A stretch of 64,000 bases of DNA from an uncultured Nitrososphaeraceae archaeon (GCA_963765895.1 CAVXZB010000084.1:352001-416000); one strand, 5' to 3'; positions 1-64,000 are shown, counted from the stretch's first letter. Notes: generated by a model not told the origin, from the letters alone. Numbers and translations are program-made.

Positions 1-1
1 C

Positions 2-40
2 GACTGATATCCCGAAAGGGATAGTCCTTTTTCTTTTCTC
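2..40 (+). terminator. GAAA-tetraloop hairpin followed by a T/C tract, probable terminator of a gene upstream of the window
   Basis: TATCCC-GAAA-GGGATA then CCTTTTTCTTTTCT; the same core recurs at 779-810. Confidence 0.5.
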
Positions 41-389
41 TTAGAAATTAGCTATCTGTCTGTACATATTTTTGTTTTTATAAAACAAACATGCCAATAT
101 GTCTTTATATCTATCCCTTTGGCTGTCCAATTCAAATGAGGAAGAATGACTCGAAAGTGCATTTGTATGGATGCAAATAACAGATAGAGATTTTTTGACT
201 ATCAAAGAATAAGATAAAATAGAGCAACATTTTGAAGGTTTACCAAAATTCCTGATTTTTATATCTATCAGTAGCTAACTGTTTTCCTCTATAAGAAATA
301 TTATTACTTGTAGTTATAATTCATTAATAGGAATCATCTTGCAGAAAGCACAAGTCTGAAAGTTAATTAACTATTTTCTTAAATATTTA

Positions 390-710
390 ATGAGAAAAAT
401 GAACAAAAATACATCAATAGTATTGATTGCGGCTGTAGCCGGAATCATGATAGCAGGTACATTCGTGGTAGCAGTGCCATCCGTAGCGTTTGCAAAAGAA
501 AAGGGTGGCATCGCTGGAGCTGGTGGAGCTGGCGGTGTAGCAGGAAATAACAATAGAGGTATTGGTGGAGCCGGTGGATCTGGCGGTACAGCTGGTGACG
601 GCGGTGACGGTGGTAACGGTGTTTTCAGCGCTGGCGGTGACGGCGGTCGCGGCGGAGATGCAAATGGCGGTTACGGCGGAGATGCAAATGATGGTCACGG
701 TCACGCTTGA
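390..710 (+). CDS. Small secreted glycine-rich (GGX-repeat) protein
   Basis: Signal peptide ending SVAFA; mature part is GGAGG/GGDGG repeats with an HGHA tail. Confidence 0.8.
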   Translation: MRKMNKNTSIVLIAAVAGIMIAGTFVVAVPSVAFAKEKGGIAGAGGAGGVAGNNNRGIGGAGGSGGTAGDGGDGGNGVFSAGGDGGRGGDANGGYGGDANDGHGHA

Positions 711-778
711 CAAAGTGAATGCAACAATAGATCTGAGCTGAAATAAATCCAGCAGACTACTTCAACCAAAATCTATGA

Positions 779-810
779 ATCCCGAAAGGGAAACCGTTCT
801 TTTTCTTTAG
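779..810 (+). terminator. GAAA-tetraloop hairpin plus T tract downstream of the Gly-rich gene
   Basis: TCCC-GAAA-GGGA ... TTCTTTTTCTTT about 70 nt after the stop codon. Confidence 0.5.
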
Positions 811-1190
811 AAGTTAACAATTTGTGCTTGGCTTATTTCTGTTGCACTGGCATTCCATCAGTCAATGTATTCCAATCTCTCATAAGCTAATAAATATCCT
901 TGATGGAATTCATAAGTGCGCCTTTTCTCATTTAGACAGCCTGATCGTACGTGTAAGCACTCTTCACAATTGTTCTAATCGTAGACCGCTTAATTTTGGC
1001 CAGAATTATATCCATCGCTGTATTGCTAATGATCAGATTCGTGCGCAAAAGTGTTAGATGTCAGTTTGGTAAGGCAAGGGAGAGACACATAAATTTGCAA
1101 ACGAAATATATGATGAATCACAGTAACGAATATTATCAATACTAAATTTCTTGCGTTACTCTAGCGAGGAGCATAGATATGACTTAATTC

Positions 1191-1766
1191 TTACTCTAAG
1201 ATTTGATTCATCCGCATTGGTACAGGATGTCTGGCAATCGCCGAAGCAGACCTCTTGTCTGCAGAAGACATTTGTTTTTCAGTTTCATTATATATAGCTC
1301 TTTTTGCGCTGAGTATTCTTTTCAGTTCATGATTATCTACCAGCATATCAACTATTTTTTCACGTTCTTCATCTGGTATTCCTGAATTTGATTTCGTCTC
1401 AAGGGCATCAATCGCTTTAAGTTTCCAATGGTCATGAATCGCCTGATCGATTAATGCAGTAACACTATACGCAATTTTACCTAATGACGTAAGTAGATAT
1501 TTTCCGTTAGATCTTTTTACCAGGCCAGAGGAGATTAAGTTAGATATTCGTGAATAATATTGCTTTCTAGTAAGCTTGACTTTTGATATTAATAGTTGAG
1601 TATTAATTAATTCACCGCTATCTGTGGGATAAATGGTATCATCGGCAGTGGCAGAGGCAATGATTTTAAATAGGTCTAATGATTTATCATCAGAAAGCGC
1701 TCCCAATATTGAAACGGTCGAGTGTTTTTCCCCTTTAGTATCAGTTGATCCTGTGGTAGTCATCAC
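1191..1766 (-). CDS. Winged-helix transcriptional regulator (Nitrososphaera-type)
   Basis: LTRKQYYSRISNLISSGLVKRSNGKYLLTSLG wHTH pattern; paralogous to the N-terminus of 3239..4201. Confidence 0.75.
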   Translation of the reverse strand: MMTTTGSTDTKGEKHSTVSILGALSDDKSLDLFKIIASATADDTIYPTDSGELINTQLLISKVKLTRKQYYSRISNLISSGLVKRSNGKYLLTSLGKIAYSVTALIDQAIHDHWKLKAIDALETKSNSGIPDEEREKIVDMLVDNHELKRILSAKRAIYNETEKQMSSADKRSASAIARHPVPMRMNQILE

Positions 1767-2223
1767 CCTTAAAAGTGGTCAAATCTATTTAAGCATAAAG
1801 TCCAGAGATTTTGTATTTATTATTACTAAATTTGCCGAAATATGGAATAACTGGGTAAAATGACTAAAACGGAGTCTTCTGCAACAAGAATCACTTGTAA
1901 TCCATTAGATTGTTTTCAGACTATTGTAATAATACCTTGACCCGTCAGGCTAACACTATTCAAGCTCTTCAGGAGAAATTGTTGATCGGACTGGCAAGAT
2001 TAAATGTTATTTAATCACATTTGCTATTCAGTACGAAAATGTCTTGCATGAATTAATTGTTCAGAGTGAAGTGAAGCGTTGGTACGGAAATGATCAATTA
2101 TACTCATTTCCACTATATATTTACTATCATTGGTGACTTTTCTCAATGTTTTAGGGATATTAAATCATTTTACTATTGTAAATCTATATTAATAAAGAAA
2201 ATAGTAAAAACTAACGATATATA

Positions 2224-3207
2224 GTGACTGAACTAAATTTTAGAGAGGATTTAGAGAATGATAATTGCAGCATATGTACAGCTAGGCCATTTCATCGGCA
2301 ATTCAGCGATCTGATTCAAATATTTGTTTATTATGTAAAGGCTAGGACACCTCCGGTATACTGCTTTCCCATTGCAACAGTTCTATCATTCCTGTTGATT
2401 TCTAAAATGCATATACTAGAAGATGCCGTTGTAGTATTTGGTATAGGTATTACAAGCTATCTTTTAGGACTAGCCACCTACGTCTATAATGACTTAACTG
2501 ATATCAACGTGGATCAGATAAATAGAAAGGAGCAATCGATTATAACACAAAATCAGTCCAGGCGTGGACTGATAATTCTTGTAAGTTTCCTATTTACTTT
2601 AGCGGCAACAATATCTTATGTTATTAGTCCTTATGCTTTTCTTATTTCTATCATATTTATTGTCTTGGGTATTTTCTATTCTCATCCCAAGTTCAGCTTG
2701 AAGAGCAAATTCCCTTTAAAAACTATCGTTACTGCAACAGGAGCAGGACTTTTATCTTTGCTAGGTGGCGCAGCTGCTATTGGCAATGGATTAGAATATA
2801 GTACTATGCTTAATTCCACAATTCTACCCTTATCAACGATCTACTTAGCAATTTCGTTTTCTATATTCTATTTTATTCAGTCGCCTATGGGTGATATTGC
2901 AGATATTATGGGGGATCGAGCTGCAGGTAGGAATACCTTTCCGCTAGTTCTAGGCATGAACAGGACCCTGGCGGTCATGTTATCTGTACCGTTCGTCATG
3001 CTAACTATGAATGGATTGTGCTTTAACCTTGTACATATTAGCGTTCATGGAACGATTGCGATAGTAAGTACATGTCTGCTAGTTGTAGGATTTATTGGAT
3101 GGATAAGCAATCGGCTGCATGATCCATCGCTTATTAAATCAAAAAGAAATAATGTAAGATATCTCAATATACTTATGCAGATATCCCTATTGATAGCTCT
3201 AATCTAG
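2224..3207 (+). CDS. UbiA-family membrane prenyltransferase
   Basis: Asp-rich motifs NDLTDINVDQIN and DIADIMGDRAAGRNTFP; multiple TM helices; start codon uncertain. Confidence 0.85.
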   Translation: MTELNFREDLENDNCSICTARPFHRQFSDLIQIFVYYVKARTPPVYCFPIATVLSFLLISKMHILEDAVVVFGIGITSYLLGLATYVYNDLTDINVDQINRKEQSIITQNQSRRGLIILVSFLFTLAATISYVISPYAFLISIIFIVLGIFYSHPKFSLKSKFPLKTIVTATGAGLLSLLGGAAAIGNGLEYSTMLNSTILPLSTIYLAISFSIFYFIQSPMGDIADIMGDRAAGRNTFPLVLGMNRTLAVMLSVPFVMLTMNGLCFNLVHISVHGTIAIVSTCLLVVGFIGWISNRLHDPSLIKSKRNNVRYLNILMQISLLIALI

Positions 3208-3238
3208 CTAATCTAAGCTAATCTAGATTGTTGTCTGC

Positions 3239-4201
3239 TTATGCTGGAGAAGGAGCAAGATATCTATTACTTGCGGAAGCTTCTGAGGCCGCATATGGCA
3301 GGTCATCAGAACTAGAACTAGATTCCCAAATTTTTTGGTAGTAGCTAGTCATGACTTGAGCTATCTTTTCATCCCGCACGAAAATTACTCCATTAAACGT
3401 TTTTGTGTCATTAGCATGGATGAGTTCTATTCCGACCTCTTTACGATCCAAAACGATCATACTAAAGGGAAGATCGGCGGCTCTTCTATCTATATTACCT
3501 GGATACCAGGGATTACCAACAACAGTACTACGTTCCGAGGCGTTCTTATCTTTTATGCCCACCATATTCTGCTGAAACTGTTCAAAAAACTTTCTCACAA
3601 GGGATTTATCACTAATGACTTTCGCCTTAACCCCTGCTTGTACCTTATGCAACATACTATTAATTATTAACTCGTTGGTATATTTGGAAGCTAGAAGGAT
3701 CTCATCCTTGCATAACTCTATTCTTTGGATAATCGCTGCAACCATGTCTTCATATTTCCAGATGATGTCTACATGTACGTTATTGTCCGAGTACTGGATA
3801 GAATTATTATTTTCAGATATTAGTTTGCCAACAAAGCCTTTGATATCTTCATCTGAGAACTCCTTGGAGGTTTTTAGGGCATCGATCATTTTAAAATGCT
3901 TAGTATTTCTTATCTGATGCATCAATTCCAGATGTTTCTGATATACTATACTTCCAAGCGTAGTATGAATATATGCTCCTTCAGATTTTCTTACAAGTCC
4001 TACCGTTATGAGTTGTTTCAATCTTGTATAATATGTTTTTTTTGGGATACCTAGCTGCTGTGGAGCAGTCAAATCTGCATTTAACCCTTTCTCGGCAGCC
4101 GCACTCATAAATATGGCCAGATTATCTCTTCTTGATAAGACTGACAGTAACTTTAGGCTGTTTTTTACCGTTGTTTGGTCAAAAAGTAGATTTTTGTTCA
4201 T
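3239..4201 (-). CDS. wHTH regulator with C-terminal TrmB/PLD-like effector domain
   Basis: KKTYYTRLKQLITVGLVRK HTH; C-terminal GVKAKVI...SMIVLDRKEV...YYQKIW pattern. Confidence 0.75.
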   Translation of the reverse strand: MNKNLLFDQTTVKNSLKLLSVLSRRDNLAIFMSAAAEKGLNADLTAPQQLGIPKKTYYTRLKQLITVGLVRKSEGAYIHTTLGSIVYQKHLELMHQIRNTKHFKMIDALKTSKEFSDEDIKGFVGKLISENNNSIQYSDNNVHVDIIWKYEDMVAAIIQRIELCKDEILLASKYTNELIINSMLHKVQAGVKAKVISDKSLVRKFFEQFQQNMVGIKDKNASERSTVVGNPWYPGNIDRRAADLPFSMIVLDRKEVGIELIHANDTKTFNGVIFVRDEKIAQVMTSYYQKIWESSSSSDDLPYAASEASASNRYLAPSPA

Positions 4202-4517
4202 TAGTGAGGACTTTGCCTCATTTATGAGGCGTTTTACTTAAAAAGATTTCTGATCATGATACTTTTTCAAAGAAGAAAAATAGTACATACAATTATTCTT
4301 TTTTGGAATTTGTTAGCTTGGAGAGATTTTGCGAAAAGCTTGTATACAGATGCAGATAACTTTAACATTTAGTATCTTTCCTGTTTGACAAGTATATGGA
4401 CTACAAATACCCTACCCAGTAAGTCCCATTAGGCCAGTCCTATTAGAACGGCTCAAATTACACTGGACTAATAACAAATTCTCTGGAGCCTATAAATAAT
4501 ATTACAACTAGCTCTTA

Positions 4518-5534
4518 ATGAGAGGACAGATTTTGCAGAATAACTCGCCTACTACAATGGATGATAATCGTAGTGATACCCGTACCTCAGACTATTATTC
4601 CACTAATATAGCTGAAGCAATCAGTGACAAATCAGATGCACAACCTCTCGCAGAAGATGAGCGTTCCCAATCTTACCAATCATTAGTTGATAGCTATGAT
4701 AGACTGATAAAATACGTTGAAAGATTGGAAGATTCTGTTAATGAGCTCAAAAAGAGGAATAACGAATTGAATGACTTTGTGAGTATAGGTGCTCACGAGC
4801 TGAAGGCTCCCTTAATGCCAATTTTGGGAATTACGGAATTATTGGAACTAGAGTTAGGGGAGACTGGTAAAAACGAAATACGTGTAAGAAAGGATGAGGT
4901 AGAGAGTATTATCCGCAATGCACATAGATTGTCGAAAATCGCCTCTGAAATTTTAGATGTTACAAAGATAGAGAGCCGATTGCTAGTTCTTAGAAAGAAA
5001 GTCTTTGATTTAAATGAATTAATTCTCAAAACTATAAATGATTACAAAAAAATCGCTCTGCAAAAGAATGTAAAAATAATATATCAACAACACAATGGGA
5101 TCACTAGTCCAAGTTTAGGAGTTGGTCTAAAAGCTAACAATGGAACAAAGACATTTGTATTCGCAGACATAGGACGAGTAGCTCAAGTTATTTCAAATCT
5201 TCTAGATAACGCAGTTAGATATACTGAAAGTGGGGGAAATATTACCGTATCCATGACGAAAAAAATCAGCAAAAGTGGTAATAGAAAAGATCAAAAACAA
5301 TGCGAATCTATAATGGATGTTACAGATTCAGGTTCAGGCATAGATCGTGAACTATTAGAAGGTGATCGGCTTTTTTCCAAGTTTAGTTCAAAGTATCCAT
5401 CAGGAACTGGGCTTGGCTTGTATATATCAAAGAAGATTGTAGAAGCTCATGAGGGAAAAATTTGGGCCCAAAACAATCCTGATAAGAAAGGAGCGTCATT
5501 CAAATTTACATTGCCCTTACGACTATCCTGCTAG
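4518..5534 (+). CDS. Cytoplasmic sensor histidine kinase (HisKA + HATPase_c) with little or no sensor domain
   Basis: H-box AHELKAPL, N-box NLLDNAVRY, G1 DSGSGI, G2 GTGLGLYI. Confidence 0.92.
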   Translation: MRGQILQNNSPTTMDDNRSDTRTSDYYSTNIAEAISDKSDAQPLAEDERSQSYQSLVDSYDRLIKYVERLEDSVNELKKRNNELNDFVSIGAHELKAPLMPILGITELLELELGETGKNEIRVRKDEVESIIRNAHRLSKIASEILDVTKIESRLLVLRKKVFDLNELILKTINDYKKIALQKNVKIIYQQHNGITSPSLGVGLKANNGTKTFVFADIGRVAQVISNLLDNAVRYTESGGNITVSMTKKISKSGNRKDQKQCESIMDVTDSGSGIDRELLEGDRLFSKFSSKYPSGTGLGLYISKKIVEAHEGKIWAQNNPDKKGASFKFTLPLRLSC

Positions 5535-6394
5535 CCTTAATTTGATATTTTATGTATTTTCGTCTTGGCCTTCCATACATGTTTTTGTGACGACAAGACA
5601 AGAATGATAATATTTGGTTATCCACAACTGTCAGACTCTGAATTCTTTTGCGATCAATAACCATTTTTATTAATATTCACTATATAGCATGTGAATGTGT
5701 TATAAACAGAGGGACGGCAATACAAAAACATGGGTTCGAATCAGCGATGCTATGCAAGCTATCTTGAATACGACTATCTAGGTTAAAATAAAATCACATG
5801 ATTATAGATAGCCTTTCAAAATCAGTATAGCTCTCTACAAATAGCTACCAACACTAGTAGGTCCAGACTAAACAAAATTAAAAGTAGGTGGCACTGGATA
5901 ATAAAATCTGGAAAAAAAATAAAAGACAAAATATTAACCAAGTTACATACTTTCTTAGTGTCATGTATATGATTTAAAATTCAGCTAGCTCTAATGCTCA
6001 GTCTAATTGAGGAGATTAATAATTACCTCAACCTAATATTTGATACTCTACAAAAATGTTTTTATCTTAAATGGAAACGATCTCCAGAAAGCTATTGACC
6101 TAGCCATTATTGATAATATCCTTATTTAGGTCATGGTTTGTGCTATTCTAATTTTGTGGCGCATAATCCTTTAAAATTTATTATGTTCATCCTAAGTTTT
6201 CCAAATCGGGGTTTGAATATTACTAGTGTACAATTGGTTAGAGTTTTCCTTATTAGTATACACTGTTCAAATGTACAATCTGTTGCTGTAGGTCGCCGTA
6301 AACCAGTACTCATTTAATTAATTATAGGCTAAGGTTGGTTAGCACAAATAGCGTTAACAAATTAATAAATAGTATATTTTACACTGGTCTTTTA

Positions 6395-6874
6395 ATGAAC
6401 AAATTAACTTTGGCCATCCCAATCGGATTTATGTTAGTGATTGGAGCCGTGGCAACGACAGGTCTGTCGAATGCTTTCGCACAATCGGCAAACGATAAAA
6501 GTGGGACTATTTCTAGCACTCAAAACGGAGCCAACGGCAAGCCCGAATGGAAAGTCGATGGCACATGGACCTTTACTGGCCTAGATTCTAAATCCCCGAA
6601 ATTTGACGCTGCATTTGGTATGCAAATGCTAAACGGCTCTGCAAAACACAAACATACAATAAATGATTTCAAGTTGGTAGGTAGTCCTAATAAAAGTAGT
6701 GATGGTACTGTTTATAACGGAACTGCTACAGTATCACTGAAAAAAGGGCCAGTTAACAACGTACCTGTTGCTATAAAGATAACAAATAGTGGAGACTTTA
6801 GCTTGAAAGTTGATCCGAAACTTACTGGAAACCACTTTGGAGATACTCCAATACAAGGTAAAGTAAAAGCATAA
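6395..6874 (+). CDS. Secreted hypothetical protein (Nitrososphaera-type beta-rich family)
   Basis: Signal peptide from ATG 6395 ending NAFA; KHKHTI and NHFGDTPIQG motifs. Confidence 0.75.
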   Translation: MNKLTLAIPIGFMLVIGAVATTGLSNAFAQSANDKSGTISSTQNGANGKPEWKVDGTWTFTGLDSKSPKFDAAFGMQMLNGSAKHKHTINDFKLVGSPNKSSDGTVYNGTATVSLKKGPVNNVPVAIKITNSGDFSLKVDPKLTGNHFGDTPIQGKVKA

Positions 6875-6969
6875 TAAACAAAGTAGAACGGAATCAACAT
6901 AATTGTGAAGAATTATAGCAGCAAACAAGGGTAATCCCACCTCCCTTTTATTATCGAAATTCCTATTTT

Positions 6970-7330
6970 GTGAGCGCTGCTGTTGCAAATGCAATAGCAG
7001 GATTAGTTCATATTCTTATGCCCTTGATATTTGCAAATGGAATACTTCATCGCGTGCCAGGTGCCATATACTTTTTAGGCTCAGGCATAGCTCAGTTATT
7101 TTGGTTAATTCCCATGATAAGATAGTCGGGATGGCCTTGGTGTTATATCGGAATCATAGCGAACTTGGTGGTCATAATACTCGATACAGTAACAAGACTA
7201 GCTGGTAATTCTGTCACCGGCAAAGGAGGGGACATTGACGCTACTGATATGACGTACGAGCTTGCGCAGATTGTGTGTAATACTATAACAATAATAGGAA
7301 TTCATTTGTCGCAGTTCAACAACAACCGTT
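6970..7330 (+). pseudogene. Membrane protein gene with an in-frame amber stop
   Basis: Reads AIAGLVHILM...GIAQLFWLIPMIR*SGWPWCYIGII...TRL; TAG at 7123-7125; ends approximate. Confidence 0.6.
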
Positions 7331-7561
7331 CCTCCACAAACAATAATTTTTTTGTCCATTTTCTTTGTTTAAATGTTTATAGTATACGTTTTTTGATTTA
7401 ACTTAAAATGCAGCCATTGAGAGAATATGACGACGACTTATATACGGTTTATGCATGTACCAGTGTTGTTTCTGTGTCTGCAAGGCTAAAATAGCAGATA
7501 TTAAATCTATTAAAACTACTAAAACTTACAGTCGACTGAACTCATATAAATGCTATAAATG

Positions 7562-7714
7562 ATGGCCGTTCTTGAGAAATTATTAAAGATATTGGGTATT
7601 AGTTATATAACGACTAATGATAAGATGCATGAAATACAGACACAGCAAGATGAATTAACCCGTAAACTTGAAAAAATTTCTGATGACTTAAGCATGGTGT
7701 TTTGGCAGTTATAG
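7562..7714 (+). CDS. 50-aa coiled-coil-like microprotein (not in ORF track)
   Basis: MAVLEKLLKILGISYITTNDKMHEIQTQQDELTRKLEKISDDLSMVFWQL; TATA-like TATAAAT just upstream. Confidence 0.4.
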   Translation: MAVLEKLLKILGISYITTNDKMHEIQTQQDELTRKLEKISDDLSMVFWQL

Positions 7715-8039
7715 GCCCCGACCTGCCTGTGAACATTTGAATCAATCCATGGCAAGAGTTGCTACATCTCAACATTCGAAACACTTTGGACTTGAACTAA
7801 GTTGGAACAAGAATTACTCCGTTGCTTAGTTTACCATGAAATAGAATCTTGTATCACTATACTAATACCATAGATTATGCTGCATATTTAAAAGTAGAAA
7901 AGCCAGAACAATCTCCTTTCACAGTTACGAAACAAGCATGATTTTCTATGTCAAGTCTTTTGTGTTAGTATATAAAGAAATATGAGCAATTAAAGAGCTA
8001 TATATTAGAGCCGTTCTATATTGAAGTAGGTATATAAAA

Positions 8040-8141
8040 TTGATAATACAATGTCGACACTGTCATGCGCTAGCAGAAAACGAAACACTGAACTCACACT
8101 TGATTGAAAAATGTCCTTATTGCGGCGGGTTTTTTGCTTGA
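8040..8141 (+). CDS. 33-aa CPxCG-type zinc-finger microprotein (not in ORF track)
   Basis: TTG start; MIIQCRHCHALAENETLNSHLIEKCPYCGGFFA with CxxC and CPYCG. Confidence 0.6.
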   Translation: MIIQCRHCHALAENETLNSHLIEKCPYCGGFFA

Positions 8142-8968
8142 GAAACCGGCGATTAGCGGTTGATTGATTGGGGCTTTCCTAATTCAAAATTTAAAATAAT
8201 CAATAGTTATTCAGATAGGCAGGAAGTATCCCTTATTGGTAAGTGTTCAATTCAGCTATTAGCGCACGATGAAGATGGAATTGATTCCTCTATGTTCGAT
8301 CAGAGCTTTAAGTAGTGAAATGAGGATTTGATATATCATCATTATTTTTGCTTAGTTATGGTTATGTTAGTGCAAGTTCATTCTATACTACCTGATCGGA
8401 TTCCTGATGAAGGATATGGCTCATATACAGACAGAAAAAGAGAGCCGGATCTAGTCAAGGAGTCAGACAAGTAAAAAGATCTTTTTTATGTTAGATCTTG
8501 TCCGTTTTGTTTTATTGGTGATTGGTGTGACTATGATTACATAGCTTTAAGTAAGTGTCTGCATAAGCTGTGTTGAGTATTGATTGTATATCGTTTTAAC
8601 GGTGGGAAAGTTAGATACCCACGAAAAACAACTATGTTTGTAATATCAAGGATAATGAACAGTCGGGAAACATAAATTGGTGGTTTAACGAACTAGATTC
8701 ACTTGGAATTAAGAAAAACAGTAGCAATGTCAATAACGAAGACAAAAATAAAAAAAGTGAATTTGCAAATAGTCAACAGCTTGAAGATCTTACAGATGAT
8801 ATAAAGCAAAGGTTCATTCATAATTATAAGGCCAGCTATCGAGAATAATAATATTATTGGTGGTTAAGATAAAGGAATAGCTCAGGGAAAATACTAAGGT
8901 TCAGAGTGAGAAATGCAATAATTTCTTTTCTAGATTTAGACAATTAATGTAACATATGGAAGAATATC

Positions 8969-9295
8969 ATGCATATTATTAAGAGTATCAATCACGGCAA
9001 AGTCACTTTATCGTATTACAATACTATTTCTAACTCAGAGGACTATACTAAGATAACAGGGGAGGGAGAAGAACAAAATGAGATAGTATTCTCCTATAAC
9101 GATAACTAGAGAGAAATAAAAATTGGGTATTCTTCTAAATTAATGTATGAAGCTTTATCTACCCTACAAGCTGAGACAACTTTACCAACCATTCTTGCGA
9201 CGCCAACTCATTTTAGTCTAAAGAAATTAAATATAGACAACATGTCATCAGTAACTCTTTCAGCATCACATAAGTACAATAACAAGAAGGTATGA
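8969..9295 (+). pseudogene. Possible pseudogene: 108-codon frame broken by one TAG
   Basis: MHIIKSINHG...NDN*REIKIG...NKKV; TAG at 9107-9109; no recognisable family. Confidence 0.3.
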
Positions 9296-10715
9296 TCCGC
9301 TTCTACAAGCGGATACAATAATACTAATCAAAGTAAATGAGATGTCAACTTCATTTCATATTCACATAGTTTTTACTCGAACTGTGTTACATTCTTGAAT
9401 TAAAGGTCGATATTAGTGAGAGACTAATAATCCATGCTGGTATAAAATTACTCAGTGGCATGTCTGAGTTTTCATTATTTCTTAAGTGTACTAACCCTCA
9501 ATTACCAAATGGTTTAAGCCTGAAGAGATCACATGATACTAAAGAAAATACCGCCGGCCTTCCGGCTTTAGTAGCCGCAATACATATGCTTTACTACCCA
9601 TTTCATGGATTCGGCGCCAGCTTTAGTTATTTATTACCGCATATTCAACTAAATTTTTTTGAACAAAATGGGAAAGGAACTCAGGGTTATACCAATCAAT
9701 AAACAACCCATTAATCAATATTGAGCTTTTCTCTTTATCATACCGTCACAAATGTGACACTCGGTAAGGATTACAAATAATTGGTGTCAGATTTCTGACA
9801 GCAATTGTAAGGCTGGGGTTTATAATCACTAGGATACCCGAGTCTAAACAGCTTGTATCGATTTTGAATTATCAATGCACATGCACACCATATTAACAAA
9901 TGGTTTTAAGAAATCTTATTTATAAATAAAAATAATAAACCTCCCATCTATCTCGCCTCGATAAAGCCACTTTTACGACTATCTGACCGGATAACATAAC
10001 CTTCAAGGTTGTTTTGCCAGCTAGTTGTGATTGAGCGAACCCAGTCAAGCAAGAAAACAACCTGAAATATATCCGAATACTCCTAAAGGCTTCGTGTTTT
10101 CACTATTGGCATTATATTCAATAAGTAATAAATTGACTAAAGCTCTGCAATAAAAAGAGTTGACATAACTAAGAAAATATCAAATAATAAGAGTAGCCGT
10201 AGATGACTGCTTCTTAACAATAATTATTCATATACCTGTATGAATATGCCTACAAAGTTCAGTACGTATACACTAGTCTAATTAAGCTAAATAATCGTTT
10301 GGTAATGGATAATGACTTCATTGCAGCGTCTAATGACATAAGAGTAATCATGCCACTCATTCCAGATACATTTACATAGTAACAAAAGTCATTTATACTT
10401 AATAATGCTTGTTGAATGCGTGAATTTGTAGCACCAACTCTACCTAGATTCACATATTGTGAGGATTACTGGTATAATCAAAGCTAAATTAATTTAACAT
10501 ATTGAGTAAAACTGATTTGAATTATCATAGAACCATAGACAATTCATTGTCAATGTAACTCAGGGCCTTGATGCTCCTGAATAATACCAATTATTAATTG
10601 AGATAATGAAATGTTACTACATAAACGAATTTATTTGGCTAAATACAATTCTTGATTGCAATACAAAAATAAGTTGGTTAGATTTCAATAGGGACAGCAG
10701 ATATGATGAAACCAC

Positions 10716-10853
10716 TTAGTGTCCGCAGCCGCATCCACTGTGTCCATGAGAGTGACCTTGATTCTCAGCGCACGATGGGCATAGCGTACTTGCGTTTTCA
10801 GATACGAATGTAACGCCACATGAAGCGCATTTTGCTTTTTGAATTTCTTGCAT
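10716..10853 (-). CDS. 45-aa zinc-ribbon microprotein with His/Cys-rich tail (not in ORF track)
   Basis: MQEIQKAKCASCGVTFVSENASTLCPSCAENQGHSHGHSGCGCGH. Confidence 0.8.
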   Translation of the reverse strand: MQEIQKAKCASCGVTFVSENASTLCPSCAENQGHSHGHSGCGCGH

Positions 10854-11279
10854 GATCTTTGGAGTACAATACGCAAATTAAAGTCTTTTGTATTGAGCAG
10901 CTCAGAAATGGATCTCATTAATCATTTACTCTTCCAATCCGATCTTTGCCGTTCGCAAATTGAATTTGATTACTCAGGTTTGATTCTGGGGGTTATATAA
11001 TACCTATAAAAAGTGTTTCTATGACATCACAAAGATAGTTAAACATTTTATACAGATACATGGCAATTACGTCACCATATAGACAGATTTTTATTATTCT
11101 CTACTTTGCTCGCAAATTATTGGTTATCGCGATACTAACTTATGTCCTATGTTGACAATAGGGATAATAATAGTAGTACGACTTGTATGACCTAGATTAA
11201 TCCTCTAGTTTGACGTGATTAAACGGTCGTCGAGTTTTTTTGAACCTTATAACAGTTTCTTTGACCTTTATATTTACCA

Positions 11280-11755
11280 CTATGGGTATGACAGCATTAT
11301 ATGATGTAGCAGTATACGCTAAGTCTTGCAACTACTACAAATCAATATAATAGTACATTCCACTCTTGTTTTGACACATTTGTTGTTCCTGGATCAGTAA
11401 ACGGCTATGGAATTGAGCCCCATAACTCTTATAGTTTCAAACCTGGCGAAAAGATTTCCCCCTGTGTGGAACCTGTAGGCTTTTCATATAAACTAATAAA
11501 ATCACTTAATTTGATGAGTTTTACTGCTGATCTTTTAGTTTCAGATAAGACTGGTCATATACTTACAGGGTTTTCAAAATCTGCCAATCTACAATAATCT
11601 CTCATCACAAAAATAAGGACTCAATTTTGACTGTAAGCATGACTCAGACAAGTCTATTTCAGGTTGGAGATTATGTATTGAAATACATCATACATGATGC
11701 TGTGTCTGGAAACAATTTTAGTATAGTAAAGAATATCAAAATAGCTAACATTTGA
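11280..11755 (+). pseudogene. Decayed secreted-protein gene
   Basis: Fragments FDTFVVPGSVNGYG...FKPGEKI..VEPVGFSY and IISHHKNK...GDYVLKYIIHD...IVKNIKI separated by frameshifts. Confidence 0.55.
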
Positions 11756-11937
11756 AGGGATTTGATAGTATGTTTAGAATAGGTTTTAAAGTGTGTTACA
11801 TCATTGATGTTGAGTTTCTGAATAAATAGATATACAGGGCGCGCAATCTGAAATCAAATATGTGACACAAAGATATAAGCAGCCTTGGTGCAATTGTATG
11901 GTGGTCACACTTTTTACTAGAATAAGGCGGAATGTAC

Positions 11938-13659
11938 TTAATTAAATATCAAGCGCTCGGATTGTAAACTGTCTCTCGCCTGTTCAAGCTTATTCTTAGT
12001 AACACTATTTGCTATGCTATTCAACCTGGAGATCATAATGTCTATAGATCTAATTACAGAATATTTTAGTTCATCAGGATCGATGAACTGACCTCGTGTT
12101 GCTTTAATCAGGGGGGAAAATTCGGCCGAACTACCGATCTTGTGAAATAAGTCCAATTGCTTAGCGACTTCGAGATGAAGAGATTGGACTAGTCCTTTGA
12201 CTTTCTCACCCGTATGTACTAATTGCTGTTCAGAGTTTCGCATTTTTTTAATCGAGGAATTAGTTGCACAATTGAACCCGTCTTCAGCCGCATGCGAGAG
12301 GGTTTGAATTGCTTGTTTGAACTGTTGTAAGTTATCTTGCATTATGCCAGTCATTATGTCGATCCGTTTTCTGTGTTGGTCATTTTTCCTATCTAGGGCC
12401 TCTGTTTCAGATTTTAATGTCTGTACCTTCGAATATATTGAATTGTACGCAGATTTGATATTGGCGTATTGTGCTAGGTCGTTGCTGATTGCAGAGATAT
12501 CTAATTTGCTTTCCTTGTATATTTGTGTACATTGTACTATGTTTTCTTGTGTAACTCCATATTCCATCAGTTCAGTGAGGGTATCTAGAACATTCTTTTT
12601 CTTGGCATACTCTAATGAAATATGGCGAAGCTCTTGTTGGTATTTTTGCAACTGCTCATTCATATTGGCTATTCTTCCTTCGAAGCCTAATTTCTTATCA
12701 TATTGTCCTTCTATGTCTCTGATAAGCTTCTTAAATGCAAAATACGGTCCAAGGTTATTATGACACGCCGAAATCTCATAAACGGTATTCCTTAACAAAC
12801 CAAGCTCCTTTAATCCAATACCGTTTCTTTCAAGTTCGCCATATAGTCCAAAACTCATTCTATGAGAGTCCAATTTTTCCTCACATTTGGCGCATTCTTC
12901 TGTATCTTTCCTCAATTTTTCTTCTTTTTTAGTAATGGAAATTTGTAATTTGTCCTCTCTTATCTGCAATGACTCAATTGAAGAAAGCTTCTCTGTGATC
13001 GTTATGGGTTCATATCCGTTATATTGTAACTCATGAAGCACTTTAACAAGCTTGGGAACTTTCGACTCTTCAAAAGATAGTCCAAACTTACTTAGGAGCA
13101 TCTTTAGCTGTATAAAGTTGTCAATAGCACTACTAGTCATCTTGCTCCTTTCTAATGCTTCGTCTCTTTCTTCTTGGGCATTTGTTTTCTCTTCTCTTAA
13201 TCTTTTCAGTTCGTTTTCTAGCCTCTCTACCTCTACACTTAGCTTCTTAATGTGGTCCGGGAGTTGTAAAATCGAACGTGATCCTCGTATAGAGATTATC
13301 TGTTGAGACGTCTCCACAATTTCATGAGGTGCTATGTTACATTCCCGACACTGCCGGTATACCTTGTTTACAAATGATTCTAAACTTTCATCGTCTAATC
13401 CTAGTTTTGCTATTAGATTGAATAATCTATAACCCGATGCACATTCAGAAGTATTGATGCCTGACCTACGTAACTCTGTTGCAAACTGTCTGAGAGTATC
13501 AGCATCTGGTGTCCCGATGTTATTTTTCCACTCTAAAATTATTGCACTGACGGTACCAGTGCCTATTTGTATATCGCCAGCGATCTTATCCCTTTGATCG
13601 CCCTGAAGCCATCGATGCACAACATCATCCTTTATATTTTCAGAGATCTGTTCCCTCAT
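11938..13659 (-). CDS. N-terminal HTH plus long coiled-coil protein
   Basis: WLQGDQRDKIAGDIQIGTGTVSAII HTH; several heptad-rich segments over 573 aa. Confidence 0.8.
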   Translation of the reverse strand: MREQISENIKDDVVHRWLQGDQRDKIAGDIQIGTGTVSAIILEWKNNIGTPDADTLRQFATELRRSGINTSECASGYRLFNLIAKLGLDDESLESFVNKVYRQCRECNIAPHEIVETSQQIISIRGSRSILQLPDHIKKLSVEVERLENELKRLREEKTNAQEERDEALERSKMTSSAIDNFIQLKMLLSKFGLSFEESKVPKLVKVLHELQYNGYEPITITEKLSSIESLQIREDKLQISITKKEEKLRKDTEECAKCEEKLDSHRMSFGLYGELERNGIGLKELGLLRNTVYEISACHNNLGPYFAFKKLIRDIEGQYDKKLGFEGRIANMNEQLQKYQQELRHISLEYAKKKNVLDTLTELMEYGVTQENIVQCTQIYKESKLDISAISNDLAQYANIKSAYNSIYSKVQTLKSETEALDRKNDQHRKRIDIMTGIMQDNLQQFKQAIQTLSHAAEDGFNCATNSSIKKMRNSEQQLVHTGEKVKGLVQSLHLEVAKQLDLFHKIGSSAEFSPLIKATRGQFIDPDELKYSVIRSIDIMISRLNSIANSVTKNKLEQARDSLQSERLIFN

Positions 13660-13699
13660 TTAGTAAATGAATATTCTGCGTGCATGTGGCTTATAAGGC

Positions 13700-13761
13700 T
13701 TCGTCAGAGTCGTCAATATGAGTCGTCAGATTGAGTGTCATATTCGATGTCGATTTCGTCA
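13700..13761. repeat. Cluster of TCGTCA direct repeats upstream of the HTH/coiled-coil gene
   Basis: TCGTCA at 13701, 13710, 13723, 13756 and TGTCA at 13736, next to TTATAA at 13691. Confidence 0.55.
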
Positions 13762-14388
13762 CAGAATCTTTGTTGATCACAAGCACGATAGTAGCAGTAT
13801 AGAAAACAGCTACGGATTTATCATCAACTATCAATATTAGGCCTTGATGCGCTCTGAAACAAGTTGTATTTAACGATATAGTTCAATTTGTGATGTCCTG
13901 AGCCTCGCTATGGTTGGTCCTATCAGATGACAATCTATTTCATGATACCCGTAATTAACTATAAACTTCTATTCATTAACATAATTTCGTCTAGTCAATC
14001 AACTCATCTTCTATCTGTTTACTGCCTTGTCGTTACACATAATTATATTAAGCAGTATTTCACTAATAGACATAGCACAGTCTCCGTAAGAAGGAACATT
14101 TAACAGCGCCTTCAGATGGGAACATACTAAATATAATAGAGGCACATGGGGGATCAATCTCGGGCAAGAATAATATAGATAAAAAAAAGAATCTACCTTT
14201 TACTTTAGGCTTCCGTTACAACGAAAACCAATTGAAGAGATTGAACCAAATACTACTACAAACCAAGATACTATATCCTAAAAGGTAATAACTTCTGCTA
14301 GATTAAGGATAAATTGAAAATCCCGAAGTAATAGCTACGTATATCGTCTACTGGCTGGCATAGCTCGGATAGTATTGAGGTTCTTCAT

Positions 14389-15336
14389 GGCTATGTAGAA
14401 AACATCATCAATATTACAAGATTAGTCAGTCTATGCATATTGTAGGTGATACATCTAAATGATAACTCTCTGTTCTGCATTCTAGTCAATCTAGACATAA
14501 GATGCTCTCCAAATAGTCGTTTTATGACTGATATTATGGTTTCATCTTTGTTTCGTTGATTGTACAGCAATTTGGAGTAACCACGCTTCATCTGCTTTCT
14601 GTACTTACCATGTGTTCTCCACATCGGTACATGTTCATATCGAGCAGGAATAATACTGAATGCATGTAAGTCCTCTCTTACGAGAAGGTGATTATCTTCA
14701 CTATCGTAACCCTTATCAGCTGTAACTACAGATAATGGAAGAATATTTGATGTCCTTGTTATAATTGGCCTGAAATCTACATTATCATGCCTTGTTGGAG
14801 CTCGTCTTATCTTAATTGTACATATGATTTGTTGTAATACATCTACTCCAATAGATAATTTCGCATATTTTCTTCTCAATTCTGTTCGATCAGTATAATA
14901 TTGTGATGCATGAGTTATCTTAAATCCTGTTGAATCTATTCCTGCAAAGATATGCTTGGTACCACTAATTACAATGAATGACGAAATTATCTTTTCAAGC
15001 AATGAATTATTGATTCTATCTGTAAACTTTTGCAATGTTGTAAAATGAGGAATACGTGACAACCGTAGAAATGACCTTAGGTAATAGGCTTCAATTAACC
15101 ACTCGACAAACATTCTATAACTCTTACCTTCATACTGTCGTATAGCAACTAGAACTATGTGCTGCCATATTGTAAATATGTGATTACTTTTCCTGTTAGA
15201 AAATAGAGGAATCCTTGCATGCTTCAAAACACGGAACATAGTACCTGCAAGTCTGACGTACATTGATTCTTTCAATAGACTATTGGTATTATACTCTTAC
15301 AAAGCTTTGACTGTATGAGATGGTTTCTACACAGCC
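14389..15336 (-). mobile_element. IS5-family (IS903-like) insertion sequence, 948 bp
   Basis: TIRs GGCTATGTAGAAAACATC (14389-14406) and GATGGTTTCTACACAGCC (15319-15336), 16/18 match; 9-bp TSD GTTCTTCAT at 14380-14388 and 15337-15345. Confidence 0.92.
14391..15275 (-). CDS. IS5-family DDE transposase
   Basis: IDSTG, ADKGYD and YNQRNKDETIISVIKR DDE motifs; stop codon lies within the TIR. Confidence 0.92.
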   Translation of the reverse strand: MKESMYVRLAGTMFRVLKHARIPLFSNRKSNHIFTIWQHIVLVAIRQYEGKSYRMFVEWLIEAYYLRSFLRLSRIPHFTTLQKFTDRINNSLLEKIISSFIVISGTKHIFAGIDSTGFKITHASQYYTDRTELRRKYAKLSIGVDVLQQIICTIKIRRAPTRHDNVDFRPIITRTSNILPLSVVTADKGYDSEDNHLLVREDLHAFSIIPARYEHVPMWRTHGKYRKQMKRGYSKLLYNQRNKDETIISVIKRLFGEHLMSRLTRMQNRELSFRCITYNMHRLTNLVILMMFST

Positions 15337-15613
15337 GTTCTTCATATAAGTCTCTTCCTTGTGCTACTTAAGTCTTGGTTAATACCTTCCAAGAAGTATC
15401 GAGTTTCCAACACAGTTATCGAGCTCATTGCCATACCCAGCCCGGTGAGCATGATAAGCCATTCAAATACTTCAACACCAGTAAATGGTACTAATACTGA
15501 TATTCTCTGCAATTTGGACGAGGGCAAGTATTATAAAAAGTGTATAGTGATAAAAATAAATAGGACTTTTCCAGTATAGGTTATGTTATGCATTATCTAC
15601 GCTATGTTCTGCC

Positions 15614-15921
15614 TTAGCCTACGCCGCCTAAATTCTCAACGGTGTTTGTAGAGTTATCGTTGCAGGATGCACTAATGGCAGAAGATGCACCAGCAGTTTT
15701 CACAATCTCCATGTTGAGTAGTCTGGGTTGGTAGCGAAATACCTGAGCCAGTTGATGTGCCTGGGTCACCGCCTCCGTTGCCGCCGGCAATAGTAAGTGT
15801 TTGAATATTTTGTGCTGGAGCAGGCTATGTTACTAATGCTGCGACAGTGCCTGTTACTACCAATATAGGCACCAGCTGCTATTATGAGTAATTTATAAGA
15901 CGTTGTGCAGTTTATTATCAT
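15614..15921 (-). pseudogene. Secreted C-x12-C repeat family member with a nonsense codon and two frameshifts
   Basis: Reconstructs to ...TVAALVT*PAPAQNIQ...SGISLPTQTTQHGDCETAGASSAISASCNDNSTNTVENLGGVG, homologous to 50338..50748. Confidence 0.8.
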
Positions 15922-16031
15922 TTAATTGAACTATATATACTAGCACTATATTTCTGGGTTCGAAACAATTACTAAGCTGTATTTAGCTATGATAATAGAC
16001 TCTTATCTTATTCCTGTTAGTAAATAATATT
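15922..16031 (-). promoter_or_regulatory. Conserved upstream element of the C-x12-C family, diverged copy
   Basis: Minus strand TATTATTTAC-TAACAGGAATAAGATAAGAGTCTATTATCATAGCTAAATACAGCTTA...AGAAATAT. Confidence 0.7.
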
Positions 16032-16418
16032 GTGATATGCTAGAATTGAGTATACGTCTAAATACTAAAGCCTTGGGATTTCTCTTAGCTATACCCTTTG
16101 AACCTCAAAAATCAAATCACGTAATAAAGTAATATTATATTAACCAGAATTCAATATTAGAATTAAGGTTCTGACGACAGTTGTTTCAAATTTACATAGA
16201 GTCCTCATTTTACCAATATTGTATAAATATACAAATATTTAAGTGAATATTATACTATTGATTTTCTGATGTAAGAGTCAACCTCTATAAAATAGTGGCA
16301 TTACAATTTAGTGTTCTCTTTATTATAATTGCGATACCAATTGCAACCTATCAGGTAAGCTAGATACCAATTATGTCATAAAATTGTGAAGATTAGTTTG
16401 TACTTGTTATAGATGGTA

Positions 16419-17009
16419 TTAGGATTCCATTGCGTGAGCTTTCTTCCTTCTGATATAGACCGTGCCTGCTACCCCAGATATAATCGAGACGACAATAAGC
16501 ACGATTACTACTGATACTGAACTAAATGGTTCTGAAGGAGTAAAAAATGACATAAATGGGCTGACGACTGTTATTGGAAAGGTAAAAGTAATGTTTTGGT
16601 TATTATATGATGTATCATATACGTCAACATCTAGTGAGTATATCCCACTCTGATTAAATGTGTATGGAAATGTGAAATGGCCATATGTTACTGATATAGG
16701 ATTTGTTCTTGTTAATTCGGAGCCTCCTTTTGATATTCTGATCACAATTGGAATATCGACCAATTCATCTCCTTCGACGCTCCCAATCCTTAATTGAATT
16801 TTGGAATTTGTATTTACAACTGGATTTTGTGGAAGGGTTTTCATCTCCATATCGTAATTACCTATCCTCTGACGAATTGCGCCTTTAATAGTATCTGCAA
16901 AGACAACCCTTTGTTCCACAAGTGTCATACTTACTAAAAGTAGAAAAAGTAATAAAGACGTCATTGAGGCATACAGGCCAAGTAAATGATTGGGATTCCT
17001 ATAATACAT
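16419..17009 (-). CDS. Secreted Ig-like protein with C-terminal membrane anchor
   Basis: Signal peptide, YTFNQSGIYSLDVDV beta pattern, C-terminal TM plus RRKK. Confidence 0.75.
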   Translation of the reverse strand: MYYRNPNHLLGLYASMTSLLLFLLLVSMTLVEQRVVFADTIKGAIRQRIGNYDMEMKTLPQNPVVNTNSKIQLRIGSVEGDELVDIPIVIRISKGGSELTRTNPISVTYGHFTFPYTFNQSGIYSLDVDVYDTSYNNQNITFTFPITVVSPFMSFFTPSEPFSSVSVVIVLIVVSIISGVAGTVYIRRKKAHAMES

Positions 17010-17045
17010 AACTAACTATAAACATTTATGGAAAAAGAGTTCTTA

Positions 17046-17625
17046 TCACATTTGATCCATAATACCGATGTAGTTATCCACAATCTTGTCTAAAAAGGCA
17101 TCCTTGTATATCACCAATATCTTCTTGACCTCCCTGCTATCAACAATTGTATAATGCTGGGAGCGATCTCCAAGTGACACAGAGATAATTCCTGCGTCCC
17201 GTAACCTATTGAGATGCCAAGATATCGTTGAAGGTGCCTTTCCGCTGTTTTCAACGATTTCGCCAAACTGTACAATGATCGTGTTCTAGTATGAATAGTA
17301 TGAGCTGCCTTGATACCTTGTTTTTCATCTGACCTATCAGATAGGTATCTTCATCAGGAACGCCTGTAAGATAATATCGTGTTATTTTATTTTTTCTTCT
17401 ATCCGCTCTTATTTTTCCTATTCTTTCAAGTATAGAAAGATGATAAGTTAATACACCATTGCCGAGATGAAAAATTCGCAGTAACTCTCTATATCTGACT
17501 CCTGGATTTCGGTCAATACATGCTAGAAGTGATACATCGATGTCATTCCGGAATTCTTGTATAGTATGAGCACCTTGTTCGAGAATATGTATTGATCCGT
17601 TGGAGGGGTCAGATACCAAATTCAT
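17046..17625 (-). CDS. Double winged-helix transcriptional regulator (frameshift near 17270)
   Basis: NPGVRYRELLR...GVLTYHLSILE; continues in another frame as GEIVENSGKAPSTISWHLNRLRDAGII...DNYIGIMDQM. Confidence 0.75.
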
Positions 17626-18039
17626 AATTTCTTATTACTCACCCTAAATACTCCAATTCCAAACAATGTTAACATAGCGAAAAGAATTACATGAGGGCAG
17701 CTCAATCCGCACAACAGGTATAATAATATCCTCAATATTTACTGTTGCGAATAAAAGATAAAGACATTCGATTACCACGAGAGACAAAAAGCCTAATGCC
17801 ATAAATAAGAGCCTGCTGGAACTATTCCTCTTGTAGGCAAGGATGGCCACGATACCCAGGAAAATAGATATGATAAGACTTACCAAGTGAAGTAGAATAT
17901 GGTAGATCATGTAGACATGACCTAGATGTGGCAATATAACCGGGACTGCCAATGCTCCCACTACGACAATTGATATAAGTGCTAGTAGTTTGGGCTTGCT
18001 TTCAATAAAATTAAACGTAGTAGCCCTACTAGATTGCAT
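17622..18039 (-). CDS. His-containing multi-pass membrane protein coupled to the regulator (frameshift near 17695)
   Basis: PHLGHVYMIYHILLH motif; corrected C-terminus ELPHVILFAMLTLFGIGVF ends in an ATGA overlap with the 17625 start. Confidence 0.7.
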
Positions 18040-18074
18040 ACCAAGATATTAGGCCCTATGGCTAATTTAAGCGA

Positions 18075-18092
18075 TATGGTACAAATATCGAA
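18075..18092 (-). promoter_or_regulatory. Putative operator TTCGATATTTGTACCATA
   Basis: Ends 36 nt before the ATG, just upstream of a TATA-like box; homologous sites at 24738 and 25837. Confidence 0.55.
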
Positions 18093-18114
18093 CCCAGAAA
18101 ATGAATGAACTACA

Positions 18115-18510
18115 GACATTCTCTCTGGCTAAAGCACAGAGGCACTAAGGTCTCTTGTTTCTTAGAGTTACCGCTTTAGGCGTATCAGTGCTCGCCTTTC
18201 AATGTATCTAGTCTTTCCACATCGAATTGATCTCTGCCTATAACGCAATAGGATATTGGCTTATCAATATTGAATGACCCGTTAACGTCTGCATGATCAA
18301 CGTGTCCGTCTGAACGTTCAAATTTTTTATCATTCCTTTTGCACATATGTCCGTAGCGGCTGCACATTCAAGAACGATAGCACGGATCGATATATTCAAC
18401 CATTACGCCTTACAGTTTGGCCTTGTACTTTACAAACTTTGAAGTTGATAGAACGACCAACTGTTCAAGGAATATCGGAAGTTTCTTCCATATTTCTTAT
18501 TTTATCTAAT
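18115..18510 (-). mobile_element. tnpB: Degenerate IS200/IS605 remnant (tnpB 3' end and right-end region)
   Basis: FRYSLNSWSFYQL..FVKYKAKL*GVMVEYIDP...CSRYGH...DHADVNGSFNI: RuvC and zinc-finger remnants with stops. Confidence 0.75.
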
Positions 18511-18808
18511 ATTCTGTATTGACAGGCATAGACTTTAATCCAGCTCAGGGTGATGTTATGGCAGGAAACTGCGAACTCTTTTAGTTTAGAAAATAATAAT
18601 TGTTATTTTTAAACTATATGTTGATCGGAGCGTAACGAATATAGAAGAAGAGTTCGAAGGTTCTTTCCTTGTTTTATTTTTATTATCCACATAACTTTAG
18701 CAGATTTTTCTCTTCTCGATAGTAATGCATAGAGAGAGACACATATCAGCAAGTACTATGAATAGAGGGTTATGATGATTATGCCGGTTATGAGGCGTAG
18801 TGTGCCTC

Positions 18809-19261
18809 CTACTTTGCAACATCTTTTTGACCAAAAATCTTACTCGGCTTGACCCTTATTAGTAATTCTCCCTTACCGCTATTTCTTTTACCGTAAACTT
18901 CAGCATTATTTCTTCCCATATATCTCTCTGCTATCTTGGTTGCCCATTTTAAAAGCTCTTCTGGCTGCACGCTTATTTCAGCAATACCCTCTACGATTAC
19001 AAACGAATAAAGTGGAGTTTGATCATCAACAGAGATACTCACTCTATGATCACGCAGAATGTTCTTTGCCTTTAGAGAGGTATGGCCAGTCGTAAAGACT
19101 ATATCTTTAGTGTCTTCATCCAACACAAACCAAACAGGAGCTATATGAGGTCTACCGTCAGCTCTGACGGTTGCAACCTTACCTGTAAAAGTTCCATGTC
19201 TCAGAAAATGATTCAATTCGTCTATGCTCATTTCCATTAACTTCCTCTCGAAATGATACAA
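18809..19261 (-). CDS. PPOX-class F420-dependent oxidoreductase
   Basis: ATVRADGRPHIAPVWF...KAKNILRDHRVSISVDD. Confidence 0.88.
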   Translation of the reverse strand: MYHFERKLMEMSIDELNHFLRHGTFTGKVATVRADGRPHIAPVWFVLDEDTKDIVFTTGHTSLKAKNILRDHRVSISVDDQTPLYSFVIVEGIAEISVQPEELLKWATKIAERYMGRNNAEVYGKRNSGKGELLIRVKPSKIFGQKDVAK

Positions 19262-19319
19262 TCTGAATGTTGCTCTTTTGATTAGCTTTAGAAGCTTTAG
19301 TATAGGTACATATTCAAAT

Positions 19320-19380
19320 TTTCTTCTTCTTCTACTTTCTTCTTCCTCTTTCTTTCTTCTACTTTTACTTCTTCTTCTAG
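19320..19380. repeat. Polypyrimidine (CTT)n-like low-complexity tract
   Basis: TTCTTCTTCTTCTACTTTCTTCTTCCTCTTTCTTTCTTCT... Confidence 0.6.
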
Positions 19381-19562
19381 ACTTTAGTTAATCAGCGTTT
19401 ATGAATCAAAATAAGAAATCACATTTTTGGGCATGCAGAAAAGTATGATAAGCATCAGTACATAAAGAAGATCCAGCGCCCAGCCGGATGCTAGAGTGGT
19501 CTTGAGAAGACACAGATGGCAAATACTTTAATTGTTGATGCATTTCTTCATCTTCAAAACAC

Positions 19563-20279
19563 ATGAATAAATTAAGTACTTGGCTTCCTCCTCTATTCGT
19601 GTTCATATTTTGCTACATATTATATCAAGCTCCTTGTTTATATTTTAATGTCAATGCTCACATTTTTGTTTCTAGTGATGATAACGCCTCATTTCTTACG
19701 TTAATCGAAAGAGTAAGAATAGAAGCGCTGTTAGCAAATGAATCACTTCATTCCAACCTAACTTCGTCCAATGAACATCTAGCTCAGCTATTAGATAGGC
19801 TAGATGATGTTATCGACAATGAGAACTATTTTGTAGTTAAGAGCGAACAATTTAATAATTCTACAGTTGATGCATTGTTCCTGGCTAATATTGTAGATGA
19901 AATATTACAGTACTATGGTGGGGCATACGGAATACTACCAAGTGTCATGTCGAACATGTCCTCAATGTCCGCAATGGCTTCTTCTATGCCGACCAATCTA
20001 GGTATCCATAGCGTTAACGCTAGTCGAGTTTTTGATATAGACAAATATCAAACAGCCAAGCAATATGCAAGCAGGGCGGTAGAAATATTTGATGCAGAAT
20101 TAAAACCTTATGAAACTAAGAAGAATAGTATTGCTGCTGGAGAAGTTGAAAAGTATCTTACAGAATTGAAAAATGCTGTAGACAATAAAGCTCCACCTTT
20201 AGACATAATGATGATAGTCCATACCAAAATACACCCAAACTTGCAATTGGCGTATGATCTCAAGGTTAGAAATAAGTAA
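19563..20279 (+). CDS. Secreted helical protein with N-terminal His and Met-rich loop
   Basis: VNA-HIF...ASFL; MSNMSSMSAMASSM; MMIVHTKIHPNL; paralog of 23868..24701. Confidence 0.75.
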   Translation: MNKLSTWLPPLFVFIFCYILYQAPCLYFNVNAHIFVSSDDNASFLTLIERVRIEALLANESLHSNLTSSNEHLAQLLDRLDDVIDNENYFVVKSEQFNNSTVDALFLANIVDEILQYYGGAYGILPSVMSNMSSMSAMASSMPTNLGIHSVNASRVFDIDKYQTAKQYASRAVEIFDAELKPYETKKNSIAAGEVEKYLTELKNAVDNKAPPLDIMMIVHTKIHPNLQLAYDLKVRNK

Positions 20280-20814
20280 TAAAGCTACGAAATAATCATT
20301 TCATAGATTGCATTGTGTTATTGGTACCTCAGTTGACATCTCCATATAGGACAGCAATATACCGGGCTTGTTTATTACTAGAAGCATTTGCCAAATTCGG
20401 CTTTCCATTCTCTATAGATTCGAGACGTACCTTAGTGTATTGGAATATAGTTCAGGGTTTTTTTTAGAGACTTTTTTTATGAATACATCCACTAAACTAA
20501 AGCCAAGGAATATGTATTTATTGGCATAACCAATCCAGATACTGAAATAAAGTTTTATTTATAGTGTTTTTTCTTAATGTCTCAATCAAGCCGTTGCCAT
20601 TCGTTCATAAAAAGATACGTTGAATTCATCTATATTACAGCCTTCCTCACTGGAGGTTATATTGGCCAATCGAGCATGGTTTTTACCTTTGAACACCAAA
20701 GTGAATTCGAGATGTCAATTAAAGATCTTATATGTAGCCGAAATATAGTGACAATAGGAAATTTGGAATAATTATAACTCTTTTGACAATATACGAATGG
20801 CTCAACAACTGTTC

Positions 20815-21498
20815 TTACAATCCCTCTGGAAATGAATGCTTTGAAGGAATAGAGTTCGGAGGTTTTCCATAAATGACTGCAATCTCATCATGTGCCTTCA
20901 ACTTCACATCCTTGTAATTTATACTGCTGGGTACTTTATTACCATTCACATAAACCATTGGTACTAGTTTTCCTCCTAGGATTTCCTCAAATGAACTAGA
21001 ATTATTCAATTTGCTCTTCCAGATTTGGAAGAATTGACCTAGCGTAAAATCCCTCTTTAACGGTGATTCGATATGTATAATGCCGGTACTATCGTGCGTA
21101 TGCAGCCAGTATATACATTTATCATCAACGATGCCAATTTGTGGAGGAATATAGATAGAGTGACCGTTAACAAAGACGTCAAGATGAGCATGTATATGAA
21201 ACTGCAACTGTTCCATTGTATTGCACGGTATGCCATCTATCGTTAAGCCATTTTGAGAATTTGAATTTATGCCCATAGTAGAATAAACGCCTACACCAGC
21301 ACTGATAGCGAGCAGAATGCCTATAGTAGCTACGATTACTAATTTTTTTGAATGGAGGATTGATCTAGTTTTATCGCGTCCAATCGCCTCCAACTTACTT
21401 GTGTCCTTGTGAGTGGAATCCTTATGTTTTTCCAATGCTTTACTTGAATCAAATGATTTCCCACAAACATCACAGGGTATTGTTTTTTTGTCTACCAT
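20815..21498 (-). CDS. C2H2 zinc finger + TM + extracellular His-rich domain protein
   Basis: CDVCGKSF...LEKHKDSTH; TM; FHIHAHL, CIYWLHTHDSTGIIHIE. Confidence 0.8.
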   Translation of the reverse strand: MVDKKTIPCDVCGKSFDSSKALEKHKDSTHKDTSKLEAIGRDKTRSILHSKKLVIVATIGILLAISAGVGVYSTMGINSNSQNGLTIDGIPCNTMEQLQFHIHAHLDVFVNGHSIYIPPQIGIVDDKCIYWLHTHDSTGIIHIESPLKRDFTLGQFFQIWKSKLNNSSSFEEILGGKLVPMVYVNGNKVPSSINYKDVKLKAHDEIAVIYGKPPNSIPSKHSFPEGL

Positions 21499-21821
21499 CG
21501 ATAATCCCGATCTTTCATCTAGTCTGTATTGAGTAAAATATAGAGGTTATGATATAGCCGTTATTGTTGGTATTGATAGACCGAAAGGTGTAAATCCACT
21601 AAATCATTTTCTGTACAAGGCCTGTTGATTGCATTGCACCATTGGTCTAAATAACATAGTCTGGTTAACTACCAGAGAATATAATGAAAACAAGATATTA
21701 TCAAACTCAAACTTATTCAATTCGCTATATCTTCGAACCTGGTATATTCGTCGAATGTACTTTAAATCGAAGAGCCAATGGAAATCAGGGATACAAAGTA
21801 TCGTAAACATAATATACGAAT

Positions 21822-22955
21822 TTGATTCATTGTAGCTATATTAGGAATATGCGGTTTAGAGGGTCTGCTTCGCTATTTTCATTTATTTTGATTAGTATCA
21901 CTCTCATTAGTTGTATGATTGTTTCGGCAGTTCATTTACCTATCTATAATCGCGCATTTGCGGATGGGTTATCACAAGAACAGATATCGGCATCCATGGG
22001 TTCACGAAAAGCGGATTTGTTGATTAAAACAACACCTCCCGTTGTTACAACAGAAACTCTTCAGTCATCAAAACAAAAACCAATAATTGAATTTAGGTTA
22101 TTTGATTCGAATTCAAACAAATCATTCAGTCATGTAAATTATTTTATCACAATCGATAAAAATGACAAGGTACTACTATCTGACTGGTTTCATTCTCATA
22201 ACGGAGATCTTGGAATACGGATAATCCCATCTAACAGTAGTAAAATGAATTTGTCTGGAGAGCAAGAGCCACTCGTCGGTGGGTATATTGGATCATTGGA
22301 TAAACCCGTTATTGCTGAGGGACCCATCTTTATAAATGGTGGATTGTATCACTTTACTGTACGAGTTGGTACTGTGGATTGCGATACCTGCATACTACCG
22401 GCTGAACAACAGCATCTCTATGATAGTTGGTTGAGCATTGGAAGTGTATTGAACAGTCAGGTCACTCTTAGTGACAAACAAATTCCAGTGAAGGTTATAT
22501 CATATTATGATAAATTGAAGAATTTTTCGTTTGATAATAAAACTATGCAAATGCAATTTACCATGCCATTTAACTGGAACATTAAGCGGATAAATAACAC
22601 AAATATTTTTGTTCATCAAGAAGTATACGTTCCAAAATCCAACGCTTTTACTAGTACCGGATCATTTATAGGAAAAGTAAACGGAGTGGATGTCTCAAAA
22701 CAGCTAGTAGTAGATAATAGTAACCCAGGTAGGGATGTGATTCATGTGATGTTACCAAAGGATACTGTCCTTAAAATAGCTGATCAAGTCAATGGAAATA
22801 AGCAGCAGACTATTCATAGTGGAACTGAGAAGATTATGAGCTTTGAACTTCAGCCTAGTGCGAAGGCTTCCACCACAACAACCGGAAATATGTCTATGTC
22901 AATGGGTTCAATGGGTTCGATGGGATCAATGTCTTCAGGTTCTGCTTCACGATAG
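21822..22955 (+). CDS. Secreted protein with Met-rich C-terminal tail
   Basis: Signal peptide (ATG 21849 likely start); WFHSHNG, CDTC, MSMSMGSMGSMGSM tail. Confidence 0.8.
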   Translation: MIHCSYIRNMRFRGSASLFSFILISITLISCMIVSAVHLPIYNRAFADGLSQEQISASMGSRKADLLIKTTPPVVTTETLQSSKQKPIIEFRLFDSNSNKSFSHVNYFITIDKNDKVLLSDWFHSHNGDLGIRIIPSNSSKMNLSGEQEPLVGGYIGSLDKPVIAEGPIFINGGLYHFTVRVGTVDCDTCILPAEQQHLYDSWLSIGSVLNSQVTLSDKQIPVKVISYYDKLKNFSFDNKTMQMQFTMPFNWNIKRINNTNIFVHQEVYVPKSNAFTSTGSFIGKVNGVDVSKQLVVDNSNPGRDVIHVMLPKDTVLKIADQVNGNKQQTIHSGTEKIMSFELQPSAKASTTTTGNMSMSMGSMGSMGSMSSGSASR

Positions 22956-23035
22956 ACATATTCTGATAGGAACTCAGAATTCTATGTATCTTCTCTTGCC
23001 CTTGTACTATCAACGAAAACGACAATAGAGGCACA

Positions 23036-23710
23036 TTATCTTGAAACCTTTTGCCTACGCTGTACTACTAGTAAGAGTGATACAGCCACTACAGCAATAA
23101 TAATTCCCGCGATTATTATTAAACTGAAAGAGGGTGTAGGGGCAGTAATTGTGCCAAAGGGCTGAAACGGCACATTCACCTTGAATGATCCGAGTGTTGA
23201 CAAACTGTTTGAATCTACTCTAGTCATAACCTGATAGACACCTGAGTCTGGGAAAAAATAGTTCACACTAAAATCTCCATTCGAAGATGAAATATTGTCG
23301 AATTTGAATATTCGCATTTGGCCGCTGCTGTTGGTTGTGACAACTACCCGTGCATGAAGATCGTTAATATTTTTGGAATTAGATATATTCTGGACTGTAA
23401 ATCTTAGTTGAGTTTTGGCATCAACTACAGGTGATTGAGGTATATTGTTAAATTGAATCCTCATGTTATTTATTTTGTCGACCCACTGCTGCGTATTACT
23501 TTTGGAATCATTATTGGATAAGGGGGTGGATGGAGATCGAGGTTGTCCCATGGCCAAATGCATTGAAAAGATATCATTATCTATTATATTTTGTATGAGT
23601 GATAAGTTAAGTGCAATAAATGAGAACAATATCAAAATTTTGCCTGATTTACAAAGTCTACCACAATAGCAATTTCTCTGACCACCAGAGTCGAAAGTTA
23701 AATTTTTCAA
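23036..23710 (-). CDS. Secreted Ig-like protein with C-terminal anchor, paralog of 44136..44774
   Basis: QQWVDK...LRFTV...TNSSGQMRIFKFDNI...NGDFSVNYFFPDSGVYQV; TM plus RRQK. Confidence 0.75.
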   Translation of the reverse strand: MKNLTFDSGGQRNCYCGRLCKSGKILILFSFIALNLSLIQNIIDNDIFSMHLAMGQPRSPSTPLSNNDSKSNTQQWVDKINNMRIQFNNIPQSPVVDAKTQLRFTVQNISNSKNINDLHARVVVTTNSSGQMRIFKFDNISSSNGDFSVNYFFPDSGVYQVMTRVDSNSLSTLGSFKVNVPFQPFGTITAPTPSFSLIIIAGIIIAVVAVSLLLVVQRRQKVSR

Positions 23711-23867
23711 TATTATTCACGTCAATATCACGAATCAACCAGTACACTGTTATATATCTTCTCGTTGAAAGTATATTAATAGCGAAATAGGCAACATTAT
23801 AATCGATATTCTTTTAGGAGACTCAGCCTTATATATTTGGATAAAAAAATAGGATTATACTAGGTAA

Positions 23868-24701
23868 TCAGGCCTCTGTCTTCAACTTCAATCTAAATGC
23901 TGAGTCAATATTCTTTCGAATTTGGTTATCTATAATGCCCTGTATCTGATCGACTGGCTTCTTGGAGTGTATTGCTCCTTCAAGAGATTTAAGAGCAGTA
24001 CCAATTTTCAAAAATGCCGGGGAAGACGTCACATTGGATGGTGCAAGCTTCTTGGCATCATTAAACATTTGAGTTGTTTTGTTAGCTAAGGACTGTGCAC
24101 TTTGATAGTCTGCAAAATTAACGAGCTTATTATGTGGAGTGGTCTGATTCTCTTTTGCACCTTCTTCTATCCCATACGCACCACTATAGTGTTCGTTAAT
24201 CTCTCCAAGAAGATCATTCAGTGCCAGAATGTGCACAGTAGCATTCTTCATTTGATCCGGTTCAACCCTCACCGATAGTGCTTCTTGCAATAGTGCAGCA
24301 ATATTGTCGACTTTATCTTTGACTGCTGCTTGTGTTGGGGCAGGACTAGTAGAATTAACTGTCTTTTGTAAATCTTCTATACCAACATTTAGGTCATTAG
24401 CCACTCTTTTGTTTCGTTCTGAAAGTTCTTTTGTAGTATTTGCGCTGAGGTGTTCTCTAGCATCAGAAGCATGATCACGAGCCAGCGTAATGTTAGACGG
24501 GATGTTAGACTGCACTAGATGTACTTCAGACGTTAGCTGATTTGCCAATGCAAGAAAGGATGCGCTTTCTCCGCCTGAAAATGTGTGTGCGTATGCTGTT
24601 CTAGTCATAGGATAAGTTGACAGGCCGACAGAAATTAATGTAAACAACAGAATGGGAACAGTGTACCTTCTGTGGCAACTTGATACCGGTTTCTTTGTCA
24701 T
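23868..24701 (-). CDS. Secreted helical protein with N-terminal His
   Basis: AYA-HTFSGGESASFL; EHYSGAYG; DYQSAQSLA; paralog of 19563..20279. Confidence 0.8.
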   Translation of the reverse strand: MTKKPVSSCHRRYTVPILLFTLISVGLSTYPMTRTAYAHTFSGGESASFLALANQLTSEVHLVQSNIPSNITLARDHASDAREHLSANTTKELSERNKRVANDLNVGIEDLQKTVNSTSPAPTQAAVKDKVDNIAALLQEALSVRVEPDQMKNATVHILALNDLLGEINEHYSGAYGIEEGAKENQTTPHNKLVNFADYQSAQSLANKTTQMFNDAKKLAPSNVTSSPAFLKIGTALKSLEGAIHSKKPVDQIQGIIDNQIRKNIDSAFRLKLKTEA

Positions 24702-24737
24702 TACTATATTTAATATTATTTATATAATAAAATAGTT

Positions 24738-24755
24738 TATGGTACAACAATCGAA
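24738..24755 (-). promoter_or_regulatory. Putative operator TTCGATTGTTGTACCATA
   Basis: Ends 37 nt before the ATG; 16/18 identical to the 18075 site. Confidence 0.55.
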
Positions 24756-25245
24756 TCAGTAATTTCAATTACTTAATCTTAATTGCATAATGGACTCTTG
24801 TCAAATAAAGTGTGTATCGCATTATTTTTACACAGAATGATACCAAAGTTATATACTTTTGTTCATAAGCATTCACCTTTAACCCTGCGTCAGAATAGAA
24901 CAGTTCGAACAGACCATGTCTATAAACTAGTATAGCAATCAGGATATAATAGAAAAATTATCAGTCCCTGTATTAGCATACACCAGGAGATTAGTAAATA
25001 TTCTACATCAATTAGCATTTGGAACTTGTAGCACCACTACATGTACCTCACAAATGTAAAGTGCATCTGTGACAATATAATATAATATCTAAGGTCTGAC
25101 GTAGACCGTTAGTAGAAGGTGTCAAAGGAACATAAGAATACTAAAGGTGGGCAAAAATTTTACATTTTCGCGCCATGGGTCGTTACACGCATAGTCAGAT
25201 CAAAAAAAGTGGGTCGAAGTTACTTTCTGAAATGGATATAGTCAG

Positions 25246-25806
25246 TTATCCCTTTGTCATATTAGTCATATTACCGCCCGCTTCTGCACCTGGTGCAATT
25301 TCGTCAACGCCAATTACTAGTGTACTCATTGGCGGGAATTTCACATCTGTTGCTGTCGGATTTTGAAGCGCAATGTCAGTGATTATTCCGGCTTTCCCTC
25401 CAGGCTCCGAATTAACATCTACGTGGTAGATACACATTTTGCCTGGTGTTGACAGCTCCTTAATATACTCTAATTCTGCGGGCTTGACATTCGGGGCTTG
25501 TCCTATTAACACGTTATAGGGTGTCTTGGCATTGCTATCACATGGCAGGTTAGCAGCAACGTGGCCTGACATTATCATGTACGGTGTAGCATCATATACG
25601 TGAATAAACCCTTTTGAGGGTATTGTTTTGCCTTCGAGCAATATTGTTTGGGAATCTCTAACTACAGTTTTCTGAGGTGACTGTGCAGTGACGGCAAGTG
25701 GAGCTATTCCTATAAAAAGTGTCGAAGCCACTATAGCAACGAATATCATCGATGCTATTATTAATGGTGATATTTTTCTTGGGTTAACATTTGAGTTACG
25801 CATCAA
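25246..25806 (-). CDS. Secreted His/Cys/Met-containing protein
   Basis: Signal peptide; FIHVYDATPYMIMSGHVAANLPCD, MCIYHVD; MTNMT tail. Confidence 0.8.
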   Translation of the reverse strand: MMRNSNVNPRKISPLIIASMIFVAIVASTLFIGIAPLAVTAQSPQKTVVRDSQTILLEGKTIPSKGFIHVYDATPYMIMSGHVAANLPCDSNAKTPYNVLIGQAPNVKPAELEYIKELSTPGKMCIYHVDVNSEPGGKAGIITDIALQNPTATDVKFPPMSTLVIGVDEIAPGAEAGGNMTNMTKG

Positions 25807-25836
25807 ATTGTTAGAAAAAGCATTCCTATTAAATGT

Positions 25837-25854
25837 TCTAGTTCATTCTACGAA
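25837..25854 (-). promoter_or_regulatory. Putative operator TTCGTAGAATGAACTAGA
   Basis: Ends 34 nt before ATG 25803; same TTCG-N6-GWACYAKA pattern. Confidence 0.45.
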
Positions 25855-26124
25855 TGAACCACAAGTTTAATATCGTTTAAAAATCGAAGTTCCCTTTTTA
25901 AGTATCCCTTGTGGTAATTACAAAGACTGGTAATCTAACCAAGCTTGATTTAGACAACATCACGTCATATCTGCGCATGATCATACTTCAGGATTTCTCT
26001 CTCATCTATCTCCTATCAGAATTACTCTGAATAGGCATCAAAAATCAATTTCTCGGTATCAAATAATATTGCTGATAGATCATCATTACATATTTATAAT
26101 CTAATATGTAGACTTTTTTAGTTT

Positions 26125-28162
26125 GTGAAATTCTCTATTAAAGGCTCATCAACTGTAGAAACAAAGAGATGGGCTTTAATTCTGAGTTATTTATCTTTAT
26201 TTGTCATTATAATGGTTGGTCTGAATGATCACTTTACTCAGTTCGGTACATCTTTTCTAGCATTTGTTGATAAACTGGACAATTCCTTTTTTGAAGAGGC
26301 TCATGCTCAAAAACCTATGAACTATTCAGGATACGAGGATATTGTTCTTAGTTATGATATCGACAGCAGTAATAAATCAAATGGCAATACAGTAAAAGAT
26401 ATCACATTGACAAACTTCATACAAAAAGGATCCAGTCAAGACTTGACTAGTAAATTTGTAGATTTAATGATAGCTTCAATTTCTTCTGTCTCGAGGATGT
26501 TTATAGCCTTGGGTTTATCTTTTGTGGCAGCTATAGTAGTAGGAATTACGGCAGCTAGAAAGTCCATAGCATCAAAGATAGTTATTCCTATAGTTGACGT
26601 ATTACAGTCTATTCCAATACTTGGATTTTTTCCTGCAGCAATTTCGCTTTTTATTGCTGTATTTAACGGCAGTTCTGTAGGTATTGAAATAGCCGCAATT
26701 TTTCTTATATTTACCAGCATGGTGTGGAATATGATCTTTTCAGTTTATGAATCAATACTTTCAATTCCGTCTGAACTATTGGAAACCTCAAATGCTTATA
26801 GGGCCAACTTATTCTTAAGATTCAGAAGACTTTACATTCCGGCTAGCATTCACAAATTAGTCTATAATGGTATCTTATCATGGGCTAGTGGATGGTATTT
26901 TCTTACCGCAGCGGAGATCATATCGTTAGGTTCAAAGACCTTCACACTACCTGGTCTGGGAAGTCAACTTGGAATTTCAGTTTCGCATGGAGAATACACC
27001 CAGGCAGCGGCGAGCACTCATTATGTTAATTTTAATTATCTTAGTAACGGACTTTTTCTTTTGGCGTCCCCTGGAATCATATGCTAACCGTTTTAGGTAT
27101 GACTACTCATTTTCCCTTGAAGATATCCCTAAATATACGCGCGTGCACTTTGGCTTGCGCACTTATAGGGGTAAAATTCCCAAACTATTATTTCGTAATC
27201 CTGCTCCAGCATCATCGATTCAGATATCGGACTTTTTTGTCAGAAACCCTAGGCCGCTAATTTCTGTAAAGTCAAATAAAGTGATAGAGGTCTTGTTGAA
27301 GATTGGAGGGCAAATCGAAGTAAGAATATTTCCGATAATTCATAAGTGGTTTGACAATAAGGATATTTTCAGAGTACTTCGAATAGTAGCATTGCCTGTC
27401 ATAATAACTCTTTTTGTATTGATTATTATCCAAGAACGTGAACAAATCCATCAATCGTTTCTCTCGTTCTCTAGAATGTATTTGTCACTTCAGAGTGACC
27501 CTAGAAATGCAAAAATTGTCTCACAGATTCCAATCGCTTTGTTACTATCATATTTGAGATTAGGTGCAGCTTATCTTCTAACTTTGGCATGGACTATACC
27601 CGTAGCTATTAAAGTTGCTCGTGATCCAAGATTCGATCGCATTATGCCTATATTTCAAACTCTAGCCGCTATTCCTGCCCCAGCGTTCTTCCCCTTCCTG
27701 ATCCCAGTTGTAGACTATGTACCCGGTGGCTTTGAATTTTTGTCTATACTGTTGATATTAACTGGGATGCAGTGGTATATGTTTTTTAATCTCATTGGTG
27801 GTGTACAATCTATTTCTGGTGACGTTGAGGAAACTGCGCGAGCATTTAGAGCTACAAAGAGCCACTACTTAAAACGCGTTTTGTTCCCAGCAATATATCC
27901 ATCATTTATTACTGGTAGCATTACAAGTTGGGGAGGAGGTTGGAACTCGTTAGTCGTTGCAGAATTCTTAATATTTGGATACAAGACATATTCCTCAACT
28001 GGTATAGGATCTTTATTAGATAAAGCTGCATATTATACAGGAAATACCGTATTGATATTGATTATCATAGGTGCAATGATGACAGTGATAGTTACAATCA
28101 ATCGTCTCGTATGGAGACAAGTGTACAGAAGAGTAATTAACAAATATGGCATAGGCACATAA
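26125..28162 (+). CDS. NitT/TauT-family ABC transporter permease with two membrane domains (frameshift near 27010)
   Basis: DVLQSIPILGFFP and QTLAAIPAPAFFP motifs, EAA-like loops; two overlapping ORFs join into one. Confidence 0.85.
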
Positions 28163-28308
28163 AAATGAGTAGAATAAAATCGAGTCATGACTACCAGTAC
28201 CTGTTTATGCCCCATTAAGAAAGATAATAACAGTCTTAATACAAGAGGTAAATAGGATGGATCATGTTCCTGTCTCACAGGGAAATACATTAGCTCCAAT
28301 AACTGACT

Positions 28309-29106
28309 TTGAATGTACCCCGAATAGATCAGTTGATGGTTCGGCACCGCTCGCTTGAACTTAGAAACGTTACTAAAGAGTACAGGGACAATAATCACAA
28401 TTGCAATAAAATCTTGAATAACATTAACTTGATCATAAATCATAATGAGTTTATTTCAATAGTAGGTCCATCAGGCTGCGGTAAATCTACATTATTAAGA
28501 ATCATGATTGGTTTAGAAAAATATACAGAGGGAGAAATCCTATTCAAAGGAAAACCTATGAAAATAGATGGTACTGTAAATCCGTATATGGCAATGGTGT
28601 TTCAATCTTTTGGACTCTTTCCCTGGCTAACTGTAGTTGAAAATGTAGAGTTTGGGTTGGAATCAATGCATATGCCTAAAATTCAGCGGCGAAAAAAGAG
28701 TCTTAGCATCATTCAAGATGTTGGTTTAGAAGGTTTTGAGGAAGCCTATCCAAGAGAGTTGTCTGGTGGAATGAAACAGAGGGTAGGCATCGCAAGGGCC
28801 CTTGTCATGGATCCGGAAATCCTTGTTATGGATGAGCCGTTTTCTGCCCTCGATCCTTTAACTGCTGAAGCATTGAGAGAAGAAATTCTAAAGGTTTGGA
28901 GCAACAAGCTTGCTACTCCAGAGGTTGTTATAATGGTTACCCACAATATTGAGGAAGCTGTTTATCTTTCAGATAGGGTAATAGTTCTTAGTCATAGACC
29001 GGGTTCAGTTTTGAATGAGGTTGATATACAAATACCTAGAAGTCGAGAGAAAAGGGACAAATCAATTTATGAGTATTCTGACCAAATTACAACAATGATT
29101 TCATAA
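28309..29106 (+). CDS. NitT/TauT-family ABC transporter ATPase
   Basis: GPSGCGKS, LSGGMKQR, MDEPFSALD, VTHNIEEA. Confidence 0.95.
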   Translation: MNVPRIDQLMVRHRSLELRNVTKEYRDNNHNCNKILNNINLIINHNEFISIVGPSGCGKSTLLRIMIGLEKYTEGEILFKGKPMKIDGTVNPYMAMVFQSFGLFPWLTVVENVEFGLESMHMPKIQRRKKSLSIIQDVGLEGFEEAYPRELSGGMKQRVGIARALVMDPEILVMDEPFSALDPLTAEALREEILKVWSNKLATPEVVIMVTHNIEEAVYLSDRVIVLSHRPGSVLNEVDIQIPRSREKRDKSIYEYSDQITTMIS

Positions 29107-29250
29107 TGGTTGATTACAGTACTTGGTGAATATCAATTACTTTTCTTTAAGGGATCGTATTCTACGATAAAATGTGCATATCGAATAACACAAGTTGAAG
29201 AACTAAAAGATTTAAATCGTGGGTTAGAGAAATTTTGAATATAGAATAAT

Positions 29251-29755
29251 TTGAAGATGCCCAGTGTCAATTATAGTGTTCTTCTTGGATTTATAGAATT
29301 ATTAGATGACGCCGGTGGCAAATCAGAAATAGCAAGAATTGCTTCTAAAGAAGATCTGAACCTGGATTCGCTTTTACCTATATTAGAATCTGGTGAAATC
29401 TTGGGTCTAATTAAAGTCCAAGAAGGAGTGGTGTCCATGACCCAAAAAGCTCATTTCTTTATTGCTCGCAAGTCCAAAAGTTAGGAAAAAAATGCTAAGG
29501 GATATAATAGTTAACATTGATATCTTTAGGAAGATAATTGATCTAATTAAACAAACAGAAGATGGATATATAACAAAAGATGAACTGTCAAGATATTTAT
29601 CAGAACATCAAATACTATTTACTACTGATACAACTGAAGACTATACAAGTGATTTTGATTCATTTATTGAGTGGGGAAGGCAGGCATTAATATTTAGCTA
29701 TGATGCAAATGATGAACGTATCAGTTTGAGGAAAGACGTCCAGCAGTTATATTGA
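29251..29755 (+). CDS. AAA-associated C-terminal domain protein of NitT/TauT systems (frameshift near 29465)
   Basis: LLGFIELL...LDSLLPILESGEILG and FDSFIEWGRQALIFSYD. Confidence 0.7.
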
Positions 29756-30216
29756 CAGATGATATGTATCAATTTTTCTTGCTATTATGGAACCGGTATC
29801 TTATCAATCCATAATTTCCACATTATAACCAAAGTATGAATTTCTGAGACTTACTTACCAGTTCTGAATCAATGACATTAATGCGAATACCAAAAGGAAT
29901 GTTTTGATACAACTTACATAGCGCAACTGCTCAAAAACAAACTAGCGAGATGCCACAATTATAGAAGTTGATAAACCACAGGCAAAAGTAATTAAAGTAT
30001 CTGGCTAGGAAGCAGCAGATAAAGAAGTTGTACCTGATTTAGAACATGATATTGTCACTAGAATTAGAGTAGCCTTTGTCTACCTTTACCTTTACTCCCC
30101 GTCTCCAAAGCCTTCACATAATATAGTTAGAGATAGAATAAATCAAGTAGTAAACAAATATATCGTTGTTGGATGTGCTCATGGAGCGGTTGCGCACAAG
30201 ATAAGAATTGTCTGAA

Positions 30217-30237
30217 CGATGGCGGCGATCGCCATCG
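30217..30237. terminator. GC-rich hairpin downstream of the 30285..30539 gene
   Basis: CGATGGCG-GCGAT-CGCCATCG, perfect 8-bp stem. Confidence 0.45.
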
Positions 30238-30284
30238 ATAACTATTTTTTATTCATCCGCTAGACTTCTCTTATCAATAGACGG

Positions 30285-30539
30285 CTAAGGAGTAGGAGGA
30301 CAGCCCGAGCCTATACAATTAGATCCACCATTTGCACCTACACCAGCTTTCGCAGCATCGCCACCAACGCCGCCATTAGCTCCGTTAAACCCGCTGGCAT
30401 CTGTACCACGATCTGAATTGGCGCTATGTCCGTTACTATTTTGCGTTATTGCCATTGCTGATTGTCCTAATGACGCTACTATAACAGCTACTGACATGAT
30501 TGCTGATAAAGCAATTACAGCTATTAATTTTGTTTTCAC
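30285..30539 (-). CDS. Small secreted Gly/Asn-rich peptide with C-terminal CIGSGC
   Basis: Signal peptide ending QSAMA; NGANGGVGGDAAKAGVGANGGSNCIGSGC. Confidence 0.75.
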   Translation of the reverse strand: MKTKLIAVIALSAIMSVAVIVASLGQSAMAITQNSNGHSANSDRGTDASGFNGANGGVGGDAAKAGVGANGGSNCIGSGCPPTP

Positions 30540-30659
30540 AATACTATATTGTTGGTCGATGGATATATAAAGATCTGTTAATTGTAGCTGATAAATAGCA
30601 TATTAGGGGGCTTTTTACAAGAATTACCATAATGCGGGCAAATCTACACGTGGACATGC

Positions 30660-31176
30660 TTCCAACAGGCAAAAGGGAGAAGGTCATATCGATGTCCTCT
30701 TTGCGAGTGCTGGCGTTAGCGAGCTTAACAAGCCGCTCGGCTCCATTACCGAGAAAGGTTCTGATGATACATTTAACGTTAATGTTTGTGGGGCCTTCTT
30801 TACAGTACAAAATGCAATGCCGCTCATGAAGGACGGCGGGTCAATCATTCTGAATAGTTCTGCGAGTCAAGGGATTTCTGGCTCTACCGTTTACAAGTGC
30901 TAGCAAAGCAGCAGCCATCCGTTCTTTCTCCCCGAACTTGGACTAGCGAGCTCAAAGGAGAGATTAGGGTCAATGTAATAGCCCCAGCACAACAGACACG
31001 GCGATATTTGATGGCGCTCCTCAAGAAATGAAGGACAGTTTGTTACCATAATTCCAATAGGTCCGACGAGTCAACTGCGTGAGATTGCCGCCGGTGCGCT
31101 ATTTCTGGCATCAGATGATTTCAGCTTCGTTACCGGTATTGAGCAATACGTCGACAGCGGCACAGCGCAAGTCTAG
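30660..31176 (+). pseudogene. Short-chain dehydrogenase pseudogene (N-terminus missing, several frameshifts)
   Basis: GHIDVLFASAG...TFNVNV...PLMKDGGSIILNSS...SASKAA...IRVNVI...LFLASDDFSFVTGIEQYVDSGTAQV. Confidence 0.8.
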
Positions 31177-31592
31177 TTGAAAGTACTAATCTAACATCAC
31201 GGATTTTATTTCATCTCCATTCCATTTTCATCCTGCACTAGTAGCTGAAATCAAATCTAGTCCCCTCAGTCTACCCGCCGGGCTTACTTGCTCTGTCCAA
31301 ATATCAGGTTTGATGCAACTAAGTGCAGGCGGCCATACTAATACGTACATAATTGGTTGTTCTAACTATCCTTGAACTAGACTACATTATGCGCATCTTA
31401 GTATGATATTAGTATAATATGAACACGACTTATATATAGAAATCAGACATCTTGCAACATCTGGTTGTTGTCCAGGAGTTCTATAGACATTGACCGGATC
31501 CCAAATAGAAGGTGTCGGAGGGATTGATTCTGTGTCTGGAACATTGGCATAGGGTTTAAAATTCTAAATTTTAAACTCGAAACGTTGCTCCC

Positions 31593-31880
31593 TCATTACA
31601 TATTTCTAATCTAATATGTAGACTTTTTTAGTTTGTGAAATTCTCTATTAAAGGCTCATCAACTGGAGAAACAAAGAGATGGGCTTTAATTCTGAGTTAT
31701 TTATCTTTATTTGTCATTATAATAGTTGGTCTGAATGATCACTTTACTCAGTTCGGTACAATTATTTTCTAGCATTTGTTAATAAACTGGACAATTCCTT
31801 TTTTGAAGAGGCTCATGCTCAAAAACCTATGAACTATGAACTATTCAGGATACGAGAATATTGTTCATAGTTATGGTATC
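31593..31880 (+). repeat. Near-identical copy of 26083-26361 (promoter and 5' end of the ABC permease)
   Basis: Direct alignment with few substitutions and a CTATGAA micro-duplication. Confidence 0.92.
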
Positions 31881-32014
31881 CATGTTAAGTAAATTGCAGA
31901 AAATTAACCTGCTCCGATGTATGTATTAAACCTCACAACATTAGCATTTATAATATAACCATCTCGAGTCGAGGTATTGATACAATAGTCTGATCCCAAG
32001 TTATCCTGATGTTA

Positions 32015-32515
32015 TCAGGAACCTGTTATCTGTCCACGGATTTCTCCATTCTGATTCTGCTGGGTATGAACATTAACATATGCATTTCCGTCCTCAAGAA
32101 GCTTGACTAGATCTGACAATTGTTTCCCAGTTAACGGACCCTGCAGATCACCTGGTGTAATCTTGGCCTTTCCCATGGATAACATTACTACCGGCTGTCC
32201 ATTCTCACCCGATTTGCCTTGATGGATATGGGCCATCATGAAGTTGTTCATACCCTTTACATTCAGTTCATAATTTATCTCCTTTCCATCTGCACTAAGC
32301 TGAAATTGAGCAGTTCCACTTGCTTTAGTGTCAACTGGTGGAACCTCACTTTTGCCTGAAAGATTTGCTGTAAACTTCTTTTGTGCACCTTGTGCGAATG
32401 CTAATCTGTCAGTCAATCCGTTTGTTGAAACAACAACTATACTGACTATCAACACAGTGATTATCAGGAATGCGCCACTAAGAGTAGTAGTCCGGAAGGC
32501 ACTTCTATTACTCAT
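32015..32515 (-). CDS. Secreted CHRD-domain protein
   Basis: LSGKSEVPPV, AHIHQG..GENG, YVNVHT..NQNGEIRGQI. Confidence 0.92.
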   Translation of the reverse strand: MSNRSAFRTTTLSGAFLIITVLIVSIVVVSTNGLTDRLAFAQGAQKKFTANLSGKSEVPPVDTKASGTAQFQLSADGKEINYELNVKGMNNFMMAHIHQGKSGENGQPVVMLSMGKAKITPGDLQGPLTGKQLSDLVKLLEDGNAYVNVHTQQNQNGEIRGQITGS

Positions 32516-33215
32516 TAGAGATCTATGGTAATTCTTCTATAAAAAATTTACCAGTTGATCAATATATTATTATTAATCTGTATTATTATTGATCTTTATC
32601 AGATTTAAAAAAATACAATGCTGCTAATAATGACACCAATGATCTAAAGACTATGAAATTTTCTATTCTCTAATTAATTTAACGTGCTAGCTATAGCGAT
32701 TTCTATGATAGATATCAGGGTCTTATCGATTAGATCGTACGACATTTTGATGAAGCTGCCGCCAAGCATTTATCAATCCAATTTAATGTTTGAAGTATGT
32801 TCCTGAGGTGCTGTAAAAAGTATCACAACTAGAGAAGGTGGTTGTCATACTTGGGTCAACCCGTTCCCCTGGCTTACCTAATATAGGTATCACAGAATCT
32901 GCAAGATCGGTATATGAAATGTTTCTCACAAATGTTGCTGCATTAGTGAATCTTTATGAAATCAACTGGCGCCTAGTGGATATAGACTCAAACGACTTAG
33001 TCTTGGCAAATATTAGAAGGCAAATCTAAAATAAGCCCAACCGTGCATACAACTATCTATTCAATCAAATTCGTAGCCAATATTTTGACAACATGTATGC
33101 GATGCAAGAGTTTGAATAGTTTTTGAATTATAATTGCATACGATATCGACACGAGCACAAATAAGGCTCAGAATACAGGAAATTCCCTGGCCTTCAATTT
33201 TCCTGTATTAAATAT

Positions 33216-35367
33216 CTATTTGATTTTGATTATTGGCAGACTAAAGTAAAACGTAGACTCCCCTACCTTCTTTGTTATTTTCAGCCCATATTCTGCCACA
33301 GTGAGATTCTATAATGCTTTTACAGATATACAACCCTAACCCTGTACCCTGAAAAGATTTTGATGCAAACTTTTCAAATAACCTAGGCATTATTCCAGGA
33401 TCTATACCTATACCAGTATCATTAATACTAACAATAGCCCGACCATCATCAATCTTTTCAGCGGTAATATTTATAGTGCCTCCTTCTCCTTCTCCTTTGT
33501 TAAGCTTTGCTTCGATAAACTTGAAAGCATTATTTAGAATATTTGAAATTACTTGACCTATTCTTGCTTCATCAGCTTCAATGAAGATATCACGAGGTTG
33601 ATATAATAATTTTATAACATCTCCGTGTTGGCTCTTTGCAATCGTGGCTATTACGTCGTCTATAGCTTTTGTTATTACATCATTTAAGTTGAAAACCCCC
33701 TTCTTTAGGTTTAGTGACTCATTTTCAATTTTTGTAACATCTAAAATGTCATCAGCAAGTCTCTGCAGTCTTTTTGCATTTCTCATTATAACGTCTAGCA
33801 ATTCATCCTGTTCTGCGATTGATCTTCTGTCTCTGTTATTACTAGAACGAAGAATATCAGTTAAACCAAGTATTGGCTGGATAGGAGTCCTAAGCTCATG
33901 TGCTGCTACATCGATAAATTCTTTTTGCACTTTATTATGAATCCTTAGCTCCTCATACATCTTGCTTAATTTTTGATGTTGTTCTGTCTGTTTCCAAAGA
34001 CTGTCAAATATAGAAGCATACGCTAAAGCAATTGGTTTGCTATTAGAGTATGCAGCTAATCCTGCTGCGTCATATGAATTATCTTTTGAATCGTGTTTTG
34101 TCTCGATAATTAGTGATTCTTTTCTATCAACTACTAGAATTCCAACTGTACTTTCTAAACTTTTGTCTACGCTTCCAATATCTAGCTGAGGCAATACCAA
34201 ATTTACTTCGTTTACTATTTGTATTATCTCCTTTTGATCAGCTGGAATTAATATTCTAACTCTTACACCGCGTTCTAGTGCATCCTTAAATAAGTGCATT
34301 ATACCAAGTCTTACTTGACGACGAAATGCATGGACTGACGAAAATAGTCTCAATACCTCCTCTTCTGCTGATTTTATTAAATCAAAAGCTCGTTTTATAG
34401 AATATGTAGGATTTGGAATAATTTCTATACTAGATGATTCAATGCCTTCTTCAATATCTTCTATTCTATCTTTAGCATCAATTCCATTTTTCCATAATTC
34501 TTCAAATATATAATAAAAGTGGTTCATATATACAGGTTCATTACTTAGTAACAAACTTTGTACATTTTTACCAACTTCCATCTTTTCAATGGTAGCTACT
34601 ATTTCTTTATCTGAAACACCAAAGCTCATTGGTGGAAGGTTTTTAAGGTGTCTTATTTTGATCCCTGCATCCAGAAGTATCTTAGCTAAATTCATATTAT
34701 CACTATCTATGTTACTTATGTATCTGATACCCTTATGCTCTCCTTTCTTTTGCTTGTCCAGTAACTTTTTTTCTAACTCAAAAAAATGATTGTAGTTATA
34801 TTGCATTCCTCCGGATGTTAAACAGATACATAATTCATTTGAGCTGGTAGTTAAGCGACCGATTTCTTTGACAATCTCTTGAGCATCCTCAATTATTCTA
34901 GTTTCATAGTGTACTGTTCCATCTTCTAGCTCTTTAATTCTCTTTTCCGCATTTATTGATTTATTCCACAGAGTCTCGAAAATATTCTGTTGCTGTTCTA
35001 CTATTTCCCTTACGTTAGTATACATAGCTTGTTGATGCGGCTCCTTCAGGGTTATAGAACCCAAATATTCCTTTTCATTAAGTAAAAGATTAGCTTCAAT
35101 TTCATCCATATGGCGAGTCGGAGCAATTTTCATTAATTCCTTGCAATATTGGATATTTGCCTTCGTAATTTCAAAAATATATCTTTGTCTTGTGTGTTTT
35201 CTATCCTTAGCATTCATTATCGCTTTTTTAACTGATTCAAAAGTAAAGATTAATGATGGAAATCTAGAATTGCCACAGATATCTATTCTATCCTCTGCAT
35301 TATAGGAAATGTCCAATATCGCATTTATGACTTCAACGCGATGTAATACCTTAATCTTTTCCTTCAT
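33216..35367 (-). CDS. Histidine kinase with three tandem TrmB/PLD-like N-terminal domains (terminal frameshift)
   Basis: AHELRTPI, NNAFKF, DTGIG, GTGLGL; repeated IFE(T/E)LW and IFDSLW; natural end TFYFSLPIIKIK lies in another frame. Confidence 0.9.
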
Positions 35368-36104
35368 TAGAGAGGTTGTGCAATAATAATATAGGTGTCG
35401 ATAAATATAAGATAGTCGGTAATTCTAGCTCTATTGTCCTATCACAATTAGCAGCGAAACAAACCTTTTGGTCTAGGTTAAAAATGTCTTTATACAATCT
35501 GATATAATCCAAATGGTTATCACTAGAAGGATTAGCTATAAAAGCTATTTTTGGTATATAATTTAATTCAGATTGCATATTATCTTACCTAAAATATGAT
35601 TATTAGTTAATTTATTTTAAACTCTCCATATATTCAAATTCTTCTATATGAATCCCTATTATTAAATTCAAGTAAATTGCTTTTATTTTCTTTATCACTT
35701 AAGGTAGTAGTGATACTTTTCTAAGAAATGATAGTAATAATGTTATAGTTCTAGTTGAGGTAACGGCTGACCATATAGTTTTCGTATTTTCAAATTCATG
35801 TCCCTCCACCTACGTATAGACTTAACTAGTGCAAGGCTGAGATAACAGTTGTGAGTTTTATGAGGCCAAGTCAGAGTTGCTATCCTAACTGGGGCATGGA
35901 TAAGTGGACAAAGCCACGCTACCATTGACACTTGTTTGCATGTAATAGTATTGGAAATATACTATTATTACATATTTCAAGTGATATGTTCATGACTCAC
36001 GTATGTCTGGACTCTTGTTATCGCCACTACTGATCAAGAAGCAAAGCAATTATCAAATAAAGATGGGATTTTAGACTCACTCAATTTAAACATCACTATT
36101 TATC

Positions 36105-36542
36105 CTAGTCTTTTGCCCATTTTTTCATCCAGTTTAATAGATAGATAACAGATTCTACCAACTCCTGTCCCTTATTTGTTAATCTATATTCTACCCTGGG
36201 AGGGATTTCATTATATGCTTGTCTTTCTAGAATTCCGTTTTCATCAAGTTCTTTCAACCTTTTCGCCAATGTTTTGCTACTAAAACCCTTCATTGTGTTC
36301 CTGAATTTTATATATCTGACAGATGTGGTAGTGCAGCATAATGGAATTAGAATTTCAAGAGTGCCTCTCTTTGTAATTATCTTGCGCAGTTTAGCAGTTT
36401 CTTTCATAAGTGTATCTGCATCATACCCATGAAAATCACAATTTTGATTAGCCTGAATAAGTGGCAATTCTGTTTTGGTTATTCTTGGTGCTGTTATTGA
36501 TGCTGCTACTTTCTTACTTTTTCTCTTCCCATTTGTTTCCAT
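36105..36542 (-). CDS. HxlR-family winged-helix regulator with Cys residues
   Basis: SSKTLAKRLKEL...YNEIPPRVEYRLTNKGQEL; CDFHG and PLCC. Confidence 0.88.
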   Translation of the reverse strand: METNGKRKSKKVAASITAPRITKTELPLIQANQNCDFHGYDADTLMKETAKLRKIITKRGTLEILIPLCCTTTSVRYIKFRNTMKGFSSKTLAKRLKELDENGILERQAYNEIPPRVEYRLTNKGQELVESVIYLLNWMKKWAKD

Positions 36543-36600
36543 AACTACACTTACTTTACCTAGGTTCTCTTGACAACTTAAATAGTTTCTCTTGTAAACA

Positions 36601-37415
36601 GTGGATGTGAAAGATGATATAATTAAACAAAAGGTAAAAGAAATATATGGTAAGATTGCACTAGTTGGAAGTTCTTCAGAAGGTTGTTGTGCACCCGGCG
36701 AATGTTGTGGTGGTAGTGGCAGCGGAAGTAGTAATGGTAGTCAGACAATGATGTCACCTTTGCAAATTGCGGAAAATATTGGTTACAATGCTAACGATTT
36801 GAATTCTATTCCAGAGTCTTCCATTCTTGGTGTAGGATGTGGTGCACCAGTTAATTTTGCAAATATCCATGAAGGAGAAGTAGTCATCGATATAGGCTCA
36901 GGTGGAGGGATTGATGTATTTTTGTCAGCAAACAAAGTCAAACAGTCTGGAAAAGTAATTGGCATTGATATGACAGATGAGATGTTAGAAAAGGCTGCAA
37001 GATCATGCAAAACAGAATGGATATACAAATGTGGAATTCAAAAAAGGAGATATTGAAAAAGGGATTCCAATTAATGATAATGCCGCTGATGTGGTAATTA
37101 GCAATTGTGTTATTAACCTAACCATAGACAAGATAGCCGCATTCAAAGAAATTTACAGGATCTTAAAACATAATGGTGGCAGAATGGTAATATCAGATCT
37201 AGTTACAAGTAAGGAAGTCGAACCAGAATCTGCAAATTCGGATAAATGGTGTAGTTGCATCGACGGCGCATTAACAAAAGAACACTATCTTGATAGTATT
37301 AGAATGGCAGGATTTTCTGATACAGAAGTATTGGAAGAGAAGTTGTATATGGTCGGCGGCGACAATATTGAAGACAGACGAATTACCAGTTTGGTAATAA
37401 GGGAGTAAAGACATG
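36601..37415 (+). CDS. arsM: Arsenite S-adenosylmethionine methyltransferase (frameshift near 37005)
   Basis: GCCAPGECC, LGVGCGAP, DIGSGGGID, DVVISNCVINL, WCSCIDGA. Confidence 0.88.
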
Positions 37416-37436
37416 AAGTAGAGAAAGAATTGAATC

Positions 37437-37889
37437 ATGAAATTCTCATTTAGTAGCAGTAAAAGCAAATCTAAAGAAAAGCAAACCATACTTTTTGTAT
37501 GTATCCAGAATGCAGGACGTAGTCAGATGGCTGAGGGCTTTTTTAGAAAGTATGCTCCCGAAGATTATGAACCATTAAGTGCTGGAACCAAACCTACTTC
37601 AGAAGTCAGTCCAATTGCAATACAAGCGATGAAAGAACTGGGCATCGACATTAGCAAGCAGAGGCCTAAGGATATTACCGAGGACATGATGAGAAATTCA
37701 TCAAAGATAGTTAACATGGGATGCATGGAAAAGGACTGGTGTCCAACTATGTTTGTTCCTAATCTAGTAGACTGGGGAATAGAAGATCCAAAGGGTAAAT
37801 CAATAGACAAGGTTAGAGAGATTAGAGACGAAATTGAAGTAAGGGTAAAAGACTTGATTACAAAACTGGCTAATGACGCAGATCATTAG
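37437..37889 (+). CDS. arsC: Arsenate reductase (LMW-PTP/thioredoxin type)
   Basis: CIQNAGRSQMAE, MGC...CP, DWGIEDP. Confidence 0.9.
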   Translation: MKFSFSSSKSKSKEKQTILFVCIQNAGRSQMAEGFFRKYAPEDYEPLSAGTKPTSEVSPIAIQAMKELGIDISKQRPKDITEDMMRNSSKIVNMGCMEKDWCPTMFVPNLVDWGIEDPKGKSIDKVREIRDEIEVRVKDLITKLANDADH

Positions 37890-37970
37890 ATCATTTTCCC
37901 TTAAGGATCTACGCAATTCGCTTGTTTAATGATCGTTTGCTTGCTTGCTTGCTGTGTGTGAACCTTTAGA

Positions 37971-38669
37971 TTGAAACAGAAGTCCCTCACAAAAATCGCC
38001 CAAGGATTGACTCCTAACCAAAAAAGTTTTTTTGCGGAAGTTATTGGCACATTCATAGTAGTAGTTCTTGCAACAGGTTCGGTGGTAATTGATGCTAGGC
38101 TGAATGGAAAATTAGGTATTCCTTTTATTGCATTTGCTCCATTTATCGGAGTTGCTGTGGGGGTTTACTTGTTTGGAAAAATATCTATGGCTCATTTTAA
38201 TCCTGCGGTTACTTTGGGTTTTCTAATTACTAAACACATAACAAAGATTCAGTTATTCTATTACTTTTCTGCAGAGATAGTGGGTGCATTACTAGGAAGT
38301 CTTTTCGTAAAATTTCTAATAGGAAATCAAGCAAACTTGGGAGCAAATGCTCCAAATTATGCATTTCCTATGCCAGCAATAATTGGAGTTGAAATTGCTG
38401 CTTCTGCACTGCTAATGTCTGTGATATATGTAGTTGTCTATACTAAAGGACTAAAGCGATTTGGTGGTATTGCTATAGGTGGCATAGTTGGACTAGATAT
38501 ATTCTTTTTAGCATTCATATCTGGTGCTTCAATGAATCCTGCTCGCTCTTTGGCTCCAGCACTTGTATCTGGAGTATTGAATAATTTATGGCTATATTGG
38601 TCGGCAACGTTCATAGGCACATCAATAGTTGCCCTAATGTTTAGAAGAGTGTTTATATCAAAAAAATAG
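37971..38669 (+). CDS. MIP-family channel (aquaporin-like, probable arsenite channel)
   Basis: HFNPAVT and SMNPARS; directly downstream of arsC. Confidence 0.9.
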   Translation: MKQKSLTKIAQGLTPNQKSFFAEVIGTFIVVVLATGSVVIDARLNGKLGIPFIAFAPFIGVAVGVYLFGKISMAHFNPAVTLGFLITKHITKIQLFYYFSAEIVGALLGSLFVKFLIGNQANLGANAPNYAFPMPAIIGVEIAASALLMSVIYVVVYTKGLKRFGGIAIGGIVGLDIFFLAFISGASMNPARSLAPALVSGVLNNLWLYWSATFIGTSIVALMFRRVFISKK

Positions 38670-38675
38670 TTCTTG

Positions 38676-40020
38676 TCATACTCTACCAAACAAGAAAGTA
38701 ATGAATAGATAATAGATAACAAGATTAGCCACAGTTACTATGGATCCTATTTTAAGAAATTCTGAATATGAAAATGCTTTCACACCTCTGGACTCTGCAG
38801 CCTCTATAATGATGATGTTGCTTGCTGCTCCAAATATTGTAAGGTTACCTGCAATAGTGCTTGCTGCCTGCAAGCATCATCCATTGAGAAACGTCATCAG
38901 CATTAAAACCATTATCTATCATTACATTATTATATAGAGCGACAAAAGGAACATTGCTTAGTATTTGACTTAATGTCAAACTAACAATTGAAATAATGGC
39001 ATTATTCCTAATCGTATAATTGTGATTAGGGACAGGATTTGGAATCTTTGACATAATATCAGGAATCAGACCGGAGGTCCACAGGGCAGCAGTAAATACA
39101 AACATTGCTGCAAAAAATATAAAGACAGAATAATCCACATTATACAATAATTCTCTGCGTTCATTACTTAAAGCATAGAGCGCTATTGCTCCAAGAGCAG
39201 CAATTACACTTATGTTAACATAGGTGGTATGAAGAAGAAACTGAAGAACTTCTGAAATTATAAACCCTGCTATTGTCAATAGAAGAATGATAACTGAAAT
39301 TCTGGCAAGATATGGGTTAGTGATCACATTGGTGGATAATAGTTCATCTTCTTCTTTATTAGTTATAATCTGACTATCACTGTTGACATGATTGGGAACT
39401 TTTAATAAATCTTTTTTAAAGTATACTTTCAAAATAAAGTATGTTAGAAATAGATTTAGTATAGTTGGTAAAATTAACCATTTTATGAATGTTAAGAATG
39501 GCAAAGAAATACCACTTTTGATGGCTATTAGTAAATTTTGAGGATTTCCAATAGGAGTCATGACACTGCCTATACTAATTCCAAATGCTAGTGCTATAAA
39601 TAGAATTGTTGGTCTAACCATGATTTGTCTTGATATATGGATTACAAGTGGTATACCCAATAATGCAATAGTATCATTAACTAGAAATGCAGAAAGTATT
39701 CCTAATCCTATAACAAATACTAATAGTATTAAATTAGCGTTACTATTTGCCTTTTCTAACATTTTTGCTGCGATATATTTGAGCACTCCTGACTTGTCAA
39801 GAGCAGAAACTATACTAAACATTCCGAAAAGAAATATAATTACATCGAGATTGATTGCTTTGAATGCATCTTCAATGCTAATGAGTTGAAGCCCAATCAT
39901 AAGGCCTGCTCCAACCAACATTGAGGTCCAAATTGGTATATTATTCAGTTTCCTTTTTTGTATAATAAGAAAAAATACAAGAGCAAGGACACCTAATGCA
40001 ATATATTCATTAGTGGACAT
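38676..40020 (-). CDS. ArsB/NhaD/SLC13-type anion permease (frameshift near 38870)
   Basis: SAFLVND, TPIGNPQN, SQILSNVP, STIAGNLTIFGAASNIII. Confidence 0.85.
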
Positions 40021-40296
40021 CTTATTAATGCATCTTGGTCGGTATAGTGGATCATGTTATCCTTTCTTTTCTAATTAGAGTTTGTTAAGTTTGAATTATT
40101 CGCCAGTATATTACGCTTCATATTATACATAAACATAACAAAAAAGGCTTCACAATCTTTATCCAAAACCATGTAGTTTTAGTCATTAGGCATACTTGCA
40201 ACATCATATTGATTGCTCTGCACGAAGTTATTCAGCCTGGCAAGGACCATTTTTCCTCTCGGTTAGATTATTCCAAATTTTGCAAATAATCCGCAC

Positions 40297-41244
40297 TCAA
40301 TTAAAGAAAGTAGCATAATCTCTAGCAAATTGCTCAAGTGATATAGGCTTTCGTCCTGTAATCTGTTCAACTACAGTAGTCGATTGTGATGCATAACCAG
40401 ATCTAATAACACTATAGAGCTCCAGTAATGCATCAATAAGCCAGTCCTCCATTTCCATCTTCTTCATTGCATTGCGAGCATCCTCTTCTGTTACATTTAC
40501 ATAAGATATTCTTCTACCTAGAACATTAGAGAGAACTTCTGCCGATTGAGTATATGACAGAGCCTCGTTACCAGTAATGCCATACTTTTTGTATTCATGT
40601 CGTTGATAGTTCTTGGTTCCATTATTTTTAGCCAATAGTATCTCTGAGGCCACAGCTGCAATGTCTCTAACATCTACAAAACTAACTTTTCCATCTCCTA
40701 CAGGAAGATAGATTGCATTTTGAGTTTTAATTGTCTGGCCAAAAAAATTTATAAAATTCTGCATAAATGCACCTGCACGTAAGAAAGTGTAGGGTATTCC
40801 AGATTCTTCTATAATTTTTTCTTCTTGTCGATGCATACGTGTTATCATAATTCCAGGCTCAGCTTCAGCATCTAATACAGACAGCTTGACAACATGTTTA
40901 ACATCATTTTTCTTTGCTTCTTTTATCAGACTGGATGTGTTTTCGGGCATATTTGGCCTGGGTAAAGTTAGTAAGAAGAGTTTATCAATTCCGTTTACTG
41001 CATTAATAATAGTTTCTGGTTTGTTATAATCCATATAAACAATCTCAACTAGTTTATTTTCTTCTCTAAGTCTATCAGCTTTATCTTTTGAGTGAACAGC
41101 AGCTCTAACTCGGCTACCTGAAGAAAGCAATTGTAAGGATGATGTAAGCTGCTTTACAACTTCATTTCCAACTGTGCCTGTTGCACCTGTAACCAGGATT
41201 ACAGTTCCATTATTTTTGATAGTAGATGTCATAGACATATTCAA
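40297..41244 (-). CDS. NmrA-like atypical SDR NAD(P)-binding oxidoreductase
   Basis: VTGATGTVG, FMQNF, SFVDVRDIA, ITGRKP. Confidence 0.88.
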   Translation of the reverse strand: MNMSMTSTIKNNGTVILVTGATGTVGNEVVKQLTSSLQLLSSGSRVRAAVHSKDKADRLREENKLVEIVYMDYNKPETIINAVNGIDKLFLLTLPRPNMPENTSSLIKEAKKNDVKHVVKLSVLDAEAEPGIMITRMHRQEEKIIEESGIPYTFLRAGAFMQNFINFFGQTIKTQNAIYLPVGDGKVSFVDVRDIAAVASEILLAKNNGTKNYQRHEYKKYGITGNEALSYTQSAEVLSNVLGRRISYVNVTEEDARNAMKKMEMEDWLIDALLELYSVIRSGYASQSTTVVEQITGRKPISLEQFARDYATFFN

Positions 41245-41369
41245 ACAGCAATATTACTTAAGCCTGGCAGTAACCAATGGTTAAGTTAAGTAGATAACGA
41301 ACTCTCAATATACCGAACTGACAGACTGATAGAGCCTTTGCTTAACTGCGTTTAGTGCAGTTAGCTAAA

Positions 41370-42660
41370 TCATCGTTTCAACAATTCGTTTGTTTTAGCT
41401 TCTCCTTCTTTAATTGAACGCTCAATTGTCTCAGGTGAAAAATCTGCATTTTCATACATATGAGGATATGGTTCATCACGTGTTATGTAAATGATGTCTT
41501 TTATTTCAGCTCCGCGCTCTTGCTTGTATTTTTTATATTTGCGGCGAATTTTCTTAAGCTGTTGTCGACTAACATTTATTTTTTCTATATTGCTTTCTAA
41601 TAACTGATAGATCTCTTCAATATACTCCAGATACCGAGTTATTACTTTAGACATTGTTACATTATTCTCTGTTTTATCAGAAAATATTATATCTCTAGCT
41701 CTATGATAAACTTCTGGTAGGTTCTTTGGCAGTGCATTAACCCTTTTTGGATAATTTTCTACGATGCCTATTCGTTTATCATTCACTGGAGAAGCATCTA
41801 TAACCTCTCTCAAAGGTGTGTTACTCAGTAAACCGCCATCCCATGCATACACTCCGTCTTCTATCTCTACCCATGGAAAATTATAAAGTGGATAAGCAGA
41901 TGTTGCTAGGATATGTTTTGATGTTATCTGCTGCTTGAAGCTGTCAAACGTGAGTGGCTCTGCGGTTAAAACATTTACTGCAGTTAAGATCAAACGTGTA
42001 TTAGAATTTCCATTAGGTTTCAATTTATCATAATCAATGTACCTTTCTAGTGTTTTTACTAAAGGTGAGAAATCGTACATATAGGTCCATTTTTGTGGCG
42101 CAAAATAATCTGGATCTGTTAGAATAGTTTCCTCTCTCCATCTAGGTTTGAACATTTTATCATTTCCAAAAATAGCAGAGCTGTAGAAGGATTTTAGCTG
42201 ATTCATCTTCATGGCATGCTCCTTTGCACTCATTGCATTGGAAGAATAATTTCTTTGCTGATCCAACGGGTATGGTGGTAAATTATAGAAATAATAACCA
42301 GATGATACAAGCATATCTTCTACAAATTTGGGCAGGGATCTAGATGATGGAGGAAGGGTAACCTTATCTAAATCCACAAAACTTTGAGACAATTCTAACC
42401 AAAACTGCTCTAACATTTGTTCTGGATGTTTTTCATCCTTACTGCCAGCTATGATTGCAGCATTTATTCCCCCAATCGATGTTCCTGCTACAATGTCAAG
42501 TTTTATGTTATTATTTGCAAGTGCTTTGAATACTCCGCAACCAAATGCTCCCAAGGAGCCGCCACCTTGAAGTATTAGGACATTTTCGAGTTTGTTGTTG
42601 TATGCTGATGATGGTGATGATGAGTACAGTGTTTCTATTGCTATTATTATTGTCTTTGTT
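41370..42660 (-). CDS. Patatin-like phospholipase/esterase (true start upstream of the ORF call)
   Basis: LILQGGGSLG upstream of 42554, GTSIG nucleophile, DGG motif. Confidence 0.88.
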
Positions 42661-43161
42661 TGAAGTATCAGCCTGACCTTCTGTCATGGTTTTTCATTAT
42701 TTGTTTTCGTTTTTTAATTTTACCATCTCCAGTCTTCTTTTCTTTTTTGTCTTTATCTATTATTCTGTCACACATATTTGTTAATCGCTTCTTTAAGAGG
42801 CATTTATTCTCCCTATATTCCAATATCGTAATGAAGTATTGCTCGTTCAGTTGTCTTGTTAGCATTTGCAAGTATTTTTTCCAATGCTTGGGACTTATCC
42901 ACTATTGACGGAAGTCTAGCGAAGATGATAAAATGTACATTTCTATCGTGTCAATATGTAAATGATAGCAGATTATGGCTATCAATTCTATAATTCAGTG
43001 GATACCACTATGATGGGTAGGTTAACCTATGACAAGTTCTTACATTCTGGTTTGACGATCATCATGAAACTAAATAGCGTCCATAGAATATCATGGAAAG
43101 AGGGGAGATCTTTATCAACGTGTTGGGTCGATCATAAGCATAAGAGAGTGAATCAATAGCC

Positions 43162-43643
43162 TTGGCAAAAAGAGTCGCAGATATAATAGTCGACTCGCTA
43201 ATAGCGTCTGGAGTCAGGAGAATATACGGAGTATCTGGAGATTCTTTAAATGGGATTACAGATGCTGTCAGAGATCGAGGCAAAGAAAAAATCTCTTGGA
43301 TTCATGTTCGCCATGAGGAAACAGCTGCTTTCCAGCCGGAGCCGAGGCTCACCTTACTCGAGAGCTGGCGGTATGTGCTGGCAGCTGCGGGCCAGGGAAT
43401 ACGCATTTGATAAATGGACTATACGATTGTTACAGGAGCAGAGTTCCTGTCTTGGCAATTGCTGCACATATACCAAGCAGAGAAATTGGAAGCTCATACT
43501 TTCAAGAGACACATCCAGAACTTTTGTTCAAAGAGTGTAGTCACTATTGCGAGCTTGCCTCACATGCAGACCAAATTCCGCGCATTCTTGATATCGCAAT
43601 GAGAACCATTTTTAGACATACATCTATTAGATTAGCTGTATGA
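43162..43643 (+). pseudogene. N-terminal fragment of a pyruvate oxidase/PoxB-like TPP enzyme
   Basis: [59 protein letters not shown]; frameshifted and truncated. Confidence 0.8.
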
Positions 43644-44135
43644 TATAAGCGTATATTATATATCACATTATTTTTTGACAAGCCCACTTGTTACGGGATA
43701 AGTATAGCGCTCTTTAATTTTCGGCCTATGAATACCAGTTAATAAGCTATTATTTATAATATTCTGACAGAGTATCATATGGTAATAATTCACTGTTAGT
43801 ACAGAACGGCAAATTCGTCAATTGTATTATAAATTATAATAACAGATTACGACAACTCGATTTGACATCACATCACCGGAAGACAGACCATCATTAGCAT
43901 AGATAGAGAAGAAATGCTCAGAATTTAATTTCGGTATCTTTTGCTATCTGTATAGACTAGCTGTACTTATATTTTCCAATTATCAAATATTAAACAGAAG
44001 GTTTATCAGTATATGACACAAGCCAGTCCAAGACAATCACTAAAAAAATTTAGACCAAACCATAAATCTACTGAGAGTTGAAATTAAAATTTATATTGAT
44101 ATAGTAATGGTATCAAACAGAGTGACAATAGTATT

Positions 44136-44774
44136 ATGAATAAACTTTGGAAACTTGATAATTTCCGCTCTCTAATATTAACTTCTATTTCAATTCTGCT
44201 ATTCGTTTCAGCATCAGCTACATTATTCTCCCCACCATCATGGTATGAAAATGAAAATAAATCTTGCATCCAATGCGGATACATTGCCTTTGCCCAGAAT
44301 AATGGCAATTCTGGAAATGCGAATCTGAATAATGTTTCTCAGATGTGGGTAGATAAGACAAGCGGGATCGGTATAAATTTTGCATATTCCCCAGCTAAGC
44401 CAGCAGTAGATTCTCCCACTGAACTAAGATTCATTGTGCATGATTTGAAAAGTGGTATTAAGTTCAAAGATTTAGTTGCTCATGTCAGTATAACGTCCAA
44501 TAGTAGCGGACAAGAAAGAACGTTCAAGTTTAGCAACATTACTGCGCCTAATGGAGATTTCTTACTAAAATATATTTTTCCAGACTATGGCACATATCAA
44601 GTTATCGCTTCAGTTAGACCAAATACGTCTGCTGTCGCTCTTGCATCATTTCCAGTTACAATTCCAGTTCCAACTGCAAGTACTTTTACAAGTCCTACCA
44701 TGCCGATAGGAATTGTCATAATTATTGTTGGAATCGTGGCTCTGACAGTAGTAATCATTAAGATTAAAAAGTAG
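44136..44774 (+). CDS. Secreted Ig-like protein with C-terminal anchor, paralog of 23036..23710
   Basis: QMWVDK, TSNSSGQERTFKFSNI, NGDF..KYIFPDYGTYQV; TM. Confidence 0.75.
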   Translation: MNKLWKLDNFRSLILTSISILLFVSASATLFSPPSWYENENKSCIQCGYIAFAQNNGNSGNANLNNVSQMWVDKTSGIGINFAYSPAKPAVDSPTELRFIVHDLKSGIKFKDLVAHVSITSNSSGQERTFKFSNITAPNGDFLLKYIFPDYGTYQVIASVRPNTSAVALASFPVTIPVPTASTFTSPTMPIGIVIIIVGIVALTVVIIKIKK

Positions 44775-45123
44775 AGTAATATTTATGATTCTAGCCATGA
44801 CTGCTCTTATTATGTTTCCAATACGACATACATCCGATCGAATTATATACATTTATTGAAGAGTAGGGAAACCAAGAAATTAGAATTTGATATTTAGAGA
44901 ATACATACTAATTGAATAGTGATCTGTAATAAGTTTGTCTTTTAATTATTGAACTTCGAAATAGATTGAACTGGACATTCATTATTTGCTACCTCCGTCC
45001 AAAGGGAACCACAAAGTATACAGTCTATAATTCGACAATCGAGCTATGCATATAAATGAGAAGTAAAGTGGCATGGAAATATAAATACAACGATTATATG
45101 TCTTCAGAGTCAAGTAATCGTGT

Positions 45124-45971
45124 TTGACTTCATCTATAGAGATCAAGAATCTAAAAAGAAAGGATGGTGACAATAAGAAAATAGATCTCAAGGGAGGCAC
45201 AGTCCTAGATGGACTCCCAAGCAGGTACTGGTCTAGTTAATGCTATTGCATCAGAATGTTTAATACGTTCAACAGGAACAGATCTTGTAGCATTTCTGGA
45301 CTCGCCAGATTTTCCACCATTATCTGTCATAACCAATTATATTCCTCAGTATCCCATACGAATTTATGTCAACGAAAATCTGAAAGTCGCATTCTTTGTC
45401 TCCGATATTAACATAGACAAGCTGCTATATAGAGAGGTAGCTAATGCAATTCTTACGTGGACAAGAGAAAATGAATGTAAATTAATCATTAGTGCGCAGG
45501 GTATTCAATCATCGTCTTATCCTCCCTCTCAGGATGATAATGGGAGAAATGATAATCCACATAATAATGGAGCTGCTAGTAAAAGCAATCAGAATGACCC
45601 ATCTGAATCAGCTACGCTTTCTCACTCCCATATCGATAGTTATGCAGTAACAAGTACCGGAATCTGCAACTCGATTAATTACCGGACATAGTAACTATTT
45701 TTCACATTTACGTAGCGGAACTATTACCGGTATTCCAGCAATCTTGTTAAATGAAGGCGCTTTGACAAATCTTGATGTAATCGTATTTTTGGTTAACGCA
45801 TTACCAGATATTCCGGACTTTCGAGCGGCTGCTATAGTTTCAGAATTTGTGAGCAAGATAATTCCAAACCTCTCCTGTGATATTGAAGCCTTGATGGTCG
45901 AGGCACAACTAATTGAAAATAGAATGAAGAATCTAAGAGATGAACACAAAAAAACATCATACATTGCATGA
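45124..45971 (+). CDS. PAC2-family proteasome assembly chaperone-like protein (two frameshifts)
   Basis: IDLKGGTVLDGLPS/TGLVNAIAS, LDSPDFPP, GTITGIPAILLNEG, PDFRAAA. Confidence 0.75.
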
Positions 45972-46260
45972 GTGAGTAAAAGCTCACCATCATTCCATAG
46001 CACTGTTTTGATAACCATCATCTCGTGAAATATCGTTCGTATCTGATGGGAGTCCATATATAATATAGAACGCCAATATTACAGAAAGTCATATTCTATT
46101 CTATTCATATAATCGATATGTTTCGCAAACCAACAATCTGATGTTAAGGCTGAATTGATAAACCAAATCCGATCCGTATGCTAATCGTTATTGCGTGTTG
46201 GAGCACGTGGATAACGAATTAAATTATTTCCAATCGTCATTCTTGTACTCTTCTTGGAAT

Positions 46261-47067
46261 TTATTTCAATGACAGGCCATATCTCCAATCAGTTTTATCC
46301 ATATTATTTATGAATGAAAGCAAAACATTTTCGAGAGCTTTTAATGCTTGCATTCCCTTCTGAACAGTTGCTTTTCGTGGAGCACCAGTTGCTCCAGTGT
46401 TTGTCAGCTCATCAAATTTCCAATATATCCTTACCCTGTCGCTTGGAAATTTTGGAACTATTTCAATAGGTGCGTAATCCATATTAACCAAGTCTGGTCT
46501 TACAGCGAGCATTGTGGATGTCTCAGCTTCTCCCCCATGACCAAGACCACGCCATACTTCGAATAAACCAGAGGTAATTTCTCCGATTAAAACCCACCAT
46601 GCTTCCAAACATGCGATTACTACCTCGGAATTCTTGTTTTTTGTAATTCTTGCAGCCGACTCAATTGGGGCAATATTTCCATCGTGTCCATTTATTACAA
46701 GGATTCTCTTTATTCCGTTCTTAACAATACTGCTAAAGAGATCCTCAACAATCATTTCAAGAGTATGAGATTCCAGACTCATTGTCATTTGAAATTCATT
46801 ATGATGCAGACTAACGCCATATGGGACGGCCGGAAGAATAATGATATTCTTGTTTTTGGATTTTGATGCCGTCCTTTTTGCTAACTCCATAGGAAAAATA
46901 AAGTCCGAGCCAAACGGCATATGATCCCCATGGTTCTCACAGGCACCAAACACAAGTATGGCGATTGTATCATTTTTTATGTTATTTCTAATTTGCCTCG
47001 CATTCATCTCTTCAAGTAATCTGCTGGACATACGATTACGAGCGAAATGAGCCTTTGTCATTTTCAT
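46261..47067 (-). CDS. Creatininase-family amidohydrolase
   Basis: ENHGDHMPFGSD, NGHDGN, HGGEAETS. Confidence 0.9.
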   Translation of the reverse strand: MKMTKAHFARNRMSSRLLEEMNARQIRNNIKNDTIAILVFGACENHGDHMPFGSDFIFPMELAKRTASKSKNKNIIILPAVPYGVSLHHNEFQMTMSLESHTLEMIVEDLFSSIVKNGIKRILVINGHDGNIAPIESAARITKNKNSEVVIACLEAWWVLIGEITSGLFEVWRGLGHGGEAETSTMLAVRPDLVNMDYAPIEIVPKFPSDRVRIYWKFDELTNTGATGAPRKATVQKGMQALKALENVLLSFINNMDKTDWRYGLSLK

Positions 47068-47246
47068 GATTTTAGTATCTGGCTACTAGCTTATGTAAAT
47101 TTGGAAGAATACTTCAATGATCCTAATAGATAATTTAGATGGTCATAGCATTAATTCAACAAATAATTTGATCATTAGCAATAAGGTAGTACAGAATAAT
47201 AATCAAGATCTAGTATATTGACGTACTTCCACTATAAATACCACGA

Positions 47247-47363
47247 TATTATTTGCTATAACAGGATTATGATAAGAATCTGATATCATAGCTGTATAGA
47301 AATATAGCTTATCAATGGTTTCAAACGTAGAAATATCTGTATTATTGTATAGAGTTCAGTAAC
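47247..47363 (+). promoter_or_regulatory. Conserved upstream element of the C-x12-C family
   Basis: TATTATTTGCTATAACAGGATTATGATAAGAATCTGATATCATAGCT identical to the 50220 and 52018 copies. Confidence 0.8.
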
Positions 47364-47616
47364 ATGACAAATGGCATAATAAATAAATCTCTATTTTCAT
47401 GTGCCGTCCTTGCCGCTATACTGGTAGCAACAGGCATAATCTCAGCTCAAATAGCTCAATCTGCTGGCAGCGGAAAATACCTCGTCAACGATCAAGAGTA
47501 CTCAGGCTCATATCTGTCATTATAAATCTAAGAATTCTCCAATACTTCACTCTTGTAACGATGTCGTTAGGGGATCTGTTTCACATCCAGGTGAGTCAAA
47601 TGAAAGCACTAAGTAG
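47364..47616 (+). pseudogene. Frameshifted secreted C-x12-C family member (not in ORF track)
   Basis: MTNGIINKSLFSCAVLAAILVATGIISAQIAQS / AAENTSSTIKSTQAHICHYKSKNSPILHSCNDVVRG...; one extra base near 47465. Confidence 0.7.
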
Positions 47617-48206
47617 GAAGAAACCGCATTAAAATCGTAAAACATAACCAGAATCCTTCATTTTTTAGTCCCATGTATGTATGTTTTAGCAATTGTTATC
47701 TTGATTATAACTTATCATAGTCTGACGGACGTTTATCATTATTTTGTTGAAAAAATAAAGGGTATTGGTAGGGATATTTAGCTGTCTTGTGACTTAGGAT
47801 AAGATACGGAAGTCATATTTGGTAACAGCGTAGCGATGAATAAAAAATATACCATAGTGCTAAGTAACTAAGAACTAAGCATTTAAACAATCGTATAATT
47901 TCAATAAGCCCATTTTATTGACTCTTAAAACATTCATAGGTAACTATTCAGCTATATACAGTTACCTGGCTCTTCCAGTTTTTGAAATCAAATTAAGCCA
48001 TGTTTATTATTTGACCGTGATTTATTAAGTGTGTTTGTTATAATAATTTAGATGGATTATAGTTTTAATAAATTCATAAAGAGTAACGCTTCCTAGTTAA
48101 GGCAAGGTAAATTCAAGTCATTTCCAAAATCAAACTGGGGCGCGTACCTGTTCCATCTTTATTTATCAGGCTCGTAGTCAATTTAATATTTAGGCAGGAG
48201 ATTAGA

Positions 48207-49505
48207 TTAAGAAAAAGTAGGCAGGGGAATTCTGTCAGTACCGCCAGTATTGAAAGGCACTGTTCTGCCGCTATTCGAATGGACTGTATTGGCCGTATTG
48301 GCTGTATTGGTAGGGACTGTTCTGCCGCTATTCGAATGGACTGTACCGCCAGTATTGATGTTCATAATTGTCCCCCCATTTACGCATGAACCTGTTATGG
48401 GTGAGTTACCTCCTACCGTCATACATACAGGGGCTTGTCTAATATTTGGTCCACTGGCCCTATTGCCAGAACCGCTGGGACCATTGCCCGTCCCTATATT
48501 ACCACCTGAATTAGTGTTGTTACTAATAGCAGAATTCGTGCATGAACCTGTTATGGGTGAGTTACCTCCTACGGATATACATTCGACAGGGTCTTGTCTA
48601 ATATTTGGTCCACTGGCCCTATTGCCAGAACCGCTGGGACCATTACCCGTCCCTATATTACCACCTGAATTAGTGTTGTTACTAGTTGCAGCATTATTAC
48701 ACGAATCTGTGATCGGCGAGTTACCTCCTACTGATATACAGCTTGGATCTTGAATAATATCTGGGTCACCGCCGCCTGTACCGCCGCCACCATTATCTCC
48801 GCCGCCTGTACCGCCGCCACCATTATCTCCGCCGCCTGTACCGCCGCCACCATTATCTCCGCCGCCTGTACCGCCGCCACCATGTATCTCCGCCGCCTGT
48901 CACCGCCGCCTGTACCGCCACTGTCACCACCTATCTCCGCCCACCTGTCACCGCCACCACCCGTCTATCTCCGCCGCCTGTACCGCCGCCACCATTATCT
49001 CCGCCGCCTGTACCGCCGCCACCATTATCTCCGCCGCCTGTACCGCCGCCACCATTATCTCCGCCCTGCCCTGTACCCGCCGCCACCATTATCTCCGCCG
49101 CCTGTACCGCCGCCACCGTCTATCGCCGACCGCCTGTACCGCCGCCACCATTATCTCCGCCGCCTGTACCGCCGCCACCATTATCTCCGCCGCCTGTACC
49201 GCCGCCACCATTATCTCCGCCGCCGTATCTGCCGCCGCCACCATTATCTCCGCCGCCTGTCACCGCCCTGCCACCATTATCTCCGCCGCCTGTCACCGCC
49301 ATGTCCCGCCATTATCTCCGCCACCTGTATCTCCGCCGCCATCACAGTTGTACTCACAATTGTTATTTGCTATATGTAACAATTGTTCCAATCTCAATGG
49401 AGAAATATATGCAAAGCTTTGTTGTGAAGGTAATAGTCCAATATTTACTAATCCGCTAGCCACTAAAATCGATACTAAACTTAGTATAAGTATAGGGTTT
49501 TTCAT
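48207..49505 (-). CDS. Large secreted protein: signal peptide, GDNGGGGTGG array, three C-x12-C repeats (frame broken inside the array)
   Basis: MKNPILILS...SFA; CISVGGNSPITDSC, CISVGGNSPITGSC, CMTVGGNSPITGSC about 49 aa apart. Confidence 0.8.
48768..49340. repeat. GC-rich 30-bp tandem array, roughly 19 partly degenerate units
   Basis: Unit CCGCCGCCTGTACCGCCGCCACCATTATCT encodes GDNGGGGTGG on the minus strand. Confidence 0.92.
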
Positions 49506-50219
49506 AACTGATAAAATACTTAGTATCTGTTATTTCTTGATTTGGAAGATTAAGTCTACCTTTTAGGGCTATCTGAGAAATCTAGTTCATACTACAGGAA
49601 AATTAAACTGAATTAGCTACTAAACAATTAGGTTTTAATAATATACCCTATGATCTCATAGGATCCTTTTCTTAAATTTTATTTTGTATAAACCACGTTA
49701 TTGGCTATATAAAGTTGGTAAATATCATACATTTCAGTTTCCTCTCTAGATTATACTTTATTGGATAAAAAGTAAAAATAGAAGTCAACAAATTTGTAGA
49801 TACACTGTGCTTCTACCTACATGATCTTTTACAAAGAAATACTTACAAATCTTCTAAATTTGTTAAAGGTGAGTGATAATACCACTTGATATTCGTAGGC
49901 ATATGAATTCACAAAGATAAAGTATCATCATCTTTGTTCTGCAAGTAAGAAAGACATAATTAAGATTTATAATATTTTAGAGATAATACATAATGACCGA
50001 ATACATAATGATCGCCAATTTTGTTCTCATCGGAAAACTAAATGCAAATTGCAATATGTAGAGAGCCAGCTGAATCTATTCGTTTATGATCAAAACTAGA
50101 CGAATATCTTAGAAATTGGTGCGCCGTATCTGGTATAAAAGTACTGATTAAAACGTATACAAACATACAATCTCTCAAACTCAGCATCTACACGTAGAAT
50201 CCATACTAATATATCGCTA

Positions 50220-50337
50220 TATTATTTGCTATAACAGGATTATGATAAGAATCTGATATCATAGCTAAATACAAATACAGCTTACCAATGGTTTCAAACA
50301 CAGAAATATTTTGTGTTAATCTATATAGCTCGATAAA
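50220..50337 (+). promoter_or_regulatory. Conserved upstream element with TATGATA-N9-TATCATA inverted repeat
   Basis: Arms at 50241-50247 and 50257-50263. Confidence 0.8.
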
Positions 50338-50748
50338 ATGACAAATCGCACAACATCTAGTAAAATGCTCTCAATAGTAGCCGTTGCTGCTATGCTAGTA
50401 GCAACAACAACTATTGCAGCTTTAGTAACACAACCTGTGGCAGCACAAAGTATTTCAATACCGACCAACAATACCCAAGCATCAGCTTGTGATACCGCTG
50501 GTCTATCATCTGCAATAAGTGACTCCTGCAATAACTTGTTTAACAACAATGTTACTAATTCAGGCGGAGTACTTAACCTAGGACCTGGAACAGGAGGCGC
50601 AAGTATTTCAATACCAACTAGCAATGCTCAACAATCAGACTGTGAAACTGCTGGTGCATCTTCTGGTATCTCTGCATCCTGCAACAATAACGCTACAAAC
50701 ACTGTTGTAAACTCTGGCGGCATCAAAGTTAGACCATGTGGCTGTTGA
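50338..50748 (+). CDS. Secreted Ser/Asn/Thr-rich protein with two C-x12-C repeats and a C-terminal CGC
   Basis: Signal ending VAA; two SISIPT...C..AG..S.IS.SCNN...NSGG units. Confidence 0.85.
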   Translation: MTNRTTSSKMLSIVAVAAMLVATTTIAALVTQPVAAQSISIPTNNTQASACDTAGLSSAISDSCNNLFNNNVTNSGGVLNLGPGTGGASISIPTSNAQQSDCETAGASSGISASCNNNATNTVVNSGGIKVRPCGC

Positions 50749-50797
50749 GTGATCCTAAGCATAAGTAGAGACAAGAATAGTGTAAAAAGCGTAGAAC

Positions 50798-50836
50798 ATA
50801 ACCTGCAAAGGTTCTTTCCTTTTTTATTTTTATTTT
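50798..50836 (+). terminator. GCAA-tetraloop hairpin plus T tract
   Basis: AACCT-GCAA-AGGTT-CTTTCCTTTTTT; repeated at about 52597-52626. Confidence 0.55.
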
Positions 50837-51959
50837 AAGTTAGATAATTAACTGCTATGTTATGGCGGTAATTTTTAGATTATTGTCTCATATTTATTAA
50901 TTGGCTAATCTATCTGTTCATTGAAGAAATAGGAAAACTCAGTAACATAAGATCTATAACTTCTATTGCCAGTCAAATTCTTACAAGTGGTGAATTTGAC
51001 TTGCTTAGCTCTAAAGTGCTGTCCTAGCTTTGTTGTAGATGCATTAAATGAATGACTGACAAGATGTTAGTTATACCGAAGTTGCTTTTGGATATATTTA
51101 GTATTCTTATAGTATCTTGAATTCTAGAAAGGCAGTTGGAAATGTTCCGAAATTATATACTCTTACGTATTTCAAAGTAAGAGAAAGAAGATAATGCATA
51201 ACGGCGGTGAACAGTTTGACTACATACATAATATTCAGACATTTACTAATACACACTCGAATAAAGAAAATAGCAAATACCAAATTGTTATCCGTAGTTA
51301 CATAGCAGAGTCGAAGAAGTACATAACAATAATGTAAAAATTTGTTCCTAGCAGTTGAAAATATGCCAAACACAAATAATGGTAAACACAGGTATGATGA
51401 CATGTTGTTAAAGCCTAGAACTAGACTAGAGGACATGGAGGGATTAATGGTCTTACTCCCTCAGAGAGGTTTCTACAAGAACAATTACACCTGGTACACA
51501 TACGAGAACCAAGAGCAGCATATAATCCCAATAGGTAATTCATGTAGGTAAATAGAAATGTAACCTATCTATGTAAGTACAACTGCTAGTAAGTATATTC
51601 TTATTGTTATAGATAAGGCTAGAAAATCATTTTATTATATTATCTTACCTCCTATATTAGTATAAAAGAGTACATATAGCTGATAACTTGGAACAATTTA
51701 ATCTGATCCTGATGCAGAAATAGATCCCGGAACATGTTGTCGAAGTGAAAGGGCTACTGTACATCTGGATACACAACAGTAGTATTAAATACAATAATCA
51801 ATTATTTACTCATCTGGTAGTAAAGACTGCTATCACACTTGGTGAGAAATACGACTACTCTAACCGCAATTATCTCAGGATTTGCGATACATTAATTTGG
51901 AAATATCAAATCTATGTCATACGTATAGTTGAGTAATTTAATTGATAGTTGGAGAGATT

Positions 51960-52626
51960 AACATACAATCTCTCAAACTCAGCATCTACACGTAGAATCC
52001 ATACTAATATATCGCTATATTATTTGCTATAACAGGATTATGATAAGAATCTGATATCATAGCTAAATACAAATACAGCTTACCAATGGTTTCAAACACA
52101 GAAATATTTTGTGTTAATCTATATAGCTCGATAAAATGACAAATCGCACAACATCTAGTAAAATGCTCTCAATAGTAGCCGTTGCTGCCTATGCTAGTAG
52201 CAACAACAACTATTGCAGCTTTAGTAACACAACCTGTGGCAGCACAAAGTATTTCAATACCGACCAGCAATAACCAATCACAAGCTTGTGATACCGCTGG
52301 TCTATCATCTGCAATAAGTGACTCCTGCAATGGATCGTTTAACAACAATGTTACTAATTCAGGTGGAGTACTTAACCTAGGTAATGGAACAGGAGGCGCA
52401 AGTATTTCAATACCAACTAGCACTGCTCAACAAACAGACTGTGAAACTGCTGGTGCACACTCTGGTATCTCTGCATCCTGCAACAATAACGCTACAAACA
52501 CTGTTGTAAACTCTGGCGGCATCAAAGTTAGACCATGTGGCTGTTAAGTGATCCTAAGCATAAGTAGAGACAAGATAGTGTAAAAGGCGTAGAATATAAC
52601 CTGCAAAGGTTCTTTCCTTTTTTTAT
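51960..52626 (+). repeat. About 670-bp duplication, copy 2
   Basis: Near-identical to 50162-50827. Confidence 0.92.
52136..52547 (+). CDS. Paralog of 50338..50748 with a +1 frameshift in the signal peptide
   Basis: GCTGCCTATG vs GCTGCTATG at about 52188; remainder intact with a few substitutions. Confidence 0.8.
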
Positions 52627-53207
52627 CTTAACATAATAGACTAATTGTTATCTTGGCTTACATTTAGAGTGTAATTTACCGTTTACGTTGATTTATCGTT
52701 TACATTGATTTAGTAATTATGTGTCTCCCGCTGTTTGCTGAGAAGGTCTTGCCAATTTCAGTAGTTTATGCGGCATTTTGTATTGTATAGACCGAAGTAT
52801 TTGTAATTATTGAACATAGCTGATGACAGCCGGGCCGAGAGCTAATGATGCTGATAATTACAGTCAAAACCCCAAAAAGACGCGCAGCATATTATTGTTA
52901 TAACGCGACAAACATAAGTCAGATAAAACAAGATATCTTGGTATGCGCTCGGTTCGATGGCCAAGAATTCGTTAAAGGGCCAGGATGTCCAAAAACGACA
53001 TTTGATTAACATCAAAGATTTACATTTTGATAGCTCATTGATCTTAATGCTAGCCTATGGCCATTCAGTGATCTAAATTCAAGAATTCCAAATTAGCTCA
53101 AAAGACGAACCTTCTAGTTCTACAGAATATTTTACGCCTTCAGTGGTTAAATAATACCTAGATTTATACACCTATCGATCTATTTAGAAGACAAGGTCGT
53201 CTAGAAT

Positions 53208-55403
53208 ATGGCAAAAGATCCTGTCTGTGGCATGTTTGTCGAAGAAAAGCACGATACAATTGCAAGTATAAAGGACGGGAGGAAATATTACTTTTGTAGT
53301 TCTCAATGTCTGAATGAATTTACTCAGCCAGAAAAGGAATTAAAAAAGCTCAAAAATTATGTTACTATAAGCATTGGACTTACAATACCCATCGTAATTC
53401 TAAGCTTGCCTCATATGTTCCCTTCCCATTTTGAGACCTTGATCCCCATGAATGTAATGCAGTATACAAATTTTATCATGTTAGCATTAGCTACTCCTTT
53501 GCAGTTCTGGATAGGCTGGCGATTTTACAGGGGTTTATGGGAGGGGATCAGGGCAAGAGCATCCAATATGGATACACTTATTGCTGTCGGGACAACGACT
53601 GCCTATGTTTATAGTGCCATCGTAACAATCGTTCCTAGTTATCTTCCTTTCAAATCTGTATACTTTGAAACTGCCGCAATTATCATTACTTTAATATTGA
53701 TTGGAAGGTTGCTTGAAACACGAACCAAGGAAAGAGCCTCCAATGCTGTACGAAAATTGTTGGACATTCAGCCAAAAATGGCCAAGATTCTTAGGAACGG
53801 AACTGAGATTGACTTGCCTATCGAACAAGTCAAGGAAAATGATCTCATGCTAATAAAGCCTGGAGAAAGAATCCCTGCAGATGGGGTTGTGGAAGACGGT
53901 TTCTCATCCATAGATGAATCAGCTATAACTGGCGAAAGCATCCCAATAGATAAGCAAAAAGGTGATCAAGTTATAGGAGCAACAATTAACAAGAATGGTC
54001 TACTCAAAGTCAGAGCCACAAAAGTTGGGCAAGATACTGTACTTTCTCAGATTATTGCATTAGTAGAAGAAGCTAGAACTGGAAAGGCACACATGCAAAG
54101 GTTAGTAGATCAAGTTGCTAAATATTTTGTCCCGGGAGTAATGATTATAGCATTGTGTGTAGGTTTTGGATGGTATTACTTAGGTGGGATAGGCCTAACA
54201 TATTCCATCTTGGCGTTTGTTTCTGTAATAATAATTGCATGTCCTTGCGCATTAGGAATTGCAACGCCTGCGGCCCTAATGATGGGTTCTGGAAAAGGAG
54301 CTGAAAATGGTATTTTGTTTAAGGGTGGAGAGTATTTGGAAATGGCAAGAAAGGTAAAGACAGTTGTATTTGATAAGACTGGAACTTTGACAAAAGGTAA
54401 GCCGTCTGTAACTGATATAGTAGATTTAACGAATGGTGCATTAGGTGAAGCAGAGTTACTCAGACTAGCGGCCATTGTAGAATCAGGCTCAGAGCATCCT
54501 CTAAGTCAGGCAGTCATAATTAAAGCAAAGGATGAAGGATTAGCTATTTTATCAAGTCCAGATTTCTTTGAAGCAGTATCTGGTCGTGGACTTAGAGCAA
54601 GATATGCCGATCACACAATTCTCATTGGGAATAGGAAATTAATGGAGGAAAACAAATTATCAATTACCTCGGCCATAGAAACAAAACTGAAAGAGTTTGA
54701 AAGCGAAGGGAAAACAGCTACGATTATTGCGATCGACTATAACCTTTCGGGGATAATTGTGTTTGCAGATACGATAAAAGATGAAGCTGGCGAGGCAATT
54801 GACTCTCTTAAACTGATGGGAATGGACGTAGTAATGCTTACTGGAGACAACGAAAGAACTGCGAAAGCAGTCGCATACCAACTTGGTATCAGTAAGGTGT
54901 TTTCTCAAGTATTACCACAACAAAAAGAACAAGTAATTTCTAATCTGAAGAAAAATGGGAATGTGGTTGCAATGGTAGGAGATGGGATAAACGATGCACC
55001 TGCATTAGCTCAAGCTGACTTAGGAATTGCAATAGGTTCAGGAACAGATGTTGCGAAAGAGACTGGAGGGATCATATTGATAAAAGGTGATCTGAGGGAT
55101 GTTGTAACGGCTCTAGATCTAGGAAGAAAAACAGTGTCAAAGATAAAACAGAATTTATTCTGGGCATTTGCGTATAACGCCGGGCTCATCCCAATCGCTG
55201 GCGGAATCTTGGTGCCCTTTGCTGGTGTTGGAATATTCGGATGGCTTCCCATGTTAGCGGGCTTGGCGATGGCAATGAGCTCAGTAACAGTCGTTGGAAA
55301 CTCAATACTACTAGGAAGATATAAGCCAGGATCTAAAAAAGAACGCAGGGAAGAAGATTATAGAAAAAACCTGAAAACCATACCGAACATTGCCAGCAAG
55401 TAG
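53208..55403 (+). CDS. copA: Cu(I)-translocating P1B-type ATPase with N-terminal YHS/TRASH domain
   Basis: DPVCGM...YFCS..C, TGES, CPC, DKTGT, SEHP, GDGIND, YN and MAMSS. Confidence 0.95.
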   Translation: MAKDPVCGMFVEEKHDTIASIKDGRKYYFCSSQCLNEFTQPEKELKKLKNYVTISIGLTIPIVILSLPHMFPSHFETLIPMNVMQYTNFIMLALATPLQFWIGWRFYRGLWEGIRARASNMDTLIAVGTTTAYVYSAIVTIVPSYLPFKSVYFETAAIIITLILIGRLLETRTKERASNAVRKLLDIQPKMAKILRNGTEIDLPIEQVKENDLMLIKPGERIPADGVVEDGFSSIDESAITGESIPIDKQKGDQVIGATINKNGLLKVRATKVGQDTVLSQIIALVEEARTGKAHMQRLVDQVAKYFVPGVMIIALCVGFGWYYLGGIGLTYSILAFVSVIIIACPCALGIATPAALMMGSGKGAENGILFKGGEYLEMARKVKTVVFDKTGTLTKGKPSVTDIVDLTNGALGEAELLRLAAIVESGSEHPLSQAVIIKAKDEGLAILSSPDFFEAVSGRGLRARYADHTILIGNRKLMEENKLSITSAIETKLKEFESEGKTATIIAIDYNLSGIIVFADTIKDEAGEAIDSLKLMGMDVVMLTGDNERTAKAVAYQLGISKVFSQVLPQQKEQVISNLKKNGNVVAMVGDGINDAPALAQADLGIAIGSGTDVAKETGGIILIKGDLRDVVTALDLGRKTVSKIKQNLFWAFAYNAGLIPIAGGILVPFAGVGIFGWLPMLAGLAMAMSSVTVVGNSILLGRYKPGSKKERREEDYRKNLKTIPNIASK

Positions 55404-55622
55404 ATGAGGATTATTGTCGCATACTTAATTATGATGCTATAACATCCAATTCAGCTATTGAACACAAATATAAATAAATTCTGAGTTGAATGCCTCATAA
55501 TAAAGTCTGTCTGTTGAAGGTAACACATAACCAAGAAGCCGAATAGTAAAGTATACGACACATTTTTCCCATATTCACTTTCAAAGTGTAGGAGAGAACT
55601 ACAAGATTGACAAATAAACGGA

Positions 55623-56339
55623 TCACCATGGTTCTGGCCGGCTATCAAAGAAAAATCCTCCAGTTGGACCACCTTCTGGCAATGTAGCGGCCCATACTAT
55701 TCCCTTCGCTCCTTCCTCTACGGGCCTACCGCCAGACCCTCCCATATCAGTTGCGACCCATCCTGGATCGATAGAATTGATCAATATCCCCGCACCGTGA
55801 ACTTCCGCTGCCAATTTTCTGGTAAGTGCATTCAAAGCAGCCTTTGATATGCTATAAGCGGGAGCACCACCTTCATTCATATAATGTAGAGACCCAGCTA
55901 GGCTAGAAACGTTAACAATGCGTCCATACTTATTCTTCCTCATCATTGGTATGAATGCTTTACACAATCTCCATGGTGCAAAAAAATTAGTAGCAAAAGC
56001 TTGATTTACAACATTAAGATCTGCTGCTACTGCGGTTTGATAATAATCATAAAGTATAGCAGCATTATTTATTAGAACATCAAGATGTCCATGTTCCTGT
56101 TCTATGTTATAGGCCACTCGATCAAGATCGTTTTGATTTAGTACATCTAAATGACAAAAGGTTATATCCTCAAGTCCATCATTTGTTAATTGTTTAGCCG
56201 CTCGTTGACCTTTGTCAATGTTACGGGCGCTTAATAAAACAGCAAGACCTAACTTGGATAGCTGGCGGCATGTCTCCAAGCCAAGTCCTCGATTTGCTCC
56301 AGTCACAAGCGCTATTCGCTTATTTTCGTCAAGACTCAA
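55623..56339 (-). CDS. Short-chain dehydrogenase (carbonyl-reductase-like)
   Basis: TGANRGLG, NNAA, YSISK, PGWVATDMGG. Confidence 0.92.
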   Translation of the reverse strand: MSLDENKRIALVTGANRGLGLETCRQLSKLGLAVLLSARNIDKGQRAAKQLTNDGLEDITFCHLDVLNQNDLDRVAYNIEQEHGHLDVLINNAAILYDYYQTAVAADLNVVNQAFATNFFAPWRLCKAFIPMMRKNKYGRIVNVSSLAGSLHYMNEGGAPAYSISKAALNALTRKLAAEVHGAGILINSIDPGWVATDMGGSGGRPVEEGAKGIVWAATLPEGGPTGGFFFDSRPEPW

Positions 56340-56445
56340 TATTGTTATACTTATTTACTACTATGTGCAATTAATTACTTATCTATATAGCATTTTTCGT
56401 TAAATAATAAGATATGGATATTCGAAGTGTACTAGGAACATTCCA

Positions 56446-56484
56446 ATTAATTAATTAATTAATTAATTAATCAATTAATCAATT
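56446..56484. repeat. (AATT)n self-complementary microsatellite between divergent genes
   Basis: AATTAATTAATTAATTAATTAATTAATCAATTAATCAATT. Confidence 0.8.
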
Positions 56485-56519
56485 TAGACCTATTAGATAT
56501 CGCCTACTTTTTAAGACAT

Positions 56520-57194
56520 GTGGTGATGATCAAAGTAGATCTAGTAATGAAGGTCATTTCTGTCAATGTTGGACTTCCTCGTGAAGTCATCTTCAAAGGA
56601 GAAGTCGTTACGACTGGAATATTTAAAGAGCCAGTAAAAGGGCGTATTAAGTTGAGAAATCTAAATCTCGACGGTGATAGGCAGGCGGACCTGACAGTAC
56701 ATGGAGGAATTGATAAGGCAGTATATGCATATCCAGCAGAACATTATAAATACTGGAAACATGAGCTACCCGAGACGGCTTTCTCTTGGGGGATGTTTGG
56801 TGAAAATTTCACAACAGAAGGATTAGTTGAGGACTCTGTAAATATCGGGGATTTATTTCAGATTGGCACCGCTAGGCTAATAGCAACCCAGCCACGAATG
56901 CCGTGTTATAAACTTGGAGTCAAGTTCAAACGAACAGATATTATTAGAAAATTTTTGAATAGTCGTCGTCCAGGAATTTACTTTAAGGTACTAAGAGAGG
57001 GCGATGTCGAGGCAGGTGATGAAATTAAACTTATTAGTAGAGACAAAAATAATGTTACTATAAATGACATTGTTAGGCTGTATGTAGAAGATAAAACAGA
57101 TATTGAAGCTATGCAGAGGGCAATTACTGTTGAATCACTGCCGCTTGGATGGAGGCATCATTTCTACGAACAAATAAGACAGATGAAAAAATAG
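56520..57194 (+). CDS. MOSC-domain protein (YiiM-like, with 3-alpha domain)
   Basis: GDRQADLTVHGGIDKAV, FGENFT, QPRMPCYKL. Confidence 0.92.
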   Translation: MVMIKVDLVMKVISVNVGLPREVIFKGEVVTTGIFKEPVKGRIKLRNLNLDGDRQADLTVHGGIDKAVYAYPAEHYKYWKHELPETAFSWGMFGENFTTEGLVEDSVNIGDLFQIGTARLIATQPRMPCYKLGVKFKRTDIIRKFLNSRRPGIYFKVLREGDVEAGDEIKLISRDKNNVTINDIVRLYVEDKTDIEAMQRAITVESLPLGWRHHFYEQIRQMKK

Positions 57195-57680
57195 ACAGAT
57201 GAATTGATATGACGATAATCGCAATGTCATTAATTAATCATTAGCAACTGCTTATCTGAAGATATATCATCAAATAAAGGCCAAGAAGTAATTACACAAG
57301 AAATCAGTGGAAAGGACAAAGACAACTGATATTCTAGAATACGCATTAAATACAGGATTATGCGAAGGGGATGTGAGTAGATTTGACCAATCATATAACG
57401 GTAGCAGGGAATTTATCTACTATACTCATTAACATAAATTCGTCAAAAACAATCAACCTATTTACTATCTGTTTAAACATTTTTGTAGTTACTTGTAATT
57501 ATGTTATGCAATATAAATAAGATTAAAAATCAAATATTTTGTCTTACCTTTTCCACGAGATTGGTACTCATACTTAATCTAATGCTAATCTGTATGATAA
57601 TTATATTATATGACTTGATGCTCAATGAGCATTGAATCGCCCCGAGGTTACTTGTTAATGAGAATAACTCTTACTTACAG

Positions 57681-57833
57681 TTACCCATATCTAATACATA
57701 AGTTCATGTTAGGATGAGCAGGATTCGTATGATTTTGTCTACACTCTAAACAATAATTTCAGCTGTCCTGAAATATTTCTGCCTGTCTTCTGTTGCATAC
57801 AGTGCAATAGTAATTATTATTACCAACCATCAT
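57681..57833 (-). pseudogene. Zinc-finger microprotein with an in-frame TGA
   Basis: MMVGNNNYYCTVCNRRQAEIFQDS*NYCLECRQNHTNP...; TGA at 57759-57761. Confidence 0.55.
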
Positions 57834-58407
57834 AGGCAGACAATCAGACAAAGATCTCGCAGTCGTTAGTATGTACATCTCATCTTTTATATAATGTGAT
57901 ATTTTCACCAGTATCATAATCATTTACGTTAGGAGATAGTATAATGGTCCTAAGTTTCCTTTTCATTTTTTTGTTGTATTCTATTGATCTATTTTCTTGC
58001 ATCTTAATTCTATTCATAAATTCATAAACTGATAAATAACCTTAACCAATATGAAATATCCCAACAACATGATCACACTATAGAATATATATTACCAGAC
58101 TCAATTCCTAATCGCGATCTTGACATAATATCGATGATAAAATCACGCAGACCTGACCCATTTATTGCTCATATATTCTACCTGTCAAACATATTTGATA
58201 TATTATCTATAAGACAATACTTTTTTTCTCAAATTGAATTAGAGAGGCGATATCTAACTATCAAAATTCTTGTAGTATACCTTATCAAGAAAGGAATGAA
58301 ATATTTTGCCTATTTTAAATCAGGAGACCATAGAAGATACTAGCATTATAAAAGCTGATACATCTTAGTCAGAAAAAAGAAAAATTGTAGCATATTTTGC
58401 ATTTTGA

Positions 58408-59058
58408 CTACTTTACCACGACAGCTCCTATCATCCACGGATGCAGTGAACACGTATAGCTATAAATCCCGGCTTTCAGAAATGTGGCCGAGAATGTCGT
58501 GGATGCGCCAGGAAACACTTTTTCAGGACCTTTTGGAACTAGCCAACCAGAATTAATGTATTGCTCATTTCCAAATATAAGCAAACTACCATTAGGACTA
58601 AATGTCTTTGTCTTACCGGTTGAGTCTATTGAAGATGGGTCGTATGACATTGCATTACTAACAATCGCTATACTAGTTCCATTTTTACCAGGGAGTATAT
58701 TTGGTTTACTATTGGCATCGCGCGGCAAAGGCACAAACTTGGTGGAACTTGGAATAGCAAATGGTGCAGTAGGTATCGCGAAGGTCTTGTTACTAAATAC
58801 AAATGAGACCGTATGCGGTTCCAGTGGTGCCATTGACGGGACACTCCAAACTACTGTGCTTCCAGCTTTGATCTCCACTCGTTGTGGATCGTATCCATAG
58901 AAAGGATAAGTATCATTTCCTCCACCAACAAGTACCCGAGTTACAAATGTCCGCTGTGCTTCAGCTTTATAATTTAATAGGAATGAACTAGACATTATAG
59001 CTACTGCCAATGTTGATACTATTACAGCGATAATTGCCGTTATCATTCTAGCTTTCAT
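58408..59058 (-). CDS. Secreted cupredoxin (type-1 copper) protein
   Basis: PHTV and YTCSLHPWM ligand set; IKAGSTVVW. Confidence 0.85.
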   Translation of the reverse strand: MKARMITAIIAVIVSTLAVAIMSSSFLLNYKAEAQRTFVTRVLVGGGNDTYPFYGYDPQRVEIKAGSTVVWSVPSMAPLEPHTVSFVFSNKTFAIPTAPFAIPSSTKFVPLPRDANSKPNILPGKNGTSIAIVSNAMSYDPSSIDSTGKTKTFSPNGSLLIFGNEQYINSGWLVPKGPEKVFPGASTTFSATFLKAGIYSYTCSLHPWMIGAVVVK

Positions 59059-59289
59059 TCAGGGAAAGACAAACAATGCATAAATATAAGCTTAGTCATT
59101 TTCAATACTCATCATGTCCATTAGATCTTATTGATTATATAAGTACAATCAAACAGTCAAATTTACTAAAGATTAAGTGAAGGCTAAGCTAAAAAAATTA
59201 ATAGACCTGCTTTCAAGACTACATAGCATTATCATTCAAATACTCTTGTCCAGACGAAGGTAGGAACCTGGCATGATGTTATTATCATC

Positions 59290-59638
59290 TCATCTCCTAC
59301 TCCTAGCTGCGTCTATCGTCTTTCGCTGTTCTAGCGCAAGTTCTTCTGCAGTCATCGCGTTAGCTATGATTATAGTACTCTTGTTTTCATCCTCTTTAAT
59401 AGTAGTATTAGTAGTTTTTTGTAGTAGCAGTGCTACCACTTGTAAAAATGGCTGCATAGGATGAACTCTTTAATATTTCAATTATTGAATCATCGGTTGC
59501 CGGTAGATTAAGTTCTAGATCCTCTAATGCTTTAATCGAACCGTTATCATCAATGTCAAGCTTTGTAACACTGACCTTATCTCTGTTTATAATTCGGTTG
59601 ACTTTGACTAGCATCCCTTGTCTCATATTATTATTCAT
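59290..59638 (-). CDS. Hypothetical protein (frameshift near 59415)
   Basis: ORF continues in another frame as TIKEDENKSTIIIANAMTAEELALEQRKTIDAARSRR. Confidence 0.5.
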
Positions 59639-59768
59639 AGATCAATACTTACGCTTTTGCCCCATCAAAAATATGGAAGATTGTGAAACTAAACTAAATT
59701 GAACATCCACGTCTATGGATTAAATATTGTGGCATCAGATTTTGTTTTTATTAAATATTACATGTCTG

Positions 59769-61523
59769 TCAACCTGCAAAATGCCCAATTTGTAGTGCTG
59801 TGAAGTTATCGTTTAGTAGGAGTGTATTTCTTGAATAGTCGACATCTATTGATATAATAACAGGAATATACGTCGATTCCTTTGCTTTACATAGTACCTT
59901 TGAGAATTGTTTTGTTGATTGAACATTAAAACCGATTGCTCCAAAACTTTCGGCAAGCTTAGCAAGGTCAGGGTTATTAAACTTAGTAAATGCACTTCTA
60001 CCAAATTCTTCCTTTTGTTTCAAGGATATCAATCCATAATCAGAATCGCACCAGACTATAACAATAATTGGTAACTTGAGTCTTACTGCAGTTTCTAGTT
60101 CTTGAACATTCATCAAGAATCCCCCATCTCCACACATCGCTACAACCTTTCTGTCCTGTTTAGCAAGCTGAGCAGCAATGGCGGCAGGCAATGCAAAACC
60201 CATAGAGCAAAAACCATTGGGAATAATACAGGTATTTGGTAAATACGTTTCATAAAGTTTTGAAATCCAAAGTTTGTGTACTCCGACATCAGAGATAACT
60301 ATATCTTTCTTGTCAAGTGCAGATCTTACGTCAAATACAAGCTTTTCAGGCTGAATCGGATATGAAAAATTATGCTTAAATTTTTCAGTATTTCGCCAAA
60401 CGACTTCCTTTTTGATTCTTTGGAAGAGTTCTGGCATATCTCTAATGTTATCTGTGCCTTTGTCAAATTTGGTTACTTGCACAGCATTTCGGCGGTTATT
60501 ACTTTTTCGATTATAAGGAGCTATTGTCTTTATTTTTATTTTATCGATTTCCTCCATAATCGCCTTAATGGTATATTCAATATCTGCAGCAAACTCGATT
60601 GTCGGAAGATAGTACGTATCAACCTCCGCAGGCGTAAAATCTATATGGATAATATTTTTGCTCAAATCACCATTCCAATTTTTGGGACTATATTCAACAA
60701 GATCGTACCCAGCTGCAATTATTAGGTCAGAATTTTTCATTGCAAGTAAGGCATGATCAGCCTCTTTGATCCCTATTGTCTGTAAATGTCTCTCCGTCCG
60801 ATCAGAAATAACACCCTTAGCCATGAAGGTATTCATAGAACAAATCCCAGTTTTTTCGACAAACGCCCTCATACACTCTGAAGCATTTCCTCGTACACAG
60901 CCATTGCCTACCAGCAATAAAGGCATCCTTGCATCCAGGATCATCTTGGCTGCTCTTTCTATCAAGGCCCTACTAGGCCTTGATCTGGACAACTGGTGGC
61001 GAGTATCTATGGGTAAAATCTCAGAATTCATTTTTGCGATGTCCTGTGGTAGCTCAAGATGAACTGCTCCTGCCTTTTCTTCTAATGAGATCTTGCATGC
61101 TCTTCTAATAATTTGTGGAATGCTATCTGGATTTCGTATAGACCATCTCCATTTTGTTATCGGTAGAAACATTGCTACAGCATCCATATTTTGATGAGAC
61201 TCTTTATGCAAAAAATCTGTACTGGTTTGACCAGTTATAGCCAGAATGGGAGATCTATCCATATTAGCGTTTGCTACACCTGTCGTAAGATTGGTCGCTC
61301 CGGGTCCTAAAGTAGAAAGGCATACTCCTACTTTACCAGTCAACCTGCCATACATATCAGCCATGAAAGCAGCAGCTTGTTCATGTCGTACTAGTACAAA
61401 TTTAATAGATGGTGAGCTCTCCAGTGAAATCATAAGATCTGCATTCTCTTCACCAGGTAATCCAAAAATGTATTCTATTTTTTCGGCTTCAAGGCACTTT
61501 ATAAAGAGATCAGACGCTTTCAT
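59769..61523 (-). CDS. Acetolactate synthase large subunit-like TPP enzyme
   Basis: FGLPGEEN, RHEQAAAF, GPGATN, GDGGFLMN. Confidence 0.9.
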   Translation of the reverse strand: MKASDLFIKCLEAEKIEYIFGLPGEENADLMISLESSPSIKFVLVRHEQAAAFMADMYGRLTGKVGVCLSTLGPGATNLTTGVANANMDRSPILAITGQTSTDFLHKESHQNMDAVAMFLPITKWRWSIRNPDSIPQIIRRACKISLEEKAGAVHLELPQDIAKMNSEILPIDTRHQLSRSRPSRALIERAAKMILDARMPLLLVGNGCVRGNASECMRAFVEKTGICSMNTFMAKGVISDRTERHLQTIGIKEADHALLAMKNSDLIIAAGYDLVEYSPKNWNGDLSKNIIHIDFTPAEVDTYYLPTIEFAADIEYTIKAIMEEIDKIKIKTIAPYNRKSNNRRNAVQVTKFDKGTDNIRDMPELFQRIKKEVVWRNTEKFKHNFSYPIQPEKLVFDVRSALDKKDIVISDVGVHKLWISKLYETYLPNTCIIPNGFCSMGFALPAAIAAQLAKQDRKVVAMCGDGGFLMNVQELETAVRLKLPIIVIVWCDSDYGLISLKQKEEFGRSAFTKFNNPDLAKLAESFGAIGFNVQSTKQFSKVLCKAKESTYIPVIISIDVDYSRNTLLLNDNFTALQIGHFAG

Positions 61524-61729
61524 AGTTTATGCTTATGATAAAGATAGATGATCAGGTATGTATTTCTTATTCTCATTAGTGTTTTCTGTTCCTGAGCAAA
61601 TTTAACGACAAGTGCAGGGGCATTCGGAACTCTAGAGCAAAGTCTTAATAGTGAGATGATAAAAATTATGTTTTTAAACAAGCTTTCGAAATTGCGAAAT
61701 AGAATAAGCAATGAACTTTAAAATGGCCA

Positions 61730-62002
61730 ATGGTCCAACAAGTATTAGGCAAGATGGATACGATAGAATCAAACTACAGGCCAGAATCAGTAACATTTAC
61801 ACTTGATGAATCATTAGCGGTATTAATGAGTCTAGGCACAGCAATAAAGACTATTACTGATGCTAATCCGAATGGAAATATCGATTCTGATGGTCTGAAA
61901 TATATCGTAGATATGAAGAAGGCAACCGATAAAATTGTTGCAAGTATTGATAAAGAAGTATTAGAGGCCGTATTAAGAGAGAGGTTAGCATCTGGTGACT
62001 GA
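61730..62002 (+). CDS. Hypothetical protein
   Basis: 90-aa ORF with protein-like composition and a T tract downstream. Confidence 0.55.
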   Translation: MVQQVLGKMDTIESNYRPESVTFTLDESLAVLMSLGTAIKTITDANPNGNIDSDGLKYIVDMKKATDKIVASIDKEVLEAVLRERLASGD

Positions 62003-62547
62003 CTTTACCATCTTTTTATTTTAATATTGGCAAATAAAGAACTTGATCTTCTAGTTGTAACGTTTATCACCTAAAACAAAATCTGAATAATGCCTCCAGT
62101 GTCTATAGTTAATTACATTCGTTACCTGGGTTCGTAATTATATCGCTATCACTCTATAACTCAGCTCTCAGATAGCTGTCGCCATCGCTATCCTATCTTT
62201 GATTTCAAAAAAACTATGGCGGTTCATTCCGAAAGAGGTTCCTTTCCTCACTACAAAATTTATAATGCAAGTCTCTTACTGAGCAGTATGTCAGATCGTG
62301 AACCAGTCAAGATCAGACGCTCCTTTTGGCATACTTATTAAAAGTTAAATCACGAACGGATGGAGGTACAAATGCATACTCAGAATACAACACGACATAT
62401 GGTAAGACTAGTTTTTGTATTCAGATTGTAGAATTATCTATGGTATTGTACTCTTGGAAAGCACCGCGTGGTCTATCAAAAATTGTTACTTGTAGAGCAT
62501 GTCTTTGGACAGAGATTATTGGAATGTATCAATAATCTCCTCTTATT

Positions 62548-63501
62548 TTATGAGAATATGTTAGGTGAGATTGACAGCACAATTATTGATATACGCTTAT
62601 TCTGATATACAAAGTCAGTTTTTGTTTTTGTAGTGTTTAAATCCACTGCATTTTCCATCCGTAATGACTTATAAAATGCGCCAGCTCCTGTGACTAGAGT
62701 ATGTGGATACTCTTCTAGCAACATTTCTTTTTGTTCGTCATGCTTCTTAGCTTCATAGTTAAACGTGAATTCTACAATCATAGGCTTCTCTTGCTCTGCT
62801 GACGAATACCATAGATTGAGTTCTGTCTTGACGGTCTTATCCCCTGCAAACGTGATCTTTCCAATCTCTGACGCAATTTCTATAGCTTCAAAATTATTTA
62901 CTCTGGTGAGTGTCTTATTAGCATCGATTCCCAGATCAAGTCCAGGAAAGACAGATACTAGGTCTTTTATTGTATAAAGGTCTGGCTCTTGGTCTCTCTT
63001 AAGAGATGCAGAAAGTGAAAATTTACTGATGAATGGATTAGTTTTATCAGTAACTATATCCTCCTCGAATTTAATTTCGATATCTTTTGCAGAACTCGTA
63101 AGATCGTACGAAGCAGAGACATATCTGTCCGGATGTCTACATTTCAAGGTTAAGTCATACTCATCTGAGTTTTTCTTTTTTCTTATTCTGAGCAGAAAAT
63201 TATTATTGTGATAGAGTTCATATGCGTTAGTATCTAAATACCATGTTCTCCTTTCTTTTTCTTCAACATCTGCCTTGAAATTTCCACCCTGTCCTTTGAC
63301 TAATCTTTCAATAATGGTCGATATTTCATGTGTTCCTTTCTTTCTATCCATGAAACGATTAGTATCCAGCATAATCTTGCATTCACGAGATGTTAGAGGA
63401 CGATTTGAGTGAGCCATATCATAACTTAAACTTGTATAAGGAATATATGATGCAATATAAACTGTATATCTCACCGACCTCCAATATTGGCTATAGTTCA
63501 T
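62548..63501 (-). CDS. CYTH/triphosphate-tunnel-like protein
   Basis: RECK, RRTWYLDT...LLRIR...LTLKCR, KFEED, EFTF; start uncertain. Confidence 0.6.
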   Translation of the reverse strand: MNYSQYWRSVRYTVYIASYIPYTSLSYDMAHSNRPLTSRECKIMLDTNRFMDRKKGTHEISTIIERLVKGQGGNFKADVEEKERRTWYLDTNAYELYHNNNFLLRIRKKKNSDEYDLTLKCRHPDRYVSASYDLTSSAKDIEIKFEEDIVTDKTNPFISKFSLSASLKRDQEPDLYTIKDLVSVFPGLDLGIDANKTLTRVNNFEAIEIASEIGKITFAGDKTVKTELNLWYSSAEQEKPMIVEFTFNYEAKKHDEQKEMLLEEYPHTLVTGAGAFYKSLRMENAVDLNTTKTKTDFVYQNKRISIIVLSISPNIFS

Positions 63502-64000
63502 GCAAGACCTACAGATTTCGTTGAAGAATAGACGGATTATCTAGATACTACAATTTGAACTGGATGTAGCCACGAAAGCTATTACGGGATCGAAGATATG
63601 AATGCCATTTGCCAGAAGGTTTAACTTTCGTAAGTAACGTGGCTTCAAGATTGTGAAAACTGCCTGTGGGTATCGAAAAGAGATGCCAGGCGAACATCTG
63701 TTATCTATCGTAGTATCAATGAACTGATAAAATAAATGTTGCGTATAATCTGTTATTATGCTTTAAGAATCTAGTCAATATTTATATATTATACTGCTAG
63801 AATAGGAAAAATAAAATATTACTAGTTGATACTTGGGTTAACAAGTTAAATGTTGGGTTAACCACGCTAGGATATTGAATAAGATTTACTGATAATTTTA
63901 AGAAACCTATTTAGAACTTTCTTTCTGAAATAGTATAAGGATAGAATATTAACGAGTCGTTTAATGAGTCAAACTATAATATTTTAAATTTGCATTGCTA

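Follow-up and report, generated by a model that had tools for sequence, protein, structure and literature searches.

Nitrososphaeraceae are major soil nitrifiers whose envelope construction, aggregation and attachment are for the most part still to be worked out. We analyzed a 64,000-nt stretch of DNA (the window) from an uncultured member of this family, in which a preliminary description had noticed five loci encoding signal-peptide proteins with a shared C-x12-C motif and had likened them to the major and minor subunits of functional amyloids. What are these proteins, and could they build a structure outside the cell? Our best reading, to which we give a probability of about 0.45, is that the genes of this cluster code for subunits which assemble by themselves outside the cell of a soil ammonia-oxidising archaeon, into a fibre or surface matrix stapled by disulfides.

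Results

Five loci carry the motif and one has an intact reading frame

The C-x12-C motif is legible at 15614, 47364, 48207, 50338 and 52136, in the copy numbers first counted (1, 1, 3, 2 and 2, respectively; Table 1). All five loci exist, but as assembled here they do not amount to five functional genes: 50338-50748 alone is an intact ORF, and the other four are frameshifted. The members at 15614 and 47364 had been reported as missing from the ORF track, and they are, because their frames are broken. Neighbouring unrelated genes are also broken, so most of the breaks are probably assembly indel errors. Four frame-broken loci of five also weigh against the fibre reading. Short, repetitive genes of this kind readily lose their frame during assembly, with the result that annotation pipelines overlook them.

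Table 1. Features of the window (positions counted from its first letter)
Feature	Position	Strand	Basis and remarks
Degenerate one-unit copy	15614..15921	-	Frame changes and an in-frame stop in the signal peptide
Upstream element of the degenerate 15614 copy	15922..16061	-	E 1.8e-27
Upstream element of 47364	47215..47363	+	90% over 99 nt versus copies at 50211 and 52009; E 6.2e-36
Small one-unit gene, unit CHYKSKNSPILHSC	47364..47616	+	Frame change at 47466
Long gene	48207..49505	-	N-terminal hydrophobic signal/anchor (from 49505), Gly/Asp/Asn-rich spacer, three units, C-terminal ...RIPLPTFS
Tandem 30-nt repeats, spacer of long gene	48765..49342		Period 30, 13.8 copies (~14), 9% indels; encode (GGGDNGGGGT)n
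Upstream element of 50338, ~150 nt	50187..50337	+	nhmmer E 4.2e-39
Intact two-unit gene, 136 aa	50338..50748	+	ORF and translation; units CDTAGLSSAISDSC and CETAGASSGISASC; ends CGC
50338 signal peptide, Sec-type	residues 1-36	+	Sequence reading; ...QPVAA/Q
50338 unit 1	residues 38-78 (nt 50449-50571)	+	Followed by GPGTGGA linker
50338 unit 2	residues 89-129 (nt 50602-50724)	+	Followed by C-terminal KVRPCGC
Upstream element of 52136	51985..52135	+	100% identical to 50187 copy (229 nt at 100%); E 4.2e-39
Second two-unit gene, tandem duplicate 1798 nt downstream	52136..52547	+	DNA alignment to 50338, 98% identity
Neighbours: creatininase, PAC2 protein, CopA-type ATPase, SDR, MOSC protein, cupredoxin			ORF map and Pfam scan

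The N-terminus of the 50338 protein, a long h-region followed by VAA/Q, reads as a Sec type I signal. The label archaeal type IV pilin/FlaG-FlaF, which one source gives to P0032, was rejected, as the window protein has no Pfam or NCBIfam match. Homologues are 66-95% identical, and dN/dS against three orthologues is 0.32-0.44. The mature protein has the S/N/T/G-rich, nearly charge-free composition that had been described (17% S, 15% N, 12% G, 10% A and 9% T, with S+N+G+T at 53%; I, V, L, A and F together make up 27% of residues, and 6 of 100 are charged), and it contains three N-x-S/T sequons. The cysteine pairs C51/C64 and C102/C115 are invariant in all 12 close homologues; a 30-row alignment shows no exception at C102 or C115 and almost none at C51. 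In the tandem duplicate, a single extra C at ~52188 shifts the frame inside the signal peptide, and a 121-aa frame with two units is open from 52182. Both proteins end in CGC, as first noted. This tail is absent from most homologues, which end in KVRS or KVTP.

The long gene carries CISVGGNSPITDSC and two more units within 48210-48760, all three lying in a 230-aa open frame (48210-48899) according to a unit HMM. Three-frame translation places its frame changes, at least five in number, entirely within the 30-nt repeats that encode the Gly-rich spacer already ascribed to this member. The spacer is hypervariable among relatives (it differs between the orthologues in L006, L019 and L027), and the L019 orthologue is intact at 249 aa. 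In the small gene, signal peptide (47364-47465) and unit lie in successive frames, and its L019 orthologue aligns in two frames (47364-47465 and 47467-47613); relatives in L006, L019 and L027 have intact open frames of 82-87 codons. The base at 47466 is missing in all five covering contigs, which come from four runs. At 15614, the N-terminus, the first half-unit (..ISLPTQTTQHGDCE) and the second half-unit (TAGASSAISASCNDNSTNTVENLGGV) are in different frames; intact related genes in L018 and L020, with matching gene neighbourhoods, encode a signal peptide, a Gly-rich spacer and one unit.

A conserved element of ~150 nt, which we take to be a promoter or operator, lies upstream of four of the loci (Table 1). 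The copy at 50187 holds the inverted repeat TATGATA-N9-TATCATA and a block GGTTTCAAAC..CAGAAATAT. An alignment of 11 regions from four genomes has a mean column identity of 76%.

The motif is the core of a conserved 41-residue unit

The C-x12-C motif is more than chance. It forms the core of a 41-residue unit, ISxPT-x3-Q-x3-C-x12-C-N..N-S/T-GG, which occurs one to four times per protein behind signal peptides that read as Sec-type, the units being joined by linkers rich in G, S, D, N and H. An HMM of the unit, built from homologues, was run against the genome's full set of 75,973 six-frame ORFs. Matches were confined to the window loci and four to five more on contigs C48, C51, C68 and C85, with domain E-values of 3e-22 to 1e-8 (3e-22 and 1.2e-20 for units 1 and 2 of 50338). 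Weaker domains (E 0.026-0.19) are the 47364 unit, at 0.19, the first half-unit at 15614 and, in the long gene, units 2 and 3.

The unit family is real and conserved. Among 1.84 billion representatives, 74 clusters match at E <= 1e-3, and homologues of the two-unit protein form 43 clusters at E <= 0.01. The family was found only in Nitrososphaeraceae, in 51 of 151 genomes, versus 0 of 250 elsewhere in the phylum, with up to 19 matches per genome (about 20 paralogues) in the same genus. All six pairs compared gave a dN/dS of 0.28-0.44, indicating purifying selection. Pfam, NCBIfam and PDB sequences returned no match to any known family, in line with the earlier statement that no named family could be assigned; a search of archaeal genomes and Pfam had been proposed along with it, and genomes and Pfam, when searched, gave matches in Nitrososphaeraceae and none in Pfam. 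Longer relatives of the two-unit protein were searched for and none was found, nor was any protein with more than four units seen, which counts against the fibre reading.

Some relatives fuse the unit to other domains. One unit precedes one to five prealbumin-like domains (in L026, SpaA_2 at 40 bits versus a cutoff of 25), and one unit lies behind an NHL propeller (in L017, NHL at 1.8e-30); homologue P0050 reaches 22.7 bits for SpaA_2, under the cutoff. The name SpaA-type surface protein was rejected for the window's five loci, none of which has a SpaA_2 domain, although paralogues elsewhere have one. Class II microcin (Microcin V, PF17508) was likewise rejected, the match of 14.5 bits not reaching the gathering score of 27.

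RNA-library contigs from two studies (X15 and X16) cover coding parts of the two-unit, long and small genes. The window genes are real, and they form a paralogous set with one to three units per protein. Contig word depth in X16 reaches 6,984-12,008 on 50328-50695, depth being a poor measure of expression.

Four copies are modelled as an in-register stack

AF2 models of single chains have low confidence, with a pLDDT of 44.9 in one case and 43.6 for the three-unit part; in the latter, the same three strands appear in each unit at that low confidence. Single chains without a confident fold fit folding on assembly. Values below 50 also weigh against the fibre reading. Four copies of the mature protein (residues 37-136) gave ipSAE values of 0.75, 0.73 and 0.72 (median 0.73), and the best of three controls gave 0.00; partner pLDDT does not fall below 82, and 94% or more of the contacts recur between runs. 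Among the calibration proteins, 20 of the 30 whose solved structure is a pair of one chain reached the mark, versus 1 of the 23 with a single-chain structure, counts that are only rough for this model because it used its own alignment and four copies, not two.

Residues 87-133 of one copy lie on residues 37-83 of the next at a constant offset of 51, that is, one unit (contacts 125:74, 92:41, 90:39, 123:72, 115:64 and 111:60). The modelled arrangement is therefore head to tail, with unit 2 stacked in register on unit 1, a geometry that a fibre subunit would need. This stacking is the one positive structural result and comes from a single modelling run, and such models can place repeat chains next to each other whether they bind or not, which counts against the fibre reading. 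Monomer and oligomer prediction had been suggested as a check at the outset; the monomer models show no confident fold, and the four-copy model shows an in-register stack.

Discussion

A tentative fibre model and its alternatives

We favour a fibre system that would be curli- or chaplin-like in its logic and unrelated in sequence. We infer that the proteins of the cluster leave the cell through the Sec pathway. A 41-residue unit would form one rung of three short beta-strands, and a disulfide between its two invariant cysteines may close the arc that joins strand 2 to strand 3. Successive rungs, whether in one chain or in chains that follow head to tail, would lie in register with Asn on Asn, Ile on Ile and Cys on Cys, giving a putative polymer. 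The polar, nearly uncharged composition may be compared with that of Asn/Gln-ladder beta-solenoids. The two-unit protein (50338 and its duplicate 52136) would be the bulk subunit, and the long protein, in which a hydrophobic N-terminal segment and a flexible, Gly-rich tether precede three units, may act close to the cell as a base or nucleator. Through relatives in which one unit is joined to prealbumin-like (SpaA-type) or NHL-propeller domains, the polymer would acquire functional domains. A cysteine-stapled design of this sort, unrelated in sequence, would join the few known microbial fibre-forming repeat proteins. Such a polymer might be amyloid in character, with a hierarchy of major and minor subunits. 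The functional-amyloid-like fibre of the preliminary description is partly supported, the modelled stacking (ipSAE 0.73) speaking for it; homology to curli or chaplins was not found. The ORF map and a Pfam scan of the neighbours revealed no nucleator, chaperone or secretion genes beside the cluster, and Pfam, NCBIfam and PDB sequences gave no sequence relation to any known fibre family. Both results count against the fibre reading.

The lack of assembly genes nearby would also suit a non-polymerising unit, a small surface module with a disulfide staple that serves in anchoring or adhesion to the envelope, its glycans or soil surfaces, the one- to three-unit proteins being abundant coat or glycoprotein components. 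We regard this as possible, if rather unlikely. It draws on the fusion of the unit to cell-surface domains (SpaA_2 prealbumin-like repeats and the NHL propeller), on the three sequons of the mature two-unit protein and on a conserved tail of three- to four-unit forms, KLPFGGFP or IPLPTFS, that could be an attachment signal. The absence of a stable fold in single-chain models also counts in its favour, although a binding module would be expected to fold alone. The specific in-register unit-on-unit interface of the four-copy model, with all three controls at 0.00, and the lack of a match to ligand-binding families in Pfam and NCBIfam argue against the module.

We rank two further functions lower. 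One is a role in binding or buffering copper (metal) outside the cell, for which the proteins would use their cysteine pairs, His-rich linkers and CGC tail in a functional link with the CopA-type ATPase next door; it seems to us highly improbable. A YHS-domain P-type ATPase gene (53208-55403) does start 660 nt downstream of the 52136 copy, ATPase adjacency recurs in one relative (L004), and a CopA C-terminal remnant adjoins the 15614 copy; orthologues in L002 and L011, however, lack the adjacency, and G003, a relative close to identity, lends no independent support. His-rich linkers occur in several homologues (P0061, P0062, P0106 and P0073), but the inter-cysteine loop has no conserved His or Met, most homologues lack the CGC tail, no metal-binding family in Pfam or NCBIfam matches, and an extracellular C-x12-C pair would more likely be oxidised. 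The copper dependence of ammonia-oxidising archaea, in the part of the account drawn on here (PMC12448741), counts in favour of a copper role. Similarly improbable would be secreted antimicrobial peptides, an archaeocin or microcin-like family diversifying through paralogues. Small, presumably exported, Gly/Ser/Asn-rich, nearly uncharged, cysteine-bearing products with many diverging paralogues per genome would suit them, but the Microcin V match (E 0.054) is far under its cutoff and immunity or export genes were not found nearby. Fusion to large surface domains, purifying selection on the unit core and in-register self-stacking in the four-copy model also speak against them.

Taken furthest, the fibre reading would make the unit family a building block of the outer layer in soil ammonia-oxidising archaea, in place of an S-layer or supplementing it: a polar beta-solenoid functional amyloid with one disulfide per rung, a kind of polymer new to Nitrososphaerota and without kinship to curli, chaplins, Fap or methanogen sheaths, with unit-bearing adhesin and propeller proteins woven in. 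We hold this extended version to be decidedly unlikely. If true, the layer meant would be the thick wall and hair-like cover of Nitrosocosmicus and relatives.

Comparison with known systems

Like the curli subunits CsgA and CsgB of Enterobacteria, the family consists of polar Ser/Asn/Gln/Gly-rich proteins of short imperfect repeats with Sec-type signals, and its paralogues differ in repeat number, as expected of major and minor subunits. Each curli repeat is a rung that stacks in register, a likeness that in the unit family is a modelled one. Curli repeats are shorter and without cysteine, whereas the unit has ~41 aa and two invariant cysteines. In addition, no csgB or csgE/F/G-type nucleation or secretion genes lie near the window cluster, and its host is an archaeon without an outer membrane. 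The curlin repeat gave no match in hmmscan with all 24,736 Pfam-A models (window proteins at E <= 1, 14 homologues at E <= 0.1), the filters of which drop most matches above about 0.1.

In chaplins (ChpA-H, Streptomyces), a domain of ~40 residues carries two conserved cysteines that probably pair as a disulfide within the molecule, and the unit resembles it in its 41 aa and two conserved cysteines. Chaplins come in short one-domain forms and in anchored long forms with more domains, paralleled by the one-, two- and three-unit window members. Chaplin domains are strongly hydrophobic, whereas the unit is polar and not predominantly hydrophobic, and the family has no sortase-type anchor. The chaplin domain had no Pfam match in the window proteins or 14 homologues.

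Methanothrix MspA and the Methanospirillum sheath proteins are archaeal extracellular structural proteins reported as functional amyloids in the portions of the work cited here (PMC6242892, PMC11576556). They share with the unit family an archaeal origin and an extracellular structural role, which for the unit family is a proposed one. Unlike its members, the sheath protein is large (60.9 kDa for MspA, per those portions), occurs in methanogens and is organised into rings, and homology searches with the unit family placed no sheath protein or other known family among the matches.

A further comparison concerns Nitrosocosmicus, which in the sections of PMC11559005 considered here is described as having no canonical S-layer genes, a wall ~18 nm thick and a hair-like cover of ~30 nm whose composition is open. 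It aggregates (aggregation-first biofilm) without known adhesins, according to the corresponding section of PMC12448741. The low-GC closed genomes of genus g2, which may be Nitrosocosmicus, differ from the window in carrying mostly a divergent acidic C-x10-C variant that matches the unit model weakly. Proteins that are secreted and polymerise, coming from Nitrososphaeraceae as well, would be a candidate component of this outer layer. The unannotated unit family, which reaches about 20 paralogues per genome and stacks head to tail in the model, offers a concrete, testable candidate for its wall or cover material.

Repeat-protein genes and their architectures

The window lies within contig C84 of a 4.9-Mb genome (88 contigs, 36.8% GC; G000 here), which the source names of its close protein matches assign to Nitrososphaeraceae. 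All five loci that the preliminary description had reported as carrying C-x12-C motifs are present, and the motifs can be read directly in the sequence. The features are collected in the table below. A tandem repeat of 30 nt, present approximately 14 times, encodes the spacer of the long gene.

Family loci and neighboring features. Positions are in the window unless a contig or locus is named.
Feature	Position	Strand	Description
Intact 2-unit gene	50338-50748	+	136-codon ORF; hydrophobic N-terminus to ...QPVAA|Q; two 41-residue units with GPGTGGA between; then KVRPCGC
Second 2-unit copy	52136-52547	+	near-identical to 50338 copy; 1798 nt downstream of it; upstream 229 nt 100% identical
Long gene	48207-49505	-	hydrophobic N-terminal segment, (GGGDNGGGGT)n spacer, three units, tail RIPLPTFS
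Small gene	47364-47616	+	divergent, one unit
Degenerate copy	15614-15921	-	one unit; adjoins CopA C-terminal remnant and, further on, IS transposase
Histidine-kinase C-terminus remnant	14133-14266		~45 residues; rearranged patch 14133-15527 beside degenerate copy
IS transposase DDE_Tnp_1	14391-15275		same patch
CopA C-terminal remnant	15342-15527	-	same patch
Exported protein	16419-17009	-	196 aa, C-terminal membrane segment
HTH regulator	17049-17625	-	aligns to orthologue in two frames
Small membrane protein	17628-18039	-	aligns to orthologue in two frames
PAC2 gene	45124-45968		aligns with orthologue in three frames
Second cysteine module (C-x10-C)	G000 contig C19:163551-163784		also in homologous protein P0068
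Second cysteine module (C-x10-C)	L016:3073-3708	-	locus in a relative
Duplicated small secreted protein	C84:350421-350753; C84:351637-351969		two identical 118-codon open frames (stop to stop), just upstream of window

Alignment of homologues gave the unit consensus (G/S)-I-S-x-P-T-x3-Q-x3-C-x-T-(A/V)-G-G-x-S-P-I-(S/T)-x-S-C-x-N-x7..N-(S/T)-G-G-(V/I), with little or no variation at the two cysteines and at several Asn, Gln, Ser and Gly positions. Searched against the complete six-frame ORF set of the genome (75,973 ORFs), the unit HMM matched only the five window loci and loci on four other contigs (C48, C51, C68 and C85). Most units scored E values of 3e-22 to 1e-8; weaker scores (0.026-0.19) came from units 2 and 3 of the long gene, from the unit at 47364 and from the first half of the one at 15614. 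The additional loci each have one unit (CDTVGADSPVSDSC) after a hydrophobic N-terminus and before a domain of approximately 100 residues.

The unit occurs in several other settings in relatives: ahead of one to five prealbumin-like domains (locus L026: SpaA_2, 40 bits versus a cutoff of 25), C-terminal to an NHL beta-propeller (locus L017: 1.8e-30), and adjacent to a second cysteine module (QANICGN..C..NAVNVIGAQ; L016, P0068). Members from metagenomes carry between one and four units of near-identical sequence; many of these proteins terminate in KLPFGGFP, and several contain His-rich linkers. A search for longer relatives of the 2-unit protein (239-2000 aa) found none.

The second secreted module, Q-A-N-x-C-G-N-x..C-Q..N-A-V-N-V-I-G-x-Q, stands by itself in some cases and is fused to the C-x12-C unit in others; it may be a sister family. 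An acidic three-repeat version of it is what genomes of g2, another Nitrososphaeraceae genus, mostly carry (locus L034).

The 229 nt of complete identity between the two 2-unit copies end in the signal-peptide region. Their differences form short clusters in the segments that immediately flank the cysteine loops or lie between them (for example NNTQASA/SNNQSQA, NNL/NGS, GPG/GNG, ASS/AHS), a pattern that might stem from gene conversion in the 5' part or from diversification at exposed positions. In the spacer between them, DNA-run contig depth peaks at 51432-51615 (20 and 125 in the two runs versus ~5-15 elsewhere) and several contigs terminate at 51425-51478, which together point to a small element that is repeated or mobile. 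The duplicated frames just upstream of the window encode another small secreted product, exported, rich in Gly, Asp, Asn and Ala, and ending in ..CNNEC...

A family found only in Nitrososphaeraceae

The preliminary description could assign these proteins to no named family and proposed an HMM search of Pfam and archaeal genomes, which agrees with it: no named family was found, and matches are confined to Nitrososphaeraceae. Pfam, NCBIfam and PDB-sequence searches with the window proteins and up to 14 homologues returned no family, with Dppa2_A, RECK-like_N and MccV as sub-threshold noise. The ESM Atlas gave only unnamed Nitrososphaerota clusters (0.87-0.88, below the level that counts as more than a lead), and we found no description of the family in literature on Nitrososphaera, Nitrosocosmicus and ammonia-oxidising archaea.

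A 2-unit profile retrieved 74 clusters at E <= 1e-3 from 1.84 billion representatives. Ten of the 41 nearest genomes had a match, including all seven of the window's genus (six relatives and G000), with up to 19 matches per genome; the 16 among them from other families of the order had none. A broader profile matched 51 of 151 Nitrososphaeraceae genomes (one of them, G054, unpublished) in 9 of 18 genera, a tally in which the g2 matches call for caution, as the one g2 locus inspected (L034, in G052) encodes a divergent acidic C-x10-C variant that the unit model recognises weakly. Another g2 genome, G081, carries a true family member; closed g2 genomes have 34-35% GC. The same profile had no match at E <= 1e-5 in 250 genomes from the phylum's other families. 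Pairwise comparison of four 2-unit orthologues gave dN/dS values of 0.28-0.44 in all six pairs.

Broken reading frames

Only 50338-50748 is intact among the five window loci in this assembly. The 52136 copy has one additional C at ~52188, inside the signal peptide; the frame of the small gene shifts at 47466; the long gene has at least five frame changes, every one within the 30-nt repeats; and in the 15614 copy frame changes occur together with an in-frame stop. Two members had been noted as missing from the ORF track, and this holds because their loci are frame-broken in the assembly.

In our view the majority of these breaks stem from errors of assembly and not from gene decay, because unrelated conserved neighbors (the PAC2, HTH-regulator and small-membrane-protein genes) are similarly broken, orthologues in relatives are open, and the base at 47466 is missing in all five contigs, from four public runs, that cover it. 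The small gene has uninterrupted orthologues in three relatives, and the long gene has a single intact 249-aa ORF in G001 (locus L019) and contig-truncated copies in G002 and G004 that are open as far as they are present. No contig from any of the four runs covers 48856-49039, in the 30-nt repeat region of the long gene, and the extra C at ~52188 is resolved by none of the contigs. The neighboring breaks suggest that single-base indel errors are frequent in this assembly, and the genome's 88% completeness may partly reflect them. The 15614 locus looks truly decayed, because of its stop codon, the nearby IS and the surrounding CopA and histidine-kinase remnants; in a relative, the orthologous locus (L018) encodes the complete kinase (833 aa).

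A shared upstream element and transcription

Approximately 150 nt directly 5' of the ATG are conserved among the four MTN-type genes, whose products begin MTN...: both 2-unit genes (element at 50187-50337 and 51985-52135), the small gene (47215-47363) and the degenerate copy at 15614 (15922-16061). This element holds a perfect inverted repeat, TATGATA-N9-TATCATA, and GGTTTCAAAC..CAGAAATAT, and also precedes family genes in three further genomes. We read the element as a putative common promoter and operator; it is more conserved between paralogues than are the mature coding parts, which makes it a likely operator for a regulator. We rejected the element as the mark of a wider regulon, since nhmmer matched it in this genome only at the four MTN-type genes.

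In two relatives (L018 and L020) the genes for the 196-aa exported protein, HTH regulator and small membrane protein keep their order beside the 1-unit family gene, and could form a sensor/regulator set for it. The HTH regulator, whose gene is second upstream from the 1-unit gene at the 15614-type locus, is a candidate for binding the operator.

Contigs of RNA libraries from two studies (X15, a plant metagenome by its label, and X16, a soil metagenome by its label) lie on coding sequence of the 2-unit genes, on the small gene and, in the long gene, on the half that bears the units. On 50328-50695, X16 contig word depth was 6,984-12,008 versus 5-20 for two DNA runs on the same bins; because expression is poorly gauged by contig depth and the runs were found using this stretch, we take the RNA contigs as evidence only of transcription, which is probably strong. 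Intergenic parts (50696-52167 and others) lack RNA-run contigs but are covered in DNA runs, an absence that we do not count as evidence.

Structure models

Both monomer and oligomer were modeled, as proposed earlier. AlphaFold2 (AF2) found no confident fold for single chains: the 2-unit protein (30-row alignment) reached pLDDT 44.9 and pTM 0.21, and the 3-unit part (17-row alignment) pLDDT 43.6, confidence so low that fold matches would be meaningless. The 3-unit model nonetheless repeats three strands per unit (E12-15, 18-22, 33-43; E64-67, 71-75, 86-96; E117-119, 123-127, 138-148), with the cysteines on either side of the arc joining strands 2 and 3.

The four-copy model of the mature protein gave in-register stacking, with ipSAE values of 0.75, 0.73 and 0.72 versus 0.00 for the best of three controls, although multi-copy models are known to place repeat chains side by side. 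In calibration, 20 of 30 proteins with structures solved as pairs of one chain reached the ipSAE mark, as did 1 of 23 with single-chain structures; these counts apply only approximately here, since the alignment was our own and four copies were modeled instead of two. Partner pLDDT was at least 82, and contacts agreed between runs to at least 94%. Unit 2 of one chain lies on unit 1 of the next at a constant offset of 51 residues, so that like stacks on like (N125 on N74, I92 on I41, C115 on C64). A polymer of rungs joined head to tail would have this modeled geometry.

Possible functions

The best-supported reading, to which we give a probability of about 0.45, is that these proteins, exported by the Sec route, are the subunits from which a fibre or surface matrix of disulfide-stapled rungs assembles itself. 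Its bulk subunit would be the 2-unit protein, its base or nucleator the tethered 3-unit protein, and the unit-bearing surface proteins would decorate the polymer. The fibre or matrix interpretation of the preliminary description is supported in part, through modeling only, by the head-to-tail stacking; its likening to curli and chaplins did not carry over to sequence tests for either.

That the unit is instead a non-polymerising envelope or adhesion module seems to us rather unlikely. Copper-related binding, to which the CopA neighbor and the CGC tail might point, is improbable: the CopA adjacency recurs in just one, near-identical relative and is thus not independent, and the tail is not conserved. 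We rejected the copper link as the main reading on these grounds. A microcin-like antimicrobial is about as improbable, as the Pfam match in question falls far under its cutoff. The remaining probability we assign to functions that we have not thought of.

Comparison with known systems

PMC11559005 describes Nitrosocosmicus as having no S-layer genes, a wall ~18 nm thick and a hair-like cover of ~30 nm of unknown composition; PMC12448741 describes its aggregation and biofilm formation without known adhesin homologues. These envelope and aggregation questions, as set out there, are why the C-x12-C family could matter, as a candidate connection only, and the family deserves a bench test. It differs from curli in failing the curli sequence test and lacking curli accessory genes, and from chaplins in failing the chaplin sequence test and lacking chaplin hydrophobicity. 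It resembles both systems, however, in its logic of short repeats, Sec export and paralogues that differ in repeat number, and chaplins also in having two cysteines per ~40-residue unit. The C-x12-C family would be a new, lineage-restricted variant of this secreted self-assembling repeat-protein theme.
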